DNA of 64,000 nucleotides, taken from positions 14,233 through 78,232 of the forward strand of contig JANYKG010000119.1 of the NCBI GenBank assembly GCA_025358205.1, given 5' to 3'. Below, in pieces: positions 1 through 64,000 of the stretch. The position numbers and the translations under genes were made by a program. Position 1 is the first letter of the stretch, and every line of letters begins with the position of its first letter. This stretch comes from Armatimonadota bacterium. Its GTDB lineage: Bacteria; Armatimonadota; UBA5829; DTJY01. Below the pieces are notes generated by a model. The model had not been told where the DNA came from, searched no databases, and worked only from the letters and a program-made list of their open reading frames with translations.

Positions 1-3
1 CGC

Positions 4-360
4 TTAGGCATAACAGAACCTATCCACCTCCATGCCGTCGTAATTGTTCACGCCAGCAGGTAGAGGTCTGATCTTTCTATCGTACTTGCAGCTCTCGATT
101 GCGCCTCTAGCATACGCCAACCGGTCCCATACCTCTTTCGGCGCCGGGAAGTACAAGTTCCCCAAGTTGTTGTTCTCAATGCAAGTTCGTATCTGAACGT
201 CTATCGCGTTCAATACGTGATTGAAAGCTACCTGTGCGGTAGTACCTTCTGCAATCAAGTCGAGCTGAAGGCAGTGTGCCTCCCACTCATTATCAGCTTT
301 CTTCTCTACCAGAACATCAAGATGAAACTTCAGTTCTGTAGATCTGACTTGCCGAGCCAT
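4..360 (-). CDS. HicB-like (UPF0150) antitoxin-domain protein, orphan
   Basis: 118 aa. The motif W-A-C-LDL-AEGTT-QVAF-HVLNAI fits the HicB N-terminal fold pattern. Strong SD (AGGAGGG) 7 nt upstream of the ATG. No hicA-like ORF upstream. Confidence 0.4.
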   Translation of the reverse strand: MARQVRSTELKFHLDVLVEKKADNEWEAHCLQLDLIAEGTTAQVAFNHVLNAIDVQIRTCIENNNLGNLYFPAPKEVWDRLAYARGAIESCKYDRKIRPLPAGVNNYDGMEVDRFCYA

Positions 361-1126
361 TGTGAGACCCTCCTAGTGCGGTGACAGGACTATCAACTGG
401 GTGCTTCTACACGTGTTATTACCCGATCTATTGTCGGCCAGAAACGTGCGCGTCATTAGTCGCTGCAAACTCTCAGTGTAGGCTTTGCAGTAAGCGCGAC
501 CGGCCTTTGACTGGCGCCATGCGCACGGATAGTTCATAGATTCTACAGTACACTCGCTTTTCTGTCAATGCCGACGCAGAAAAACTGGTATTCACACCTG
601 CCGATTTACTATACATTCCGACAGGCGAAATCTCCTCCTATAGCTAATACGCGTGCTTGCCTATCATGGTTCCACTAGATAGGTGATGCTCAGCATCCGC
701 GACCTGGCACCAACTCCACCAGTGGCGATCTGCAGCGCCGTTTGACTGGAGATCCCCGCCGGCGATGATACGCCCTTGCTGGCAGTTCCGACCAGACAGA
801 TCCGCCCTGGCTGGCTTGACACAACAAAGAACAGGGGTTATACTTGGGCTTGGGAGTTATGCAGTCTGGAGATCGTGAGAGAGAGATTACGCCGAAGGCA
901 TAGAGTGTGTCAAGGCAGGAGTGATGCCGTAGACGCCCTTCTTGGGCCCAACGTGTATATCGTATTCCTCTTTCAGCATTCCCTCGTAGCCCCCTGGCGC
1001 TACCAGACAATGTAGACAAACCGATTTTGCGAGTGTGCATCAGAATCCGCACACTCCGCTGCTCCCGAACGGTCGCAACGTTGACCGGGGACGCTCGGGG
1101 GATATTTGTACCAACGAGAATTTCAT

Positions 1127-1202
1127 GGGCCCGTAGCTCAGTTGGCAGAGCAACGCCCTTTTAAGGCGTGGGTCGTGCGTTCGAATCGCACCGGGCTCAC
1201 CA
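1127..1202 (+). tRNA. tRNA-Lys (anticodon UUU), CCA encoded
   Basis: Cloverleaf read by eye: acceptor GGGCCCG/CGGGCTC (one G-U pair), D-arm GCTC/GAGC, anticodon stem ACGCC/GGCGT with loop CTTTTAA, T-arm GTGCG-TTCGAAT-CGCAC, discriminator A then CCA. Confidence 0.9.
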
Positions 1203-1308
1203 TTCTCTTTTCAGTTTCCTTCGCCCCGCTCGATATCGGCGTTCATCTGCGTAAATCGGCGGCTAGTGTGCCAATCCGACTTCCGCAGTCCAAACTCCGC
1301 ACTCCGCA

Positions 1309-2703
1309 CTAGGAAGCGTCCAGCTTGTCCTGTATCCATCGCTTGATGTTCGCCATCGGGATGCGGACCTGCTCCATGGTATCCCGGTCGCGGATGGTGG
1401 CTGCCTGGTCTTCGAGCGAATCGAAGTCCACGGTTATGCACCAGGGCGTCCCGACCTCGTCCTGCCTGCGGTACCGGCGGCCAATGCTTCGCGCCTCATC
1501 GTAGTCCACCGAGAAGCCCTTGCGGAGGTCCTTGTACAGATCCTGCGCGACCGAAGCCAGGTGCTCCTTCTTGGAGAGCGGCAGAACAGCGGCCTTGTAC
1601 GGGGCCAGCCGGGGATGCAGGCGTAGGACGACCTCAGACTCCGCGCCGGCCTCGCCGCGTCCGCCCTCGATCTCCTCGTAGGCATCGCAGAGGAACGCCA
1701 GCAGCCCGCGGTCCACGCCGCCCGACGGCTCGATGACCCACGGGACGAACCGCTCGTTCGTCGCCTCGTCGAAGTAGCTCAGATCCTTGCCGCTGAACTT
1801 GATGTGCTGATTCAGGTCGTAGTCCGCGCGGTTCGCGATTCCCTCAAGCTCGCTCCAGCCGATGGGGAACAGGTACTCGACATCTGAGCAGCCCTTCGCA
1901 TAATGCGCCAGTTCGTCACAGTCGTGCGGTCGAAGCCTCAGGTTCTCCTTCTTGATGCCCAGGTTCACGTACCAGTTGAACCGCTCGTTCAGCCAATACT
2001 CATGCCACTGCTGAGCTTCCTCCGGGCGCGTGAAGAACTCGATCTCCATCTGCTCGAACTCGCGGGTTCGGAAGATGAAGTTGCCTGGCGTGATCTCGTT
2101 TCGGAACGACTTGCCGATCTGCGCGATGCCGAACGGTACCTTCTTGCGGGTTGCCATCTGCACGTTCTTGAAGTTTACGAAGATGCCCTGTGCGGTCTCC
2201 GGGCGGAAATACGTGACCGCCGCGCTCTCCTCCACCGGACCCATATGGGTCTTGAACATGAGGTTGAACTGCTTCATCGGCGTGAGTTCGCCGCCGCAAT
2301 CAGGGCACGCCATCGCCGCCACCGCGAGTTCCAGGCTTTTCAGCTCTTCCGTAGTTCGCGCTGCGCCGTCCTCGTCTTTGGCCATGCTCTCCACCAGGTG
2401 GTCCGCGCGGAACCGGTGCTTGCACTTCTTGCAGTCAACCATCGGGTCGTTGAACGACGATACGTGACCGCTGGCCTCCCAGACCTGCGGGGCCATGAGA
2501 ATAGCGGCATCCAGTCCGACCATGTCATCGCGCTCCTGCACGACGGCCTTCCACCACGCGGCCTTCACGTTGTTCTTCAGCAGAACGCCCACAGGCCCGT
2601 AGTCCCATGTGGAGCCGATGCCCCCGTATATCTCGCTGGACGGGAATATGATTCCGCGCCGCTTGCACAGGTTTACTATGTTTTCCATCTTGTTGTAGGA
2701 CAT
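1309..2703 (-). CDS. glyQS: glycine--tRNA ligase (alpha2 dimeric class II GlyRS)
   Basis: 464 aa. N-terminus [37 protein letters not shown] and class II motifs are characteristic of GlyQS. Promoter-like TTGATG-N18-TATAAT upstream on the minus strand. Confidence 0.93.
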
Positions 2704-2866
2704 GATATCTCCTCGGATGCAGACTGTGGACCGCAGACTGCAGACGACAGTCCGGAATCCGATCCGGCTCTGCTGTCCCTGGTCTGTAGTCTCTCGTCTG
2801 TTGTCTTGGTCAGATTATACCTGATTTCGCGCTGGAGCATCAAGGAGCGCTGAAGGCGCGAAACGT

Positions 2867-3421
2867 TCAGTGGTCGGCCTTGCCGATGACGTTTTTCAAA
2901 TCCGCGATGAACTCATCTGCGTTTTCGGGGCTGATCACTACCTTTCGCCTGGCATCTATGAGGACAGACTGCTTGAGGTTGGTCACGGTGGCGTAGAAGC
3001 CGCCGACCTCCCTCTTCCAGAAGTATCCTGTCACGCTGAAAAGACCGCCGATCCCGAAACTGCGGATGGTCAGAAGTGTGAACTTGAAGCGGCGCACGTC
3101 GCGCACGTCGGCAAGCGGGATGACAGTGCTCCCGAACGGCCACCCACGGTTTATCACGATGGCGTTCTCCCTGATCTCGTATGAGTAGCCCTTTACCTGC
3201 CAAGTGAAGAGCACAATCAGTATCAGAAAGCCCGACTCTGCCAGGGATACCACATCGTGATGGCCGATCAGCACCATCATGACCATCAGGAAGAGCGTCC
3301 AAACGGATATTGTCACCCCCAGCGTTATGCCGTCCATCGGCGCAGCACGATAAGTCTTCATAACAGCCTCCAATCGAACCTTCTCTTGAAATGACGATTC
3401 TTCCTTCATTCCCTTACTCAT
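2867..3421 (-). CDS. membrane protein with bacterial PH domain (YdbS/YdbT-like)
   Basis: 184 aa. Two TM helices followed by a soluble PH-like domain. Weak pattern similarity only. Confidence 0.4.
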   Translation of the reverse strand: MSKGMKEESSFQEKVRLEAVMKTYRAAPMDGITLGVTISVWTLFLMVMMVLIGHHDVVSLAESGFLILIVLFTWQVKGYSYEIRENAIVINRGWPFGSTVIPLADVRDVRRFKFTLLTIRSFGIGGLFSVTGYFWKREVGGFYATVTNLKQSVLIDARRKVVISPENADEFIADLKNVIGKADH

Positions 3422-3460
3422 CAGACACGCGAACGGGCAGGCAGTTGCATTGTAGAAACC

Positions 3461-3486
3461 AGTTCACGTATCACTCATCACTCATC
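3461..3486. repeat. GTGATGAGTGA-family element (agttcacgtatcactcatcactcatc), identical 26-mer at 29305-29330
   Basis: Exact 26-bp match between the two loci, read directly. Confidence 0.85.
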
Positions 3487-3564
3487 CTCCCCGAATCGAG
3501 GATCGAGTCCAACATATTTGCTTGCTTGCGCTCTGTGGTTGTGCTAGAATGAGGCACGTTTCCA

Positions 3565-6195
3565 TTGCATGGGATTAGGACGATCAACCCGGCCTTGTCA
3601 ATAGGGCATCACAGAAGTACATCGGGACTGGGAGAGGGGGCATTTGTGAGGAAAACAGCTCTTATCACCCTTGCTGCAGGAGCCAGCTTGGCTGCGATGC
3701 TTATCATCTCAGCGGTTAACAAGCTGCAGGAAACCGCCGTGCAGCCGGATCCTTTCGCCGCAGTCGCGTGGCTTACGGCGGTCATGGCAATTGCCGTCGC
3801 CGTTGTCATGTTTGCCGAGTACTTCATCCACGGCAGGCAGGCGCACCTCTATCTGGGCAGTTCATTCCTTGCTGTCGGCGTGCTTGGCATTTGGGACGCT
3901 CTCACGTTCCCATACAAGGCAGCCTTCCAGGATGCAAGCCATTCTTGGTCCTATCTACTGATCTGGCAGCTCCAATGGCTTACTCTAGGACTGGGCCTGC
4001 TCTACGGCATGGTTCAGGGTAAGAAGTTCAACGCCAAAGATCAAGTCATCAGCCGATCTGCAGTCGCTGCGCTGATAGGCGTCCTGTACGCAGCGGCAGC
4101 CATTTTCGCCATTACCTCATTTGTCAGCCAGGATGCCGCTTCGGCGGACTGGGTTCCCAGCGCGGGGATGATAGTCAGCCTGGTATGCGTCGGCATATTT
4201 GCGGTTGCGCTTGTGGGATACGGGCGCGGGTCGGTCCACAGAAACAACGCCATCATAACCTGGATGGCTTACGGCCTCATCTTTGGCATGCTCGGCCAAC
4301 TCGCCATGGGACTGTCCAGCCAGCCGAGCGCCGCGCTCTTCTGGTTCGCGAACGTGATGAAGATCATCGTGTTCCTTATGCCGCTGCTGGGCATGCTCGC
4401 AGAACACACCCGCCTTCAGGTCCGGCTGCGCGACCAGGCCTATCACATCACCAACATGGTTCAGTCTCAGCAAGCCGTGACCTCGCTGGTAAATCCTGCT
4501 GACCTGTATGCACGTCTGGCCGAGATCGCTCGACAATCGTTCAGCGCCCGTGCGGCGTGCCTGCTTCAGTTTGAGAAAGACCGGGGCCTGCTCAGGGTCT
4601 CCGGCCACTCCGGGCTTGATGAGGATTCGGTTAAGCGACTGATTTTCCGTCCAGGCGAAGGCCCGGTCGGCGACGCGTTTTCGGACAAGCAGATAGTCGT
4701 CGTCCCGGACCTGCTTGAAGACAGGTCAATGGGTCAGCGGCTGGACGGCATGGGCGAGATCACCACCGGCGTGTTTGCGCCGCTTGTCACCAGGGACGAG
4801 AGCAAGGGCGTGCTCGCGCTCTTCTTCTCTGGTCGGCACACCCACAAGCTCGGCAAGGATCAGCTCAGGCTTCTGGACGTTATTGCGACTCAGGCGGCTA
4901 TGGCGGTGGAGGAGAACAACCTGCGCGATCGCATCTCGGACTCCTCGCGCACGTCCGGCGGATATGCCCAGGAACTGGAGATGGTGTGGGAGATCGGCAG
5001 GGCGGTCGGCTCCGAGTTGGACCTGCACACCCTGGTCGCCACGCTTTCGGACAAGCTTAAGGGTGCAGTTGCAGCCACCGAGTGTTCGGTGTTGCTGTTC
5101 GAGCCTGATCTGGTCGGCATGAAGATACTGGGCAACAAGAAGCTTACCCGCTACCACAGCGCCGCAGAGCACGTAGACCAGTGCGATGCGGTGGCCGTCA
5201 CGGTCGCGCGCCGGAACGAGGCCGTCATCGTAAATGATGTGCCGAACAGTTGCCACTGCAAGTTCCCGGAGTTGCAGTGCGAGGACGGCGGGGTTCACCA
5301 TCTGCTGTGCGTGCCCATGAACCTGCGCGGGTTCACGGGGGCCATCAGCGTCTTCCGGCGCAACGGCGATGCATTCGGCGAGGGCGAGAAGCGGCTGCTG
5401 ATGAGGTTGGCGCCGGTGGTTGCGGCGGGGCTTCGGAACGCCGAGCTTTACGAACGGGAAGCTTCCATCGCGCGAAACCTTGAGGAGAGCCTCAGGAGCC
5501 GAGTGGAGCAGGAGTTGACCGGCATCGCGGTCAGCGGCGCATATCAGGCAGCGTGGGATGAGTCGCTGGTCGGCGGCGATTTCTACGATGTGATTGACTT
5601 TGGAAACGGCAAGTACGGAGTGGCTATCGGCGACGTCTCGGGCAAGGGCGTGGAGGCTGCGGTGTACACCGGCATGACCAGGTACATGATTCAAGCCTAC
5701 TCCGCTGATGATATTGACCCGGTGTACGTGGCATCCAAGCTGAACGCAGCCCTTTGCCGCTACACGCCGATTGGGAAATTTGTCACTGTTGTCTACGGCG
5801 TGGTGGACACAGACGCAAAGACGCTCACCTACGTGAACGCGGGTCACGAGACGCCGTTCATCCACCGCAGGGAGACCGGCAAGCTGGATACCCTGGCATC
5901 AACCGGCCCGGCTGCGGGCGCGATTGAAGAAGGCCAGTACACATCTGAGACCGTAGACTTCGGTCACGGTGATACTCTTGTACTGTACACCGATGGGGCG
6001 ACCGAGGCACGGCATGACGGCAAGTTCCTGGGTACGGACGGACTGCAGAAGATGCTCATCGAGCTGGTTCCGAAGCATCCAGACGATCTGCCGGAAGCGC
6101 TGATTGCCGCTATTAAGGCCTACGCGAAGGGCCGCCTGCGCGACGACATTGCGGTGCTGACCGTGACCGCGAAGAAGCCCGGGGCGTTGTTCTAG
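3565..6195 (+). CDS. membrane-anchored GAF-domain PP2C-type serine phosphatase (RsbU/SpoIIE family)
   Basis: 876 aa. N-terminal multi-TM region, central GAF-like regions, and a C-terminal PPM/SpoIIE domain (GDFYDV...GDVSGKG...DGATEA). A GTG at 3646 preceded by a G-rich SD is an alternative start. Confidence 0.8.
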   Translation: MHGIRTINPALSIGHHRSTSGLGEGAFVRKTALITLAAGASLAAMLIISAVNKLQETAVQPDPFAAVAWLTAVMAIAVAVVMFAEYFIHGRQAHLYLGSSFLAVGVLGIWDALTFPYKAAFQDASHSWSYLLIWQLQWLTLGLGLLYGMVQGKKFNAKDQVISRSAVAALIGVLYAAAAIFAITSFVSQDAASADWVPSAGMIVSLVCVGIFAVALVGYGRGSVHRNNAIITWMAYGLIFGMLGQLAMGLSSQPSAALFWFANVMKIIVFLMPLLGMLAEHTRLQVRLRDQAYHITNMVQSQQAVTSLVNPADLYARLAEIARQSFSARAACLLQFEKDRGLLRVSGHSGLDEDSVKRLIFRPGEGPVGDAFSDKQIVVVPDLLEDRSMGQRLDGMGEITTGVFAPLVTRDESKGVLALFFSGRHTHKLGKDQLRLLDVIATQAAMAVEENNLRDRISDSSRTSGGYAQELEMVWEIGRAVGSELDLHTLVATLSDKLKGAVAATECSVLLFEPDLVGMKILGNKKLTRYHSAAEHVDQCDAVAVTVARRNEAVIVNDVPNSCHCKFPELQCEDGGVHHLLCVPMNLRGFTGAISVFRRNGDAFGEGEKRLLMRLAPVVAAGLRNAELYEREASIARNLEESLRSRVEQELTGIAVSGAYQAAWDESLVGGDFYDVIDFGNGKYGVAIGDVSGKGVEAAVYTGMTRYMIQAYSADDIDPVYVASKLNAALCRYTPIGKFVTVVYGVVDTDAKTLTYVNAGHETPFIHRRETGKLDTLASTGPAAGAIEEGQYTSETVDFGHGDTLVLYTDGATEARHDGKFLGTDGLQKMLIELVPKHPDDLPEALIAAIKAYAKGRLRDDIAVLTVTAKKPGALF

Positions 6196-6249
6196 GGAAG
6201 GTGTTTGGTGGTAGGCGCTAGGTGTTAGGGAATACCAGGGGAGGCTGCC

Positions 6250-6663
6250 ATGTGGAAATGTGATAACTGCAACACCGAATTGGAAGACGCCATTGATCCA
6301 TGCTGGAAGTGCGGGACAGGCAAGGACGGAACACCGGCTCAAGACCCGGCGGTCTTTGACCGCAACCGACAGGATGCACTCGAACTGGAAGTGGACCCCG
6401 GTGATGGCGCTCAACTACTTGTCCGTCCGCGTAATTTCTATGATCTTGTAGCCGATGGTCTCTTTGTGGTAGCGGGCATCATCGTAATCGCAACCATCGT
6501 TATGGCCATCGTGGCGGCAGCGCGCAATCACATGTCTGAGTACCTCCTGTCAGGATTGCTCACGCTGATATCCGGGATACCCATCGTTCTTTTAATTGTC
6601 GCGATTGCTGCACTTCTCCGACTAGCCCTGGACATCGAATGGAACACCCGACGCAGGGACTGA
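6250..6663 (+). CDS. zinc-ribbon membrane protein, hypothetical
   Basis: 137 aa. N-terminal CxxC-x12-CxxC (MWKCDNCN...CWKCGTG) and C-terminal TM helices. SD AGGGGAGG 6 nt upstream. Confidence 0.5.
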   Translation: MWKCDNCNTELEDAIDPCWKCGTGKDGTPAQDPAVFDRNRQDALELEVDPGDGAQLLVRPRNFYDLVADGLFVVAGIIVIATIVMAIVAAARNHMSEYLLSGLLTLISGIPIVLLIVAIAALLRLALDIEWNTRRRD

Positions 6664-6676
6664 TTTTCGACTGGCC

Positions 6677-8815
6677 TCAGATTTCGTAGCTGCCACCGGC
6701 CTGCACTCTCACCATCTGGGTGCCGCCATCCGCCATGCGTATGCGCAGCGCTCCTGCTGACCGCTCGGCGGGGCGAACCGTTATGCTCCACTTGTCGCCC
6801 GCCTTCGATACATCCAGCCTGAACCCTGCCCAGTGGAAGTTCGTCACCGGAGCCAGCGGGAGAGTGCCATCGAACGACATCATGTCCACGCCTCGGACGG
6901 TCAGCAGCATGCCCAGCGCCTCGCCTGCCCCAACGTTCGATGAGATCAGCGGGGTGGATACCATGCCCTGGTCCGCGCGCGCCGGATTGCCGGTTTCCAC
7001 GTTGATGCACTCCCAGACGCTCGGCCAGCGCAGGAGCATTCTGAGCGTGCTATCGAGGGCATCGTCCTGCAGGTCCGGGTAGTAGTTCCCAGCGCCGATG
7101 ACGCCCATTGCGCACGACTTCGGCCAGGCTGGTCCACGCCAGTAGTGGTTCGCTTCGTACTCGAACTCGCCGGGCGCGACCGTGTGGATGCCGTATTGCC
7201 CGATCAGCCGGCGGTAGTTTTCCTTAGCCGCCGCTGCCTTCTCCTCGTCCACCAGTCCGTATGCAAACGGGAACAGACCGTCCACGCCGACGCGAGTGTC
7301 CAGTGTGCCGTCCTCGTGCAGAACACCGTACCAGTTGCGCGCCGAATCCCAGAGAATCTCGTCCATCGCCTGTTGGGTCTTCTCTGCCTCCGCGAGCCAG
7401 CGCTCAGTCTCGCCGGTGTCTAGAATCTCGGACATGCGCGCGAGGGACTGCTCGTACCGGCACCGTTCGGCGGCATAGATCGCCGGATAGCAGTAGCTTT
7501 CCTTCACACCGTCCACCCCGTAGGTCACCTTTTCAAAGACCGGTGTGGTGTCCAGCCCGGTATCGAACGATGCGATAACGCCCCAGAGGTGGAGGTTGCG
7601 GAAACACTCATCGCGCGATTTGCAGAGGTAGTCGTAGAAGCGAACGAGCTTCGGGTACCAGGCTTTCAGGCACTCGTAGTCGCCGGTCACGTCCGCATAG
7701 CGCAGGCACACCCACGGGATGTGCGGCGTCTGCGTGATGTTCCGCCTGGACCACCCCGCCCCAAGCACCTCGTCGGAGAGATAGATAGCGTGCGTGATGA
7801 AGCCGTCTTCTCGCTGGTTGTCCATGAACAGGTTCAGCGCCTGACGGATGTGGACCGAAGTGTACTCCGTGTTCTGGTCGGAATGCCACTCAGAGGAGTC
7901 CAGTCCCCAGAGCCAATAGCCTCGGTAAACGGGCAGCGCCTCGCAGACCATATGGCCGAATCGCGGGCTGTCGTAGTAGTTCAGCTTCACGACCCACCAG
8001 CACTTGTAGTACGCCCGACGCTCATCCGGCGAGGCGAAGTCGGCGCTTGGGAGAGTGTGGAACCACGCGTCCCAGCGCTCGCGGATTGGCGTTTCCAGGT
8101 AGGATGTACCGCAGGCCGAACGCGCGGCACCTGGGTCGCCGAACGACAGGCCGATCGAGATCGTTCGTGGATCGTTCCTCTTAAGCGAGAGCTTGAACTC
8201 CAGCACGAGATAGCGGGTCCCGTCAGAGTGTCCAGCTAGGCCGCACGCCTTGATCGCGGCTTCGGCGTCATCCATGGAGTCGAAGGCCCCCCAGGAGTCC
8301 GCCTGCGCGCAGAGAGTGGCGCCGCCAAGGTCAAAGCGCCCTTCGCTTGCCTTCACCTCGCCCAGCCCGCCGGCCGCCCGGAGAGCGACGTAAAGGCTCT
8401 TCTCGCGCCCATGAATCCCCAGGTAGTCAACATCGAGTTGCCAAGTGAACGCGTTCTCCACCGCTCTGCCAAAGCTCTCGCGGATGCTGACGCCGGGTTC
8501 GGAGAAAGCCGCCGTGCGCCGGACGAGATCGGGATAGTATTCCCTCTCGTCCCAGACGAAGGTCGAGCGGGATAGCGGGGTAATGAATCCCGGTCCTGTC
8601 CACGGAGCGATGAACAACTCGAAGGAAGGCGCATCGTCGTAGCTGCTCGAAGTTCGGTCGTCGAAGCTCCAGCCGACTGTCCCGGTGTTCATCGGATAGG
8701 CGTACAGGATGGTGGAATCGCTCGGCTTCAGGGCGACTGCGGTTCTGCGCGGAAGAGAATCATCAAAAGTCTCTCCAAGTGATTCCCAGATGCTCGCGTT
8801 GGAATGTGTGTTCAT
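6677..8815 (-). CDS. (alpha/alpha)6-barrel glycoside hydrolase, GH63/GH37-like (possible mannosyl- or glucosylglycerate hydrolase)
   Basis: About 712 aa. The YWRGPAWP motif resembles the trehalase/GH63 signature. The ORF track start at 8863 overlaps glxK; the internal ATG at 8815 gives an ATGA-type overlap with the glxK stop. Confidence 0.55.
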   Translation of the reverse strand: MNTHSNASIWESLGETFDDSLPRRTAVALKPSDSTILYAYPMNTGTVGWSFDDRTSSSYDDAPSFELFIAPWTGPGFITPLSRSTFVWDEREYYPDLVRRTAAFSEPGVSIRESFGRAVENAFTWQLDVDYLGIHGREKSLYVALRAAGGLGEVKASEGRFDLGGATLCAQADSWGAFDSMDDAEAAIKACGLAGHSDGTRYLVLEFKLSLKRNDPRTISIGLSFGDPGAARSACGTSYLETPIRERWDAWFHTLPSADFASPDERRAYYKCWWVVKLNYYDSPRFGHMVCEALPVYRGYWLWGLDSSEWHSDQNTEYTSVHIRQALNLFMDNQREDGFITHAIYLSDEVLGAGWSRRNITQTPHIPWVCLRYADVTGDYECLKAWYPKLVRFYDYLCKSRDECFRNLHLWGVIASFDTGLDTTPVFEKVTYGVDGVKESYCYPAIYAAERCRYEQSLARMSEILDTGETERWLAEAEKTQQAMDEILWDSARNWYGVLHEDGTLDTRVGVDGLFPFAYGLVDEEKAAAAKENYRRLIGQYGIHTVAPGEFEYEANHYWRGPAWPKSCAMGVIGAGNYYPDLQDDALDSTLRMLLRWPSVWECINVETGNPARADQGMVSTPLISSNVGAGEALGMLLTVRGVDMMSFDGTLPLAPVTNFHWAGFRLDVSKAGDKWSITVRPAERSAGALRIRMADGGTQMVRVQAGGSYEI

Positions 8816-9951
8816 TGTCCGTCTCCTTTGACGATTTGTGCTGCCGCCTTCATTGCGGCGCATGAGAGTAGTTCGGATGCACGGGCGAAGGCCTCGATCA
8901 GCGGTATCGGCTCGGTGACTATCGGCAGCACCGCCACTGCGCCGTGGTTGAGGAGTTCGCGCCCATCGGGTTCGACGCTTCCGGCCAGCGCAAGGACCGG
9001 CACCTCCGCTGATCTCGCCGCGCGAAGCACCCCGTTGATGGTCTTGCCCTGAAGGGTCTGCGCGTCTATCTTGCCCTCGCCTGTGATGACCAGCGATGCG
9101 CCGTTCAAGTGGTCGGCGAAGTGTGTGGCGTCCAGAACGATCTCGATGCCGGACTTCAGACCTGCCCCAAGGAACGCGACCGAGGCCGCACCCAGTCCGC
9201 CCGCCGCGCCCGCACCTGGTAGAAGCTCCACGTCAACGCCGAGGTCTCGCCGAATCACCTCAGCCAGGTTGTGCAGCCCGGCGTCAAGCCCCGCGACCAT
9301 CTGCGGACTCGCGCCCTTCTGCGGGCCGAAAACGGCGGATGCGCCTCGTGCGCCGGTGAGCGGGTTGTCCACATCGCAGGCAACGACGATCTCTGTCTCG
9401 CCGATTCTGGTGTCAAGATTGGAAAGGTCTATCGAGCGGATTCGGGCAAGTTCTCCGCCGCCGAAGCCGACCTCGTTGCCGTCCGTGTCCGTGAAACTTC
9501 CGCCCAGCGCCTGTGCCGCCCCTACTCCGCCGTCGTTGGTCGCACTTCCGCCGATGCCCAAGATCAGCTTCCGGCAGCCGGAGTCGAGTGCGGCTTTGAT
9601 TAACTCGCCTGTTCCGTAGGTGGTTGTGCGCATGGGGTTCCTGAGGTCGTCAGGTACGAGCGGCAGGCCGGACGCAGCGGCCATCTCAACAACCGCAGTC
9701 TCACCGTCGCCCAGGATGCCGAAGAAGGATTCGATCTTGTTTCCGAGCGGATCGGTCGCCTCAGCCGGAACGACACGCCCACCGGTCGCCTTCACCAGCG
9801 CCTCGACCGTGCCCTCACCGCCATCCGCCAGCGGGATGAGCGCCAACTCGGCATCGGGCAGTGCGCGGCGCACCCCGGCGGCGATGGACTCCGCGGCCTG
9901 AGTCGCAGTTAGACTGCCCTTGAAAGAATCCGGTGCGATGATGATTTTCAT
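8812..9951 (-). CDS. glxK: glycerate kinase
   Basis: 379 aa. MKIIIAPDSFKGSLTA...ADGGEGTVEAL is the classic GarK/GlxK N-terminus. Its start overlaps the iolB stop by 4 nt. Confidence 0.85.
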   Translation of the reverse strand: MKIIIAPDSFKGSLTATQAAESIAAGVRRALPDAELALIPLADGGEGTVEALVKATGGRVVPAEATDPLGNKIESFFGILGDGETAVVEMAAASGLPLVPDDLRNPMRTTTYGTGELIKAALDSGCRKLILGIGGSATNDGGVGAAQALGGSFTDTDGNEVGFGGGELARIRSIDLSNLDTRIGETEIVVACDVDNPLTGARGASAVFGPQKGASPQMVAGLDAGLHNLAEVIRRDLGVDVELLPGAGAAGGLGAASVAFLGAGLKSGIEIVLDATHFADHLNGASLVITGEGKIDAQTLQGKTINGVLRAARSAEVPVLALAGSVEPDGRELLNHGAVAVLPIVTEPIPLIEAFARASELLSCAAMKAAAQIVKGDGQ

Positions 9952-10697
9952 GCCGGTGTGTGGTGTATGCGCGGCGGATACACCTCTCCCGCGAGGACGC
10001 TGGTGCAGTACACAGTGCTGCCGGGCGATGCGCCGATGACGTGATAGCCCCTGGGTATCACCACCGTGTCGCCGTCAGCCACCTCGTAGGATTCGTTCAT
10101 CGGGCACGGGTCGGTTGCTCCCGTGTACACATGTACCAGTCCAAACCCTTGAGCAGAAGTGACACGGAAATGGCAGATTTCTTCGTGAGGAAACTCGGTA
10201 GACGGGTTGAATGCATCATGTTTGTGGGGAACCTTCTCGCCGTCCGTGGAAATGATGGCATGTGTGACGATCAGCCTGCAGCCTGTCAGCGTGCCGTCCG
10301 CCGGGCCGAATATACCCGGACTGCCGGAGCATTCCACCTTCGCCGAAGCTTCGGCGGACAAGCCAACCGGTGCGGAGAACATGCCGATCTCGACCGGGCA
10401 ATGCGTAGTGCGTATTGCGTACTGCGTGTTTGGGGGAAGGATAAAGATCGGTCGGCTCTCGCTCAGGCTCATCGGCGGAATGCCGTCTATCTCCAAGTCA
10501 GCCGTTCCTGAGTATACGACCAGCGCCTGCTCGCACTTACTTGTCTTGCCCGACCACTCACCGGAGGACAGGCGAAGCAGGCCGAACTCCAGATGCCGCA
10601 GACCCATCTCTCCGCGCCTTACGACCTTGGAGTAGCCCTTGCGCCGCACCCCGGCTCTTATCAGCAGGTTTTCCTTGCACTCCCTTATGCCGCTCAT
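9948..10697 (-). CDS. iolB: 5-deoxy-glucuronate isomerase (IolB, cupin)
   Basis: 249 aa. The C-terminal block PHKHD...GQGFGLVHVYT...VVIPRGYHVIGASPGSTVYCTSVLAG aligns by eye with B. subtilis IolB (PPHKHD...QGFVFQRVYT...VIVPAGYHPVG...YYLNVMAG). Confidence 0.7.
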   Translation of the reverse strand: MSGIRECKENLLIRAGVRRKGYSKVVRRGEMGLRHLEFGLLRLSSGEWSGKTSKCEQALVVYSGTADLEIDGIPPMSLSESRPIFILPPNTQYAIRTTHCPVEIGMFSAPVGLSAEASAKVECSGSPGIFGPADGTLTGCRLIVTHAIISTDGEKVPHKHDAFNPSTEFPHEEICHFRVTSAQGFGLVHVYTGATDPCPMNESYEVADGDTVVIPRGYHVIGASPGSTVYCTSVLAGEVYPPRIHHTPA

Positions 10698-10766
10698 AGC
10701 GAAAGGTTCCTGGTGTCAGGTGTCAGGAACCCGAAACCGGGAACCCGACACCCGTTACCCTATATC

Positions 10767-11690
10767 TCAGAGTCTCGCCCACGCCTCGTTCAGTACCCGC
10801 TTGGCGCCTGATACCACGATGTCGCTATCCTCGCCCGGCAGGGGCTTAACTTCAAAGCTGACCACCGGCATGGATGTTGGCAGGTCCTTATTGAAGAACC
10901 CGATCTCCATGAGGTTATCCAGGAACTCCACCACCTCGTCCACGTCGTTCAGGCCGCAGTCGCAGCCGAACGCCGGGTGCTGGTCGCCATACGCCGGTCC
11001 CTGACACTCATCAAGCACGCAGTTGCCGATGTGTGTGTGTACCAGATACGGGGCCGCCGTGGAAATCATATGCTTGATAGACTCATTCAGCATCGGCTGA
11101 TGGCTGAGGTCCACCGTCAGACCGAAGTTCTGGCACTCCGCCGTTACTCTCTTGGCCAGCGCAACGGCCTCGGAGGTCGGGCCTATCAGGCACTTCTTGT
11201 CTATGTCATAGTCAAAAGTTTCGAGCGAAACCACGAGATTGCCCTTCGACGCCGCGTACTTGCACACCTGAATCAGCGAATCCGCAAGCCGATCCACGGC
11301 CGCAGCCTTGTCGCCGTCCGCAGGTACGGGGCCGCTGAGGACCGCGAGTATCTTCGCACCAAGCTCGTATGCCTGGTCAACGGAATTCTTGCACTGATCC
11401 ACCGCCTTCTGTCGCTCGGTGGAATCGGCGGCGTTGAGGTCCAGCTTCTGGCTGAGGAGCGGCGGCTGACCGGCGAAGACCACATCCACATGTGCAGTCT
11501 TCAGCATCTTCGCGGCCTCCGCGCGGACGGCGTCGTCCTTCATCCAGGTCACTTCCACCGCGCCGAAGTACTCATCATCAAGGATTTTCTTGAGTGTTTC
11601 CAGTATCGGACCCTCACCCTTCATCACCTGCGGGTAGGCCATGGGGTGGATAATGCCCGTGTGGAAGTATTTTGCGATTGGTTCGTTCAT
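10767..11690 (-). CDS. sugar phosphate isomerase/epimerase (xylose-isomerase-like TIM barrel; IolE/IolI-like)
   Basis: TIM-barrel metal-dependent isomerase pattern. The track start at 11732 lies inside the -10 box of the upstream promoter. The ATG at 11690 (MNEPIAKY) has SD GGAGGA 8 nt upstream. Confidence 0.7.
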   Translation of the reverse strand: MNEPIAKYFHTGIIHPMAYPQVMKGEGPILETLKKILDDEYFGAVEVTWMKDDAVRAEAAKMLKTAHVDVVFAGQPPLLSQKLDLNAADSTERQKAVDQCKNSVDQAYELGAKILAVLSGPVPADGDKAAAVDRLADSLIQVCKYAASKGNLVVSLETFDYDIDKKCLIGPTSEAVALAKRVTAECQNFGLTVDLSHQPMLNESIKHMISTAAPYLVHTHIGNCVLDECQGPAYGDQHPAFGCDCGLNDVDEVVEFLDNLMEIGFFNKDLPTSMPVVSFEVKPLPGEDSDIVVSGAKRVLNEAWARL

Positions 11691-11726
11691 GAATGGTTCC
11701 TCCTGTTCTGTTTGGCCAGCTGCTGC

Positions 11727-11756
11727 TAGCACAAATTATAGTCCCGTGCCTGAGGG
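11727..11756 (-). promoter_or_regulatory. sigma70-type promoter, TTGACA-N18-TATAAT (minus strand)
   Basis: Read directly: minus strand shows cTGTTTGACAccccctcaggcacgggacTATAATttgtg, about 40 nt upstream of the 11690 start. Confidence 0.5.
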
Positions 11757-11856
11757 GGTGTCAAACAGTTGGCTGGTTTGTCGCGGAGAATACGGATAAA
11801 GGTAATCCAAACTTGCTGAGCCGTATATTTCAGAGACATTCATGTGATATGCAATA

Positions 11857-14295
11857 TCAGATCTGGCGTTCTTCTTCCTCGCGAGCGCGTTTGATTTCCT
11901 CATACTTTGCCCGCACGCTCTTGGCATTCGGCAGGAGTTCGAGCGCCTTCAGGCAGGAGCGCTCCGCTTCATCCCGTCTCCCCAAGGAGTGGTAGCAGCC
12001 AGCTAGATGCGAATGAGCCCAGCCATCGTTGGGGTCTTCTCGGACGGACAGTTCACCATATCTAAGCGCATAGTCCATTTTGCCCAGATTGGCCATTTCG
12101 CGAGACCGACTGCAGTAGTAGCTGGATCTCTCGTCGGCTTCTGCCATTCGCTCTGCTGCCATTCTGTCGAGTCTGTACATCTCATCCCAATTCCCCTGCT
12201 CCCGCTCAATAGTCGCCAATGACGCCGGGAAATTCAGCTCCTGCGGGTTCTGTTCTGCACCCTTGCGCAGTATCCACTTGGCGGTATATGGCGCAGGATC
12301 TTCCGTGTCGCCGATATTACCCTCATTTTCTTCCATAGATGCCCACTTGAACCACGTCTGGAAGTCGATTCGGCCAGTCTTGATCGCCGTCCGCAGTAGC
12401 CATCTAGCAGTGTACTCGGCGGGGCATTCCCTATCTCCGATGTTGCCCTGCTCCCTCTCAAAGAACGCCCAAACTTCCCAATAGGGCACCTCTGGTTTGG
12501 CAGCAGTGAGTCCGATTCTGAATACTGTACGAGCGCCATCGACATCGCCACGACCACCCAGGAACCGCGCATACCCCGAGATATCTGAGGCATCCCAAGC
12601 AAAACGTTTGACTACGCGCAGTAGAACCTGAATGTCGTACCTGCAAGCCCGGGTCAGCAGATCTGATCCCAGCTCCAAGTCGGGCCAGCGATGAACATTG
12701 GGTAGCAGTTTCTCAGAACCTGTCATCGCCCATACCAACTGCTCAGCCAATGCTTCATCTGATTGGTCCATTTCAGCAATTATCCGCTCATACCAGCCGA
12801 ACTCTCCCCCCGCTTCATGTTCGAAGATGACGTTAGCGACAACGGGATGACGAGTTATCACATTATCATCAGCGAAGGTCAACTCAACAAGACCATGTGT
12901 TTTGGAGAGAACTTGGTCTTCTATGAAGATATGCTCTCCGATCAGGCGGCTAAGAAGGGATCTTGGCATTCGGAGGTCGAAGCGGTGAAGTGCGCTGACG
13001 TAGGTACAGGCCTTGCGAACAACATCACCATTGGCGGAACGGAGCTTTCGGAGTTCATCGACCACATGCTGATCGAATCCTTGTCCACCCTTTGCCTCAA
13101 TCAAGGCGACGAGGAGTTGTCTGTTCGCACGCATGGAAAGCTGGTAAACCTGCTGGTCTCTGCTTAGTCCGGCGAGTTTCCCAAGGCTCGTGGGCATGCG
13201 GCATTCGTTTTCAGAGAGCTTGTCGAGGAGTGCTTCGATGTCGGTCGGGCTCATATGGCCGAGATCGATCTTCCTAAGATCGGCGTACGAGCCTACGTTC
13301 AGTTTCAGTCCGTCCCATAGGGAGGTAATCGCTGCCGAAACCACGATGGGCCGGATCGGGAAGTCCCTCAACCGCTCCAAAAATCCGCTGACCGCGTCAG
13401 GACCGAATAGCATGATGCTGTCGACGAAGATGTAGACCAGCGAGTCCTTCGGGAGGTGGTCGAACTGCTCGGCAGAAAGGTCATTCCTGCCGGGTTTGTG
13501 CCAGAAAACCTCGTTGCGCCCGGAGCGGACCAACTCGGCGGCGACTCGACGCAAGACGGTGGACTTCCCCTCGCCGCTCAGCCCGGCGAGCACCGCGAAT
13601 GAGACTAGTGCTCCATTGCACTTCTCAGCCTCGATCACGAAGTCCCACAGCTCGCCGATGATCTCCCGCCGGGCGTCGAGGTTGTCGTGGATGTCCTTCC
13701 AGTCGGCGACCGCACCGTTATAGAACTCGCTCTCGGTCTTCGTAGGCAGCTTGTCCTCGCTCAGTCGCTCGCTCACGAGGTCGAAGTCGGTCAAGAGGTC
13801 GAGCACCTCCCGCTCGATCCGCTGGTTGTTCGGCAGGAGGAAGTTTGCATTGAGAAGCGACTTGTTCTCGGGCTTCAGCAGAAGGTTCATGATTGCGGGG
13901 GCGTCAAACAGCTCGATGATGAGCCCGGAGTATTTCTCCCGCAGGCCCCCGAGCCACCTGTGGTCGTCAAGTGAGAATTCGAAGGGAACGCAAAGAGTCC
14001 AAATATCCGGATCTTGGGTCTCAATCACGCGTTCTAATGATTTGATGGCCTGTTCCTTCTGACTCCTACCAAGGCCCGTGGGAAAGTGCTTCACCTGCCA
14101 GACGAGTAGCTTTTCATCCGTGCGCTCCTGCTTTGGGGTATCGAGCGGCCCCCTGAAGATGTCAACTCCTTCATCACCGCCCTTGCCTTCGACAGGGACT
14201 ATGAAGACGTCGCCAGCCTTGAGGAGTTGGCCGCAGAGTTCCTCGAAGCGCTTTGGGCTAAACAGCTTGAGTTGATCGTGAAGAGAGTACGGCAT
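11857..14295 (-). CDS. STAND-like P-loop NTPase with N-terminal Mrr-like PD-(D/E)xK nuclease domain and C-terminal TPR-like repeats (Avs-like candidate defence protein)
   Basis: 812 aa. N-terminus FEELCGQLLKAGDVFIVPVEGKGGDEGVDIF...LLVWQVKHF matches the Mrr_cat pattern (FEDLV...GDGGIDL...QCKRW). Walker A GLSGEGKST; Walker B-like LVYIFVDS. C-terminal repeat of about 41 aa (EREQGNIGDRE / EENEGNIGDTE). The gene is real with high confidence; the function is inferred. Confidence 0.6.
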   Translation of the reverse strand: MPYSLHDQLKLFSPKRFEELCGQLLKAGDVFIVPVEGKGGDEGVDIFRGPLDTPKQERTDEKLLVWQVKHFPTGLGRSQKEQAIKSLERVIETQDPDIWTLCVPFEFSLDDHRWLGGLREKYSGLIIELFDAPAIMNLLLKPENKSLLNANFLLPNNQRIEREVLDLLTDFDLVSERLSEDKLPTKTESEFYNGAVADWKDIHDNLDARREIIGELWDFVIEAEKCNGALVSFAVLAGLSGEGKSTVLRRVAAELVRSGRNEVFWHKPGRNDLSAEQFDHLPKDSLVYIFVDSIMLFGPDAVSGFLERLRDFPIRPIVVSAAITSLWDGLKLNVGSYADLRKIDLGHMSPTDIEALLDKLSENECRMPTSLGKLAGLSRDQQVYQLSMRANRQLLVALIEAKGGQGFDQHVVDELRKLRSANGDVVRKACTYVSALHRFDLRMPRSLLSRLIGEHIFIEDQVLSKTHGLVELTFADDNVITRHPVVANVIFEHEAGGEFGWYERIIAEMDQSDEALAEQLVWAMTGSEKLLPNVHRWPDLELGSDLLTRACRYDIQVLLRVVKRFAWDASDISGYARFLGGRGDVDGARTVFRIGLTAAKPEVPYWEVWAFFEREQGNIGDRECPAEYTARWLLRTAIKTGRIDFQTWFKWASMEENEGNIGDTEDPAPYTAKWILRKGAEQNPQELNFPASLATIEREQGNWDEMYRLDRMAAERMAEADERSSYYCSRSREMANLGKMDYALRYGELSVREDPNDGWAHSHLAGCYHSLGRRDEAERSCLKALELLPNAKSVRAKYEEIKRAREEEERQI

Positions 14296-14481
14296 TTGGA
14301 ATCACCTTGGCAACGCTGTAAGATGGATTGCCTGCTCGCGATAAGTGTATCACTTGGTCCGCCAGCGGTCAACGGCCATCGGGATCGTACTTTTCAGACC
14401 AATCTCCCATATGTTCCTGTAGACCCCCGGCCTCCGAAACGGGTATACTGTGAATGATGGTCCGACCTGCCGATAATCGTA

Positions 14482-15213
14482 GTGTACGGTAATACTACCA
14501 GGATGGCGAACATGGAACGATTGAGTCTACGAACGATCCGATATCTTCTTGCGGCGCTTGTGCTGCTTGTTATGTTTGCGGGATGCGGCGGCGGTGGCGG
14601 TGGGTCATCAAGCAGTCAACTGCCCGATACCGGCATCTTCACGCCCAATTACATCTCGTCGCTGAATGGCCTGTTTCATTGGGATCATCTGCCGTTGCGC
14701 ATCCATTTTTCGCTTCCCGGCAACTGGAACACCCTCTATGCATCCAACCCAGACTTGCAGGTGGATGCCGGAAACGAATGGAATCAGCCCGGTCTCCAGG
14801 CGCTTGTCAGCACTGTCGGGTCAGGGGCGGATGTGGAGGTAACCTTCGTCAGCCAGAGTTCGCTTGGCGGCAACACCCAGGGAATAACTCGATACACCTA
14901 TGACGCTTCCACGTCGCAGATGGCAACCGCCTCCATCAAGGTTGCCCTTGACGATGGGTCGGGACACAACCTCGCGGCGAACGATATACAGTCCGTGATA
15001 GCTCATGAGATCGGTCATGCACTGGGCATCGGCGGCCACAGCCCGAACTCCAGCGACCTGCTCTATCCATCCCTCGTATTCGGCGCAATCAGGTACCCTT
15101 CGCAGTTGGATTTCAACACCATCATGACCGCGTACTCCGGCTACTTCGGCCGCTCCGTGCCGCCGACCAGGTCTATTACCACACCTGACATGCGCACAGC
15201 GGAGATCGAGTAA
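14482..15213 (+). CDS. secreted lipoprotein zinc metalloprotease, matrixin/M10-like (HExxHxxGxxH)
   Basis: Lipobox LVMFAGCGGGGGG. Motif HEIGHALGIGGHS. True start probably at 14509 (MANMERL). Confidence 0.65.
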   Translation: MYGNTTRMANMERLSLRTIRYLLAALVLLVMFAGCGGGGGGSSSSQLPDTGIFTPNYISSLNGLFHWDHLPLRIHFSLPGNWNTLYASNPDLQVDAGNEWNQPGLQALVSTVGSGADVEVTFVSQSSLGGNTQGITRYTYDASTSQMATASIKVALDDGSGHNLAANDIQSVIAHEIGHALGIGGHSPNSSDLLYPSLVFGAIRYPSQLDFNTIMTAYSGYFGRSVPPTRSITTPDMRTAEIE

Positions 15214-15216
15214 GGC

Positions 15217-15486
15217 ATGAGTCCGTATGAGATCACCATGCTCGTCTGTTTCGGCGCCAGTTGGCCGTTCTCGGTTCACAGGACGTGGAAGACTAAGAAC
15301 GTTGTGGGCAAAAGTCCGGTCTTTCTGTCGCTGGTCATCATCGGCTACATCGCGGGCATAGTACACAAACTGGTCTACAAGCCGGACGCCGTGGTCTGGC
15401 TCTACGTGCTGAACGCTCTCATGGTCTCTGCCGACCTTTGCCTGTGGATTCGATACAGGAACCGCGCGCTGGGAATGGAAAAATGA
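15217..15486 (+). CDS. small membrane protein, hypothetical
   Basis: 89 aa with 3 predicted TM helices. Begins 3 nt after the upstream stop, so likely translationally coupled. Confidence 0.4.
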   Translation: MSPYEITMLVCFGASWPFSVHRTWKTKNVVGKSPVFLSLVIIGYIAGIVHKLVYKPDAVVWLYVLNALMVSADLCLWIRYRNRALGMEK

Positions 15487-15745
15487 GACACAAACCGTCC
15501 ATTACCAAGAAGTCCTGAGCCTGGTCGAAGGGCGTATCGAGGGACCATCCAGGCTGTTGCCACAGTCTCTTCATCCCTGCGTCCGGGGAACGCAACCATA
15601 AAGGTTGCGGCTACAGGTTACTCGGGATTCGGAAATCCCGTGCCAACATTATCGTATGCTTCTCGGCGTTCCGTGCATGATCTCGGGGAAAGCCCGAAGC
15701 GCTGCACCAAGAAACCAATGCAGGAACACAACATTTGCATACATG

Positions 15746-15775
15746 TTGACTAACGCCTCGCCCAACTGCTATAGT
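15746..15775 (+). promoter_or_regulatory. candidate sigma70 promoter, TTGACT-N18-TATAGT
   Basis: Read directly. It lies inside the 5' part of track ORF 15605-17764, which argues that the membrane protein starts downstream of it. Confidence 0.4.
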
Positions 15776-15811
15776 GAGGCCGAACAACGATCTTCTCCGC
15801 AGGACGGGTAC

Positions 15812-17764
15812 TTGACAAACGCACCAAAACTCCGCGCAGGCATCGGCTTCCGGGCGATACTTCTCGGCCTGCTGCTGATACCCATCAACTGCTACTGGGT
15901 CACCATGACCGAGATCAAGTTCTGCAGCAATGACAGCACCTGCGTATCACTGTTCATGACTGTCGTCACCATCCTCTTCTTTCTCACGCTGCTGAACATC
16001 CTGGTCGCCAAGCGGTTTCCCGGTGCGGCGCTGAACCAGGCGGAGTTGATGGTCGTCTATATCATGCTCAGCATATCAACCGCCATGTGCGGGCACGATA
16101 TGATGGGAAATCTGCTGCCAAACCTGATAAACGTCTTCTACTTCAACACGCCGCAGAATGGGTGGGATAAGTTCCACCACTTCATACCCACATGGTTCGC
16201 GCCAAGAGACAAGGAGATTCTGCGCGGGTTCTACGAGGGCAGCAGCACACTGTACACCGCGGCGCACCTGAAGGCGTGGGCGATACCTATGGCGGTGTGG
16301 ACCAGCTTCCTGATGGTCATCGGCTACATCATGCTCTGCACAAACACCATCGTCCGCAAGCAGTGGGCGGACCGCGAGAAGCTCACGTTCCCCATCATTC
16401 AGATGCCGCTTGAGATGACCAAGGACGCGGGCATGTCCGGCTTCTTCTCGAACAAATACCTCTGGATCGGATTTGCCATCCCGCTTGTGCTGCAGTCGCT
16501 GAACGAACTCAACTTCTTCTATCCCAACGTGCCATCTGTGCAGATCAAGCTGCTGGATATGGGGCAGTTCATCACCACGCGCCCGTGGAACGGAGTAGGG
16601 TGGTTCCCCATTGCCTTCTATCCGTTTGCCATCGGTCTGGCGTTCTTTCTGCCTGCGGATCTCTCGTTCAGTTGCTGGTTCTTCTACCTCTTCCGCAAGG
16701 CGATGGACGTGTTCGCGGTAGGCATGGGCTGGCGTGATCCGGGCGCGAGTCCGGCCATGCAGAGGTTCCCGTACTTCGCGGAGCAGTCCGCCGGCGCATG
16801 GATAGCTCTCTCGCTCATTATGGTCTACTCCAGCCGTAAGTACCTGTGGCAGGTGATACTCCGCGCGATGGGTAAGGACTCGGAGCTTGATGACACGATG
16901 GAGCCGATGTCATACCGGTCGGCGATCATCGGCATTCTCATCGGGTTGCTGCTGATCTTCATGTTCTGCCAGGCGGCGGGGATGGATTGGTACGTACCCA
17001 TCATCTTCTTCGCGCTGTATTTCATCGTGTGCATCGCCATCACCCGCATACGCGCGGAACTGGGGCCGCCCGCGCATGAGCTGAACTTCTTCCGGCCAGA
17101 GGAGATAATGACCGCCGCGTTCGGCACCCAGGCGCTGGGCGCGCAGAACATGACGATAATGACCTACTTCTACTGGTTCAACCGCGGCTATCGAAACCTG
17201 GTGATGCCGCACCAGTTGGAGGCCTTCAAGATCGGCGAGGTAGCAAAGGCGAACAACCGGAAGATAGCGGGTATCATCATGCTGGCGACGTTTGTGGGCA
17301 TAGTGGCCACATTCTGGGCGCTCCTGCACATGTACTACATCAACGGCGCCGCCACCGCCAAGATACAGGCGGGCTACCGCACCGGCATCGGCAGCTATGC
17401 GTTCGACCGGCTGAACGGGTGGGTGATAAATCCGAAGCGTGTGGACACTTCAGGGGTCAGCTTCATGTTCATCGGCGCTGCGATTGCGCTCGTCCTGACC
17501 CTCATGAAGGGGCAGTTCCTCTGGTGGCCGTTCCACCCCATCGGCTACGGCCTCGCGGTGAGTTACGCGATGGACTACTTCTGGTTCACCACGCTGATCG
17601 GCTGGGGGTGCAAGGCGCTCACCACGCGGTACGGCGGCATCAAGATGTACCGTCAGGCACTGCCGTTCTTCATGGGCCTCATCCTGGGCGACTATGTGAC
17701 AGCAAGCCTCTGGGGTCTGGTCGGCTGGGCGCTGAACGTGACGACCTACCGGACGTTCATCTGA
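15812..17764 (+). CDS. large polytopic membrane protein (about 14 TM), hypothetical
   Basis: Long hydrophobic ORF with no recognisable catalytic motif. Start chosen at in-frame TTG 15812 (MTNAPKLRAGIGFRAILLG...) downstream of the predicted promoter; this start is uncertain. Confidence 0.5.
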   Translation: MTNAPKLRAGIGFRAILLGLLLIPINCYWVTMTEIKFCSNDSTCVSLFMTVVTILFFLTLLNILVAKRFPGAALNQAELMVVYIMLSISTAMCGHDMMGNLLPNLINVFYFNTPQNGWDKFHHFIPTWFAPRDKEILRGFYEGSSTLYTAAHLKAWAIPMAVWTSFLMVIGYIMLCTNTIVRKQWADREKLTFPIIQMPLEMTKDAGMSGFFSNKYLWIGFAIPLVLQSLNELNFFYPNVPSVQIKLLDMGQFITTRPWNGVGWFPIAFYPFAIGLAFFLPADLSFSCWFFYLFRKAMDVFAVGMGWRDPGASPAMQRFPYFAEQSAGAWIALSLIMVYSSRKYLWQVILRAMGKDSELDDTMEPMSYRSAIIGILIGLLLIFMFCQAAGMDWYVPIIFFALYFIVCIAITRIRAELGPPAHELNFFRPEEIMTAAFGTQALGAQNMTIMTYFYWFNRGYRNLVMPHQLEAFKIGEVAKANNRKIAGIIMLATFVGIVATFWALLHMYYINGAATAKIQAGYRTGIGSYAFDRLNGWVINPKRVDTSGVSFMFIGAAIALVLTLMKGQFLWWPFHPIGYGLAVSYAMDYFWFTTLIGWGCKALTTRYGGIKMYRQALPFFMGLILGDYVTASLWGLVGWALNVTTYRTFI

Positions 17765-17992
17765 CGAGTGATACGTGAGCTGGGTCCGGTAGCTTCCCTT
17801 CCGACTTGGATGTTGGAAGTTCGACGTTGGTCCGCTGCGGCGGATCGATGTTCGTTTCTGCCGCTCCCATACTCCCATACTGCATTCTTGCAGGAACTCC
17901 TCACCATTCGGCGGAATAGTAAGCAGTCGTAAGTGGCGTTAGGGCAGTGATCTGCGCCCGGTGGAGCGCCTTCTTCGCACGAGGAGCAATCT

Positions 17993-18913
17993 GTGAAACA
18001 GAGAACCCGCATTGCCGTAGCGATTATGATCGGCTTGTACTCCTGGAATTTCTTCGCCGCATTGGCCTCTGTGCTCATGGAGAAGAGCCGTGGGACTCTT
18101 TTCGAGACAGCGGAGTTTGCGTTCGGTGCTATCCTCGGCGCGCTTCTCAATGCTGCCATTGTCATCGGCTGCATCTACCTGCTTAAGAACCGCAGATGGG
18201 CCTGGACCATGCTCGTCTGGCTGACGGCCGCCTTCACCTTAGGTATGCTGAGCACGGGTCTGTCAATGGTAACGGATATGACTTGGGGATCGTCTACAGA
18301 AGTCGGCTCAACCTTATTCCCCTGGCTCATGGTATTCCTGCCGATCCCCTTCGGTTGGGTAAGTATCCCAGCGCTTATCATTCTGCTCACCGATAAGCCG
18401 GTGGGGTGGAGAAAGCCCAAAGTCATACCTGTTTCTTCAACCCAGGTTCCCGGCGATCTTAAGCGGCGAACACGTGTGATCGCTTGGATATATCTCGTTG
18501 TGTCAGGCATGAGATTCTTCAGCCTGCCACTCTATATGGTCATGTTCAGAGATAAGCCCGGGTCATGGCTGTCCGGCTTACCGGAAGCCTTTCTTTGGGT
18601 GCTTTGGCTAGGACTAATGCAGAAGCGTATCTGGTCATGGTGGAGTTTGGTTGCAACATACGCCGGTTTGTCAATGTGGTATGTTTGGAGTATCGCACAT
18701 GCGCCCGCGTATTATGCCGCCCATCACAAGGTCGTCGCGCAGCCGTGGCATGCGATGCTCCCCGGCGCCGTAACGCTCATCCTGATGCTACTGATTCCCC
18801 TCTGGGCGCTGCTCACCGATAGACCATCCGGCTGGACCATTCCACCATCCTCTGCCGCCAAGGCTTCGGCGGACAAGTCCGAAATCCGAAATCCGCGATC
18901 CGAAATGAGGTAG
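17993..18913 (+). CDS. polytopic membrane protein, hypothetical
   Basis: 306 aa with multiple TM helices. The C-terminal tail SADKSEIRNPRSEMR is encoded by a [GAAATCC]n heptamer array. Confidence 0.5.
   Translation: MKQRTRIAVAIMIGLYSWNFFAALASVLMEKSRGTLFETAEFAFGAILGALLNAAIVIGCIYLLKNRRWAWTMLVWLTAAFTLGMLSTGLSMVTDMTWGSSTEVGSTLFPWLMVFLPIPFGWVSIPALIILLTDKPVGWRKPKVIPVSSTQVPGDLKRRTRVIAWIYLVVSGMRFFSLPLYMVMFRDKPGSWLSGLPEAFLWVLWLGLMQKRIWSWWSLVATYAGLSMWYVWSIAHAPAYYAAHHKVVAQPWHAMLPGAVTLILMLLIPLWALLTDRPSGWTIPPSSAAKASADKSEIRNPRSEMR
18878..18908. repeat. heptamer array [GAAATCC]x4
   Basis: tccgaaatccgaaatccgcgatccgaaatga, at the 3' end of membrane protein gene 17993-18913. Confidence 0.85.
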
Positions 18914-18915
18914 CC

Positions 18916-19989
18916 ATGTTCACACACAAATCATTCATCAGAGGCGGGAGTGGGGGATGGAGCCACTACCAGGGGCCGTTCCCGCATCAGCTTCCGGACG
19001 GGCGGGTGATCCTGCTCTATTGCGCGTACAAGGAGCAGGAGACCTTCCTGGACAACGCGATCTACTACTGCTTCACCACCGACAAAGGTGAGACGTGGAC
19101 ACCGCCCGAGATCTTCATGACCGCACCGGGCGCGAACGTATCTCACATCACCATGGTCAACCTGAAGGGCACGCAGAAAGTCCTCCTGTTCTGGCGCGAG
19201 ACCTTCTTCAAGGGCGCATCGGACGACAGCAAGACCGTGAGCAGCATCAAGGACTACGCGCGGTCGGTGGCCCGAATCTTCGTGCGCACGTCCGAGGACT
19301 CGGCACGCACGTGGAGCGCTCCCCGGCAGATTGACATGCTCGGCGAGGTCGCGCACGGGAGGTTCTTCTACGGAGGCCCGCTGGTCCCACAGCAGATCAT
19401 AAGTGGACGCATCATCCTGCCCTTCACCTATCTGCACGAGGACGGTTACAGTCACGTCGCGTCGTTCATGACCTCGAACGACAGCGGCGAGACCTGGGCG
19501 AAGGGTTACGACATCGTGATTCCGGTCCCGCGCGGCGCGATGGAACCGACGCCGGTCGAGCTTTCACGCGACCACCTCTACTGCCTCTTCCGCACGAAGA
19601 GCGGGTTTCTGTGGGAATCTACCTCATCGGACGGCGCGTTGACCTGGACCGAGCCGAAGCAGACAACCATCCCGTCGCCGGAGTCCATGCCGCAGCTCCT
19701 CAAGCTGAAGAGCGGGAACTGCCTGCTTGTGTGGAACAGCCAGTCGTCGGTGGAGAACTACCCGCGCTGGCCGTTGACCGCCGCACTCTCCACGGACGGG
19801 TGCAAGACCTGGGCGTTCAAGCGTGACATCGCCACGGAGACCGGTCGCAATCAGCTCAGCAACCACGGCATCACTCAGCTAGACGACGGGCGCATACTCC
19901 TCGCCCTCTCTCACTACCATGCTCTGAAGCCGACCTCGAGCGACATAGAGACGGTGGTTTTCGACGAGGATTGGGTAAAGAACGGCTGA
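18916..19989 (+). CDS. BNR/Asp-box repeat glycosidase (sialidase-like, GH33-like)
   Basis: 357 aa. Five SxDxGxTW-type Asp-boxes (TTDKGETWT, SEDSARTWS, SNDSGETWA, SSDGALTWT, STDGCKTWA). Confidence 0.7.
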   Translation: MFTHKSFIRGGSGGWSHYQGPFPHQLPDGRVILLYCAYKEQETFLDNAIYYCFTTDKGETWTPPEIFMTAPGANVSHITMVNLKGTQKVLLFWRETFFKGASDDSKTVSSIKDYARSVARIFVRTSEDSARTWSAPRQIDMLGEVAHGRFFYGGPLVPQQIISGRIILPFTYLHEDGYSHVASFMTSNDSGETWAKGYDIVIPVPRGAMEPTPVELSRDHLYCLFRTKSGFLWESTSSDGALTWTEPKQTTIPSPESMPQLLKLKSGNCLLVWNSQSSVENYPRWPLTAALSTDGCKTWAFKRDIATETGRNQLSNHGITQLDDGRILLALSHYHALKPTSSDIETVVFDEDWVKNG

Positions 19990-20026
19990 TCAGACAGCAG
20001 TACCATCTGACCATTCGACCATTTCC

Positions 20027-20752
20027 CTACGGCTTCTCCGTCCCTGCTTTCAGAGCATTCAGATACTCCTGCGCGCGCTTGATGCGTTCTTCGGTCACCG
20101 GATGAGTCAGGAATATCTGCTCGAACTTTGACGGATGGTTCTTCTGTATCTTCAGCAAAGTATCGAAGAAATTCACCAGTCCCTGAGCGTCCCAGCGCTG
20201 GCACCGATACATGTACTTCACCCCAAGCTTATCGGCCTGGAACTCCTGCACCCGGCTCCACCGCAAAAGCTGAACATTCGCAAAGACGCCTGCCACCTGC
20301 TGCACGTCGCCCTTGGTAAGTGTGCCTATCAGTATCTGCGCCTGAAGCTCGCGTCCCATCATCTGCGCATGGTGTCGCGCTGCTATGTGGCCTACCTCAT
20401 GCGCTATCACGCCCGCCAGTTCGTCCGGTTTGCCCTTAGTTTCGTCAATGAGTCCCTTGTATACATACACCCAACCACCGGGCAGCGACACCGCGTTCAC
20501 GTCCTTCTGGTCCAGTATCTTGAAGGTATATTCGAGATCGGGTCGGTCGGAACACTTCGCGATAGCCTGGCCCATGGTGTTCACCATGTCATTGAGCTGG
20601 GCGTCTTTGACTATGCCGTACTTGCTCTCGATCTCCTTGGATGACTGCTTGCCGATCTCTATCTCCTGGTTTGTGCTTACCATGCCTTTGGGATTGCATC
20701 CGCCAAGCACAACCGCCAGCAGTATCGCCGCCAAAATACTCAGGTGTTTCAT
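20027..20752 (-). CDS. M48 family zinc metallopeptidase lipoprotein
   Basis: Lipobox LGGC. Motifs HEVGHIAARH and a downstream E; the TPR-less BepA/YfgC-like peptidase core. SD GGGAGG. Confidence 0.8.
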   Translation of the reverse strand: MKHLSILAAILLAVVLGGCNPKGMVSTNQEIEIGKQSSKEIESKYGIVKDAQLNDMVNTMGQAIAKCSDRPDLEYTFKILDQKDVNAVSLPGGWVYVYKGLIDETKGKPDELAGVIAHEVGHIAARHHAQMMGRELQAQILIGTLTKGDVQQVAGVFANVQLLRWSRVQEFQADKLGVKYMYRCQRWDAQGLVNFFDTLLKIQKNHPSKFEQIFLTHPVTEERIKRAQEYLNALKAGTEKP

Positions 20753-20757
20753 GGGTA

Positions 20758-21165
20758 TTATCCTCCCTTGCCTTTTCCCTGCGATGAGTCCACGTTTTTC
20801 CAGAGTTTGTCTATCACGCCGCGGGTTTCGGTCAGCGCCCGCTCAACCTTGTTCAGTCCGTCCACGTAAGGTTGAGTGGAATCACGTCCGGCACTCTCCA
20901 GCATGGAAAGCCCTTTGTTCAGCTCGGCATCCGCGCGCTTGAAGTCGCCCTTCATGGCATATTTCTTTGCCAGGTCAATGTGCTTCTGAGCTTTGGCGAT
21001 AGGCGAGGAGCTTGCTGCAGACTTCCCGCTTTTCGCTGCCTGAAGCGCGGTGACCTGCGCGTTCAGCAACCTCACGTCGCGCCTTAACGCCGAGACCTGC
21101 TGCGCATTCCAGACTACAATTCCCAGCACAATCAGCGAGAAGATCACCGATATCAAGTGACGCAT
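20758..21165 (-). CDS. membrane-anchored coiled-coil protein, hypothetical
   Basis: 135 aa. N-terminal TM helix, coiled-coil-like heptads, Gly/Lys-rich tail. Good SD. Confidence 0.45.
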   Translation of the reverse strand: MRHLISVIFSLIVLGIVVWNAQQVSALRRDVRLLNAQVTALQAAKSGKSAASSSPIAKAQKHIDLAKKYAMKGDFKRADAELNKGLSMLESAGRDSTQPYVDGLNKVERALTETRGVIDKLWKNVDSSQGKGKGG

Positions 21166-21195
21166 AAGCCTACCCCCTCGTATACATTATACCAT

Positions 21196-23940
21196 TCATT
21201 TCTGTGCCGGTTCCGTGTAAGGTCCGGCTATCACCAGCGTGTACTTGTTCGGCCGCAGATATTTCTTCGCGGCGGCATTCACCTGCGCGAGCGTGACTCC
21301 TCTGTAAAGCGACTGGTATTTCCTGATGTAATCCATGCCCAGCCCGTAGAACTCCGCGCCGTGCAAGGTCTGCGCTATGGACGCGTTGTCCACAAGCCGC
21401 CTGGCCGGGAACGACCCCGCAATGTAGTCCACCGCGCGCTGCACCTGATCCGCTGTCTCACCATTGTCGCGAATCTTGGCAACCTCGTCCTTCAGTGCCT
21501 TGATGGCTTTGTCCACGTTCTTCGCATTTGTGCCCAGGTAGGCATACCACGCGCCGGCGCCGAGTCCCGCGTCGAAAGTGGTATAGACGTTGTAGACCAG
21601 ACCCATTTCGTCGCGTATCTTATATCCGAGCTGGCTGCCAAGCGCACCACCGCCGCCCAGAGAGTAGTTCATGATGGTCGCCGCGTAGAAATCGGGGTCG
21701 GATCGCTTGAGCTGACCGGCATAACCAAGCAGCACGCTGACCTGGGACTTATCCGGCATGGGGATGACCTTTTTCACATCTTCTGTCTGAACCGGAACAG
21801 TGGATATCTGCGGTCGTGTGGCTGGTCCCGTCGGCTGCCATTCGCCGAAGCGCTGCTTCACCCCTGCAACGGCGGCTTGCGGGTCTACGTCGCCTACTAT
21901 CACAAGGATAGCGGTTTGCGGGCCGTAGTGCGCCTTGTAGAAGGCAAGAACGTCATCCCTGGTGACGGCCTTGGTATCGGCGGTCTCTTCATCCAGGGTT
22001 AGCGCATGCAGCGGGTGGCCTTTGGGGAAGACCGCGCCTGAGAACGCGCGGAAAGCCATGGCGTCAGGGTCATCCTGCTCTTGCTTGATGCCGGAGAGCC
22101 TGCGCGCCGTCAGCTTGTCGAACTCGGTCTGCGGGAAGTTGGGGTTCCGCAGGGTGTCGGCCAGGATGTCCAGCAGCAGGTCGAAGTGCTTTGATAGAGA
22201 GCGTCCTGAGAACGAGGCGGACTCCGTGTCCGCGCTCGCCCCGATGCTCATGCCCACGAAGTCTTTCTCCTGCGCGATCTGGTCGGCTGTTCGCTTGGTG
22301 GTGCCTTTCTGCAGGAGTCCGGCGGTGATCTGCGCGAGACCGCTCTTGCCCTCGGGATCGAGAAGGCCGCCTGCGTTGAGGCTGCCCTGAATGGCCACGG
22401 TGGGGTTGCTTCTGTTCGGGTAGACGATCACCACCAGGCCGTTGTCGAGAACAACGCGGGTAGGCGCCACTAATTTCGGATTTCGGATTTCGGATTTCGG
22501 ATTTGTCCGGAGTTTGGAGTCTGGAACTTGGAATTTGGAACTTGGAGCTTGCAGGCTGTCCCGCTTGTACGCACAGTACCTGTTCCCATCCCACTGTTCA
22601 CTGTTCACTGATAACTGTTCACTGGTGCGCTGCTTCACCTCCGGCACGAAAGTCACCACATTCATATTCTTCTCGGTCAGGTACTTCTGCGCCACCCGCT
22701 GGATGTCCGCTTTGGTCACCTTACGCACGTTCGCGAGATATGTGTCCAGGAACCGCCATGACTTGATGGTCTCGAAGTAGCCCAACTGCTCAGCCTGATC
22801 CGTCACGCTGTCGTTCCCATAGATGAACGAGGACTCCAACTGGTTCACCGATTTCTGAAGCTCCTGGTCGGTGATCGGCTCGGATTTGATCTTCTCAATC
22901 TCGGCCAGCATCGCCGTCTGCACGTCCGCCAACTTCACGCCGTCCCGCGCCGTCGCACCCAACAGGAAAAGGTCGGGGTCGCGGTTGGTGGTCGAGGACG
23001 CATATTCAGAGGTGACGAGCTGGGTATCTACCAGTTCCTTGTACAGACGACTGCTCGCCCCGCTGTCAAGAACCATCTGAATGATATCGAGCGCGTATGA
23101 GTCAGGGGCGCCTATCGCCGGAGTGTGGTAGCCGATAAGTAGCCTATCTGCCGCGCCGGCTTTGGTTATCACCGATTCCTGCTTGCCGAATTGCGCCGCT
23201 TCAACTGAGGTTACCTTCGGAGGCGTCGGACCCTTTGGTATCTTGCCAAAATACTTGTTCACAAGCGCTAACGCCTTATTGGTATCGAAGTCGCCTACTA
23301 TCACCATCGTGGCGTTGCTCGGCCCGTAGTTCGATTTGTAATACTTGTAGAGGTCGTCGCGAGTCAGGCTGCGAACATCGTTGCTCCAGCCGATTGTGGG
23401 CCAGTGGTAAGGATGCTCCTTGAATGCCAGCGCGTACATCTGGTAGTACATCAGGCGGTCGGGGTCGTTCTCATCGCCCTCCAGTTCGGAGAGCACCACG
23501 GTTTGCTCGGACTTGAACTCCTTGGCGTCAATCACGCTGTTCACCATGCGGTCCGCCTCGATCTTCATGGCCAGTTCCAGGTTGTCGCTGGAGAGCGCCT
23601 CCCAGTAGTACGTCCAGTCCTTCCAGGTGGCCGCGTTGATGATGCCGCCCTTCTGCTGGATGAGCCTGTCTATGTCGCCCTTTTTGAGCGTCTTGGTGCC
23701 CTTGAACTGCATGTGTTCCAGCAGGTGAGACATGCCGGTCTTGCCGAACGGTTCGTTCCGCGAGCCGACCTTGTACCAGACGTTGAAAGCCACCACCGGC
23801 GCGGCATGGACTTCCTTGGTCAGCACCTTCAACCCGTTCGGCAGGACGGTCTCCTTGACCAGTGCATCGGCGCCGAAAGCAGACTGTGCGATGAGTAAGA
23901 TGACCCAGATGATAGTCAACCGAAAAGCTCGTGTTCTCAC
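21196..23940 (-). CDS. fused two-module M16 (pitrilysin/PqqL-like) zinc peptidase
   Basis: 914 aa. Signal peptide; inverzincin motif HLLEHMQFKGT in module 1; module 2 lacks HxxEH. The inter-module linker (SSKFQVPDSKLRTNPKSEIRNPK) is encoded by the heptamer repeat arrays at 22473-22552. GTG start. Confidence 0.8.
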   Translation of the reverse strand: MRTRAFRLTIIWVILLIAQSAFGADALVKETVLPNGLKVLTKEVHAAPVVAFNVWYKVGSRNEPFGKTGMSHLLEHMQFKGTKTLKKGDIDRLIQQKGGIINAATWKDWTYYWEALSSDNLELAMKIEADRMVNSVIDAKEFKSEQTVVLSELEGDENDPDRLMYYQMYALAFKEHPYHWPTIGWSNDVRSLTRDDLYKYYKSNYGPSNATMVIVGDFDTNKALALVNKYFGKIPKGPTPPKVTSVEAAQFGKQESVITKAGAADRLLIGYHTPAIGAPDSYALDIIQMVLDSGASSRLYKELVDTQLVTSEYASSTTNRDPDLFLLGATARDGVKLADVQTAMLAEIEKIKSEPITDQELQKSVNQLESSFIYGNDSVTDQAEQLGYFETIKSWRFLDTYLANVRKVTKADIQRVAQKYLTEKNMNVVTFVPEVKQRTSEQLSVNSEQWDGNRYCAYKRDSLQAPSSKFQVPDSKLRTNPKSEIRNPKLVAPTRVVLDNGLVVIVYPNRSNPTVAIQGSLNAGGLLDPEGKSGLAQITAGLLQKGTTKRTADQIAQEKDFVGMSIGASADTESASFSGRSLSKHFDLLLDILADTLRNPNFPQTEFDKLTARRLSGIKQEQDDPDAMAFRAFSGAVFPKGHPLHALTLDEETADTKAVTRDDVLAFYKAHYGPQTAILVIVGDVDPQAAVAGVKQRFGEWQPTGPATRPQISTVPVQTEDVKKVIPMPDKSQVSVLLGYAGQLKRSDPDFYAATIMNYSLGGGGALGSQLGYKIRDEMGLVYNVYTTFDAGLGAGAWYAYLGTNAKNVDKAIKALKDEVAKIRDNGETADQVQRAVDYIAGSFPARRLVDNASIAQTLHGAEFYGLGMDYIRKYQSLYRGVTLAQVNAAAKKYLRPNKYTLVIAGPYTEPAQK
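22473..22552. repeat. heptanucleotide tandem arrays: [ATTTCGG]x4 followed by [ARYTTGG]x6 (reverse complements GAAATCC / TTCCAAN)
   Basis: Seen directly; in frame within the M16 peptidase linker. Confidence 0.85.
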
Positions 23941-24098
23941 TGTATTATCCCCCGCGGTATGGCATGGTTTTGAATCGCCCCATTATATCAGAAAGCAGTT
24001 TGCTGATGCAGAGCATTCATCCCTGAATCTTTTGCTCAAATCTCCCGATAATAAGTGGTAACCCGGTAAAACTACCGGCATGAGAGCGGGGAGAGCAG

Positions 24099-24806
24099 AT
24101 GGAAGAGCAAAAGTACACCAGAAAACGTTTGATGCTGTTCAAGGAACTGGGCGCGGCAGCGGCTGTTCGAGCTGCTGATGCAGTCGGCCGCATGATGGGC
24201 CAGGCTGTTCCGGTCACCGAGATCAACTCAGGTCTCATTCGGCTTGATACGCTGATGAGATCCGACCATCCCGATCAGGAAGCTGTGGCGGTATGCACTC
24301 GCGTGCAGGGTAGCGCACCGGGCTATGCGGTCTTTATGTTCCCGTACAGCCACGTTCCTGAGCTTGTGTATGCAATGGGGTCTCAGTACTCGCACGGGCC
24401 AGTGAACATTGACCCGCTGTATGTGCTGCAAGACCTGGGTGATATGCTCATCTCCTCCGCGCTGGATGAGCTGGCCGATAGAACCGGGCTTATCATTCGT
24501 CCCACAAACGTTCAGGTGATAGTGGACATGGCGGCGGCGGTTGTGTCATCGCTGGCGGCGGTGGGGCTGCAGAGCGTGGACAGAGCGCTGACGGTGGGAT
24601 TCCACTTCGGCGGCGATCCGGGCATTATGGACGGGTTGTTCCTCTATCTGCCGGAGCCGGGCAGCCTGGAAGCCATCGAGAGCGCGTGCAGCAGGAACGA
24701 TATTCGCCGCATCCCCATGCACGTCGGCGACATGACATATGCCGACGTTCAGCTTCTGCGCACCAAGCTGGCGCACGAATCCATTCACGTCAACTCGATA
24801 CAGTAG
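24099..24806 (+). CDS. CheC/CheX-like protein, orphan
   Basis: 235 aa. Two internal repeats resembling the CheC E-x-G-N-I-G-AATALS pattern (LFKELGAAAAVRAADAVGRMMG; ADRTGLII...AAAVVSSLAAVG). No chemotaxis genes nearby. Confidence 0.4.
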   Translation: MEEQKYTRKRLMLFKELGAAAAVRAADAVGRMMGQAVPVTEINSGLIRLDTLMRSDHPDQEAVAVCTRVQGSAPGYAVFMFPYSHVPELVYAMGSQYSHGPVNIDPLYVLQDLGDMLISSALDELADRTGLIIRPTNVQVIVDMAAAVVSSLAAVGLQSVDRALTVGFHFGGDPGIMDGLFLYLPEPGSLEAIESACSRNDIRRIPMHVGDMTYADVQLLRTKLAHESIHVNSIQ

Positions 24807-24898
24807 ACGGTTCAATTTCATAGACACAGCAAACGGGGCCTGCGGACATGTCCACAGACCCCGTTCTACTTTACCTCGCGAGTACACCCTTCACCGCG

Positions 24899-25099
24899 CT
24901 ATTGTAGCACAGCCTCCAGGCGCGTTATCCTGTCAAGTCTCACTTCCTTCTCGTCCCCGATTAGGTACTCTCCGTAGAGCGGGACGCACAGGACATCTTC
25001 CACCCGCATAACTTCGCTGAACATATGCTCAGCATTATCGAACCAGCTTACCAAACAGTTTTTTCCAATGAAGCCCGCCGCTTCTTTTATACTCATTTT
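24899..25099 (-). CDS. small hypothetical protein
   Basis: 66 aa from the internal ATG (MSIKEAAGFIGK...) with SD GGGGGAG. The longer track ORF start lacks an RBS. Confidence 0.3.
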   Translation of the reverse strand, partial: KMSIKEAAGFIGKNCLVSWFDNAEHMFSEVMRVEDVLCVPLYGEYLIGDEKEVRLDRITRLEAVLQ

Positions 25100-25572
25100 G
25101 TCTCCCCCACGATAGCCCCGGTCAAACAAAGCTTCAGTCAGCGCCCCACGTAGGGTTTGTGCCATCGAACATCGCGCCATGCGCCTGAGAGGAATACGGG
25201 TTTCGTCAAAGGAAGACAGTCTGGAGACTAGAGACCACAGACCGGAGGCCTAAACTGAACCGGCGAGGATGACGACGCACTCACTGTGTCGGTTTCGTCC
25301 TGTGCTGAGGGATTATGACCTTCAGCTTGATCGGGCAGCATGAGCGCTCCAATTGCTTATGTAAAGCGTCAGTGACGCGCCTCCACCACTACCGCCAAGG
25401 CACACATTACCCCACATTCTGCAAGCCCAGTTTGAACGGTGTGGGGTAAAGAAAGCTGCGGGAATCCCCATAATACTAACAGGTATCGAATCATTGAAAA
25501 AATAGTAGTAAATATCATTTAGTATCAGGAGTCGGCAACGCGCGTTAAGAACGATTGATTCACGAGGGGCTG

Positions 25573-25601
25573 TTGACACCCTTTTGGCACTGTGCTATCA
25601 T
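25573..25601 (+). promoter_or_regulatory. near-consensus sigma70 promoter, TTGACA-N17-TATCAT, with AT-rich UP-like element upstream
   Basis: ttgacacccttttggcactgtgctatcat, preceded by an AT-rich tract at 25470-25555. About 200 nt upstream of the yabE-like start. Confidence 0.55.
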
Positions 25602-25809
25602 ACACACCCTGCCGGTTAGCCCGGTCGGGAACACTACAAATTCATATCGGATCTCGGTTCTGTCACACGCTTTCCCGCTCCCGATTAGACGGGTGTCACG
25701 GCGCTTCTACCCCGGTTATTACTCTCAGTGTCATACTGTTAAACAGGCACGAGTCCGGGCGAAAGAGGCGTCCAAGAAAATGCTCTGCATTTTCGAAGGA
25801 GATTGCATT

Positions 25810-26661
25810 ATGTTACGAAACGACACTAAGAACAACACTCGGTTGCATTCCGCAGCACGTATTAGCTTGATGTTCGCGAAGGTGGTCTGCGCTGTCATCG
25901 CCATCCTGCTGATGACTTCGGTTGTGCTTGCAGGCTCGCAGGACAGACCTGCCGCTAAAGTCACCATCTCGGTTGACGGCCAAACCTGGGAGTGGGTCTC
26001 CACTCAGAAGACAGTCGGCAGCGCACTAATGGAAGCCGGGATAACTCTGAACACCTCTGATCGAGTGCTACCGGGTCTGAATGTGAACCTCGGACCGGGC
26101 ATGCGCGTTAAGGTCACCCGCATAGAGGACAAGGTCATCTATAAGAAGGAGAACGTCCCCTTCAAGTCCATAGTCAAGTTCAACCCTCAGATCACCGGCA
26201 GGCGAGTAGTGCAAGAAGGCAAGGCCGGCGAGAAAGAAGTCCAGTATGTCTACCGCTACAAGGACGGCGTGAAAGTGGCGGAGAGGGTTTCCGGCTCCAA
26301 AGTCACCAAGCAGCCGGTTTCGCAGATCGTGGCAGTATCTCATCCGTCCATGCTTGCCTCACGCGGCGGCTCTTATGTCCGACACCTCACAATGTACGCC
26401 AGTGCCTACACGCCTTTCCATTGCGGCGGTAGCGCGAGTGGAAACTGCGCCATGGGATTCCGCGCAGGCAAAGGCGTGGTTGCCGTTGACCCCCATGTCA
26501 TCCCGCTAGGCACCAAGCTGTACGTAGAAGGCTACGGTGTGGCTATGGCTGCGGATACCGGCGGCGCAATCAAGAGAACTCGCATTGACCTGTGCTTCGA
26601 CTCCTACGGCGAGGCAATGAATTATGGTCGCCGCACTGTGACAGTCTGGATTCTGGAGTAG
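25810..26661 (+). CDS. YabE-like cell-wall protein (DUF348 - G5 - 3D domain architecture)
   Basis: Start at ATG 25810 with SD GGAG 9 nt upstream. Signal/TM anchor, G5-like middle region, and a C-terminal 3D domain (YASAYTPFHCGG...GKGVVAVDP.VIPLGTKLYVEGYG...DTGGAI). Confidence 0.75.
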   Translation: MLRNDTKNNTRLHSAARISLMFAKVVCAVIAILLMTSVVLAGSQDRPAAKVTISVDGQTWEWVSTQKTVGSALMEAGITLNTSDRVLPGLNVNLGPGMRVKVTRIEDKVIYKKENVPFKSIVKFNPQITGRRVVQEGKAGEKEVQYVYRYKDGVKVAERVSGSKVTKQPVSQIVAVSHPSMLASRGGSYVRHLTMYASAYTPFHCGGSASGNCAMGFRAGKGVVAVDPHVIPLGTKLYVEGYGVAMAADTGGAIKRTRIDLCFDSYGEAMNYGRRTVTVWILE

Positions 26662-26689
26662 TGTCCTCAGTTTTCACAAGCCAACACTT

Positions 26690-27550
26690 ATGAATATTGA
26701 CCTCACGTCGCCGGTGCAGCTTAAAGAGTTGCTCCGGCGTCACAATTTCTACGCCCGGAAGCGGTACGGTCAGAACTTTCTTGTTGACCGAAACATCGTC
26801 AACAAGATATTGGATGCCGCCGATATCAGCGAGGGCGACCCCGTTCTGGAGATCGGACCCGGCGTCGGCACTCTCACCCAGGCCATCGCACAGCGCGGCG
26901 CGTACCTCGTTGCCGTGGAGATTGACCGGGACGTCATTCCCATCCTCGAAGAAAGCCTGGCTGGGCTGACCAACGTCAAGGTCGTACACGCCGATATCCT
27001 CAGCCTTAGCCTGCCGGACTTCCTACGCGAGCATTTCGGCGACGCAAAGGTTAAGGTTCTCGGCAACCTGCCGTACTACATCACCTCGCCCATCATCGCT
27101 CAGGTCATCGAAACGCGCGGGTGCGTCGAGCGGCTGGTGATGATGGTGCAGAAAGAGGTCGCCGACCGAATCAAGGCGTCACCGGGGACCAAGGATTTCG
27201 GTTCCATGAGCGTTTTCGTGCAGTACCACGCCGCCCCGGAGATCATCGCGCAGGTGTCTCGAAACGTCTTCCTCCCGCCGCCGGACGTGACCAGCGCGGT
27301 TATGCGGCTCACCCCGCTTGCACAGCCGCCGGTGACCGTGCCGAGCGAGAAGCTGTTCTTCGATGTGGTTCACTCTGCATTCGGCCAGCGCCGAAAGACC
27401 CTGCTGAACAGCCTGTCCGATACCCCTTCACTGTGCCTCACCAAGGAGAAGGTTTCGCAGGTCCTGCACACCGCCGGGATAGACCCCAAACGCCGCGCGG
27501 AGACCCTCTCGCTTGAGGAGTTTGCCCTCATTTCACGCTCCATTGGTTGA
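26690..27550 (+). CDS. rsmA: 16S rRNA (adenine1518/1519-N6)-dimethyltransferase
   Basis: YGQNFLVD...LEIGPGVGTLT SAM motif and KsgA-family length. Confidence 0.9.
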   Translation: MNIDLTSPVQLKELLRRHNFYARKRYGQNFLVDRNIVNKILDAADISEGDPVLEIGPGVGTLTQAIAQRGAYLVAVEIDRDVIPILEESLAGLTNVKVVHADILSLSLPDFLREHFGDAKVKVLGNLPYYITSPIIAQVIETRGCVERLVMMVQKEVADRIKASPGTKDFGSMSVFVQYHAAPEIIAQVSRNVFLPPPDVTSAVMRLTPLAQPPVTVPSEKLFFDVVHSAFGQRRKTLLNSLSDTPSLCLTKEKVSQVLHTAGIDPKRRAETLSLEEFALISRSIG

Positions 27551-27581
27551 CATTCCGTACATGTAAACCTATACTTACGGT

Positions 27582-28484
27582 GTGGAATCAAGTGCCAAAA
27601 CCGCCGTCGTGTACTCGTATGCGAAGATAAATCTCACGCTGGATGTACTCGGAATCAGGCCGGACGGTTATCATGCCATCGAGAGCGTGATGCAGACCGT
27701 TGGCCTGCACGACACGCTGACCTTAACCCCTAGGGATGATCCCGGCATAAACATCATCTGCAGCACACCGGGGATACCGACCGACGAGCGGAACCTGGCG
27801 CACAAGGCAGCGTCTTTGATGCTTGCCAAATGCGGTGTTGGGATTGGGTTGGATATCCATATGGAAAAACGAACACCCAGCGAGGCCGGTCTGGGCGGTG
27901 GAAGCAGCAATGCGGCGGCCGTTCTGACAGGGCTGCACAAGCTCCTGGATTTGGTGGTCGGCCCGGATGAGATGCTCGGCATTGCAGCGCAGATCGGTTC
28001 AGATGTGCCGTTCTTTCTGGCTGGTGGAACCGCGCTGGTACGGGGGCGCGGCGAAGAAGCGCTGCCGCTGCCGGACATGCCCGAGGCGTGGATTGCCATA
28101 TTGAAGCCGTCGTTCGGCGTCTCCACACCGTGGGCCTACAAACGGTTGGATGAGATGCGAACCATCGCCCGTGAACGTTCTGACGCGTCGAAGCGTATGA
28201 CAAAGTGCATACGCGCGGGCGAATGGGACTGCATACCGGAGCTGTTGAGCAACGACCTAGAACTACCGGCGCTGGAACGTCACCCGCAGATCGGGCGACT
28301 CAAGAACGAGCTTCTCAATGCCGGAGCGAGCGCGGCGCTGATGTGCGGAAGCGGCTCTGCGGTGTTCGGTTTGTTCGACAGTGAGAGTCAGGCGCAGGCA
28401 GCAGCGAAGTCCCTGGCCAAATCTGATATACAGACGTTCGTGGTGAGGACTATTTCCAGTCGGGAGAGACCGAAAAATGGCTGA
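27582..28484 (+). CDS. ispE: 4-diphosphocytidyl-2-C-methyl-D-erythritol kinase
   Basis: AKINLTLDVLG...GYH...GHSM-kinase motifs (PSEAGLGGGSSNAAAVL). Conserved ksgA-ispE synteny. Confidence 0.9.
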   Translation: MESSAKTAVVYSYAKINLTLDVLGIRPDGYHAIESVMQTVGLHDTLTLTPRDDPGINIICSTPGIPTDERNLAHKAASLMLAKCGVGIGLDIHMEKRTPSEAGLGGGSSNAAAVLTGLHKLLDLVVGPDEMLGIAAQIGSDVPFFLAGGTALVRGRGEEALPLPDMPEAWIAILKPSFGVSTPWAYKRLDEMRTIARERSDASKRMTKCIRAGEWDCIPELLSNDLELPALERHPQIGRLKNELLNAGASAALMCGSGSAVFGLFDSESQAQAAAKSLAKSDIQTFVVRTISSRERPKNG

Positions 28485-29262
28485 TCAGAAGAACGGAATC
28501 CCGGCAGTGGTACTCGCGGGTGCGCTTGCCGAGCCTGAGATGAAGGCGAAGTACGGCATAGAAAACCGCGCCGAGTTACCCATCGGCGGCAAGTCCATGA
28601 TTCAGCACGTGCTGGACGCGCTTCTTGCATCGCCAAGCGTGGGCGGCATCACGGTGGTCGGCGAGGTGGCATGCGAAGGCGCGGAGAGAATCATTCCGTC
28701 TGCGGGCAGCCTGGTAGACAACCTCCTGGCGGGGGTTCAGGCTTGCGGCAAAGAAGGCGGCATGGCGCTGATGGTGACATCCGATATCCCGATGCTGTCA
28801 TCAGAAGCCCTGGAGGATTTCATCGCCAAGTGCGGCGAGACCGAGGCGGATTTTTACTACGCAATCATATCCAAGGAGACGAATGACGTAAGGTTTCCCG
28901 GCATGGAACGAACCTACTGCAAGCTGGCGGAAGGCACGTACACCGGCGGAAACGTCATGCTGCTGAACTCACGGGTGATAGTGGAGAACGCCGGGCTGAT
29001 AACCGACTTGATGGCCGCAAGGAAGAAACCTCTCAAACTTGCTGGTATAATAGGAATGCGGTTCCTGGTTCGGGCGGTGCTTGCGCAGACCGTGTGGCCG
29101 GGCGCCCTGAAGATATCGTTCGCGGAGCAGACTGTGGGGCGAATAGTACATGCGAGGCTGAAGGCGGTTCCGACAACTTACGCCGAGATTGGGGCCGATG
29201 TGGACAAGATGGAGCACGTGGAGTTCGCAGAAGCGGCGATGGGGATGACCCGTGATAAGTGA
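28477..29262 (+). CDS. nucleotidyltransferase-fold protein (NTP_transferase superfamily, divergent Gly-rich loop)
   Basis: 261 aa. AVVLAG...ELPIGGKSMIQHVLD resembles sugar/cofactor nucleotidyltransferases but lacks the canonical GxGxR. Overlaps the ispE stop by 8 nt. Its stop TGA is embedded in a GTGATGAGTGA element. Confidence 0.45.
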   Translation: MADQKNGIPAVVLAGALAEPEMKAKYGIENRAELPIGGKSMIQHVLDALLASPSVGGITVVGEVACEGAERIIPSAGSLVDNLLAGVQACGKEGGMALMVTSDIPMLSSEALEDFIAKCGETEADFYYAIISKETNDVRFPGMERTYCKLAEGTYTGGNVMLLNSRVIVENAGLITDLMAARKKPLKLAGIIGMRFLVRAVLAQTVWPGALKISFAEQTVGRIVHARLKAVPTTYAEIGADVDKMEHVEFAEAAMGMTRDK

Positions 29263-29330
29263 TGAGTGAACAGCCCCGGGTGATCAGAGATGGCCTCGGA
29301 AGACAGTTCACGTATCACTCATCACTCATC
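29259..29330. repeat. inverted pair of GTGATGAGTGAAC elements forming a long hairpin at the 3' end of the NTP-transferase gene
   Basis: Left arm gtgatgagtgaacag, right arm cagttcacgtatcactcatcac. The stop codon TGA is part of the left arm. Confidence 0.75.
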
Positions 29331-29353
29331 AGAGAAGGTGACCTGAAATAGCA

Positions 29354-31249
29354 ATTCTGGAATCAATAACCAGTCCTGCTGATCTCAAGAAGCTCTCATC
29401 GGAGCAGTTGAGAGCGCTCGCGGTGGAAATTCGCGAGGAGGTCATTGAGCAGGTCTCCAAACTGGGAGGGCACCTCGCGTCGAACCTTGGCGTGGTGGAG
29501 CTAACGCTTGCCTTGTACACCGCCTATGACCTGCCTGCTGATACCGTCATCTGGGACGTCGGCCACCAGTGCTACACCCACAAGCTGCTCACCGGCAGAT
29601 ACGGCAGCTTCGATACGCTTCGGCAGTTCGGCGGGATCAGCGGGTTCCCCAAACGCGATGAAAACCCCTACGACCGCTTTGGCGCGGGCCATGCCAGCAC
29701 GTCCATATCGGCGGCGCTGGGTTTCGCAAAAGCTCGCGATCTGAAGGGCGGCTCGGAGCACGTGGTGGCGGTGATAGGTGACGGCGCACTTACCGGCGGC
29801 ATGGCATGGGAGGCGCTGAACAACGCCGGTCATCTGAGGACTAACCTCATGGTGGTGCTGAACGACAACGAGATGTCCATCTCAAAGAACGTCGGAGCCA
29901 TGAGCACCCACCTCAGCAAACTCCGCATGCAGCCGCTTTACAGGAAAGTTGAGCATAAAGCCAAGGATGTGATATCCAACCTGCCGATGGGCGAGGCTAT
30001 TTCACGAACCGCAGAGGGTCTGCTCCACGGCGTAACACACCTCATGGCCGCGCAGACCGGTATCATATTCGAGGAACTGGGCTTTAAGTATTTCGGACCG
30101 ATTGACGGCCACGACACGGACCTGCTGATCGAGGTGTTTCGGAATCTGCGGACTTTTGAAGGCCCGGTGCTGGTGCATGTGCTGACGAAAAAGGGCAAGG
30201 GCTACGAGCACGCGGAGAAGAATGCTCGGCTGTTCCACGGCGTATCGGCGTTCCAAGTGGAGAACGGCGCGGCGCGGAAGATATCCGGTGGCAAGAGCTT
30301 CACCGATGTCTTCTCGGAAGCCGTCATCGAGTTGGCCGAACAAGACGACCGCGTCGTAGCCATCACTGCGGCCATGCCCGACGGGACCGGTCTGCAGCGC
30401 TTTGCCGAGAAATTCCCGACCCGGTTCTTTGACGTCGGCATCGCGGAACAGCACGCGGTGACCTTTGCAGCGGGGCTGGCGGCCGGTGGATTGCGTCCGG
30501 TGTTTGCGGTCTACTCCACATTCCTGCAGCGCGCTTACGATCAGATTGTCCATGATGTCTGCCTCCAGAATCTGCCGATTGTTTTTGCTATAGACCGCGC
30601 GGGGCTGGTGGGCGATGACGGCCCTACTCACCACGGCGCTTTCGACCTCTCCTTCCTTCGGCACGTGCCGAACATGGTGGTTGCCGCCCCCTCCGACGCG
30701 CGCGAGCTTAAGGAAATGCTGGCGCTGGCGCTAACCCACGATGGCCCGTTCGCTATACGATACCCTCGCGGGTTGTGCCCAGACTCGACGACCGGCTCAG
30801 TTGCGCCCGTGGTAATCGGCAAGTCAGAGGTTCTTGTGGACGGCGACGATGTGTGTGTAATAGCGATCGGCTCGGCTGTGGGCATCGCGGTCGAGGCAGT
30901 GGATTTGCTGCGCGCACAGGGAATCTCCGCGGCGCTAATCAATGCGCGTTTCGTGAAACCGCTGGACGAGGAGACCATTCTCTTATACGCTAAGCGCACT
31001 AGGCGTGTAGTGGTGGTTGAGGAAAACTCCGTGCAGGGCGGATTCGGAAGCGCAGTGGCGGAGCTTCTGTCGGAAGAGCGTCTTTCCGACGTTGCGATCA
31101 GGCAGATCGGGCTGCCTGATGAGTTTGTGGGCCAGGGCGCTCAGATGCTCCTCCGCCAGTTCCACGGTCTCACCCCGGAACACATTGCGAGGACTGCTGC
31201 CGAGATGGTGGTGCAAGTTTCCTCACAAGGCGCAGGACGAGACGATTAG
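29354..31249 (+). CDS. dxs: 1-deoxy-D-xylulose-5-phosphate synthase
   Basis: [16 protein letters not shown]...[17 protein letters not shown] and TPP-binding GDG motifs. The conserved N-terminal block [14 protein letters not shown] lies upstream of the TTG at 29408. There is no ATG or GTG between the in-frame stop at 29339 and 29408, so the start was placed at ATT 29354; this is uncertain. Confidence 0.85.
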
Positions 31250-31460
31250 GGAGCCGTCTCAACCGCTCAACTTCCCTTCAGCTAGACCCAACTGCACACG
31301 GGATCTCATGTGATGAGACGATCATTTCGCACAAAACGGCCAGCCTGCTAAACGGGTCACCAACTTTCTTTGGCGAATTTTGTAGAAATGATCCGAATGG
31401 CACGATTCTTGCAGGTATTATTACCAGAAAGAAACATTCTTTCTCCTTCCATACCTTGAG

Positions 31461-31491
31461 CCCATTGCAACACGCAGTGGGCCATTTTTTT
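31461..31491 (+). terminator. intrinsic terminator-like hairpin (CCCATTGC-AACAC-GCAGTGGG) followed by a T7 run
   Basis: Read directly. Downstream of dxs (stop 31249). Confidence 0.5.
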
Positions 31492-31613
31492 GCGCTAGAC
31501 TGAAGGTGAAAACAAGTTTTTTCTCGCAATGCGCGGAAAAACGGGGCGAATGGCATGATTCTTGCAGGTATTATTACCAGAAAGAAACATTCTTTCTCCT
31601 TCCATACCTTGAG

Positions 31614-31644
31614 CCCGCTGCAACACGCAGTGGGCCATTTTTTT
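31614..31644 (+). terminator. second copy of the terminator-like hairpin plus T7
   Basis: Stem CCCGCTGC/GCAGTGGG with one mismatch, then TTTTTTT. Confidence 0.45.
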
Positions 31645-31685
31645 GGCAGGAAGGCTTGCTTCTGCGGTGCCACCTACGGGGTAAC

Positions 31686-32879
31686 TTAGTCGGAGAACCT
31701 GATCCTCAGATTGCCGTTTATCACTTTCAGCATGATATTGGCGCCTCCCGTCCCGAACTCCAGATGGATGTGCTCCTCGGACGGATGGTCGGACTGCACG
31801 CCGGTCAGGTTTTCGATGTGGCCGGAAGTTACGGAGGCGTCCACCAACGCGGACGAACTTCTGGGGAGCGAAAGAGTCAGGTCTTTTCCGGTAGTCTCTA
31901 CTGAGAGCGCCCCGCCTTTTGCCGACGAAAGGGTTACATTCACTTCTCCGTTCAGCGCCTTGACCGCATGCGTACCGGAGACCAGTGGCAATCCGTCAAT
32001 GGTCACAGGGGCGCCCGTGGAGACTACGCTCAGCTTTGCCGGGAGGGAGGTCGGATTTGAACTGAATGTGACCAGTAGCGATCCCTCGGTCGGTTCAAGC
32101 AATACCGGGACAGCGCACGGCAGCGATAGGTCTGCGACAGCCAGCTTCGGAGTGAGTGTTAACACCAGTCGGTCATCCACTCTCGTCAACTCCCCGGTGT
32201 CGTTTATGCCGTCCACCACGCTAAGTTTGGCGGTATTTCTGCCCACCAGCCGGGCGTTGATATCAGATCTGGTGGACTTGATGTCCAGCGATTGGGATGG
32301 CGGTACGGATATCGGCTGATCTGCAGGAATCCTCAGCGAACCGCTTGCTGCAGGAGTGGGCGCTTCCGGCGTCGCCCCCGCTACCACTCGCTGGAAGAGA
32401 CCTGGCAGCCTGACCGCAGGGTTAGACATTTTGGCTGGATCCAGCGCGCCGAAAATGCGCACAATGGTAGCCTGGCGATTAGCCTTACCGGGCGGATCGA
32501 TCTGAATGATCAGCATACCGTTCTTCTCGTTATATAGTATAGCCGCTCCGCTCTTGTCCTCAAGACTACGAACGACAGTTTTCCAGCTTTGCGCGGCTAT
32601 GTATTTGTCGTAGAAGCCGAGTATGTCGGCGGAGCTTGTCTTCGTATCTATGGAATACATGTTTGCACTGATCTGCTTCAGATCAGCGATGCCAAGCCAT
32701 TGTCCGTATTCGTGAGCCAGCGTGTCGAGTATGGCTCCCTCCGGCAGGTTGATCTCAGTGACAAGTTTGGATTCGAGCGGTACGGGGACGTCCATCTGCA
32801 GAAGCTCAGCCGCTCCGCACGCGCACGCAAGCAACGCAACAACAATGCACGCCAAGATAACGCCAATGCTTACCTTCAT
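31686..32879 (-). CDS. secreted DUF4097-like (putative adhesin / beta-helix) protein of the ECF module
   Basis: Signal peptide. The C-terminal repetitive beta-strand region is typical of YvlB/DUF4097 proteins found downstream of sigma/anti-sigma pairs. Confidence 0.5.
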   Translation of the reverse strand: MKVSIGVILACIVVALLACACGAAELLQMDVPVPLESKLVTEINLPEGAILDTLAHEYGQWLGIADLKQISANMYSIDTKTSSADILGFYDKYIAAQSWKTVVRSLEDKSGAAILYNEKNGMLIIQIDPPGKANRQATIVRIFGALDPAKMSNPAVRLPGLFQRVVAGATPEAPTPAASGSLRIPADQPISVPPSQSLDIKSTRSDINARLVGRNTAKLSVVDGINDTGELTRVDDRLVLTLTPKLAVADLSLPCAVPVLLEPTEGSLLVTFSSNPTSLPAKLSVVSTGAPVTIDGLPLVSGTHAVKALNGEVNVTLSSAKGGALSVETTGKDLTLSLPRSSSALVDASVTSGHIENLTGVQSDHPSEEHIHLEFGTGGANIMLKVINGNLRIRFSD

Positions 32880-33655
32880 GGTTGATTCACTCCATTCACG
32901 TCCGTGTCTGTTCCGGCAGGCAGCGGCGGCTTTGATGTCAGCAGATCAACCGCCTCCTGCAGTTTGCCTCGAAGCTTCTCCACATTCTCGTTCATGGCCA
33001 GTCCGGCCTCACCGATGTTGTCCTTCACGCGCTCTTCGCTGCCGATTGCGGAGTCCATCGTTCCGGGTATGCTCGCAGGTGGCGCTGCGATAGTCAACTC
33101 ACCAACGCCAGGAACAACCGGCGTCTTGGTGGGGGCCGGAGCGGGTTTCATCGCTACCATTGAGGTATGCTTGTGTACCCGCCTGATGTGCCGCACAACG
33201 GGTTGCACGTCAGCGTTGGCTACAATCTTCGGCTCCACAACCGGTTGAACCTGCTTCACGGGTTGCGTCACTTTGGCCGTGATCGGGGCTTGCAGAGGGA
33301 CGCTCTCCGGGACTCGACCCTGATTGACTATCAGCATAACCGCCACCACGGCAACAGCCGCCATACCGGTGAGCGCGGTGCCAAAGTATCCAGATCTCTT
33401 GCGCACCGGTCGGCCCACTTGAGGGCTGCTCGCGACCAGATCCTGCAGTTTGTACGCGAACCTCTGTGCCAGCAGTTCGGACGGCTCTTCGTCGCCCCAA
33501 GCTGCCATAACGCCTCTCAGCGATGACACGGAGGCTTTCTCCTTCGCGCATGCCTCGCACTTGCCGAGGTGCAGTGTCAGAGCCAGTTCCTCGCGCGGCG
33601 TCAGTTCGCCGTCGAGTTCTGCGGATATCAAGATTTTCGCTTTGTTACATTTCAT
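32876..33655 (-). CDS. zf-HC2 anti-sigma factor, single TM
   Basis: N-terminus MKCNKAKILISAELDGEL...HLGKCEACAKE is the zf-HC2 motif. One TM helix. Its 4-nt overlap is with the start of the downstream DUF4097 gene (31686-32879); a 36-nt gap separates it from the upstream sigma factor gene. Confidence 0.7.
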   Translation of the reverse strand: MKCNKAKILISAELDGELTPREELALTLHLGKCEACAKEKASVSSLRGVMAAWGDEEPSELLAQRFAYKLQDLVASSPQVGRPVRKRSGYFGTALTGMAAVAVVAVMLIVNQGRVPESVPLQAPITAKVTQPVKQVQPVVEPKIVANADVQPVVRHIRRVHKHTSMVAMKPAPAPTKTPVVPGVGELTIAAPPASIPGTMDSAIGSEERVKDNIGEAGLAMNENVEKLRGKLQEAVDLLTSKPPLPAGTDTDVNGVNQP

Positions 33656-33691
33656 GGTCTTACCGCCTAAATCACGTACCGGCCGTTCATT

Positions 33692-34288
33692 CTACGGGGC
33701 CAGGTACTTCAGTCTTTCTCTCAGTTTCTGTCTGGCCCGAAATATCAACACCTTCACGCTGCCTATCGGGCAGCCCAGCGTTTCTGCAATCTCTTTGTAT
33801 TCCATCCCCTGATACTCTCGCAGCATTATGGCCGTGCGCTCCTTGTCCGGGAGCGACTTGATGGCCACCTGCAGTTCCTCGCGCAACTCCATGCGCAGAA
33901 GATGCTCCTCCACCGGCGATTCCAGTGAAGCGGGCGGCAGTTCCACCTGATCTTCTTCAGAGAAGGTTTCCGCCATATCCGCTACGGGCATCTCAGGCCT
34001 GCGAGCTGCGTGCCTCAGATGATCCCTGCACTGGTTCCCGGCCACCGAGTACAGCCAGGTTGTGAACTTCGCGTTCGACCCGTTGAACGTGTGCCCGAAC
34101 CTGCACAGCTTGATGAACGTCTCCTGCACCAGGTCTTCTGCGATCTCACGGCGTCCCACCATGCGATAGAAGAAGTTGAAGAGCGGCTTCTGGAACCGGC
34201 CAAAAAGCTCTTCCATGGCGCCGGTATCACCGGCTTGGAATCGCGTCATCAGCTCTTCGTCTGTCTCGCGTATGGTATTCGACGCCAT
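33692..34288 (-). CDS. ECF RNA polymerase sigma factor
   Basis: Region 2 (LVQETFIKLCRF...TWLYSVAGNQCRDHLR) and region 4 (LREYQGMEYKEIAETLGCPIGSVKVLIFRARQKLRE). The start is one of the clustered Met codons at 34288-34297. Confidence 0.8.
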   Translation of the reverse strand: MASNTIRETDEELMTRFQAGDTGAMEELFGRFQKPLFNFFYRMVGRREIAEDLVQETFIKLCRFGHTFNGSNAKFTTWLYSVAGNQCRDHLRHAARRPEMPVADMAETFSEEDQVELPPASLESPVEEHLLRMELREELQVAIKSLPDKERTAIMLREYQGMEYKEIAETLGCPIGSVKVLIFRARQKLRERLKYLAP

Positions 34289-34547
34289 TTGCATCATAGG
34301 TGTATACGTCCGAGTGTGTCGAAAGTTAACAAGATCAGGCACAAATACAGGCTTATTCCCACGTTTCTTTGTGCTAGCAGTTGTCTGATAAAGTCCATTG
34401 GGACGATCGCGCAGGACTTTTGGCGTCAGGCTAGGCGAGACGCGCAGGCCATATACGCACAGATATGGACAAGCGGCTCAACAACGCATGGCGCCAAAAG
34501 GACAATCGAGCACCCGAGACGACTTTATCCGGCGGCTGCTAGACCGC

Positions 34548-34572
34548 ATTATTCACGAACAACGTGAATAAT
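34548..34572. promoter_or_regulatory. perfect 10-bp inverted repeat ATTATTCACG-aacaa-CGTGAATAAT (candidate operator) within a nest of related palindromes
   Basis: Read directly. Followed by TGAATAAT...ATTATTCA and ATGGATT...AATCCAT inverted repeats through about 34620. Lies in the divergent region between the ECF sigma and glcF-like genes. Confidence 0.45.
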
Positions 34573-34743
34573 ACTCTGAAGGCTATGGATTATTCAGTTC
34601 ATGAACAATCCATGCTAGCAACAGTTTACGCGAAATGCGCACTCCAGTCCAGTGCCGGCCCAATCGGGTATTAGGGAGGTTTTCGGGGTGCGTTGACCGA
34701 ACAAGGAATGATATGGCTTTCTCGTTGGTCACGAAAGTACAAT

Positions 34744-36006
34744 ATGCTGGATAAACTCGAACAGATAACCATTAGCTGCATGAAGTGCGGCAACTGCAAG
34801 TCCGTCTGCCCCACTTTCCGAGAACTGGGTGACGAAGGCATCTCGCCGCGTGGTCGCGTACGCCTGATTCGCGGGATCGCCTCCGGTGAGGTGGAGCTTT
34901 CTGCGCGGTACAAGGAACTGGTGGGGACATGCTTGAACTGCCGGGCGTGTGCGGACGAGTGCCCCAGCGGCATAGAGCCGAATGCAGCGGTGCTTCAGGC
35001 CAGGCAGCACATGGTGTTGGAAAAAGGTCTGCCCGCCGTGAAGCGCGCTATCTTTCGCGGGGCCATGCGCGGTCGTCGGCTTTTCCCGGCCAGTTCCAAA
35101 CTGCTGGGCCTGCTGCAGCGCGCCAGCATGATAGGCAAACCGGGCAATCCGCTGCGCAAAGCGTTCCCCTGGGTGGGTCTGCCGCAGGACAAGAATATCC
35201 CCTACTTCGCGCTGAAGAGCGTACTCGACCGATTCCCAGAAGTGATGCCGGTGGAGAACAGAAAATTCCGCGTTGCGTACTTCGTGGGCTGCGGCGCGAA
35301 CCTGATCTCCCCGGAGATTGGCAACGCGGTTGTCGGCCTGCTAAACCACTACGGCGTTGAGGTGGTGATACCGCACAAGCAAATGTGCTGCGGCACCCCG
35401 ATCTTCAACTCCGGCGATTTCGAGGGCGCGGCATACTTCGCCCGCCGAAACATCAGCGCATTCGGCAGACTGGATGTGGACGCGATCATCACGGCGTGCG
35501 GCTCTTGCGGACTCTCGCTCAAACACGAGTGGAAAGACCTGCTTGGGCTGGACGTGCCGGACAACATCGCCAACAAGGTTGTTGATATATCCGAGTTTCT
35601 GGTGGACTGGCTGGGCATAACGGAACTGGGAGCGCCCGGTGACAAGCCTTACTCGGTCACGTACCACGATCCATGCCACCTTGCGAGGGGGATGGGCGTG
35701 CGAACCCAGCCCAGGAAGCTGCTGACCTCGGCGGCGGGCGGCGGGTACACCGAGATGAAGGAAGCGGACTGGTGCTGCGGAGGCGCGGGGGCATACAGCG
35801 TTTACTATCCTGATATGTCGCGCAGAATAGGAAATACCAAGGCCGAAAACGCGGCAGCGTCCGGCGCGGACGTGGTGGCCACCGGATGCCCTGTGTGCAT
35901 CATCCAACTTAGAGAGATGCTTGAGAGGGCGGGATCGGCGCAGAAAGTGTCTCACACCGCATGCCTGCTGTGGGACGCGGTACACGGCAAACCGGCGGGA
36001 GGTTGA
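34744..36006 (+). CDS. Fe-S oxidoreductase, GlcF/GlpC family (two 4Fe-4S ferredoxin motifs plus two CCG domains)
   Basis: CMKCGNCKSVCP and CLNCRACADECP, plus CCGTP...G and CCGGAGAY. Start chosen at MLDKLEQ. Confidence 0.75.
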   Translation: MLDKLEQITISCMKCGNCKSVCPTFRELGDEGISPRGRVRLIRGIASGEVELSARYKELVGTCLNCRACADECPSGIEPNAAVLQARQHMVLEKGLPAVKRAIFRGAMRGRRLFPASSKLLGLLQRASMIGKPGNPLRKAFPWVGLPQDKNIPYFALKSVLDRFPEVMPVENRKFRVAYFVGCGANLISPEIGNAVVGLLNHYGVEVVIPHKQMCCGTPIFNSGDFEGAAYFARRNISAFGRLDVDAIITACGSCGLSLKHEWKDLLGLDVPDNIANKVVDISEFLVDWLGITELGAPGDKPYSVTYHDPCHLARGMGVRTQPRKLLTSAAGGGYTEMKEADWCCGGAGAYSVYYPDMSRRIGNTKAENAAASGADVVATGCPVCIIQLREMLERAGSAQKVSHTACLLWDAVHGKPAGG

Positions 36007-36007
36007 C

Positions 36008-37099
36008 ATGAAAGTTTACGTTGCGGCAACCAGACAAAATGACGGCAAAACGATTGTATCCCTGGGGCTGATTGCAGCGTTTCTGCAGAGGAACAAGAAG
36101 ATCGGCTATATCAAACCTGTGGGGCAGCACTATGTGGAAGTTGACGGCCACAAGGTAGACGAAGACGCCGTGCTGGTGAAAGAAACCTATGACATCCCCG
36201 GCGAGCTTCATGACATGTCGCCGGTCGCCGTACCCCGTGGGTTCACGGAGGCGTACATCACCAACCCGAACAGGGCCGCTCTGGCCAGCAGCATCCTCGT
36301 CTCGTTTGACCGAGTATCCGAGGACAAGGATTTCGTGCTGATAGAAGGAACCGGCCATGCGGGCGTAGGCTCGGTGTTTGACATGTCGAATGCGGACGTG
36401 GCCAGCATGACTGATGCGAAGGTGATACTGGTGTCATCCGGCGGGATAGGAAAGCCGATAGACGAGATCATGCTGAACAAGGCGCTCTTCGACAGCCGGG
36501 GCGTGAGGATACTGGGCGCCATCATCAACAAGATTCAGCCGGATAAATACGAGAAGATCGCACCGCTGGTGACTAAGGGACTGCAGCGTAAGGGTATCGA
36601 GGTGCTGGGCGTTATGCCTTATGTGCCTGTGCTGTCCAACCCGACCATCGCCGAACTGCTGGCGGACATGGAAGGCGAGATGCTTAGCGGGGCCACGAAC
36701 CTGCGCAGTGTGGTGAAACGCACGCTCATCGGGGCAATGCCTCCGCACGAGGCGCTCCACTATTTCAACGACGGCACGCTGCTGATCACTCCCGGCACGC
36801 GCGAAGATATGATACTGGCGGCGCTCGGGGCATGCGGATTCGGAAACGACCTGTCATGCATCGCAGGCATCGTGCTTACAGGCGGCATACGTCCTCACGA
36901 GCGCATCATGGACCTGATAAACAGAAGCAACATCCCGGTAATCAGCGTGCCGGACGATACCTTCACCGTGGCAACGAAGATCAACAATCTGATAGTGAAG
37001 GTTAGGCCCGGCGAGACGGCGAAGATCGCGGCCAGCGAAGAGGTTGTGGCGAAGTATGTGGACATAGACCGCATCACAAGCATGCTTGCCGAAACCTGA
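36008..37099 (+). CDS. phosphotransacetylase N-terminal-like protein (BioD/CobQ-type P-loop fold plus DRTGG domain), no PTA catalytic domain
   Basis: MKVYVAATRQNDGKT resembles the Pta N-terminus. IVLTGGIRPHE is the DRTGG motif. Begins 2 nt after the glcF-like stop; SD GGGAGG. Confidence 0.6.
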   Translation: MKVYVAATRQNDGKTIVSLGLIAAFLQRNKKIGYIKPVGQHYVEVDGHKVDEDAVLVKETYDIPGELHDMSPVAVPRGFTEAYITNPNRAALASSILVSFDRVSEDKDFVLIEGTGHAGVGSVFDMSNADVASMTDAKVILVSSGGIGKPIDEIMLNKALFDSRGVRILGAIINKIQPDKYEKIAPLVTKGLQRKGIEVLGVMPYVPVLSNPTIAELLADMEGEMLSGATNLRSVVKRTLIGAMPPHEALHYFNDGTLLITPGTREDMILAALGACGFGNDLSCIAGIVLTGGIRPHERIMDLINRSNIPVISVPDDTFTVATKINNLIVKVRPGETAKIAASEEVVAKYVDIDRITSMLAET

Positions 37100-37165
37100 G
37101 CCACGTGGAAACTCTTTACAAGACCGGGAAGATACTGTATAATGCGGTGTCTTCAGCTTCGGCAT

Positions 37166-37240
37166 GGGCGGTTAGTTCAGGGGGAGAACGCCTCGTTGAC
37201 ACCGAGGAGGTCACTGGTTCAAATCCAGTATCGCCCACCA
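37166..37240 (+). tRNA. tRNA-Val (anticodon GAC), CCA encoded
   Basis: Acceptor GGGCGGT/ATCGCCC, D-arm GTTC-AGGGGGA-GAAC, anticodon stem CCTCG/CGAGG with loop TTGACAC, T-arm ACTGG-TTCAAAT-CCAGT, then ACCA. Confidence 0.88.
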
Positions 37241-37431
37241 CTCCTTTTCATTCCACCCGCATTTCTGCAGTACGCGTTGTGTCGCGTCCGTGCGTCAGAG
37301 CGTCCGGGCGATTAGCTCATCCTGTTCAGCATGTGAGAGCCTGGCAAACAACGCGTTGAAGCAGGCGATTCCGGCCGAGCCAGGATCACTGATCGGATTC
37401 ACTAAAATCCGCGCCAACCGACTATCGAGAA

Positions 37432-39093
37432 TTGCACACTATATTCCTGAAAGCCCGAGAAGCCCGGAGGAACGTCTTGAGATCACGAACCGCCCAGAAG
37501 TTGATAGCCGAGTACCTGGGAAAGGTGACCGGCTTCGCGCATCTGAAGATGGCAGACCCCCACGATGCGGAGGACCTGGCGCAGGACATTATGCTCCAGC
37601 TCATCGCCAGTCTGAACCGGGGCGCCGAGGTGAAGAACCTCGACGCCTACGTGTGGAAGGTCTCGTGCAACGTCCTGAACAGGAGTCTTCGACGCAAGCT
37701 CCACGTGACCTACGTAGGGCTGACGGGGCTGGAGCAGATCGAGGACAACACCCTCGGCCTGCTGCTGAGCCAAGAGGAAGAGGCGCTCGTCAGGCGTGAA
37801 GTGGCCCTTCTGTCGTCAGTATATCGCGACGCGGTGGTGCGTTTCTACTACGAGGGCCAGAGCGTGCGGAAGATCGCCCAGGCTCGCGGGATCAGCGAGG
37901 GCACCGTGAAATGGTGGCTTTTTGAGGCTCGCAAGGAATTGCGGAAAGGGGTGGAAATGATGCGACCGAATGGAGAGCGGAGTCTGAGACCGGGCCACCT
38001 TGGCTTGGCGATCAATGGCAGTGCGGGGAGGAACGGTGAGCCGTTCAGACTCGTGAATGGAAACCTACTGGCCCAGAACATCCTGCTGGCGGCGTACGAG
38101 AAGCCAATGGACGAGGCCGCGCTATCGCAAGAGTTGGGGGTGGCGCGCCCCTACGTGGAAGGCGAGGTTGACCTGCTGGTTGCGGCAGAACTGCTGACGA
38201 AGGTCGGCGGGGATACCTTCCAGACAGACTTTGTAATATCGCGTGCCGAGATGCGAATGGAAGCTGCGGAGATAGTCGAGCGGGTCTATCAGGAGATCAA
38301 GGGCGAGCTGGATGCCTTCATCGACGACCAGATACTTCTGCTGATGCAGCCTCAATCAAACGAGGCCAATTTCTCAGCCGAGCGCATAAGGTGGGTAGCG
38401 GTCCTCATTGTAGTGAAGATGCTATCACAGACGACCTACAGGAAGATCATGGACCCTGTGCCGACTCCCGAACGCCCGGAATGCGGCAGGTGGATCGCTC
38501 TAGGTTTCGCGCATGGTGAGGATCCGCAACCAAATAACGCTATGAGGTACGGCCACAACGGCCCCATGTCGGGCTACTTCGGCGATGGCGGAAGATATGG
38601 AGTTGGGCTCCTGTTGCATCAGTTCAGCGGATTGAATCTCGATGAGACAGGGCAGCAGTTGTTCAACACAGGAGGTGCGACCGTCTCCATGTGCATGGAC
38701 CTGGCGAAAGGTCAACTTAACGAAGAGGCTTTGGGCGAAGTCGAGAAGCAGGTGTTGGCAGAGGCGATCCGCTGGCGCTTGATCGTGCGAAAAAATGGGG
38801 TGCTCAAACCTAACTACTTGTTCGTGCCCAAGGTTTGCATGAGCGCCATAGAGGAATCTTGCGCGCAGTTCGGCGAGCGTCACCTGGGACAGTTGCGCGA
38901 GATGATTGAAGGCGTAAGCGCAGTCGTGCGTAAGCACTCCCCGGAACACGTCGGGTGGCAGGTAGCAACGTACAGCAATACCTTCTACTGCCAACTGATG
39001 CCGATGCTGCTTGATGACTACTACATAGAGGGCCGTCTCTCTCAACCTCGTGAGGAGGACAAGCACCTGCTCTCGTTCTACCTTTCGGGCTGA
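37432..39093 (+). CDS. ECF-type sigma factor fused to a roughly 370-aa soluble C-terminal extension
   Basis: Region 2 (DPHDAEDLAQDIMLQL) and region 4 (SVRKIAQARGISEGTVKWWLFEARKELR), followed by a long domain of unknown function with no TM helix. TTG start. Confidence 0.65.
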   Translation: MHTIFLKAREARRNVLRSRTAQKLIAEYLGKVTGFAHLKMADPHDAEDLAQDIMLQLIASLNRGAEVKNLDAYVWKVSCNVLNRSLRRKLHVTYVGLTGLEQIEDNTLGLLLSQEEEALVRREVALLSSVYRDAVVRFYYEGQSVRKIAQARGISEGTVKWWLFEARKELRKGVEMMRPNGERSLRPGHLGLAINGSAGRNGEPFRLVNGNLLAQNILLAAYEKPMDEAALSQELGVARPYVEGEVDLLVAAELLTKVGGDTFQTDFVISRAEMRMEAAEIVERVYQEIKGELDAFIDDQILLLMQPQSNEANFSAERIRWVAVLIVVKMLSQTTYRKIMDPVPTPERPECGRWIALGFAHGEDPQPNNAMRYGHNGPMSGYFGDGGRYGVGLLLHQFSGLNLDETGQQLFNTGGATVSMCMDLAKGQLNEEALGEVEKQVLAEAIRWRLIVRKNGVLKPNYLFVPKVCMSAIEESCAQFGERHLGQLREMIEGVSAVVRKHSPEHVGWQVATYSNTFYCQLMPMLLDDYYIEGRLSQPREEDKHLLSFYLSG

Positions 39094-39213
39094 TCCTGCC
39101 TGCGCCGTTGCAGTTCGACGAGAACATGCCGACATGATTCGCCGCCCGGCCTGGAGACCGTTCGTGGAAGTTATCAGTGAACGGTGGGCTGGAATCGGTC
39201 TTCCGTTGACTGG

Positions 39214-40122
39214 TTACTGCTCATTGATAACTGATTCGTCCTCTGCCATCTCGGCTGCTTTTCGCCGCTTCTTGATCTGCCGGGCGCGGAAGGCGAAGAC
39301 CGCCAAGACCGCCATCAGGCCCGAGACCAGCGAGGTGAGAATGCGCATCGTCCGTGCCGTGCCGTATTTATCCCAGAGGTACTTCTGCCAGTCATCGTCG
39401 AACTGCTCCGGCGTTCGGCCAATGCTGTTGAAGAGCGCGGTCGGGAACAGCTCGCCCTTCTCCAGTTCGCCAAACAGGTCAAGCAGCGACTGAGGGCTGT
39501 ATGTGTCCGCCATGTATTTCACCGCCGAATAGCTCTCCACATATGCCGTGGACAGACCATCATCGTCCGTGGGAAATGCGCGGGATAGCTTGGCGAGGGG
39601 GATGATGTGCCCGCCGCCCGCGGTATCGGCCAGCTTGTCCGCGTCGTTGCCGGTCCAGTCGCCCGCCCAGTATTTCGCAAGGCCTTCGTGCATCCAGATC
39701 GGCAACCGGGTCGCGCTGCCCTTCAGCCGCTGGTAGGTGAAGATATGGACCAGTTCGTGCGGTATCACACCCGCCACTGATGTGAATGCCCCGGAAGCGT
39801 CCACCTGGATTCTTCGCAGTCGAACGTGCGCCAGCCCGACGATGCTGCTGCCGGGAGCGTATCCGGTGGCGGCGGAAAAAGCGCGCCGGTCGGGGTAGAG
39901 GTAGATCGGCACCGTGCCGACCGAGGTCAACTGCATCTTCTGTGCGAGGATCGCCTGCCATTTCTCGGCGGTGTCGCCCGCCCACTGCGCGACGGACTCA
40001 TCGCCGGCGGTGTAGTAGATCATGAAGTGGTTGGTCCGCATCACGCGCCACTGCACATCGGCCCGGGCGCATTGCCCGAGCAGTGTGAGCAGAACCATCA
40101 TTGTGACGAGCAGCCGTTTCAT
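39214..40122 (-). CDS. secreted peptidase-MA-like zinc metalloprotease (HExxH) with C-terminal TM anchor
   Basis: Signal peptide; HELVHIFT...MHEGLAKY; C-terminal hydrophobic helix and a basic tail. Confidence 0.5.
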   Translation of the reverse strand: MKRLLVTMMVLLTLLGQCARADVQWRVMRTNHFMIYYTAGDESVAQWAGDTAEKWQAILAQKMQLTSVGTVPIYLYPDRRAFSAATGYAPGSSIVGLAHVRLRRIQVDASGAFTSVAGVIPHELVHIFTYQRLKGSATRLPIWMHEGLAKYWAGDWTGNDADKLADTAGGGHIIPLAKLSRAFPTDDDGLSTAYVESYSAVKYMADTYSPQSLLDLFGELEKGELFPTALFNSIGRTPEQFDDDWQKYLWDKYGTARTMRILTSLVSGLMAVLAVFAFRARQIKKRRKAAEMAEDESVINEQ

Positions 40123-40153
40123 GATATCGGCAGTCTAGCACATCCTAGGGAAA

Positions 40154-40190
40154 ACTTCCAACATTCAACTTCCAACCTCCAACATCGAAG
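40154..40190. repeat. heptamer array [TTCCAAC]x5 (cttccaacattcaacttccaacctccaacatcgaa)
   Basis: Seen directly; intergenic, upstream of the 40282 start. Confidence 0.85.
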
Positions 40191-40281
40191 GGCAGATGCC
40201 CGTCACCCAACAAAGGAGCCAGGCATATCCGAGTCGAACGTTATGCCAACGGATCTCGTATTCCAAGAAGAGGTAGTTCAC

Positions 40282-42042
40282 ATGAAAACAATCTGTGCAG
40301 CGGCTCTGATACTGCTGATCTCAGCTTCTGTACTCGGGGCTGCTCAATCGAAGAGGAGTGAAACGATGATGACACCTAGTGCCGGGCGCATCATAGTCGT
40401 GCCGGACCAGGCGAGTCCGGTCGTGCTGTATGCCGCGAAGGAGCTTCAGTATTTCCTCGGCGAGATCAGCGGAACCAAGCCGATCATCGCGAAGGAAAGC
40501 AAGTCGGACGGCAAATCCGCGTTCGTGATTGGCCCATGCAAGCGCAGTGTGGATGTACAGAAATCGCTCAAAGGTCTCCGCGAAGACGGCGTACTTATCA
40601 AGTCCGTGGGCAACGACATCGTGCTCCTCGGTCAGAACGACCGCGGGCAGCTCTACAGCGTCTACGTGCTGCTAGAAAAATTCATGGGCGTGGAGTTCCT
40701 AGCGCGCGACTGCACCGTTATCCCCAAGAGGAGCAAGATAGTGCTGTCGGAGATAGACTACGCTTACTCGCCGCCGTTCATGTACCGTGAAACGCTCTAC
40801 TGGGACAGCTTCCCGAAGGAGATCGCCACGCGTCAGCGGCTGAACGGCCCATACGCGAAGGTCGGCGCCGACGTAGGCGGGAAGATACAGATATTCCCCT
40901 ACGTCCACAGTTCCGCCAAGCTCGTCCCGCCGTCGAAATACTACGCAGAGCATCCCGAATACTTCAGCCTGATCGGTGGCAAGCGGACGAACCAGACCGT
41001 CCATGGCCAGCTCTGCCTCACGAACCCGGATGTCCTCAAGATCGCGACTGCTGAGGTGATGAAGTGGATCAAGGAAAACCCGGATGTCCCTATCTTCGAC
41101 GTCTCGCAGAACGACGGAAACGGCGCGTGCGAGTGCGACAAGTGCATGGCGGTCGTCAAAGAGGAAGGCTCGCAGCACGGCCCGATCATGCGGTTCGTGA
41201 ATGCGATTGCTGACGAAGTAGCGAAAAAATACCCAGACAAGTGGATCGAGACGCTGGCATACGCGTACTCCACAAAGCCCGGCTCGATCACCCTGCCGCA
41301 CAAGAATGTCATCATCCGCCTGTGCCACGCGGGCTGCTTCTTCCACGGGTTCGAGCAGTGCGGGCTGGGCGCAAACTTCGCCAACTATATCAACGAATGG
41401 AGCAAGCAGACCGACCGGATCTTCATCTGGCACTATGCCACCAACTTCGCGCACTACATCGCGCCGAACCAGAATCTGAACGGGCTGGCCAAAGACATTA
41501 AATACTACGCCTCGCACAAGGTCAATGGGTTGATGATTCAGGGCGACTACGAGAGTCCGGGCGGTGAGCTGGCCGAACTGAGGCAGTACCTGTCCGCACG
41601 GCTCATGTGGGACCCCAGCCTCGACCCGATGGAGATCAGGCGAGAGTTCTGCCAGGGTTACTACGGCGCGGCGTCGGCAGACGTGCTGACGTACCTGGCG
41701 CTGATGGACAAGACGGCGGCAGACCCGACCAGGCACGCGTTTGCCGCGTGGGACCCGAAGACCACTATGCCCGACACCGTGCTCGCGGACGGCCTGAAGC
41801 TGATCGAACGCGCTCGGAAGCGGTCACTGACCCCGGAGCAGGCTGGTCGGGTGGACAGGCTCTTCCTGCCGATGTGGTACATGCAGTTGACCTATCCTGA
41901 TGCCTACGGATTCGACGTGTCCAAAGCCCCCGCCGTCGTCAAGGAATTCAGGCGCGTCGTCAAGGCAAGCGGCATCACCCGTATCCGCGAAGGCGGCGAC
42001 ATCGAAACTTGGCTGAAGGAGATGGAGACGAAGTATCCCTGA
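40282..42042 (+). CDS. secreted DUF4838-like putative glycoside hydrolase (GH20-related fold)
   Basis: Signal peptide from ATG 40282 (SD AAGAAGAGG). CECDKC motif. Overall resemblance to DUF4838 proteins. Its stop TGA is embedded in a GTGATGAGTGA element. Confidence 0.45.
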   Translation: MKTICAAALILLISASVLGAAQSKRSETMMTPSAGRIIVVPDQASPVVLYAAKELQYFLGEISGTKPIIAKESKSDGKSAFVIGPCKRSVDVQKSLKGLREDGVLIKSVGNDIVLLGQNDRGQLYSVYVLLEKFMGVEFLARDCTVIPKRSKIVLSEIDYAYSPPFMYRETLYWDSFPKEIATRQRLNGPYAKVGADVGGKIQIFPYVHSSAKLVPPSKYYAEHPEYFSLIGGKRTNQTVHGQLCLTNPDVLKIATAEVMKWIKENPDVPIFDVSQNDGNGACECDKCMAVVKEEGSQHGPIMRFVNAIADEVAKKYPDKWIETLAYAYSTKPGSITLPHKNVIIRLCHAGCFFHGFEQCGLGANFANYINEWSKQTDRIFIWHYATNFAHYIAPNQNLNGLAKDIKYYASHKVNGLMIQGDYESPGGELAELRQYLSARLMWDPSLDPMEIRREFCQGYYGAASADVLTYLALMDKTAADPTRHAFAAWDPKTTMPDTVLADGLKLIERARKRSLTPEQAGRVDRLFLPMWYMQLTYPDAYGFDVSKAPAVVKEFRRVVKASGITRIREGGDIETWLKEMETKYP

Positions 42043-42067
42043 TGAGTGACGAGTGATGAGTGAACTG
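42039..42067. repeat. GTGATGAGTGA-family element (ctgatgagtgacgagtgatgagtgaactg) with TGA in all three frames
   Basis: At the stop of the DUF4838-like gene. Confidence 0.8.
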
Positions 42068-42085
42068 CAGGTGGGGGTCTGAGCA

Positions 42086-43633
42086 ATGAACGAAAAGATC
42101 ATCCTGGTGATGCTGATGGTACTGATGCTGGCTGCATATGCCCCTGCGGCCGACAAAACCATGCTGTTCGTGGACGACCACGACGTACTGTATCGCTCGG
42201 GCACGGAGCGCGTGCAGAACCCCGCAAAGCGCTTTGCCGGTAACCCAATCATCAAGCAGGATAAGCCCTGGGAAGCAGCCATCGCGTGGGTGACCGTCCA
42301 CCGCAACGCGGCGACCGGCAAGTATCAGTTGTGGTATCAGGCCTATGCCGGCGTTCGCGCGAAGGACAAACGCTTCAGGTGCGTTGTCTGCTACGCTGAG
42401 TCGAACGACGGCATCCGTTTCACCAAGCCGGACCTCGGGCTATTCCCGTTCAACGACGTGAAGAACACGAATATCGTTCTCATCGCGAACGCTGGCCATT
42501 CTGACCGGTATGCGAACGCGGTGGTTTTCGATCCTCTGGACAAAAACCCGGACCGCCGGTATAAGATGGCGTACACTGACTTCGCGATGGACGGCGGCAA
42601 GGAGTACCCCGGTCTCAACGTCGCCTTCTCACCTGACGGAATCCATTGGACCAAGTACCCCAAGGCGCCCGTGCTTCGGACGAGCTACGGTGACCTGGAA
42701 AGCCCCGTGCCTTTCACTGACGAGACCGGGCGGAAGTGGTGGGATAACCCGCTCTCCATGGCTGACGCTGTTGACGTGTTCTACGACCCAGTGCGCAAAG
42801 TGTTCGTAAACTACGCCAAGATGTGGATAGACGGACCGGCAGGCGGGATGTACTGGAAGCACGCGATGGGCAGAACTGAGAGCAAGGATTTCATCCACTG
42901 GACGGACGCCGAACTGGCGCTCACGCCGGACGACCTGGACGCGCCGAGCGTCGAATTCCACACCTCACCGGTGTTCTACTACAACCGCCGCTACTTCTGT
43001 CTGAACCAAATCCTGAACCGTGGGGTCGGCGGCGGGGTGATTAACATCGAGTTGATGGTCAGCCGCGATGGATACGCCTGGGACCGCCCGTTTCGCAAGG
43101 AGTTCTTCCTGCCGCGTGGTGAGGCCGGTCAGTTCGACAGCGGCTCGGTCTTCACGAACTCGACGCCGGTTGTTCTGGACAACGAGATCCGCTTCTACTT
43201 CGGCGGCTACGGATCAGGAGCCACCGGCGGCGATGACGAGAACATGCAGAGCGGCATTGGTTTCGCGACCATCCAGCGCGACCGGTTCGCGGGAATCAGG
43301 CCCATGGCGAAGAGCGACCAGGCCACGCTTCGGAAACCTCTGGAGCACATCGGGCAGGTCACGCTCAAGCCGGTGGACCTGAGCAATGTCAAGAACATTT
43401 CGCTCAACGCGGATGCGTCGAACGGTTCCATTCGCGTGGAACTGCTGAACTCACGAGGGCGCAGGATACGCGGTTTCTCCGCGGACGATTGCGAACCGGT
43501 GAAGGGCGATTCCCTCGCACACAGAGTGGCGTGGAAAGGCAAGGCGCCGGCCGATCTGCCCCACACAGAGTACATGATACGGATACATTTGGACAATGCG
43601 ACCGTCTACGCAATCAGTCTTGATTCACACTAA
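42086..43633 (+). CDS. secreted beta-propeller glycoside hydrolase-like protein (GH43/GH130/GH32 superfamily)
   Basis: Signal peptide. Pattern-level similarity only. Confidence 0.4.
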   Translation: MNEKIILVMLMVLMLAAYAPAADKTMLFVDDHDVLYRSGTERVQNPAKRFAGNPIIKQDKPWEAAIAWVTVHRNAATGKYQLWYQAYAGVRAKDKRFRCVVCYAESNDGIRFTKPDLGLFPFNDVKNTNIVLIANAGHSDRYANAVVFDPLDKNPDRRYKMAYTDFAMDGGKEYPGLNVAFSPDGIHWTKYPKAPVLRTSYGDLESPVPFTDETGRKWWDNPLSMADAVDVFYDPVRKVFVNYAKMWIDGPAGGMYWKHAMGRTESKDFIHWTDAELALTPDDLDAPSVEFHTSPVFYYNRRYFCLNQILNRGVGGGVINIELMVSRDGYAWDRPFRKEFFLPRGEAGQFDSGSVFTNSTPVVLDNEIRFYFGGYGSGATGGDDENMQSGIGFATIQRDRFAGIRPMAKSDQATLRKPLEHIGQVTLKPVDLSNVKNISLNADASNGSIRVELLNSRGRRIRGFSADDCEPVKGDSLAHRVAWKGKAPADLPHTEYMIRIHLDNATVYAISLDSH

Positions 43634-43648
43634 CACAGGAGAGCGGAC

Positions 43649-45259
43649 TTGCAGTACAGATTCAAGCTACTTGTTTCTCTGGCGGCGATACTCGCCTTGG
43701 GCGCTGGGTTGCCCGTTCCCTCAAGAGGGGCCAACATGACGACTATTCGGATTGATATTCACGATCAGAAGCAAGTGATGCACAGCTTCGGCGCGTCGGA
43801 TTGCTGGAGTTGCCAGTTCGTGGGTGAGTACTGGCCGTTGGAAAAGCGCAAGGCCATCGCCGACCTGCTGTTCAGCATGGAAACGGACAGCAAAGGCAAT
43901 CCCAAGGGAATCGGGCTGTCCATGTGGCGCTTCAACGTCGGGGCGGGTAGCGCCGAGCAGGGTGACGCCAGCCGGATCAACTCCGAGTGGCACCGTGCCG
44001 AGTGCTTTCTTACCCCGGATGGCACGTGGGATTGGCAGAAGGAGCGCGGACAGCAGTGGTTCCTTCAGGCCGCACATGACCGCGGCGTGCCGTACCTTCT
44101 CGCCTACGCTATCTCCCCGCCGGTGCAGTACACGCTCAACGGCATCGCGCACTCGGATGCAGGACGCCATACTCTGAACATCAAACCGGACGCGATGCCG
44201 GACTTCGCCTCGTTCCTCGTTGACGTGGCCGAGCACTTCCACAGGAAGGGGCTGAACCTCGACTACATCAGCCCCGTGAACGAGCCGCAGTGGGGCTGGG
44301 GCAGCGCCAAGCAGGAGGGATCACCGGCAAGCAACGCCGATATCGCCGAACTCAGCAGACTGATTGCAGGCGGGTTGGAGGATAGAGGGCTGCCGTCCAA
44401 GGTCGTAATCGGTGAAGCCGGGAGTCTGGACTTCCTGACAGAGAGGAAGGAGGAGGTCAGCGGCGATCAAGTGAAGGCGTTCTGGGACTCGGCGTCGCCG
44501 TGTTATCTGGGAGGCGTGCAGGACGTGGCGCACATCATATCCGGTCACAGCTACTTCAGAACCTGGCCGGTGTCCAAGCAGATATCCACCAATGAGCGAA
44601 TCCACGAGGTGATCGCCCAGACCGACCCGAATCTCGCGTTTTGGCAGACTGAGTTCTGCATCCTGGAGGCAAATCCCGAGATCGGCGGAGGCTGGGGGCG
44701 CGATCTAAGCATGGACACCGCGCTCTACGTGGCAAGGGTGATTCACAACGACGTCGCCATCGCCAATGCCACGCATTGGGCCTGGTGGCTGGCGATCTCA
44801 CAGTCGGACTACAAGGACGGACTGGTCTACATTGACTTTGCGGATGACTACGAGCCTGGCAAACGGCCCGGGAACACCGACGCGTTGAAATACGACGGGA
44901 AGGTGCTGCCCTCAAAACTGCTCTGGACGCTGGGCAACTTCTCGCGGTTTGTCCGCCCCGGCATGGTGCGGGTCGGAGTCTCATACGACGATAACCGCTC
45001 GCCGTTGGATGCAGCAAACACCCTCATGATCTCGGCGTATCTGGACAAGAAGACTCGCCAGTTGGCGGTCGTACTTGTCAACAGCGAGAACAAGACCCAG
45101 GCGGTACACCTGGCTGATATCAAGGTTCAGCGCGGAGTCTTCGCGAGCTACACAACCTCGGATACCAGCAACCTGCGGAAAAGCTCCATGCGCGCGAATA
45201 GGGTGTCCATCCCGCCCAGGTCGGTGGTGACGCTGGTAGGCCATCTTGAGGACAAGTGA
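43649..45259 (+). CDS. secreted GH30 family glycoside hydrolase (glucosylceramidase/xylanase-like)
   Basis: TTG start with SD AGGAGAG. Signal peptide. GH30-like blocks MHSFGASDCWS and YISPVNEPQWGW (NEP acid/base). Confidence 0.7.
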   Translation: MQYRFKLLVSLAAILALGAGLPVPSRGANMTTIRIDIHDQKQVMHSFGASDCWSCQFVGEYWPLEKRKAIADLLFSMETDSKGNPKGIGLSMWRFNVGAGSAEQGDASRINSEWHRAECFLTPDGTWDWQKERGQQWFLQAAHDRGVPYLLAYAISPPVQYTLNGIAHSDAGRHTLNIKPDAMPDFASFLVDVAEHFHRKGLNLDYISPVNEPQWGWGSAKQEGSPASNADIAELSRLIAGGLEDRGLPSKVVIGEAGSLDFLTERKEEVSGDQVKAFWDSASPCYLGGVQDVAHIISGHSYFRTWPVSKQISTNERIHEVIAQTDPNLAFWQTEFCILEANPEIGGGWGRDLSMDTALYVARVIHNDVAIANATHWAWWLAISQSDYKDGLVYIDFADDYEPGKRPGNTDALKYDGKVLPSKLLWTLGNFSRFVRPGMVRVGVSYDDNRSPLDAANTLMISAYLDKKTRQLAVVLVNSENKTQAVHLADIKVQRGVFASYTTSDTSNLRKSSMRANRVSIPPRSVVTLVGHLEDK

Positions 45260-45417
45260 TCGGCGATGAAACACCGTGCCAAACGCGGGCGCAGCGCCGC
45301 TTGGCGGAAACCCGAATAATTATTCGAGTATAATCGATAGTTTCGCTGGTCGCCTACTACGGTAAAATGGGGGATCACCAGCCCGCCGTTCGTCAATATG
45401 GACATCCCAATCCTACT

Positions 45418-45446
45418 TGGCATGAGTACATGATTGCGCTATAATG
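45418..45446 (+). promoter_or_regulatory. sigma70 promoter, TTGGCA-N17-TATAAT, upstream of mrr
   Basis: Read directly. The 14-bp perfect palindrome CGAATAATTATTCG at 45314-45327 lies further upstream. Confidence 0.45.
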
Positions 45447-45490
45447 CAGGCATCGTGATAGACCTTCTATCTGGCTGAGTAGAGACGAAC

Positions 45491-46420
45491 ATGCCTGTTC
45501 CCGATTTCCAGCAGTTCTTCAGACCCATTCTGATTCTGATGAGCGATGGTGTTCCTCGCACTGCAGACGATGTCGAACAGGTGCTCGTAACGCAGTTCAA
45601 GATAGCCCCAGAAGACCAGGATGAATTGCTGCCGAAGGTCAACCGGACTCGGCTTCGCAGCAATGTGCTCTGGGCGCTTACCTATCTCAAACAGGCAGGC
45701 CTGTTGCTAGCGCCTAAGCGTGGGGTCACCCAAATTACCTCCCGCGGCACTGATTATGCTAAGCGGGCTCCGAACCCTTTGAAGATACCAGCTTTGACCG
45801 AGTTTCCGGAATTCGTCGAGTTCCAGAGAAGATCCAAACCTACTAAGAAACCATCTGAACCCAAACAGAAACTGCTACTGGACGACATCGTTAATGCTGA
45901 AACGCCCGAGGAACGGATAAGTTCGGCCCACTTGGAACACAACGCCGCACTCGCGCAAGAAGTACTGAGTAGTGTTAAGAGCATGTCTCCGGCATTCTTT
46001 GAGCAACTGATCGTAGACCTGATGCTGAGACTAGGATACGGGGGCGCTGGGGCGGAGTCCGGCCAGACACTTGGTAAGTCGGGCGATGGTGGCGTAGATG
46101 GTGTCATAAGCCAGGACAAACTTGGGCTTGAGAAAATCTACCTTCAGGCTAAGCGGTGGACTGACGTGAAGGTGGGAAGCAAGGACGTGCAGGCGTTCGT
46201 AGGTGCGCTGACCGGGCAAGGTGCGCTAAAGGGAGTATTCATCACGACTTCCGCGTTCACCAAAGAGGCGACCCAATACGTCAAGAATATCCCAAACATC
46301 AAGCTGTCTCTGATAGATGGTCTTCAACTTGCTGACCTTATGATAGAATATGACCTTGGAGTTGCCGTCGTGGCGCGCTACGATGTCAAGCGTGTGGATT
46401 CCGATTTCTTCGGCGACTGA
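45491..46420 (+). CDS. mrr: Mrr-type modification-dependent restriction endonuclease (Mrr_N winged helix plus Mrr_cat)
   Basis: FEQLIVDLMLRLGY...GKSGDGGVDGVI...YLQAKRW catalytic signature and N-terminal wHTH. Confidence 0.85.
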   Translation: MPVPDFQQFFRPILILMSDGVPRTADDVEQVLVTQFKIAPEDQDELLPKVNRTRLRSNVLWALTYLKQAGLLLAPKRGVTQITSRGTDYAKRAPNPLKIPALTEFPEFVEFQRRSKPTKKPSEPKQKLLLDDIVNAETPEERISSAHLEHNAALAQEVLSSVKSMSPAFFEQLIVDLMLRLGYGGAGAESGQTLGKSGDGGVDGVISQDKLGLEKIYLQAKRWTDVKVGSKDVQAFVGALTGQGALKGVFITTSAFTKEATQYVKNIPNIKLSLIDGLQLADLMIEYDLGVAVVARYDVKRVDSDFFGD

Positions 46421-46434
46421 CGAGCGTTGGATGC

Positions 46435-46959
46435 TCAGACCTTCCGGCTGTCATATGCCCAGTGGAGGAGCGCCTGGCGTTGCTTTCGTCGGCAGTTCAG
46501 GTCATAGGGCATGCAGTTGCCCTTAATCTGGGCGATGTGCCGGACCATCGCCTTCCACCTGCCTATCTGCCGCTCGTCATCAGGGCAGCGGCGGCCCATG
46601 TAGTAACGGCAGTACCACTGAAACCAACCACGCGGGTCCTCGTGGTATATCCAGCCCTTGGACTGCCAGTAGGTCAGCGGCGTGGATGCGTTGACCCCGA
46701 AGTAGTTCAGCTCAGGGTTGTGGAACTCGTGGCAGAGTCTGGCGTGCGCAAACCATCCCTCGGGAAATTCGCGACGGCAGTCGGTCATGTACTTACCGCC
46801 GAAGACGCCCAGTTCCAGCATCTCAGCCGGGGCTAGTTCCGGCTTGAAATCGGGGTGGAAGTTCTCTCCCACCGGCTCCACCAGCGAGTATGTGTACCCC
46901 GTCTGCATGATATCGTTGACGATGACCTGAATGTGTTTCATGTCGAACCCACTCCGCAA
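46435..46959 (-). CDS. conserved hypothetical protein (Cys/Trp-rich)
   Basis: 174 aa. WFQWYCRYYMGRRCPDDERQIGRWKAM. No family recognised. Convergent with mrr. Confidence 0.4.
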   Translation of the reverse strand: MRSGFDMKHIQVIVNDIMQTGYTYSLVEPVGENFHPDFKPELAPAEMLELGVFGGKYMTDCRREFPEGWFAHARLCHEFHNPELNYFGVNASTPLTYWQSKGWIYHEDPRGWFQWYCRYYMGRRCPDDERQIGRWKAMVRHIAQIKGNCMPYDLNCRRKQRQALLHWAYDSRKV

Positions 46960-46993
46960 CGACCAGATCGCTAGCCTCGTGTATCGTACTCGT

Positions 46994-47072
46994 TGATCCT
47001 ACTCGTACTCGGTCTCTTCGAACTAGAATCATTCATGAGTACGAGTACGATATGCGAGTCACGCCTATCAAC
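46994..47072. repeat. GAGTACGAGTA-family inverted repeat (ctactcgtactcgg ... atgagtacgagtacg)
   Basis: Seen directly. The 15-mer cgttgatcctactcg recurs inverted at 63662-63676. Confidence 0.7.
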
Positions 47073-47086
47073 TTCTGACTCAAGCC

Positions 47087-48340
47087 TCACTTCGCCGGAA
47101 GCAGGAACAGCCGGCCTTCACCCGCGTCCAGACCGATCTGCAGGCCGGGCATCTCCGGCGAGTCATCGCGGACGGGCTTCTGCTTGCCGTCAGCCGCGTC
47201 AACCTCAATCACCTTGGCATCCGGCGTGTCAAACTCCACCGTCGGCCATGACGTGTAGTTGGGATCGTAGTTGTTGAGCAGGACCGCGCGCCGACCGTCC
47301 TTGTGCTTGAACACGCCAATCAGGAAGTCGCCGTTTGTGATGCTCTTGATGGGCGAATCCGCAATCGCTTTTGCGGGATTCTCGCCAGATTTGACGCGAA
47401 TAACGCTCTCACTGGTAAGCGCCATAAGCGTCGGCCCCAGGTTCTTCAGCCCCGCGTTGATGCGCTTCGCCTGCTCGTAGTGCCGCGTCTTCAGCCCCTC
47501 CGCGGTGATGATCGCGCCGCCCTTGGGGAACTCGCCCCCGCCAGCCGCGCCCTTGCCGGGCGTCCAGTAGCAGAAGTACAACACGCCCTTCGCGCCGTAT
47601 GCCACCGATGTGTACACCTGCCAGCGAATCTGCGACTCGGTGGGATCGTAATGCGGGCCGAAGGGCATGGTGTTGAAGAAGTTCCAGAATGGCACGTTGC
47701 ACTCCACGGAGTACTTGCGCATCACGGCCAGGTTGTTGCAGTACCCCTCGCGCCCGTCCGCAGTCGGGGTCATCAGCGGGTAGTAGTCCATGGAGAGCAC
47801 GTCGAGGCTGGCTTCTTTGGCGTATCGTTCAATGTACTCATCGTAACTCTTTGTGCCCAACCACTGCAACGAAGCATAGTCCGGCAGCAGGTTGACGTAC
47901 GCCAGCTTGCCTGGGTGGGTCTTGTGCAGGGCGTCAACCCGATTCTTGATATCGGGGAGGCCAGCCGCGCCCGGTTCATCCACGAGATGGTATCCCCAGC
48001 AGGTGGGGTTCTTGGCGGTGTTGAAGGGCGCTTTGCCGTCTTTCCCCGGAGTCTCAGAATCCGGCTTGATGATGGCCACCAGCCCGTACTTCTTGCACAG
48101 TGCGAGCTGCTTCTTGATATCGGCCTCGGTCTGCGGGCCGAACGCGCCGTGAACCACGGTGAAGTTCGCGTCGGCGATCTCCTTGTAACGCGCGTCCGTG
48201 ATCTGATCAGCAGGCGGATCAACCCAGAAGCCAATGGCGAACCGGTCTTGCACAAATCTGTCCGACTTCACAGCGGACTGCGCAGTTCCGGCCATAACCA
48301 TCAGCGTCGCGGCGATCATCAGAAGCGTAACCATCTTCAT
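47087..48340 (-). CDS. secreted TIM-barrel glycoside-hydrolase-like protein, hypothetical
   Basis: Signal peptide. No definitive motif. Confidence 0.35.
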   Translation of the reverse strand: MKMVTLLMIAATLMVMAGTAQSAVKSDRFVQDRFAIGFWVDPPADQITDARYKEIADANFTVVHGAFGPQTEADIKKQLALCKKYGLVAIIKPDSETPGKDGKAPFNTAKNPTCWGYHLVDEPGAAGLPDIKNRVDALHKTHPGKLAYVNLLPDYASLQWLGTKSYDEYIERYAKEASLDVLSMDYYPLMTPTADGREGYCNNLAVMRKYSVECNVPFWNFFNTMPFGPHYDPTESQIRWQVYTSVAYGAKGVLYFCYWTPGKGAAGGGEFPKGGAIITAEGLKTRHYEQAKRINAGLKNLGPTLMALTSESVIRVKSGENPAKAIADSPIKSITNGDFLIGVFKHKDGRRAVLLNNYDPNYTSWPTVEFDTPDAKVIEVDAADGKQKPVRDDSPEMPGLQIGLDAGEGRLFLLPAK

Positions 48341-48372
48341 TGTCCCTCTCCTTCTCCTATCCGTGTTCCCAC

Positions 48373-48400
48373 ATCTGATATCTGAGATTTGAAATCATCT
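48373..48400. repeat. heptamer array (atctgatatctgagatttgaaatca) of the GAAATCY family
   Basis: Seen directly; intergenic upstream of the GH-like gene. Confidence 0.7.
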
Positions 48401-48436
48401 TCGGAAAGAGCGGACGGGGACGTCCGCGCTCCCATG

Positions 48437-51400
48437 TCACTCGACCCACACTACTTCTTTGCCCAGGAGCCGCTCAAGCTCTCCGAGACACCTGGTGGAC
48501 GGGTCTATGCGATGCTCAACCGAAACCCTTCTGGTCGACCCGTTCTGCGCGACGTGGAAGAAGACCGGGTTTTCGCCGGGATACGCGCCCAGCACTGTCT
48601 GTAAGTGTACAAGGTCCTTGCGTGGAAGCGAGCCGATCTTGATATTCACAGCTTTCGGTCCGCCGTTGCCGTTCCCATTTCCGTTGAATGCAGTGGCTAT
48701 CGGCAGGATGGAGTCGCAGATGATGCCTACCTCACCGCCCTCTTCATCGCCGTTCGCGCGCTCCCTGCGGTTTGCCTTACCGCGCACCAGCACGATGCTG
48801 TCCTCAATCAGGTGCTGGATGCACTCTTCATACAGCTTGGGAAAAATCGTGACATCAATGCTGCCCCTCAAATCTTCGATGGTAGCAAACGCCATAAGCT
48901 GGTTTTTCCTGGTCGTGATCTTCTTGACCCGAACCACCATCCCGGCGACAACCACATCTTCCTTCTCGGCTTTTTCCTTAAGTTGGTCGCTGGTCACATT
49001 TACGAGTTTTTCCAGCTTCTCCTGATACTGCATCAGCGGATGATCGGAGACGTAGATGCCGAGGAGATCCTTCTCCATGGCGAGCATTTCATCCGTGGAC
49101 AGCGCGGTCACCTGCGGAAGCACGGTAGGCTCCAGATACGACGGCTCGTCCTCCGCGATCATTGCGTCGAAGAGCGAACCCTGGCCGTTTCGCCTGTCGC
49201 GCTGGTCCCTGGCCGCCGATGTCACCGCGTCCTCCAGCACAAACAGAAGCTGCGCGCGGTTGTTATTTATGCCGTCGAATGCGCCGATCTTGATCAGGCA
49301 TTCAACGGCGCTCTGCGGTACGGTACTGCTGTTCACGCGGCGGCAGAACTCGTGCAGCGAGGTGAACGGCCCGTCCTCCTGCCTTATCTGCGCAATCGCC
49401 TCCACCACGCCGCGTCCAACGCCCTTCACAGCCGCCAGCCCAAACCGTACCGCGTTGTCCTCCACCTCAAAATCACACCCGCTGGCGTTGACATCGGGCG
49501 GCAAGACGTGTACGCCAAGCCGCTTGGTGTCATCCATGTACATGGCGAGGTTGTCCTTGTTGTCCATGTTCGCGGTAAGCAGAGCGGCGTAGTATTCCAC
49601 CGGGTAGGTGGACTTCATATAAGCGGTTCGGTAAGCCACAAACGCGTAGCACACGGCATGAGCCTTGTTGAACGCGTATCCGGCAAACGGCTCGATCTGA
49701 TCGTATATCTGATCGGCTATTTTCCGGTCAATACCCCTGTTCTTCGCACCCTCGACGAACTTGGTCCGCTGCTCGTCCATGACCTCTTTGCTCTTGCTGG
49801 ACATGGCCTTCCGCAGGACATCCGCCTGGCCCATGGTGAACCCCGCGATGACGTTGGCGATACGGAGAACGTGTTCCTGATAACAGATTACGCCGTAGGT
49901 CTCCGCTAGAACCGGCTCCAGATCGGGGTGTAGGTATGTGATGGGAGTAAGACCGAACTTTGACCTCACAAACGTTGGAATGAATGCCATTGGGCCTGGG
50001 CGGTACAGAGCCACGATAGCCGCGAGTTCCCTCACCGAGTTCGGCTTAAGGTCTACGACGTTCCGCCGCATCCCGGCGCTCTCAAGCTGGAACACACCGT
50101 TCGTATCGCCCCGCCCCAACATCTCGAAGGTCTTGGCATCGTCCAGCGGGATGTCCAGGATGTCTACATCTATCCCGTGGCTCTTCTTCACGTTTACGAC
50201 GGCATTGGCCAGAATCGTGAGGTTAGCCAGACCTAAAAAGTCCATCTTCAGCAGACCGACCTTCTGGATGTCTTTCTTGGCGAGCTGCGCGACTACCTCG
50301 CCCTTGCCGCCAAAGTGCAGCGGCACGTGGTCGGTCAGCGGGTCCTTGCAGATGAGCACGCCTGCCGCGTGTACGCCCACGCTGCGGTTAAGGCCCTCCA
50401 GCGATCTGGCTGTGTCTATCAGCCGCCTGATCTCCGCGCTGCCTTTGTAAGCAGCCTTCATCTCCGGATTTTCTTCAATCGCCTGGTCAATGGTCACGCC
50501 CACCGTTTGGGGGATCATGTTGGATATCCGGTTCACGTCCGACAGTTCCATGCCCAGCACGCGCCCGCAGTCCTTCACCGCCGCCCGCGCCTTCAGACTG
50601 CCGAATGTCGCTATCTGGCCGACGCGGTCCTTGCCGTACTTGTCAATGACGTACTGAATGAGATCGTCCCGGCGGTCGTCCTGGATGTCCAGGTCCACAT
50701 CAGGCATCTCGATGCGCTCCGGGTTCAGGAACCGTTCAAACGTAAGGCCGTACTCTATGGGGTCAACGTCCGTGATGCCCAGCGCATAGCACACAAGGCT
50801 GCCTGCCGCCGATCCGCGAACGCCGACGTGGATGCCCTGCTTTCGGGCGAAATCAGTGAAGTCGCGCACGATCAGCATGTAGGTCGCAAATCCACACTGG
50901 TTGATGATGCCGCATTCGTAGTCGAACTGCTTCTGATAGGACTCGGAGATGCTGCCGCCCATCTTCGCAAGCAGCCCGGCCTGCGCTTCACGCACCATGA
51001 AGTCGTCCGGCGTGAGTTCCACCGGTATGCCGGGGTCGGGCAGCATGGATCGCCCGAAATCGAACTTGATGTTGCACCGGTCGGCTATCTCCAGGGTGTG
51101 CGCAAGGGCCTCAGGGATATGGCCGAACAGACGCGCCATCTCCTCCTGGCTTTTCATGTAGAACTCTTGTGATCCGAACCGCATACGCTTCGGGTCGTCC
51201 AGCGCGGAGTTGGTCTGGATGCACAGGAGTACATCGTGCGGCTCAGAGTCGGCCTTGTTCGTGTAGTGGATGTCGTTTGTCGCGACGAGCTTCAGCCCGG
51301 TCTTCTCGGCGAGAGAAATCATCGCCTCGTTGGTCGGCTTCTGCTCCGGCAGGTAGTGTTCCTGAAGTTCGAGGTACAGGTTGTCCTTGCCGAAGATGTC

Positions 51401-51905
51401 TACGTACTCGCCCAGCGACCGCTCGGCCTGCGCACTGTTGTTCTGCAGGATGAAGTGAGGCACCTCGCCGCCGAGGCACGCCGTGAGCGCGATCAGCCCC
51501 TTGCTGTACTGGCTCAGCAGTTCCTTGTCCACGCGCGGCTTGTAGTAAAACCCCTCCTGCCACGCGGTGCTCACCAGTTTGATGAGGTTCTTGTAGCCGC
51601 TCTCGTCCTCCGCGAGCAGCACCAGGTGATACTGTTCCTTGTCCAGGCGGCCCTCTTTGTCATGCCGGGTTCGCGGGGCGACGTAGACCTCGCAGCCGAG
51701 GATCGGTTTGATGCCCTTCGACTTCGCCTCGCTGTAGAACGTGATGTTGCCGAACATGTTTCCGTGGTCGGTGATGGCCAGCGAGGGCATTTCCATCTCC
51801 ACTGCACGGCTGACGAGATCGGGTATCCGAGAGGCGCCGTCGAGCAGGCTGAACTCGGTGTGCGTGTGCAGATGTATAAAGCCTGGTGATGCCATTCCTA
51901 ACCTT
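48437..51905 (-). CDS. dnaE: DNA polymerase III alpha subunit
   Basis: PHP-domain start MASPGFIHLHTHTEFSLLDG and the polymerase core. The start was moved to ATG 51905 because the track start adds about 43 non-conserved residues. Confidence 0.93.
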
Positions 51906-52184
51906 GCCCCGGGTGGTAGACTTCCTATAGAAAACTTCACGAAAAAGAAGGGTCTTTCCTGCAGGCGATGCACCGTTTTGGAAAGTACGGCTGAACAATT
52001 TGAGGTGGTCAATCCAGCCTGCACTCATTGTACAGCTTCGGGTGGCAACTGTCTACGCTTCAGCCGGTAAAACATGGTGAATTTCGTATCACATTTTCGC
52101 TAGGGAATGGTTTGCCAGCCGATTTGCCGATAATATGGGGTATAGGCGTCAGGCATGTGATATAATGAATCCGAGGAGACCGGT

Positions 52185-53534
52185 ATGACTGTTGCTACCA
52201 GAGCGCTGATAATCTGTCTGATCGTGTTGTGCGCGTCCGCATTCGCGGCTGAGGCCGTCGCGCCTTCGGACGTGAAGGTGACGGCGGAGGGCTTTGCAGC
52301 GTGTCCATCGGGCGCGGACAAGTCATCGTGCCGACACGCCGCGCTGGCGGATGCACTGAGACGCGCGGTGGAGAACGCGGTCGGCGTGACGGTGGAAGGC
52401 CAGACCCGCATCAAGAACTTCATGTCAGCGGAGGACACGGTGCGCATGAGTTCGGAAGGTTTCGTCCGCGATTACGCGATTGTGGGTGAGGGACTTGCGG
52501 ACGGCATGTACCGCGTGAAGATTGATGCCGTCGTCGCGCCGGGTAAGCCCGCGGATTCGCTCAAGCGCGCGTGTACCAAGCTGCGTGACGGTCCCAACCC
52601 CAAGTTCGGCGTGGAGATCGAGGGCCTGGCTGGAACCAAGATATCGAACGAACTGGCGGCTCTCGGTCTGACTGTCACCACAAAGAAGCCTTCAATCATC
52701 ATCAAAGGGTCGGTCAGTACATCACCGGCAGGCGAGCGGTTTGGCGAGATGATCTTCTACGCATACGGCGGGTCTACTGAGTTCTCCGTGGTGGAGTCAA
52801 AATCCGGCATGGTCATCCCGTCGGTTGACGTTACTCTCGCACAGCCGATACCCGGTGACAGCAACGACGAGTCCAAGAGCGGCGCCGTGCGGGCGGTATG
52901 CTCCCAGTGGATCGAGCGCAACATACCAATCATCGCAAGCGCGCTGCTTGACCCCGGTGAGCCTGTGGATATCCCCGCCGATACTCACATATCCTCCGAG
53001 GCTATCGAGTTCACGAGCGATCCATCGGCCTCGAACCTGATTCCCTCGGTGGGCGAACGGCTCATCCTAAAGGCCGAGGATATCTCCGCACTGGCTGCCA
53101 AGCTGAAGACCGCGGTTGATGCTTCTCAGGAGTTCGGAACGAAGCCGGTGGACATAGCTGTTTCGCGGTTCAAGGGGATCGGCATATCCAACCCGGCCTC
53201 AGTGGAGGACGTGCTGGAGGATTTAGGCACCGCGCTGGTGAAAACCGGAGTGTTTCGACTTGTGGAACGAACGCAGCTTGACCAGGTGCTTCGCGAGTTG
53301 AAGATACAGAGTTCCGCGCTTGTGGACAGCGCGACTGCCAAGAAGCTCGGCAAGCTGGTCGGCGCGCGGGCGGTGCTGGTCGGCAGCATTTCCGACCGCA
53401 AGGACTGCGTGGTTATCAACGCCAGGCTGATCAACACCGAAACCGGGTTGGTGGGCATTGCGGAAAGCATTGTGATAGACAAAGAGACTGAGCCGAAACC
53501 GAGAATCCTTCGCGCCGGTCCAGGGGGACTCTAA
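52185..53534 (+). CDS. secreted two-domain protein: LPP20/FlgP-like N-terminal domain plus CsgG/LpoB-fold C-terminal domain
   Basis: Signal peptide. LRRAVENAVGVTVEGQTRIKNFMSAEDTVRM fits the LPP20 pattern. The C-terminal LVERTQLDQVLRELKIQSSALVD...GKLVGARAVLVGSIS fits the CsgG-family pattern. Confidence 0.5.
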   Translation: MTVATRALIICLIVLCASAFAAEAVAPSDVKVTAEGFAACPSGADKSSCRHAALADALRRAVENAVGVTVEGQTRIKNFMSAEDTVRMSSEGFVRDYAIVGEGLADGMYRVKIDAVVAPGKPADSLKRACTKLRDGPNPKFGVEIEGLAGTKISNELAALGLTVTTKKPSIIIKGSVSTSPAGERFGEMIFYAYGGSTEFSVVESKSGMVIPSVDVTLAQPIPGDSNDESKSGAVRAVCSQWIERNIPIIASALLDPGEPVDIPADTHISSEAIEFTSDPSASNLIPSVGERLILKAEDISALAAKLKTAVDASQEFGTKPVDIAVSRFKGIGISNPASVEDVLEDLGTALVKTGVFRLVERTQLDQVLRELKIQSSALVDSATAKKLGKLVGARAVLVGSISDRKDCVVINARLINTETGLVGIAESIVIDKETEPKPRILRAGPGGL

Positions 53535-53575
53535 TGTTGAATGTTGAATGTTGGACGTTGAGTGTTGGACGTTCC
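53534..53575. repeat. heptamer array [RYGTTGR]x6 (reverse complement TTCCAAC family)
   Basis: atgttgaatgttgaatgttggacgttgagtgttggacg. Confidence 0.85.
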
Positions 53576-54388
53576 GTCCGCCTGTGTCTGGCTGTTGCAC
53601 TGTTGCTTGTTTCTGCGACCACATCCTTCGCCGCCGACCCCCCGACCGTGGAGCGTGTAAGCGGCGGGTGGATCAACTGGGAGAAGCAGGTCATGAAGGC
53701 GGTGGGCCACGGCGTGCTGCCCGGCGATGCGGCAAACCAGGCGCAGGCAAAGCTGATGGCACGGCAGGCGGCAGTCGCCGATGCGTACAGGAACCTGGCA
53801 TCGGTCACCAAAGGCGTCCGCGTGACCGGTCAGACCAGCGTAAAGAACTTCATAACAGAATCGGACGACGTGCGTCTGAAGGTCGAGGGCTTCATCCGCG
53901 GGGCTGAAGTTATCAGCGAGAAGCAGCTTGAGGACGCATCGTTTGAGGTGATCCTGCAGGCTCCACTGACCGGCGAAGGTGGCCTGATCTCCGGCCTGAA
54001 GGATGAACTGCTGACATCAAGCCCGGTGTTCGCAGGCAGCAGCGGCGACCCATCGGGTCTGCTGATAGACGCGACTGGTCTGGGCGTTCTTCCCGCCATG
54101 AGCCCGAAGATCTACGACGAGGACGGCAAAGAGGTCTACGGCACGGTGTACTGCTCGCCGGACTTCGCGATCGAGGTCGGCATCGTCGGTTATCCCCGAA
54201 GAATGGAACAGGCGCTGAAGTCCGACCGGATTGGGAAGAGTCCGCTGACCGTGAAGGCGCTGAGGCGCGGCGCCAAGTTCGCGACCGACGTGGTGGTCAG
54301 CAACGCCGACGCCGCCCGCATCCGAGCCGCCGACGCCAAGTCCGGCTTCCTCTCCCGATGCTCCGTGGCTATTTTCCTGGGCAAGTAG
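53534..54388 (+). CDS. secreted LPP20-like protein
   Basis: ARQAAVADAYRNLASVTKGVRVTGQTSVKNF is a second LPP20-like pattern. The first 14 codons are encoded by a [ATGTTGR]n heptamer array, so the start is uncertain. Confidence 0.5.
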   Translation: MLNVECWTLSVGRSVRLCLAVALLLVSATTSFAADPPTVERVSGGWINWEKQVMKAVGHGVLPGDAANQAQAKLMARQAAVADAYRNLASVTKGVRVTGQTSVKNFITESDDVRLKVEGFIRGAEVISEKQLEDASFEVILQAPLTGEGGLISGLKDELLTSSPVFAGSSGDPSGLLIDATGLGVLPAMSPKIYDEDGKEVYGTVYCSPDFAIEVGIVGYPRRMEQALKSDRIGKSPLTVKALRRGAKFATDVVVSNADAARIRAADAKSGFLSRCSVAIFLGK

Positions 54389-54554
54389 ACCGACTGTAGC
54401 CGCACCCTTTACGGGTGCGTTTGGCCACACCGGACGCAGGCATGAAGCCTGCGACTACAAAGGTACGTACCCCGCTCCGCGTTTGGCCCATCCCGCCCAG
54501 CGGGTACAGGTGGGTATCCCCAGCGGGGTATCAAACAAACCAAGGAGACAACTT

Positions 54555-54920
54555 ATGCCAAGAGTAGTGCATTTCGAGATCAACGCAGACGACCCGGGGA
54601 GGGCGTCGGCGTTCTACAGCAACGTGTTCGGATGGAAGATTCAGAAATGGGACGGCCCGATGGAGTACTGGTTGGTGGACACAGGCGAGGGTGAAATGGG
54701 GATCAACGGCGGTCTCCTGAAGCGCTCGTGCCCCGAGGCCACGACCGTCAACACCGTGGACGTTCCCTCGTTCGATGAGTATGAGAAGAAGATCCTTGCG
54801 GTCGGCGGTACGGCGGTCATGCCGAAGACCGCCATTGTGGGTATGGGCTACATGGCGTACTTCAAGGATACCGAGGGCAACATCTTCGGGATCATGGAGA
54901 TGGACGAAAGCGCGAAGTGA
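54555..54920 (+). CDS. VOC (glyoxalase/bleomycin-resistance fold) family protein
   Basis: 121 aa. MPRVVHFEINADD...FGWK fits the VOC pattern. Perfect SD AAGGAG. Confidence 0.8.
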   Translation: MPRVVHFEINADDPGRASAFYSNVFGWKIQKWDGPMEYWLVDTGEGEMGINGGLLKRSCPEATTVNTVDVPSFDEYEKKILAVGGTAVMPKTAIVGMGYMAYFKDTEGNIFGIMEMDESAK

Positions 54921-55199
54921 TCGAACTCCGGTCTCGCGAATAGATATCCGATAACTTCATGAATAATAAGGGGCGCCGGTGGAGTACTACTCAATCTCCA
55001 TCGGCGCCCCTCAAAGCAGGTACACACAGCAACGGCCTTTGTGGAGGCACGCTTGCCGAGGCCCCGCAGGTACTAACCATTATGGCAGCGATTGTTTTCT
55101 GCATTAGGGTATCGCCGGAAAACAGGTATTCTGGCCTACATGTCGCATATCTCCATTAGAACCTATCCCCAAACATGAGCGAGAAACGGGTTTTCAGTT

Positions 55200-55493
55200 A
55201 TGACCAAGCGGATGCAACTATCAGTGTTTCTGGTAATTCCCGGCGTCGCGTGGGCGCTGGTGTGCGGATATTACGCGCTGAAGGACTGGTCGCACCTTCA
55301 GGCCGCCTATCACGCCTACCATACGCTGGCCGGCACGAACGCCGATCTCCGCGCTTTGTTCGTTGCATACTCGGCACAGGACATCCACAGGATCAACCTG
55401 TTCGCGGATGGGGTATGGGCGCTTCTCGGGCTGGTTCTGGCAGGAATCGGGCTTCATGGACTGTACCGTGCGGCAGACTCACGATTAGCATAA
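55200..55493 (+). CDS. small two-TM membrane protein, hypothetical
   Basis: 97 aa with two hydrophobic helices. Weak RBS. Confidence 0.25.
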   Translation: MTKRMQLSVFLVIPGVAWALVCGYYALKDWSHLQAAYHAYHTLAGTNADLRALFVAYSAQDIHRINLFADGVWALLGLVLAGIGLHGLYRAADSRLA

Positions 55494-55510
55494 AGATAGA
55501 GGAGAAGACA

Positions 55511-56440
55511 ATGGTCAAAGACGACATCATCTGGGCGAATCTGATTCATTTGAGCACGAATCTGTGGATTGACCGCGAACAGGAGCCGTGGGACTGCGAC
55601 AAGGTCGTGCAACCCTACCTGCGCTTCGACACTGAGGTCTGGAACGAGTCGGTCGCCAAGATGGTCGAGGCCGGGATGAACATGGTGGTCATAGATATCG
55701 GCGACGCTGTGCAGTACGAGAGCCACCCGGAGATCGCCATCGAGGGCGCATGGTCCCCCGCGCAGCTTAGAGCAGAGTTGGCGAAACTCAGGGAACTCGG
55801 GCTTGAGCCGATTCCGAAGCTGAACTTCTCCGCGTGCCACGATGCCTGGATGGGCAAGTACTCGCGGATGGTCTCGACGGACACATACTACGGAGTGTGC
55901 AAAGATCTGATCGCGGAGGCGATTGACCTCTTCAACAAGCCCAGGCTCTTCCACCTGGGCATGGATGAGGAGACCTACCCACACCAGCAGCACTTCGCAT
56001 ATGTAGTCTGCAGGCAGTTTGACCTGTGGTGGCACGACCTCTACTTCTTGTTCGAGCAGGTAGAGAGCGGCGGCTCGCGTCCGTGGGTCTGGTCCGACTA
56101 CGAGTGGCACTACCCGGAGATCTTCTTCGATAAGATGCCGAAGTCGGTGATGCAGAGCAATTGGTACTACGGCGAGTCCTTCGACCCAAGCCACACCTAC
56201 GTCAAGGCCTACCTCGACCTGGAGGAGCATGGGTACGACCAGATACCGACGGGTGCAAACTGGTCATGCGATACGAACTTCGGAGACACCGTGAAGTTTG
56301 CAAAGGAGAACATCGCGCCCGAACGGCTGAAGGGGTTCCTGCAGACGACGTGGCAGCCGACCACACCGCGCTGGCGCGAGACACATATGAGGGCGATAGA
56401 CCAGGTGGCGGCGGCGAAGAAGTGGTGGGAGAGCAGATAG
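55511..56440 (+). CDS. GH20-like catalytic-domain protein (beta-hexosaminidase-like TIM barrel)
   Basis: ATG 55511 with SD AGAGGAG. LFHLGMDEE resembles the GH20 H-x-GGDE catalytic block. Confidence 0.45.
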   Translation: MVKDDIIWANLIHLSTNLWIDREQEPWDCDKVVQPYLRFDTEVWNESVAKMVEAGMNMVVIDIGDAVQYESHPEIAIEGAWSPAQLRAELAKLRELGLEPIPKLNFSACHDAWMGKYSRMVSTDTYYGVCKDLIAEAIDLFNKPRLFHLGMDEETYPHQQHFAYVVCRQFDLWWHDLYFLFEQVESGGSRPWVWSDYEWHYPEIFFDKMPKSVMQSNWYYGESFDPSHTYVKAYLDLEEHGYDQIPTGANWSCDTNFGDTVKFAKENIAPERLKGFLQTTWQPTTPRWRETHMRAIDQVAAAKKWWESR

Positions 56441-56476
56441 GCCGCCGATGACCGCGGATGGGAAGGTGGAACAGAA

Positions 56477-58942
56477 ATGAACAGAAGAGCTTTCGGGATA
56501 GTAGCTATTCTGGCGATGATGTGTATAGCACCTGGCGTTCAAGCTAGTGCAGCGGCTAAGCCGTGGGTGATTGCTGAGAACGGCAAGGCGAAGGCGGCGA
56601 TCGTGATTCCGAAGGACGCGAGCGCACCGGTACGCGTCGCAGCGGACGACCTGCAGAAGTACGTCGCGCTGATCTCCGGCGCGAAACTGCCGATCCATGA
56701 GGCGGCTGGGTCAACCCCGCTCGTCTTCACGGATACCACTGTCATTCTGATCAACCCCGCGGGAGATGGACTCCCGGAGCCGGACGGATCGTTCATCATC
56801 CGCACGGAGCGCGAATCAGGTCGTCCGCCGACCATCCGCATCACCGGCAAGGGGGCCGTCGGCGCCATGTACGGCACATACACCCTCATCGAGAAGCTCG
56901 GCGTGCGGTTCTTCCACCCGGAGCAGGAGTACGTCCCCAAAAGCCATGATCTGCAGGTCGGCGAGATGAACATCACTCAGTCGCCCGCGTACAAATCGCG
57001 CGGCATCCAGCAGCACACTCTGCACCCCATCGAGTACACGGATATCCTGATGGCCACGCCGTCTGACGAGAACCTCCAGCGCGCCTATCGGTACGTGGAA
57101 TGGCACGCAAAGAACCGACAGAACTACCTCTTCTGGTGGTGGGTTGACCTGTACGACGTTTCCGCGCGGCGCGAGTATGTCAACAAGATCGTGCGATATG
57201 CGCATGACAGGGGCGTGAAGGTCGGGCTGGTGGTGGGAATGCCCTTCCGCCAGCAGCACTCCTACAATCTGCTGAAGTGCGACGCATGCCTGTCCGACAC
57301 CGCAACGTGGACCACATGCCTGCACCAGGGGGTTGACGAGATCGCCAGCCTGGGGATTGACGCGATGTGCGTCTTCTTCGGCGAGAACGAGGTCAGCCCG
57401 TTCAAGAAGGCCGAGGGGTGTACGGATACCGCGTCCCCGGTGAAGGTCACCGTCGAGCGGGTGGAAGCCCTGCGGACCTACGTGAAGGCGAAGTACCCGA
57501 ACATCTTCATCACGCTCTGGGTACACCCGACCGCCGGTACGCCGGGCGATGAATCCTGCCCGAGGTTCTTCTTCCTGCCGAAGCTCTGCTCGCCCGATGT
57601 CGGAGCGGCGGTTCACACCACGCAGTTCTACGACCTGGTGAACCCTGCGCCGACCTACGGCAACACGGACTTCTCCGCGCTGAGGGACTTCGCGCTGGAG
57701 CAGGCGAAGGTCCGGCCGGTGTGGTATTGGCCGGAGACCGCCTATTGGTGCGGTTTCGATATTGACACGCCGATGTACTTCCCGCTGTACATCAAATCCC
57801 GCTGGGTGGATGCGAACCTGCTCGCAGGCAAGGCTGAGGGGCACATCACATTCAGCAGCGGCCTTGAGTGGATGTACTGGCTGAACGATTATGCCGTGGC
57901 GCGGTTCGGCTGGAACCCGAAAACTTACGGCGTGGACGAGGTATTGGGTGACTATGCCTCCATCTTCGGACCGAAAGCCGGCGGCGTGGTGACGAGCGCC
58001 CTGAACGATGTGATCGCGGCGAACGAGCTGTACCTGATACAAAAATCGAGCAAGCCGGGATACAACATGATGGAGCTAATCACTCCGCTTCTCTCCAACC
58101 GAAACTTCGGGAACGTTGAGGGGAAGTCATCCGCCGAGATCAAGGAGCTTCAGTCCAACTACCTGACTGATCTGAAGGCGCTGGCGGAGAGCTACGGCCG
58201 CGCGTATACAAAGCTGAAGTTGGTTGAGGGGAAGGTCACGCCTCAGGCAAAGCCATGGTTCGACGAGCTGCTCGACACGATGCAGATCGCCAACCTACGC
58301 TGTGTGCATCAACTCAAGGCCTACGAGGCTGTAACCAAGTTCGCGTTGGAGGAGACGACCAGCAAAGACATCCCGGCCATGGACGACAAGGTGGTCACTG
58401 AGTTGTTGGCGATTCAGACTCAGGCCAAGGAGATCGTGTCGCGGCGTCAGGCTGAGTACCGGTTCCCGCACGGTGACGGCAATCCGTTCTATCGGTACTT
58501 GCCGACAGTGGGCGAATGGAAACCGACAACTGACTACCTGGAGACGCTCACCGGTTCCGAGTCCGCATTGGTGAATGAAGGTGTCACCAGGCCCATCCGC
58601 TGCACTCGCGGGCGGATAGAGGTAGTCGGCGACGTGGGTCTGACGCGCACGGTGACAGTGACGGTACCCGATGATTACCCGGTTGACAGAACGCTAAGGC
58701 TGATGATGACCGTGAGCGATACGGACTCGGCGACTGAGGGCGTGATGATCATCGCGGGCAAAGAGTATCCGCTTCCGATGAGCGGAGACAGTAAGAAGAT
58801 TGCGGCGCAGTTCGACCTACCGCCTGGAACCTTCAAGCACGGTGCGAATGAGGTGGTCTTCCGCTTCGATGACACGGTCGGCGGAACTACTCGGGGGTTC
58901 TACGTCTACTCGGTGGTCCTGGCCGTGCCGAAGGGAGACTGA
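56477..58942 (+). CDS. secreted large hypothetical protein (putative carbohydrate-active enzyme)
   Basis: 821 aa with signal peptide. No definitive motif. Confidence 0.4.
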   Translation: MNRRAFGIVAILAMMCIAPGVQASAAAKPWVIAENGKAKAAIVIPKDASAPVRVAADDLQKYVALISGAKLPIHEAAGSTPLVFTDTTVILINPAGDGLPEPDGSFIIRTERESGRPPTIRITGKGAVGAMYGTYTLIEKLGVRFFHPEQEYVPKSHDLQVGEMNITQSPAYKSRGIQQHTLHPIEYTDILMATPSDENLQRAYRYVEWHAKNRQNYLFWWWVDLYDVSARREYVNKIVRYAHDRGVKVGLVVGMPFRQQHSYNLLKCDACLSDTATWTTCLHQGVDEIASLGIDAMCVFFGENEVSPFKKAEGCTDTASPVKVTVERVEALRTYVKAKYPNIFITLWVHPTAGTPGDESCPRFFFLPKLCSPDVGAAVHTTQFYDLVNPAPTYGNTDFSALRDFALEQAKVRPVWYWPETAYWCGFDIDTPMYFPLYIKSRWVDANLLAGKAEGHITFSSGLEWMYWLNDYAVARFGWNPKTYGVDEVLGDYASIFGPKAGGVVTSALNDVIAANELYLIQKSSKPGYNMMELITPLLSNRNFGNVEGKSSAEIKELQSNYLTDLKALAESYGRAYTKLKLVEGKVTPQAKPWFDELLDTMQIANLRCVHQLKAYEAVTKFALEETTSKDIPAMDDKVVTELLAIQTQAKEIVSRRQAEYRFPHGDGNPFYRYLPTVGEWKPTTDYLETLTGSESALVNEGVTRPIRCTRGRIEVVGDVGLTRTVTVTVPDDYPVDRTLRLMMTVSDTDSATEGVMIIAGKEYPLPMSGDSKKIAAQFDLPPGTFKHGANEVVFRFDDTVGGTTRGFYVYSVVLAVPKGD

Positions 58943-58955
58943 CAAGGTTGAGGAC

Positions 58956-59948
58956 ATGAAGTATCTCAGATCTCCAGCAGGATGGGACGAGAACCAGCCG
59001 AATCCCTTCACACCGGACGGGATCTACGGCCCGGAGTGGAGCGTCTTTCGCCTGCGTGACGAAGACGACGATAGGATAGCTAACGGCAGGCCGGGCGGTG
59101 CGTTCTGTGGCAAGGTGCCGGACAGTGGCGATGAGTCCCACTTGGAGCAGCAGCGTGGTCAGGGACCATACTGCTTCGTTATGGGGCGAGGCATATTGGA
59201 CATTGAGGCCAGGTACGCGGATCTGCTGAGAGGCGAGTTGCTCCGTGACTACAAGATTTGCATGCCGCCCCCTCCAGGTGCGGCCCCAGTCACATTCGTC
59301 GGCCGGTGCTTCACGAGCATGGAAACGCGACTCGCCGACTTCCTGAAGTATGAAACGGACCACGGGCGCAGAGTCATCGTCTCCTTCCCGCCGGACGTGG
59401 ATGCCGATTCCGTGGTTCGGCGAGCGGTCGAGTGTACACCCGACCGCTCGACCGTAAGGCCGGACGATCCCTTGTGGTGGGTACACTCGACATCGGTGGA
59501 GAATTGGGCGAAGATCAGGGGGTGCGGGGAACTGCGCTCGCACGAGAGGCTGAGACGTGAGGATCTGTCTCGCGGGGCTGTCGGATTGTTCGTCTTCGGA
59601 GAACCCGCGGACTACGCGGAATACGTCATGCTAGCATGGGCGCTGTGGGTGTCGCCTGAGCACGTGGTTTCGTCCCAGCAGAAGGGCCGTCTCATCACCG
59701 AGGAAGACACCCCATACACACCGGGCGTCCGTCTGTACTTCGACGGTCACCGGATCATCCGTGATGGCCTGGCTATATCGGACGGACTGCACATGCTGAA
59801 GGTGCATGACCACCTCTCACTGGAGCCATATCTGGTGGCGGCGATCGGTGCCCGGGACGTTGATCCGTCCGGAGAAGTGGAGGTCTGGACTCCGTGGACT
59901 TTCCTGAACCGGGCGAATGACTGCTTTGCATCACGGAATAACGTTTGA
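58956..59948 (+). CDS. hypothetical protein
   Basis: 330 aa, soluble, Cys/Trp-containing. No family recognised. Confidence 0.45.
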   Translation: MKYLRSPAGWDENQPNPFTPDGIYGPEWSVFRLRDEDDDRIANGRPGGAFCGKVPDSGDESHLEQQRGQGPYCFVMGRGILDIEARYADLLRGELLRDYKICMPPPPGAAPVTFVGRCFTSMETRLADFLKYETDHGRRVIVSFPPDVDADSVVRRAVECTPDRSTVRPDDPLWWVHSTSVENWAKIRGCGELRSHERLRREDLSRGAVGLFVFGEPADYAEYVMLAWALWVSPEHVVSSQQKGRLITEEDTPYTPGVRLYFDGHRIIRDGLAISDGLHMLKVHDHLSLEPYLVAAIGARDVDPSGEVEVWTPWTFLNRANDCFASRNNV

Positions 59949-60037
59949 CCGCGTCGGACGTTGTGTGATTGCTTGACCGTACTCACCTTCCGATGTACGA
60001 TGTATGTAGGTTCGCATTCGTCAGGTGTGGAGGCATC

Positions 60038-60259
60038 ATGCATCAGGTAACAATCGGTGATAAGTACCAGGTGACTATCCCGAAGGAGATTCGGGAGAAG
60101 CTGGGTATCAAGCCGGGACAGAGAGTTCTGGTGACTGCGTCAGGCGGCGGCATCACGATTCAGCCCGAACCCGGCGGCGGATCCGATGACCGGTTGACCC
60201 AGATCACTCATCACGTATCACGCAGCCCTGACACCTGGAACCGGACACCCGGAACCTGA
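60038..60259 (+). CDS. AbrB/MazE/SpoVT-family swapped-hairpin DNA-binding protein (antitoxin-like), orphan
   Basis: MHQVTIGDKYQVTIPKEIREKLGIKPGQRVLV is the classic looped-hinge-helix pattern. The ATG at 60038 gives about 74 aa. Confidence 0.6.
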   Translation: MHQVTIGDKYQVTIPKEIREKLGIKPGQRVLVTASGGGITIQPEPGGGSDDRLTQITHHVSRSPDTWNRTPGT

Positions 60260-60260
60260 A

Positions 60261-60303
60261 GAGAGTACGAGTAAGAGTACGAGTAGGAGTAAGAGTACGA
60301 GGG
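60261..60303. repeat. hexamer tandem repeat [GAGTAM]n (gagagtacgagtaagagtacgagtaggagtaagagtacgagg)
   Basis: Seen directly, between the abrB-like gene and hydF. Confidence 0.8.
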
Positions 60304-60316
60304 GTACAGGCAAGAC

Positions 60317-61624
60317 ATGGGAATGAATCAGACGCCATCCGGGGAGCGGATGCATATATCCATATTCGGGCGGAGGAACTCGGGCAAGAGCAGCCTGATC
60401 AATGCGCTGACGGGCCAGAAGCTCGCCATCGTGTCAGACGTCGCCGGCACCACAACCGACCCGGTCGCGAAAGCGATGGAGATACTGCCGATTGGGCCGG
60501 TGGTTATCACCGATACCGCCGGGATTGACGACGTGGGGGCGCTCGGCGAGCTGCGGGTGGAGAAGACGCTGCGGGTACTGGAGAAGACCGACCTGGCCGT
60601 TCTCATCATCGAGGCAGGGAGCGAACCCGGCGAGTGGGACAACAAGCTCGCGGGCATGGTAAAGGAGCGCAAGCTCCCCATGCTGGTCGTCGAGAACAAG
60701 ATTGATCTGGTGCGGACACGTGATTTGAAATCTGAAATTCGAGATTTGAAATCCCAAGTCGGGACCTGGGCCGAAGCCCACGAACTGCCCTACGTCGCCG
60801 TTTCCGCCACGACCGGCGAGAACATCGAGGGCCTGAAGCAGTGCCTCATCACCAATGCGCCCGAGGGGTTCGCCGAGCCGACCATCATCGGCGACCTGAT
60901 CAACCCCGGCGACATCGTTGTCCTCGTCGTCCCCATAGACAAGGCCGCGCCGAAGGGACGGCTCATCCTCCCGCAGGTGATGACCCTCCGCGACGCGCTG
61001 GATAACGACGCATACTCGGTAGTCGTGAAAGAACGCGAGTTGAAGAACGCGCTGGAGAACCTGAAGAACAAGCCCAAGATCGTCATCACCGACTCACAGG
61101 CGTTCCTGAAGGTCGCTGCGGACACCCCGAAAGACATCTGGATGACCAGTTTCTCCATCCTCATGGCGCGGTACAAGGGCAACCTGGAGGAGTTCGTCGC
61201 GGGCGCTCGTGCCCTCAAGAACCTGAAGATCGGCGACAAGGTGCTCATCTCTGAGGGCTGTACGCACCATCGGCAGGGCGATGACATCGGCAAGGTGCAG
61301 ATTCCGCGGTGGCTGCGTCAGGCAGTCGGCGGTGAGCTGGAGTTCGGCTTCAGCTCGGGCATCGAGTTCCCGGACGACATCGCGAAGTACAACGTCATCA
61401 TCCACTGCGGCGCGTGTACACTCAACCGGCGCGAGGTGTGTTTCCGGCAGAAGTCGGCCAAGGACGCAGGTATCCCGATGACTAACTACGGCGTCACCCT
61501 GGCTTATGTACACGGCATACTGGACCGCGCACTCGATCCGTTCCCGTTGGCAAAGGCGCTGTGGGAAGAGTCACCGGATAAGCCCGTGAGACCGAAGCTC
61601 AAGATCCAGCGAACGAGTGGCTAG
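60317..61624 (+). CDS. hydF: [FeFe]-hydrogenase maturation GTPase HydF
   Basis: G1 GRRNSGKSS, G3 DTAG, G4 NKID. The C-terminal cluster motif CTHH...HCGAC and a long block alignment with Thermotoga HydF (PQVMTLRDALD...VVKERELK...ITDSQ...PMTNYGV). Confidence 0.85.
   Translation: MGMNQTPSGERMHISIFGRRNSGKSSLINALTGQKLAIVSDVAGTTTDPVAKAMEILPIGPVVITDTAGIDDVGALGELRVEKTLRVLEKTDLAVLIIEAGSEPGEWDNKLAGMVKERKLPMLVVENKIDLVRTRDLKSEIRDLKSQVGTWAEAHELPYVAVSATTGENIEGLKQCLITNAPEGFAEPTIIGDLINPGDIVVLVVPIDKAAPKGRLILPQVMTLRDALDNDAYSVVVKERELKNALENLKNKPKIVITDSQAFLKVAADTPKDIWMTSFSILMARYKGNLEEFVAGARALKNLKIGDKVLISEGCTHHRQGDDIGKVQIPRWLRQAVGGELEFGFSSGIEFPDDIAKYNVIIHCGACTLNRREVCFRQKSAKDAGIPMTNYGVTLAYVHGILDRALDPFPLAKALWEESPDKPVRPKLKIQRTSG
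60742..60775. repeat. heptamer array (gatttgaaatctgaaattcgagatttgaaatccc), GAAATCY family, in frame within hydF
   Basis: Encodes RDLKSEIRDLKSQ between the G4 and G5 motifs. Confidence 0.8.
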
Positions 61625-61627
61625 TCC

Positions 61628-62643
61628 TCAGCAAAGCAAACCGGACTTCTCGGCGAACTCCCGGAGGTCTACCTCGCTGCCGGTGCGGGACGATTCGATG
61701 ATTCCGAACGCCATCATCAGCGTCTTCACGTTGTCCGCAAGCGAGCACTCCGGTTCACGGTTCTCTTCGATGGACGCGGTGAACTCGCGCAGCACGTCAT
61801 ACCGCGTGTGCGTGGCGTTGATCTCCGGCCCGGCGGTATCCGTCCGCCCGCCGTCCGCGAAGACGCTCGACTTAACGCCGTCAGTCCAGAGCGAGCCTTT
61901 CTCGAACTCCAGGTCCCAATGGCCGAACCAGTCGGTTTCGTTCCGCCGCGCCGACCAGCCCGAGAAGTAGTTCACGCGCTTGCCGCCGGGGAAGGTGAAC
62001 AGAGACTCCACGCAGCCGTTGCACTTGCACCAACTCCAAGGCGGGTTCCAGCCCTTCGCCAGCACGCTCTCAGGCTCCGAGCCGATGACAAAGCGCATGG
62101 TGTCCAGGTGGTGGATGCTCATGGCGAGAATCATGGCGTCTTCCATGGTGGCGACATGGGCGCCGGGCATGTTGAGAGCCATGTGATATAGGACATTCAT
62201 GTATCCGAGGTCGCCCAACCCACCGGCGACGACCGCCTCGCGCATGGCCTTCGCGCCGGGGAACCACCGGTAGCCCTGTCCGACCATCAGCTTCACTCCG
62301 CAGGTCTTGTGCCGATCCAGAACCATGCGAAGCTCGTCGGTAGTGGAAATTAGTGGTTTTTCCGCCAGCACGTGAAGCCCGGCATCCATGGCGGCGGTGA
62401 TGTCATCTGCGCGCGCGGCAATAGGCGGTGTGAAGATGAATGCGGCATCGGCCTTAGTCTGCCGTATCGCATCGCCCAGGGTCTTGTGGCACCGGCTCGG
62501 ATCAGCCCCGAGTTCGTCCACAGCCCGTTTCAGCGCGGTTTCGTTCACATCCACCCATGCGGATATCTCCCATCCGCTATCGCGCAGAACCTGCACCCAT
62601 GACCATCCCCATCCGCCCAGTCCGACGACTATTCCTTTCATGC
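61628..62643 (-). CDS. Gfo/Idh/MocA family NAD(P)-dependent oxidoreductase
   Basis: MKGIVVGLGGWG Rossmann start and EKP motif. SD GGAGGTG 7 nt upstream of ATG 62643. Confidence 0.8.
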
Positions 62644-62834
62644 CTGCACCTCCGTTGCACCAGTTTAGCAGAGTGCATCGCCTGTGAAAAGCCATCGCCG
62701 ATATTGTGGATCGAAAGGCAAATGCCAGGTTTTCTTAACTTCGGCAGATAATTTTCTTGAAATAGGTGTATAATAGAGATAACAGAGGTGTCGGCGAAGG
62801 TCATCGGGCAACCGTGCCTCGGAGGAATCCCACT

Positions 62835-63527
62835 ATGTATATCATGAGTCCCGACCGCATGGCGCTGAACCTGGATGCGCTGAATGATGCGCTGCTCTCC
62901 GACAAAAAGCTTACGAAGGCTGAGAAAGAACCGGCCGCGAAGTGGATTGCCGGACGCCAGGGATTGAGGTTTTCCTACGCGGGAATGCCAGCGCCTACGG
63001 ACATCGAATATACCGAAGGTGTGCGAGTCTACACCGGCGAGCCAGCCAAACCCGGCGTAACCACCGGTCACATCCTGGGTGAAGAAGCCTGCCGTGTGCT
63101 GATAGTCCTGAATATTGACGATCATTTCGTGGAGGGCGCTCTGGCAAAGGCAACCCAGGGGATGATGAGCAAACTGCTCCTACCGTCTGGTGAGCCGAAC
63201 CCCGAAACCATGGGCGAGTACTGCTGCGGCATCTGCACTGTAGCATACTGGCGGCACCTGTCCGTCGGCGGTCTGCAGGATTCTAAGACGCGCCTGGCCA
63301 GAGGCATGGAGTTGCTGAAAGAGAATCGCAAAGGCAACGGCCAGTGGAAGAAGTTTCCGTTCTACTACACGCTACTTGCTATCAGCGAGGTTAATACGCC
63401 CGCAGCGGTTGAAGAGATGCAGTACGCTGCGCCGGTTCTTGAGCGGTTCCTAAAGCGCGCCGAGGTAGACGACATCTACGAACAGCGCCGCCGCGCCCTC
63501 GCCGCCCGCGTGCTAGCGAAGATCTAG
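62835..63527 (+). CDS. hypothetical protein
   Basis: 230 aa. SD GGAGGA 8 nt upstream. No family recognised. Confidence 0.45.
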   Translation: MYIMSPDRMALNLDALNDALLSDKKLTKAEKEPAAKWIAGRQGLRFSYAGMPAPTDIEYTEGVRVYTGEPAKPGVTTGHILGEEACRVLIVLNIDDHFVEGALAKATQGMMSKLLLPSGEPNPETMGEYCCGICTVAYWRHLSVGGLQDSKTRLARGMELLKENRKGNGQWKKFPFYYTLLAISEVNTPAAVEEMQYAAPVLERFLKRAEVDDIYEQRRRALAARVLAKI

Positions 63528-63712
63528 TAATCCAGTTACTCCCTTCTCCTCTTATCGGGTCGCACCCGCAAGCCGCGCGGCGGTTGTGCGCGGCGAAAGG
63601 GAGAAGGGCCGGGGATGAGGGTCTGCTCCCGCCGAGTACCCTTCGACAAGCTCAGGACAGGCGAGTAGGATCAACGAGTAAGGCTCACGAGAATGGTCCC
63701 GCCATCAGCCAT

Positions 63713-63782
63713 AGACCATTCTGACCATTCTGACCATCTGACCATTTCCCCGGTAGACCATTCCCCGTGGACCATTCTCTCA
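63713..63782. repeat. tandem GACCATTCT-like repeats immediately upstream of the promoter -35
   Basis: agaccattctgaccattctgaccatctgaccatttcc...gaccattcc...gaccattctc. Confidence 0.75.
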
Positions 63783-63789
63783 TGCCGAC

Positions 63790-63818
63790 TTGACACCCCC
63801 GCCTCAACCGCCTATCAT
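63790..63818 (+). promoter_or_regulatory. near-consensus sigma70 promoter, TTGACA-N17-TATCAT
   Basis: ttgacacccccgcctcaaccgcctatcat. Same TTGACAccc / TATCAT form as the 25573 promoter. Confidence 0.5.
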
Positions 63819-63874
63819 TCGGATAGAGCCTGTCCACGAGGCGGGCAATACTCAGAAGAGGCAGGCGACCGCAC

Positions 63875-64000
63875 ATGTTGAGAATCATCTTCCTGCTGGT
63901 GATACTTTCCATGATCCCCTTGACCACCTATGCCGATTTTACATTCGTTCAGATCAGCGACACGCATGTCGGCGTGAAGCAGACCGCGTACAATGCGCGG
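63875..64000 (+). CDS. metallophosphoesterase (calcineurin-like), 5' partial at window edge
   Basis: Signal-like N-terminus, then the FVQISDTHVG phosphoesterase motif I. Confidence 0.5.
   Translation, partial: MLRIIFLLVILSMIPLTTYADFTFVQISDTHVGVKQTAYNAR

Follow-up and report, generated by a model that had tools for sequence, protein, structure and literature searches.

GTGA-phased heptanucleotide arrays and head-to-head doublets near gene ends in an Armatimonadota bacterium

Arrays in the window and their adjoining genes

In the window (the whole stretch of DNA that was analysed, 64,000 nt of a contig from an Armatimonadota MAG), a string of ispE, ispD-like and dxs genes carries a head-to-head pair of GTGA-phased heptanucleotide arrays immediately 5' of the dxs ribosome-binding site; the pair probably sits within an operon. 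The 5' arm (29252..29271, plus strand) consists of the units GTGATAA, GTGATGA and GTGAAC, and the NTP_transf_3 (ispD-like) gene 28477..29262 terminates at its TGA at 29260-29262, with a second in-frame TGA directly after. The loop or apex (29272..29304) comprises 33 nt with a small inner stem and is followed by the 3' arm (29305..29332), which reads CTGATGA, GTGATGA, GTGATAC and GTGAACT on the minus strand and stops 2 nt short of the dxs ribosome-binding site AAGGTGA. The inverted copies near 29259 and 29305 had been proposed to form a hairpin, and the segment 29252-29332 does fold, at -35.6 kcal/mol (z = -3.1 against shuffles).

Two further plus-strand arrays end a gene. The array at 42039..42066 (CTGATGA, GTGACGA, GTGATGA and GTGAACT) supplies with its first TGA the stop of the DUF4838 gene 39826..42042 and occupies most of the 43-nt spacer ahead of the ATG at 42086; the proposal that the element provides the actual stop codon at 29260 and 42040 is correct for both ORFs. 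A degenerate array at 17761..17778 on the plus strand (CTGACGA, GTGATAC and GTGA), absent from the sequence-only reading, provides the stop of the DUF6785/DUF6784 gene 15605..17764 with its first TGA (17762-17764). The two remaining single arrays lie on the minus strand. The first, at 3455..3486 (GGATGA, GTGATGA, GTGATAC and GTGAACTGG), is sited in the divergent spacer between 2867..3421 (-) and 3565..6195 (+) and is 94% identical over 32 nt to the 3' arm (29299-29330), including 9 nt on the loop side. The second, at 60203..60226 (GTGATAC, GTGATGA and GTGATCT), lies antisense inside the AbrB/MazE-like ORF 59969..60259, whose frame stays open across the array; 14-mer and hexamer arrays come next (60230-60301), and hydF (60317) begins 90 nt downstream. 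A location of the copies at gene ends therefore applies to the arrays at 17761, 29252 and 42039, which give stops, but not to those at 3461 and 60203, which present the TCAC strand, antisense and upstream of plus-strand genes, and are not stop-bearing 3' ends. In the ORF 21196..23940 (-), three heptamer arrays (22470-22624) encode the linker joining the two M16-peptidase halves, among them the related (GTGAACA)n array (22592..22624, minus strand). The TCAC strand is open in every frame, and gene callers therefore extend ORFs through the arrays. Naive ORF lists contain starts inside arrays and apparent fusions (the M16 pair, the AbrB-like tail).

Regarding the counts, the exact 26-mer first noticed in the sequence-only reading occurs at 3461-3486 and 29305-29330 on the plus strand, with 0 occurrences expected in shuffles, and with three mismatches at 42041-42066 on the minus strand. 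The phased pattern GTGANNNGTGANNNGTGA was found five times (3464, 29252, 29308, 42046 and 60204; 0.00 in shuffles), and with the degenerate copy at 17761 the window holds six (GTGANNN)n arrays against a chance expectation of 0, which bears out the idea of a dispersed repeat family. Matches to GTGATGAGTGA with at most one mismatch numbered nine (1.25 expected), and TRF reported a period of 7 with 2.4-3.4 copies at 3470, 29314 and 42040. GTGA arrays reach a density of 78 per Mb in the window, compared with about 175 per Mb in carrier contigs.

Each GTGA brings a TGA, and the period of 7 is coprime to 3, so that three units on the GTGA strand suffice to close all reading frames (TGA offsets 1, 8 and 15), in agreement with the earlier observation of TGA in all frames. 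An element of this kind can therefore adjoin a gene directly, or reach into its final codons, and thereby provide its stop. GTGA is also the classic 4-nt overlap of a GTG start and a TGA stop. In (GTGANNN)3 each frame contains a mini-ORF of 5 codons. The mini-ORF that opens with the last GTG, at 42060, closes on a TGA overlapping the ATG at 42086; arrays adjoin Shine-Dalgarno (SD) sequences, and one relative (L123) carries (GGTGATC)n, the exact complement of GAUCACC. These features would suit a translational device in which GUGA(U) pairs with the 3' tail of 16S rRNA (AUCAC of GAUCACCUCC) or chained GTG/TGA restarts couple genes. Such a device, in which UCAC arrays would mimic the anti-SD sequence, is very improbable: GTGA is usually preceded by A or C and not by G, and position 6 is G or A and not C, so the complementarity to the rRNA tail is not extended; single arrays are as often antisense as sense; and the other heptamer families described below are left unexplained. 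Anti-SD complementarity was ruled out, as the flanking positions add no pairing.

Intrinsic terminators consist of a GC-rich stem of 5-20 bp with a short loop and a U-tract no more than 2 nt from the stem. Like them, the doublets place a stem-loop right after stop codons, sometimes common to convergent genes; unlike them, the doublet stem is long, imperfect and not GC-rich, and the U-tract is absent. No U-tract follows the stem at 29252-29332 (the sequence after it is CAGAGAAGG), and the terminator scanner made no call there, whereas genuine terminators, hairpins with T7 tails, lie nearby (31460-31492 and 31613-31645); a canonical intrinsic terminator was rejected, and the terminator-like stem of the sequence-only reading is not supported. 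With Rfam 15, no match was obtained over 29000-29400 at E<=1, and the only matches at gathering score in the whole window were two tRNAs. Two tests for selection on the RNA structure gave no signal. G·U pairs were not in excess among stem mismatches on the sense strand (7 vs 7). At the variable positions, the two arms of an element were no more complementary (0.651) than arms combined from separate elements of one contig (0.609; p = 0.22); an apparent covariation signal (0.646 vs 0.432) vanished once arms from the same contig served as the null.

Distribution, core and polarity of the wider family

Copies are present well beyond the window: the 18-mer GTGATGAGTGATACGTGA is shared by at least 120 metagenome loci with GC contents of 0.31-0.73, and viral-contig scans were likewise rich in GTGA-phased arrays. 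Restriction of the carriers to Armatimonadota was ruled out by contig L275, assigned to Gemmatimonadales by its Mfd homologs, and by the phage contig L413, which is podovirus-like (PHROGs). The latter has five doublets at gene junctions, with a stop in the 5' arm and an SD sequence plus ATG right after the 3' arm. The exact 20-mer GTGATGAGTGATACGTGAAC had 0 matches in the GTDB species representatives, and the species of the window is therefore not represented there. A BLAST search of PLSDB plasmids and INPHARED phages with a synthetic 53-nt array gave no match, for which low-complexity masking is the probable cause, and full-text literature searches for the repeat sequence and for Armatimonadetes with heptamer returned nothing relevant. 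The GTGA heptad arrays are a widespread and apparently undescribed family.

Among more than 100 arrays (GC 31-73%) variation is limited to unit positions 5-7, and in unbiased flanking units conservation amounts to 0.5-0.9 bit per position in the core against 0.12-0.33 in the spacer. Arrays at related loci comprise 3-16 units. About 95% of arrays are non-coding, while 80% of the sequence is coding. The bias toward stop codons that the sequence-only reading had led one to expect was found in two comparisons: 37 of 101 arrays supply a stop codon as opposed to 114 of 2259 controls (5%), and in the unbiased head-to-head set a long ORF ends within the element on 80 of 180 sides (44%) as opposed to 38 of 970 controls (3.9%), an overlap of 7-11 times the control level. 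In that set 23 elements give stops on both sides, and the offsets +1, +8 and +15 are used about equally.

About 40% of the GTGA arrays, which occur in both orientations, are head-to-head doublets adjoining stops, with loops of 7-42 nt between the arms. Their polarity is GTGA...TCAC in 44:0 and 80:0 cases in two sets, and complete scans of viral_contigs gave 97 head-to-head stretches vs 5 of the other kind, those five representing two distinct loci. Single arrays show no bias by orientation: in tandem gene contexts 11 were sense and 16 antisense toward the upstream gene, and gene 3' ends meet the stop-bearing head 21 times and the tail 25 times. It follows that the stop function is not selected in single arrays.

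The conserved core in fixed phase with a free spacer, the strict, operator-typical polarity of the inverted arrays, the lack of orientation bias of singles relative to transcription and the absence of both G·U asymmetry and arm covariation would agree with operator arrays on duplex DNA, in which a sequence-specific protein would recognise GTGA/TCAC at 7-bp intervals and polymerise along the array, with the stops and the hairpin as by-products. A precedent exists in omega/ParB of pSM19035, a ribbon-helix-helix (RHH) protein on 5'-WATCACW-3' heptads with the same ATCAC/GTGAT core and 7-bp period, whose parS arrays have 7-10 units, direct and inverted (PMC9499535); (GTGATAA)n is the same as (AGTGATA)n, a perfect W-GTGAT-W heptad. 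The heptads of parS, however, follow one another without gaps, are found in three promoter regions on a single plasmid and are read by a known RHH protein (PMC9499535), whereas GTGA arrays occupy hundreds of chromosomal and phage spacers, have arms split by loops and the opposite polarity, the favoured GTGAT...ATCAC being divergent in omega notation and not the high-affinity arrangement (PMC9499535), and no candidate cognate protein was identified. Omega operators were taken as at least four contiguous WATCACW heptads in plasmid promoter regions with a cognate RHH protein; in the window only 1 of 3 units is an exact WATCACW, loops interrupt the arms, and no Omega-like gene was seen among the ORFs scanned against Pfam (20 of about 47). 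A density of about 80-175 arrays per Mb would need a global factor, and the stop-codon overlap of 44% of sides is left unexplained. Operator arrays are accordingly considered unlikely.

Heptamer repeats and turnover among relatives

About 20 heptamer tandem arrays were counted in the window, GTGA being one family of these. The sequence-only reading had missed that the GTGA arrays are part of a genome-wide heptamer-repeat phenomenon. Lag-7 runs numbered 9 in the window (0.2 in shuffles; 0-3 at other lags) and lag-7 arrays 11 (0-2 at other lags), while in 80 other genomes (1.41 Mb) there were no more than 9 lag-7 runs and a single GTGA array. The window exceeds these 1.4 Mb about 20-fold in its density of period-7 arrays. 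Unrelated heptamers in the window and its relatives include TCCGCAC, TGCAGAC, AGGTGTT, TGCGTAC, TCCGAAA, AACTTCC and AATGTTG, among others. With head-to-tail 7-nt units, a period-7 excess in non-coding DNA and several families, the arrays fall into the heptanucleotide tandem-repeat class. The co-occurrence of unrelated families points to a generic mutational process behind part of the pattern, and slippage-type tandem growth is plausible as the source of the arrays, since GTGA arrays are one of many families in heptamer-rich genomes. In other assemblies of the population of the window the arrays are identical, and clusters of homologous metagenome loci are mostly identical sequences; the number of units does differ between L233 and L265, two dispersed copies of a doublet.

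A wholly neutral account, in which 7-nt slippage would fill spacers, purifying selection would clear ORFs and the positional patterns would arise passively, draws on these many unrelated families, on the observation that other families likewise adjoin stop codons (median 5 nt), on differing arrays in orthologous spacers of relatives, and on the rank of heptanucleotides as the most abundant long simple sequence repeat (SSR) class in prokaryotes (Mrazek 2007, as reported in PMC4679880 and PMC4692102). We regard it as quite unlikely: it cannot explain why variation is restricted to positions 5-7 in more than 100 arrays over GC contents of 31-73%, nor a polarity of 20:1 to 80:0, nor a common core in two phyla and phages. 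It also fails on two kinds of conservation among copies. In the ortholog L203 (Dxs 82% identical) both arms are kept and the loop is unalignable, and at unrelated loci (L233/L265 and L251/L274) doublets have been copied whole, including the loop and a short flank.

The near-identical doublets of these two pairs in different contexts would fit a REPIN-like mobile doublet, in which a RAYT or another hairpin-specific transposase would copy the hairpin as the unit of replication, singles would be decayed halves, and the strict polarity would be inherited. Such mobility would also accord with the 32-nt identity within the window, which runs 9 nt past the array into the loop side, with the joint occurrence of singlets and doublets, and with presence or absence among close orthologs (L202 is without the element and L204 has a decayed version). 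The proposal is nevertheless decidedly improbable. Among the 20 of about 47 window ORFs scanned against Pfam no RAYT/Y1 or other transposase was found, and none was noticed near copies; target-site duplications are not evident; the number of units in the arms varies like that of SSRs (3-16); known REPs do not share the heptad architecture; and the 3-nt spacer preferences, which differ genome by genome, fit local evolution equally.

Comparison with known elements and interpretation

A REP unit is an imperfect palindrome of 20-40 nt with a 5' GTAG or GT(A/G)G head and a cognate RAYT (Y1 transposase). Like the REP/BIME/REPIN elements of Proteobacteria, the GTGA elements are short, dispersed, extragenic and of high copy number, are enriched near gene 3' ends and occur between cistrons; their inverted doublets fold into long hairpins, singlets co-exist with them, and presence varies among relatives. 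The unit is, in contrast, neither palindromic nor headed by GTAG: each arm is a direct 7-nt array with GTGA iterated every 7 nt in place of a single 5' GTAG/GTGG, the unit number is SSR-like, and the built-in all-frame stops are used by flanking genes. The REP/BIME-like character ascribed to the repeats thus stands as a functional resemblance (stops and inverted-pair hairpins at gene ends) and not as membership.

Two groups of heptameric repeats come closer. The TAACTGA direct repeats of Beggiatoaceae, Cyanobacteria and Bacteroidetes (MacGregor 2015, PMC4679880) are likewise intergenic tandem heptamers of 2-6 or more units, form 'split' sets with related 7-mers, stop all forward frames with the reverse strand open, overlap some ORF ends and are patchy across phyla; their in-register unit CTGATAA is one base off GTGATAA. 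TAACTGA sets, however, are overwhelmingly oriented to the start codon that comes next, stopping about 1 nt short of it (147/170), and include a single inverted pair (PMC4679880), whereas GTGA arrays have the unit GTGAYRM, mixed orientation and many doublets, which places them outside that family. The heptameric SSRs GGGAATC and GGGGAYT (cyanobacterial STRR, Xanthomonas/Nostoc; PMC4692102) share the period-7 excess in intergenic DNA, the presence of more than one unit family in a genome, inverted pairs that now and then could form stem-loops, proximity to ORFs and variation in length and sequence between close relatives, and the relative L123 itself carries (CCCCAAT)n, but the units of these SSRs are G-rich, are discussed as G-quadruplex formers and contain no stop codons, and neither doublet polarity nor stop supply is reported for them (PMC4692102).

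It is close to certain that the element belongs to a (GTGAYRM)n heptad-phased family, present as single arrays of 3-16 units or as doublets of the form (GTGANNN)n-loop-(NNNTCAC)n. The stop-bearing strands of a doublet always point away from each other, so that ribosomes entering from whichever flank terminate in the first arm they meet, ahead of the stem. In the transcript, at the end of a gene or between two cistrons, the doublet would take the form of an extended, imperfect stem-loop. By analogy with REP/BIME hairpins and with the RNase III sites of phages, its role would be 3'-end protection, 3'-end processing or attenuation, and not that of a canonical intrinsic terminator. That the hairpin acts in this way at the RNA level, a function that we infer, is close to an even bet. 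Single arrays may be half-elements or precursors. The best reading is that the element is neither a REP/BIME member nor an intrinsic terminator and is instead a REP-like heptad hairpin module with all-frame stops. A bolder version, a dedicated gene-boundary cassette in more than one phylum and in phage that would end translation in any frame and direction before a stem-loop and whose phased core would be read by a conserved factor (RNase III-like, KH/CSD-type or a duplex binder), is put forward tentatively and is on the doubtful side.

Among the long simple repeats in the intergenic DNA of prokaryotes, heptanucleotide units are over-represented more than any others, and none of their families has an established mechanism or function (PMC4692102, PMC4679880). 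The GTGA arrays are of this already known kind; what is new is the GTGA-phased hairpin variant. The family offers three handles that are lacking in the other families, namely a conserved 4-nt core, a near-absolute doublet polarity and a quantitative link to stop codons, and its core is common to contigs of 31-73% GC from at least two bacterial phyla and a phage. A stop placed before a hairpin, an operator and a mobile doublet can now be set against each other as testable alternatives.

Heptad-phased GTGA arrays in the window

Exact copies of the 26-mer AGTTCACGTATCACTCATCACTCATC are found at 3461-3486 and 29305-29330, as the sequence-only reading had noted along with related copies, and an opposite-strand copy with three mismatches lies at 42041-42066; shuffled sequences contained no copies, and the pattern GTGANNNGTGANNNGTGA occurred five times in the window versus 0.00 in shuffles. 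On the GTGA strand all window copies are phased at 7 nt, with GTGA constant and three variable bases. Arrays are located at 3464-3486 (-; GGATGA, GTGATGA, GTGATAC, GTGAACT), 42039-42066 (+; CTGATGA, GTGACGA, GTGATGA, GTGAACT), 60204-60221 (-; GTGATAC, GTGATGA, GTGATCT) and, newly found here, 17761-17778 (+; CTGACGA, GTGATAC, GTGAGCT). Two more form a doublet (GTGA array, loop, TCAC array) between an ispD-like gene and dxs, with the 5' arm at 29252-29271 (+; GTGATAA, GTGATGA, GTGAACA) and the 3' arm at 29308-29332 (-; CTGATGA, GTGATGA, GTGATAC, GTGAACT). Identity between 3455-3486 and 29299-29330 is 94% across 32 nt, 9 nt of which are loop-side. An element TGA is the stop codon of ORFs 28477..29262, 39826..42042 and 15605..17764, including the stops claimed at 29260 and 42040, and the inverted arms (29252-29332) have a predicted fold of -35.6 kcal/mol (z -3.1). 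The original observation is thus confirmed, because the copies exceed shuffles, the TGA stops are real and the arms fold. The proposed location at gene ends holds for 29252, 42039 and 17761; the arrays at 3461 and 60203 precede + strand genes and have the open (TCAC) orientation.

Since the TCAC strand is open, ORFs can run on through the repeats: an AbrB/MazE-like ORF (59969-60259, +; domain at aa 26-68) reads through the antisense GTGA array at 60203, and its C-terminal tail of about 25 aa is encoded by this array and the next 14-mer array. A mini-ORF, VNCRWGSEQ* (42060-42089), begins at the last GTG of its array, and its TGA shares bases with the start ATG of the following gene (ATGA, 42086-42089); this overlap may be accidental (about 5%) or may serve for coupling.

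A heptamer-rich genome

The window is part of an Armatimonadota MAG, has a GC content of 58% and is identical to NCBI GCA_043723985.1 contig JAYSNH010000161.1 across their overlap; the best matches of its DnaE were Armatimonadota MAGs (59-71% identity), and homologs of its Dxs carry the name Armatimonadota. TRF identified about 20 arrays of period 7 whose units are unrelated, GTGA being one family among them (others include TCCGCAC, TGCAGAC, AGGTGTT, TGCGTAC, GGTGTCA, AACCCGA, TCCGAAA/ATTTCGG, TGGAACT, CACTGTT, AACTTCC and AATGTTG). Exact self-match runs at lag 7 numbered 9, versus 0.2 in shuffles and 0-3 at other lags; under a looser criterion the window held 11 lag-7 arrays versus 0-2 at other lags. 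In 80 other genomes (1.41 Mb) only nine lag-7 runs and one three-unit GTGA array were found, the latter in the second-closest relative. The same unit families are found, at different loci, in relatives whose Dxs is 70-82% identical. The lag-7 excess and the shared units therefore place the genome in the heptamer-rich type described for Nostoc and Xanthomonas (PMC4692102) and Beggiatoaceae (PMC4679880).

About a dozen more tandem arrays, mostly of 7 or 14 nt period and with unrelated units, nearly all abut stop or start codons. They lie at 1282-1310, 2718-2745, 6199-6229, 10400-10427, 10712-10754, 18874-18906, 40153-40186, 48373-48396, 53530-53567, 60230-60256 and 63714-63777; that at 1289-1310 begins on the glyS TAG, that at 6199 lies 3 nt past a stop and that at 53530 overlaps a TAA. 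Two relatives (L326, L328) also have the units TCCGAAA and GCAGTCT. A hexamer array, (GAGTAN)n, at 60262-60301 lies directly 5' of the hydF ribosome-binding site and is a second recurrent short-repeat family, of period 6; the relatives L326 (~9930-9950) and L327 (~6725-6770) have GAGTAN arrays between the ispD-like gene and dxs. The ORF at 21196-23940 (-; 914 aa) contains two complete M16 peptidase halves, and their linker (~50 aa, 22470-22624) is coded wholly by ATTTCGG x4.6, TGGAACT x4.3 and CACTGTT x4.7; either two genes have fused across a repeat spacer lacking stops, or the open frames of the repeats have created an artefactual ORF. Armatimonadota relatives L123 (3033-3073, 6963-6982) and L125 (9255-9288) carry (CCCCAAT)5.9 and (CCCCCAA)4.9 immediately 5' of dnaE; at 34 nt past the dnaE stop there is also (CGGTGAT)2.9, which is exactly complementary to the 16S tail GAUCACC. 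The CCCCAAT-type unit is that of cyanobacterial STRR1 and is complementary to the Nostoc GGGGATT repeat.

Distribution, stop codons and polarity

An exact 20-mer of the composite had no match in GTDB representatives. The 18-mer GTGATGAGTGATACGTGA was found at at least 120 loci in JGI metagenomes, on contigs of GC 0.31-0.73 (soils, lakes, sediments and sludge among the matches listed), which bears out a dispersed family beyond the window; a 16-mer of the family also matched in IMG/VR, at least as often as the matches listed. Among the matches listed, arrays comprise 3-16 units, and carrier contigs have, per Mb, about 175 GTGA arrays and about 140 arrays of other heptamers. The 73% GC carrier L275 was assigned to Gemmatimonadales via Mfd homologs and L413, which encodes internal virion proteins, a tail fibre and an endolysin, is a podovirus-like phage; the family is therefore present in at least two bacterial phyla and in phages, and it is abundant in the Armatimonadota MAG, the Gemmatimonadales-assigned contig and phage contigs. 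In flanking units free of query constraint, information content is 0.5-0.9 bit at each GTGA position and 0.12-0.33 bit at the three spacer positions, with contig-specific spacer preference (GTGATGG/GTGATAG at 72% GC, GTGAAAC/GTGATGC at 44% GC). This pattern indicates a constant core with a free spacer and thus not a decaying pure simple repeat, and neutral slippage as the origin of the arrays, in a genome rich in heptamers of many kinds, is considered quite unlikely.

With genes called by a codon model (coding fraction 0.80), about 95% of GTGA arrays in the metagenome loci listed were non-coding; arrays that seemed to be coding were no more than about 100 nt from the start of the longest ORF, which is artificially extended because the TCAC strand is open. 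Arrays often supply stop codons: among the matches listed, an ORF of at least 100 codons ended on the array TGA in 37/101 arrays (control 5%), at offsets +1, +8 or +15. An inverted partner was present for about 40% of arrays and was always downstream of the GTGA array (44:0; 80:0 for arrays of at least three units), again among the matches listed. Doublets are strictly head-to-head: an unbiased scan of all IMG/VR for both arrangements gave 97 stretches with GTGA(x3)-N4-34-TCAC(x3), many with several elements, versus five with TCAC(x3)-N4-34-GTGA(x3), representing two distinct loci with one odd unit. These only tail-to-tail exceptions (L331-L335; GC 0.65) are of the form (TCACCAG)3-4, ~25 nt, (CTGGTGA)3-4; both loci belong to one contig family, and the unit GTGACTG is unlike the main family. 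In 90 head-to-head elements with adequate flanks, 80/180 sides supplied the stop codon for an ORF of 100 codons or more (controls 38/970), and in 23 of the 90 both sides did so. Single arrays, in contrast, had no bias, either in tandem gene contexts (11 sense, 16 antisense) or in gene 3' ends facing the stop-bearing head (21) or the tail (25). The sole property found to separate the favoured from the avoided polarity is that all-frame stops face outward; ribosomes from either side would therefore halt in the first arm and not read arm and loop.

In phage L413 five doublets lie at junctions of co-oriented genes; the 5' arm contains the stop, and SD plus ATG come right after the 3' arm. L413 and three related podovirus-like IMG/VR contigs (L354, L386, L399; GC 0.56-0.58 for all four) carry a head-to-head GTGA hairpin at almost every late-gene junction. 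The apex of these hairpins is an A/T-rich palindrome (TAAAG..CTTTA or TTTT), and the layout recalls T7 RNase III sites between genes. Five homologous soil loci (L219, L250, L270, L306, L311) have flanks 80-85% identical and the 18-mer array kept identical; a conserved SD and a mini-ORF of 9-10 codons, MP[ND]NF[KE][FIL]..., follow, which may be a leader peptide.

Turnover and possible function

At the ispD-like/dxs spacer, both arms are retained almost without change in the relative L203 (82% Dxs identity), as TGATGAGTGAACTG ... AGCTCACGTATCACTCATCACTCATCA, and the loop between them cannot be aligned. The element is absent from L202 (81%), where the ispD-like stop falls inside the dxs ribosome-binding site, and L204 (80%) has a decayed version. 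More distant relatives have other short-period arrays in this spacer, often a TCAC-type array immediately 5' of the conserved start region GGTGACCTGAAATAGC. The element therefore turns over fast, by gain, loss and replacement, yet its arms, where present, are by far better conserved than neutral spacer. Two locus pairs (L233/L265, L251/L274) have entire doublets in common, loop included, with flanks otherwise unrelated; REPIN-like mobility of doublets, which could be read into such pairs, is judged improbable. At its conserved N-terminus (29334-29356) dxs lacks a canonical start codon. AGGTGA-N12-ATT followed by conserved (I)LE-x-I coding sequence is common to all four orthologs (window, L202, L203, L204), and a start at the ATT at 29354 is suggested; gene callers put it at 29408 or 29423.

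The stem had been thought terminator-like, but no U-tract follows it and the terminator scanner was silent at the doublet, which rules out a canonical terminator; true hairpin+T7 terminators occur at 31460 and 31613. The latter region holds two tandem 99-nt copies 3' of dxs (31394-31492 and 31547-31645, +; 97% identical), each ending with a canonical terminator (GCCC..GGGC stem, then T7). The copies resemble the suhB/mmgR sRNA family weakly, below the threshold (E 0.14 and 0.42), and may be small-RNA genes that have been duplicated. The GTGA element matched no Rfam family. Selection on RNA structure was not detectable: G·U mismatches were equal for sense and antisense transcripts (7:7), and arm-arm complementarity at spacer positions, 0.646 versus 0.432 under a between-contig null, was not in excess under a within-contig null (0.651 versus 0.609, p 0.22). 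Flanking positions did not lengthen complementarity to the 16S tail (GUGAU:AUCAC), and a translational restart or anti-SD device is considered highly improbable. Duplex-DNA heptad operators for a hypothetical protein, for which the omega/ParB WATCACW heptads (PMC9499535) offer an analogy, are an unlikely explanation.

By analogy with REP/BIME hairpins or phage RNase III sites, there is close to an even chance that doublets function at the RNA level, as hairpins between cistrons or at gene ends, where they would protect or process 3' ends or attenuate; the built-in stops would let them sit on gene ends, and single arrays would be halves or precursors of doublets. This RNA-hairpin reading and its rivals are not all mutually exclusive.

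REP/BIME, to which the element had been likened, is the closest functional likeness; membership in REP/BIME, intrinsic terminators, omega operators or the TAACTGA family fails on defining features. The family has the features of the heptanucleotide-repeat class, its closest known kinds being STRR, GGGAATC/GGGGAYT (PMC4692102) and especially TAACTGA (PMC4679880), which in register reads CTGATAA, one base away from GTGATAA. No account of GTGA-phased arrays or their polarity was found in a full-text literature search. The GTGA arrays constitute a heptad-phased intergenic repeat family with a conserved core, and this core, together with the polarity and the stop-codon coupling, opens a long-unexplained phenomenon to experiment.

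Follow-up and report, generated by a model that had tools for sequence, protein, structure and literature searches.

The stretch of DNA analyzed here (64 kb, referred to as the window) contains a tandemly duplicated element between two convergent transcription units, dxs and an operon encoding an ECF sigma factor, an anti-sigma factor and a DUF4097 protein (Table 1). A direct-repeat search identified a single repeat family, with two copies of 99 nt that are 97% identical and start 153 nt apart. A first-pass annotation had described the same duplication with nearly the same dimensions (98 bp, about 96% identity and a 55-bp spacer), and the lower GC content that it reported is also borne out, at 0.43-0.45 across the element versus about 0.6 in the flanking genes. 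The copies differ at three positions, one C/T (31403/31556) and two adjacent ones, AT/GC (31464-65/31617-18). A 38-nt core of the unit has exactly two occurrences in the window, versus 0.00 expected from 100 shuffles. Logan contig L001, from another read set, carries a neighboring gene identical to that in the window. Mapped onto the window, it ends within the second copy, roughly 30 nt in from the last copy-specific base, which we read as a k-mer-sized break at a true repeat. A further 3.6 kb of DNA beyond the window start contained nothing relevant.

Table 1. Duplicated element and neighboring features, in window coordinates.
Feature	Coordinates	Strand	Basis or remark
dxs, upstream neighbor (context only)	29408..31249	+	Pfam DXP_synthase_N, Transket_pyr, Transketolase_C
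Palindrome ATCTCA-TGTGA-TGAGAC, speculative candidate enhancer (activator-binding site)	31303..31319	.	95 nt upstream of promoter 1
Unit 1, predicted complete sRNA gene (promoter to terminator)	31394..31492	+	Direct repeat; homologous units at the same site in L193, L083, L082 and L197
Sigma-54-type promoter of unit 1, TGGCACGATTCTTGCA	31398..31413	+	-24 GG at 31399-31400, -12 GC at 31411-31412
Predicted sRNA 1, about 68 nt	31424..31491	+	5' end predicted from sigma-54 geometry, 12 nt (+/-2) downstream of the -12 GC
5' hairpin of unit 1, AGAAAGAA-ACA-UUCUUUCU	31426..31444	+	In MFE and centroid structures; sequesters the 5' half of the CU box
CU box UUCUUUCUCCUUCC and single-stranded tail AUACCUUGA, putative anti-Shine-Dalgarno seed	31437..31459	+	Conservation, 41 units
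Intrinsic terminator of unit 1	31460..31491	+	9-pair stem, 5-nt loop, CA, U7
Unique spacer between units	31493..31546	+	54 nt; unlike the sequence upstream of unit 1
Unit 2, predicted complete sRNA gene	31547..31645	+	Direct repeat; covariance model R1 score 93.0 bits
Sigma-54-type promoter of unit 2, TGGCATGATTCTTGCA	31551..31566	+	One C-to-T change in the -24 element
Predicted sRNA 2, about 68 nt	31577..31644	+	5' hairpin 31579-31597, CU box 31590-31603
Intrinsic terminator of unit 2	31613..31644	+	Terminator scan; stem stays paired despite two differences from unit 1
ECF sigma / zf-HC2 anti-sigma / DUF4097 operon, convergent neighbor	31686..34342	-	Pfam

Each copy starts with a perfect or near-perfect sigma-54-type promoter, TGGCAC/TGATTCTTGCA, which the first-pass annotation overlooked. 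The sole exact match to TGGCAC-N5-TTGC in the window is the head of copy 1. The TGGCAT variant seen in unit 2 is also found in other members of the family described below (5 of 106 distinct promoters). Each copy ends with a hairpin and a T-run, as had been recognized earlier. A terminator scan placed the stems at 31460-31482 and 31613-31635, with 5-nt loops followed by CATTTTTTT. Previously given as 8 bp, these stems have 9 pairs when G-U is counted. Their starts are 211 and 364 nt downstream of the dxs stop (31249), close to the distances first reported. The AT/GC differences between the copies fall in the terminator stem and preserve its pairing (A-U to G-U, U-G to C-G). Since the duplicated unit spans exactly promoter to terminator, the copies appear to be complete genes and not just hairpins downstream of dxs. 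This agrees with the earlier view of each copy as a likely plus-strand small RNA gene with its own terminator.

The predicted RNAs fold with -23.2 kcal/mol (31425-31492) and -25.1 kcal/mol (31578-31645), in both cases with z = -5.8 against shuffles. Their CU box is complementary to the Shine-Dalgarno-like sequence GGAAGGAG. In most family members the box is an approximately 19-nt perfect complement of an idealized Shine-Dalgarno-spacer-AUG, and many carry (AAC)n-like ACAACAACA directly 5' of it. Read by eye, the predicted plus-strand transcript in the window contains neither an ATG nor a Shine-Dalgarno sequence. A GGTA-N4-TACC palindrome between -10 and +2 was considered as an RNA helix. Its position upstream of the predicted start and its no more than moderate conservation speak against this.

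Relatives were sought independently of these motifs, through homologues of the neighboring DUF4097 protein. One such locus, L083, has the same dxs, array and DUF4097 synteny as the window, with four units and one divergent sigma-54 unit; another, L082, has at least four units, and two more (L085 and L086) end inside a unit. The DUF4097 homologue is the immediate downstream neighbor of the array in the window and in 9 further loci, down to 40% amino acid identity, and additional contigs with this homologue break off within the array or at its edge. In metagenomes, a DNA-pattern scan recovered at least 120 stretches. One of them, L193, retains the full gene order of ispE, NTP-transferase, dxs, three units, DUF4097, anti-sigma and ECF sigma. 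The syntenic relatives carry 3-5 units at the site where the window has two. The first-pass annotation had named absence or lack of conservation in relatives as an outcome that would speak for a neutral duplication; in fact, relatives retain the element at the same site, and its conservation reaches far beyond that site.

A covariance model, R1, was built from 41 units. Loci L082-L181 gave 114 matching units (E <= 1e-3) and loci L182-L206 a further 31 (E <= 0.01), so that the matches listed comprise at least about 145 units on about 100 environmental contigs. Unit 1 scored 94.3 bits (E 2e-20), as a training sequence of the model. R1 gave no match in about 0.64 Mb of control sequence, made up of 75 dxs loci from other taxa. 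The units are intergenic and occur in every orientation to the neighboring genes, but on one strand only within each array, which fits independent genes. Copy number per array ranges from 1 to at least 5. In the second-largest array, L200, the dxs gene is not clearly from Armatimonadota. A search of genome contigs with the DUF4097 protein gave no match. The corresponding dxs search identified Armatimonadota and Chthonomonadales MAGs as the nearest species representatives, with only 55-59% identity, which makes the phylum assignment of the window weak, and the element is absent downstream of dxs in all of them. The units had no match among plasmids. The single match on a viral contig has no terminator and looks like a chance hit.

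Conservation within the family is concentrated in the promoter and the CU box. Identity to relatives is 94-100% in the promoter, 81-95% in the CU box and 51-78% in the terminator. The promoter columns are invariant across the 41 aligned units, and the GG-to-GC separation is exactly 10 nt in all of them. The box core TTTCTCCTT is likewise invariant, and the adjoining columns are at least 90% conserved. The helix equivalent to the 5' hairpin is 88% paired in the 41 units, with one covarying pair only, since the invariant CU box forms its 3' arm. The terminator varies in sequence and maintains its structure. Across the family 93.5% of its cells are paired, and compensatory changes are seen in 7 of the 8 pairs. 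Its covariation score and paired fraction were reached by none of 500 column shuffles, and shifted registers of the helix are only 56-61% paired. On the other strand many of its G-U pairs would become A-C mismatches, a sign that the plus strand is the one transcribed.

The pattern scan demanded both a promoter and a CU box, and co-occurrence of the two in the loci it recovered is therefore partly circular. Three observations mitigate this. The protein-anchored loci were obtained without the motifs. Complete units with a CU box and terminator that lack the strict promoter pattern all keep a GG-N10-GC promoter with one mismatch. Lastly, positions left free in the search pattern follow the extended sigma-54 consensus, given as YTGGCACG-N4-TTGCW (PMC3352281). 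Among 106 distinct promoters, T or C precedes TGGCAC in 96, A or G follows TGGCACG in 100, and A or T follows TTGC in 97, which fits YTGGCACGr-N3-TTGCW. The window promoters themselves deviate slightly, with A in place of Y before TGGCAC in both copies and one further mismatch in unit 2.

Upstream of the array, conservation between the preceding gene and the first promoter is confined to one island, the palindrome ATCTCA-N5-TGAGA (window, L193, L083, L197 and L094). It is a single site, located 73-95 nt upstream of the first promoter in five loci. In L091, L097 and L165 it lies about 1 kb from the promoter.

Several other readings of the element were considered. The first-pass annotation had also proposed that minus-strand micro-ORFs of 26 and 31 amino acids are translated from a strong Shine-Dalgarno sequence, GGAAGGAG-N5-ATG, so that the element would encode small peptides. 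The strings with GGAAGGAGAAAGAATG and both ORFs (31357-31437 and 31495-31590) do exist. However, the supposedly perfect Shine-Dalgarno sequence is the reverse complement of the conserved CU-rich box of the RNA, and the micro-ORF is not conserved. A start codon 3-12 nt after AAGGAG is missing in 13 of the 41 aligned units, including most units of the closest relatives (L193, L197, L082 and L083). The other units give ORFs of 1 to 64 amino acids, and across these the conserved promoter DNA is read through in three different frames (CKNRA, LQDSCQ and ARFVPI). Three frames and variable lengths indicate conservation at the DNA or RNA level rather than the peptide level. In addition, the minus strand has no terminator, and the G-U pairs of the hairpin fit the plus strand only. 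We find this peptide reading hardly credible. The 131-aa ORF at 31278-31673 spans both copies and has no Pfam match, in keeping with its earlier dismissal as a read-through artefact. It is very unlikely, too, that the hairpins are merely dxs terminators or 3' UTR, with a recent neutral duplication and a coincidental promoter-like string. A scan found no other dxs terminator before 31460, and read-through from dxs could also add to RNA 1; the 97% copy identity could suggest a recent event. Yet identity begins 4 nt before the -24 element and stops just after the U-run, with unrelated spacers, and conservation is highest in the promoter. Even relatives with a DUF4097 protein only about 54% identical have kept arrays of 2-5 units at this site, and the same units adjoin unrelated genes in all orientations. 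Gene conversion between paralogues fits the copy identity better, and L082 has a similarly near-identical pair.

A dispersed mobile repeat of the REP or MITE type would also be short, structured and intergenic, as the units are. Against it, R1 with filters off finds only the two copies within 64 kb, inverted repeats were undetected in 1.4 kb around the element, plasmids and viral contigs offer nothing beyond the chance-like hit mentioned above, and the syntenic position is conserved. The probability of this reading is close to negligible. Another possibility is that the RNA genes use a promoter of a different kind, for example a sigma-70-like TTGCAG-N17/18-nAACAT, and that TGGCACG-N4-TTGC is the operator of some other protein. 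TTGCAG resembles a -35 element, and many members have TAACAT 17-18 nt downstream. An RpoN box, GAFTGA and an activator Walker A motif are absent from the window and from every family locus fetched, and Pfam analysis of 16 window proteins revealed neither rpoN nor a sigma-54 activator. But the closest relatives lack the AACAT hexamer (AAACTCTC, GATACTCTC) and keep TGGCACG-N4-TTGC intact, a scan of 30800-32200 detected no sigma-70-like promoter, and both the fixed GG/GC spacing and the free positions agree with sigma-54. A non-sigma-54 promoter is thus highly improbable.

The units matched no described family in our searches. As the first-pass annotation had suggested, we compared them with Rfam. 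At gathering thresholds, the window and 20 family loci yielded two tRNAs only, and Rfam 15 holds no family matching the units. A permissive scan of 31200-31750 (E up to 10) gave only sub-threshold matches at chance level and no Qrr. The best was mmgR/suhB (RF00519, clan CL00108), at 22.2 and 20.3 bits versus a gathering score of 41. mmgR is an alphaproteobacterial RNA. It shares with the units the layout of a 5' stem, a single-stranded U/C-rich UCCUCC-like stretch and a terminator, but its first stem is unmatched in the alignment. We found no description of the units in the literature, including under the motifs TGGCACG and CUCCUUCC, or in a term search of Weinberg et al. (2010). Nor did we find any regulatory RNA described for Armatimonadota-like bacteria.

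The organization of the units is similar to that of the Vibrio Qrr RNAs. A genome encodes several paralogous Qrr1-5 genes of about 100 nt, and each of them forms a single transcription unit that runs from a consensus sigma-54 promoter (the YTGGCACG-N4-TTGCW sequence above) to a stem-loop terminator of its own. Their seed is highly conserved, whereas the rest of the RNA is variable, and the copies have redundant or additive effects (PMC3352281). The paralogous units here also each have a sigma-54-type promoter, a terminator and a conserved putative seed. Unlike the units, qrr genes are dispersed, and there is no sequence or covariance-model similarity between them. The Qrr activator LuxO binds boxes of the form TTGCA-N3-TGCAA, whereas no LuxO box or activator was identified here, and the seed of the units is an anti-Shine-Dalgarno CU box. 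The CcsR or 'cuckoo' RNAs and AbcR1/2 are comparable as tandem short sRNA genes with a terminator for each repeat. CcsR contains a CU-rich anti-Shine-Dalgarno motif, CCUCCUCCC. The promoters of CcsR and AbcR are of the RpoH or sigma-70 type, not sigma-54. Their motifs lie in hairpin loops, and they differ from the units, which have no Rfam match. CcsR and AbcR1/2 belong to Alphaproteobacteria, and PMC3712013 describes the latter as encoded in tandem. Among sigma-54-driven RNAs, none of those compared (Pxr, CrcZ/CrcY, NrsZ, GlmY/GlmZ) is known to be related to the units in sequence or structure or to have this CU box. Sigma-54 promoters with dedicated activators are known for Pxr in myxobacteria, CrcZ/CrcY and NrsZ in Pseudomonas, and GlmY/GlmZ in enterobacteria, and some of them, such as the pxr duplicates and crcZ-crcY, are tandem paralogues. 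CrcZ and GlmY work by sequestering proteins and carry several motifs per RNA, compared with one motif here.

We propose that the copies are probably tandem paralogous, sigma-54-dependent, trans-acting sRNAs of about 68 nt with a Qrr-like organization and an anti-Shine-Dalgarno seed. Sigma-54 RNA polymerase would bind the -24/-12 promoter of each unit (TGGCAC/T-GATTC-TTGCA) and wait there until an ATP-dependent activator fires transcription. A possible binding site for the activator is the conserved palindrome, which lies some 110 nt upstream from where the first unit would start. Transcription is expected to start about 12 nt past the -12 GC and stop at the unit's own hairpin and U7. The resulting RNA would comprise a weak 5' hairpin, the conserved pyrimidine box (UUCUUUCUCCUUCC...) and the terminator hairpin. 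Because the box is complementary to the Shine-Dalgarno sequence, the RNA most likely acts by pairing with ribosome-binding sites of mRNAs encoded elsewhere. In most members the pairing could extend to the following spacer and AUG. Such pairing would block translation. The tandem copies, two here and 3-5 in relatives, would provide dosage and redundancy, like the Vibrio Qrr RNAs.

A lone conserved motif in a single-stranded region would also fit binding of a protein rather than base pairing. The sRNA might titrate an RNA-binding protein through its CU-rich or A-rich 5' region, as a sponge in the manner of CsrB/RsmZ or CrcZ or by titration of Hfq. Tandem multi-copy genes sharing one invariant single-stranded motif would suit a sponge, as would the (AAC)n-like sequence 5' of the box, and CrcZ and CrcY are known precedents of sigma-54-driven protein sponges. 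The searches for mRNA targets also leave room for it. Duplex scans of the window identified no convincing site, pairing with the start regions of dxs and of genes in the ECF operon no credible one, and sense matches to the box complement no credible target in 0.8 Mb of loci. These searches, however, covered only a small fraction of any one genome. Furthermore, known sponges have several motifs per RNA and the units have one, and the approximately 19-nt complement of an idealized Shine-Dalgarno-spacer-AUG looks like a pairing seed. We therefore regard titration of a protein as rather unlikely.

A broader and speculative extension, to which we give little weight, is that the base-pairing sRNAs form a deep-branching, possibly multi-phylum Qrr-like regulon. 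A dedicated sigma-54 activator would fire arrays of anti-Shine-Dalgarno sRNAs as a dose-dependent translation brake on many mRNAs, coupled functionally to the ECF-sigma/anti-sigma/DUF4097 envelope-signaling operon, which the arrays face in lineages with as little as 40% protein identity. One possible form of this coupling is read-through from the convergent operon, which would yield an antisense sponge for the sRNAs.

The units make up a family of predicted RNAs that Rfam lacks and that recurs, often as tandem arrays, on at least about 100 environmental contigs. In practice, neither the 131-aa ORF nor the micro-ORFs of this locus should be annotated as genes. The family is compact and easily recognized, with a defined promoter, putative seed and terminator and a conserved genomic address. 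Its at least about 145 members are enough for a covariance-model seed and comparative target prediction. It would add an independent case of redundant sigma-54-driven sRNAs, a design known mainly from the Vibrio Qrr RNAs, and would point to a novel activator and signal in uncultured lineages. The Qrr-like regulon, if real, would give Armatimonadota-like bacteria their first defined regulatory-RNA circuit.

The two copies of the element downstream of dxs are 97% identical and have a spacing of 153 nt. The 54-nt spacer between them is unrelated in a repeat search. A 38-nt core of the unit occurs exactly twice in the 64-kb window, against 0.00 expected, and GC content drops to about 0.43 over the element. 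At the 3' end of each copy, a terminator scan found a GC-rich stem of 9 pairs, capped by a 5-nt loop; CA and seven T come after it. The copies differ at three positions, two of them within this stem, where both copies keep the pairing. The first-pass annotation had described a low-GC tandem duplication (98 bp, about 96% identity, 55-bp spacer) with a hairpin and T7 terminator in each copy; this holds with small corrections, the stem having nine pairs and not eight. The repeat extends from 4 nt before a -24 promoter element to just beyond the terminator, and each copy is therefore a complete transcription unit. Gene conversion between paralogues best explains why the copies are nearly identical while the spacers beside them are unrelated. 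A similar near-identical pair is found in L082, one of the fetched relative loci (handles beginning with L).

Coordinates of features in the window and, where a locus is named, in relative loci
Feature	Location	Strand	Remark
Intergenic region	dxs stop 31249 (+) to stop of convergent 397-aa gene 31686 (-)		one direct-repeat family inside
Copy 1	31394-31492	+	direct repeat, 99 nt
Copy 2	31547-31645	+	direct repeat, 99 nt
ATCTCA-N5-TGAGA(C/A) palindrome	31303-31319		conserved stem sequence, variable centre (alignment A2)
GGTA-N4-TACC palindrome	31414-31427		often CAGGTA-N4-TACCTG
Near-match to sigma-54 core	15631-15645	-	TGGCACGGGATTTCC; mismatch in -12 element
ECF-sigma / zf-HC2 anti-sigma / DUF4097 operon	31686-34342	-	array faces its 3' end
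Seemingly non-canonical dxs start	29339-29408		
Seemingly non-canonical dxs start, L083	~6690-6740	-	
Seemingly non-canonical dxs start, L193	~7725-7775	-	
Different-body unit, L083	~4540-4700	-	
Different-body unit, L197	~504-610	-	
Different-body unit, L164	936-1034		
Different-body unit, L097	2090-2195		

Each copy starts with TGGCAC(T)GATTCTTGCA, a feature absent from the first-pass annotation. The sigma-54 promoter consensus quoted for qrr genes is YTGGCACG-N4-TTGCW (PMC3352281). Copy 1 matches it exactly except for A at the Y position, and copy 2 has one further mismatch. Copy 1 is the single exact match to TGGCAC-N5-TTGC in the whole window, and only two sites match with one mismatch: copy 2 and a poor site at 15631. 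The latter, the sole other near-match, is probably due to chance, since 5.3 one-mismatch matches are expected. A GGTA-N4-TACC palindrome of moderate conservation across the family lies between the -12 element and the inferred start site, at equivalent positions in many units. Neither rpoN nor a sigma-54 activator gene is found in the window or in any fetched locus.

Relatives were collected without using the motif, through 16 homologues (40-78% identity) of the DUF4097 protein encoded next to the array; contigs were fetched for several of these. All units in these loci keep the promoter and a pyrimidine-rich box, CUCUUUCUCCUUCC, and their terminator stem sequences differ. The dxs, array and DUF4097 layout recurs in L083, whose DUF4097 is 54% and whose dxs is 82% identical. 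Its 1.28-kb intergenic region holds four units and a fifth, also with a sigma-54 promoter, whose RNA body differs. L193, a locus from the pattern scan described below, repeats the gene order of the window: ispE, NTP-transferase, dxs, three units, DUF4097, anti-sigma and ECF sigma. Conservation in relatives, which the first-pass annotation had proposed to check, thus extends from the same site in L083 and L193 to well beyond. A JGI metagenome scan with the pattern TGGCAYG-N4-TTGC-N18-42-TTTCTCCTTC returned at least 120 stretches; among the matches listed, most are clear homologues of the units, frequently grouped in arrays of 2-4. We aligned 41 short-form units (A1) and built a covariance model, R1. 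With filters off, R1 found only the two copies in the window. It found 114 units at E <= 1e-3 in L082-L181, 31 at E <= 0.01 in L182-L206, and none in 75 control dxs loci of other taxa (~0.64 Mb).

Promoter geometry, counted from the GC of the -12 element, predicts transcription starts near 31424 and 31577 and RNAs of about 68 nt. The predicted RNA consists of a 5' hairpin, AGAAAGAA-ACA-UUCUUUCU, a single-stranded CCUUCCAUACCUUGA and the terminator, with a fold energy of z = -5.8 against shuffles. Folding of whole units also favours the plus strand, with z = -4.3 and -5.1 compared with -2.6 and -3.4 for the minus strand. In A1, 93.5% of terminator-helix cells are paired, and both partners have changed in 7 of 8 pairs. 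Neither the observed covariation score nor the paired fraction was reached in any of 500 column shuffles, and registers shifted by 1-3 columns pair at just 56-61%. Many pairs are G-U, which would be A-C mismatches on the opposite strand, indicating that the RNA is read from the promoter-bearing strand. The 5' hairpin shows 88% pairing, but as the invariant box forms its 3' arm, covariation neither supports nor rejects it. With copy 1 as the reference, the promoters of relatives are 94-100% identical, their boxes 81-95% and their terminators 51-78%, a mosaic typical of sRNA genes.

Several alternatives were considered. The first-pass annotation had left open a small peptide, and the SD-like string and ORFs of 26 and 31 aa do exist on the minus strand. 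What looks like a perfect SD with an ATG is the conserved box in reverse complement. A start codon 3-12 nt after AAGGAG is missing in 13 of 41 units, including most units of the closest relatives; the other units have ORFs of 1-64 aa, which read the conserved promoter in three different frames. Peptide coding is rejected; the other suggestion of the first-pass annotation, small RNA genes with their own terminators, is supported. Read by eye, the predicted plus-strand transcript contains no ATG or SD, and the 131-aa ORF across both copies has no Pfam match. A sigma-70 promoter, with TTGCAG as -35 and TAACAT as -10, is a weaker reading: the TAACAT hexamer is absent from the nearest relatives, though they keep the -24 and -12 elements, and a sigma-70 promoter scan of the element region gave no match. 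The sigma-54 reading is partly circular, as the metagenome pattern demanded this promoter. Three lines of support do not depend on the pattern. The first is the DUF4097-anchored units. Second, at positions left free by the pattern, 106 distinct promoters fit the extended consensus: TGGCAC is preceded by T or C in 96, TGGCACG is followed by a purine in 100, and TTGC by A or T in 97. Third, complete units failing the strict pattern still have a GG-N10-GC promoter with one mismatch. The copies are very probably independent sRNA genes with a sigma-54-type promoter. Since dxs has no terminator of its own, read-through could be a second route to RNA 1.

Units are intergenic; all orientations towards the flanking genes occur, and the units of any one array share a strand. 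The position of the window's array is conserved. Directly downstream of the array, the window and 9 further loci carry a DUF4097 homologue, with identities as low as 40%, and in these lineages the array faces the 3' end of the ECF-sigma / zf-HC2 anti-sigma / DUF4097 operon. Because the terminator of the last sRNA lacks a U-run on the opposite strand, read-through from the operon would be antisense to the sRNAs. In five loci (the window, L193, L083, L197 and L094), the ATCTCA palindrome is the sole conserved island ahead of the first promoter, 73-95 nt upstream of it; the upstream gene in L094 is not dxs. It may be an enhancer or other protein-binding site, a speculative reading because in L091, L097 and L165 its distance is ~1 kb, with an asparaginase-like gene in between.

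L082 carries at least four units before its contig end, and L085, L086 and the Logan contig L001 (SRR23617163) end inside a unit, as expected of short-read assemblies at repeats. Short-read contigs of the lineage (these four) thus end in sRNA units; the arrays break assemblies, and copy numbers in MAGs are probably underestimated. Longer subtypes share the promoter and box and have extra conserved sequence such as AAAGUGUUGUGG. Long-form members (L089, L109, L137, L145, L157, L186, L190 and L200) have a further hairpin and a further conserved stretch, AAAGUGUUGUGGC.... Eight loci have long forms 114-259 nt upstream of a pfkA-like gene, on its strand, where they might act in cis. In the arrays of relatives there are, in addition, units that share the sigma-54 promoter and have a terminator but differ in RNA body, with an absent or degenerate CU box. 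They suggest a second sRNA type under the same control; the window has none.

Among GTDB species representatives, the nearest dxs genes are in an Armatimonadota MAG (59%) and Chthonomonadales MAGs (55-57%), and the element is absent downstream of dxs in all of these. The phylum assignment of the window is therefore tentative. Its first 13 kb are also present in the NCBI MAG GCA_043723985.1. A plasmid search gave no match, and viral contigs gave only one, judged chance. The start codon of dxs seems to be non-canonical: the frame is open from the first canonical start (TTG, 29408) upstream as far as a stop at 29339-41. This stretch encodes the conserved Dxs N-terminus (16 residues) without ATG, GTG or TTG. 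An AGGTGA SD lies 6-7 nt before ATA (window, L193) or ATC (L083), and by Pfam the listed ORF is ~18 N-terminal positions short.

The first-pass annotation had proposed a covariance search of Rfam. With Rfam 15, no unit in the window or in 20 family loci matched a family at gathering thresholds; the best permissive match was mmgR/suhB (22 bits, threshold 41), which has only the layout of stem, CU stretch and terminator in common with the units. The units resemble Qrr in their sigma-54 promoter, several paralogues and own terminators, and share with CcsR and AbcR a tandem arrangement and an anti-SD motif, but belong to none of these. No description of the family was found in literature searches or in a term search of Weinberg et al. 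2010.

Most likely, the two copies encode sigma-54-dependent sRNAs that act in trans and have a CU box that would pair with ribosome-binding sites of mRNAs. The box is complementary to GGAAGGAG, and in most family members complementarity extends over ~19 nt of an idealised SD-spacer-AUG, GGAAGGAGAAAAAGAUGUU. No target site was found in the window and fetched loci, which amount to little DNA. We give this anti-SD pairing mode even odds; the RNA could conceivably act as a protein sponge instead. Overall, the units probably represent a real, conserved sRNA gene family of known kind, apparently undescribed. Having several copies would serve dosage and redundancy, as it does for Qrr (PMC3352281).
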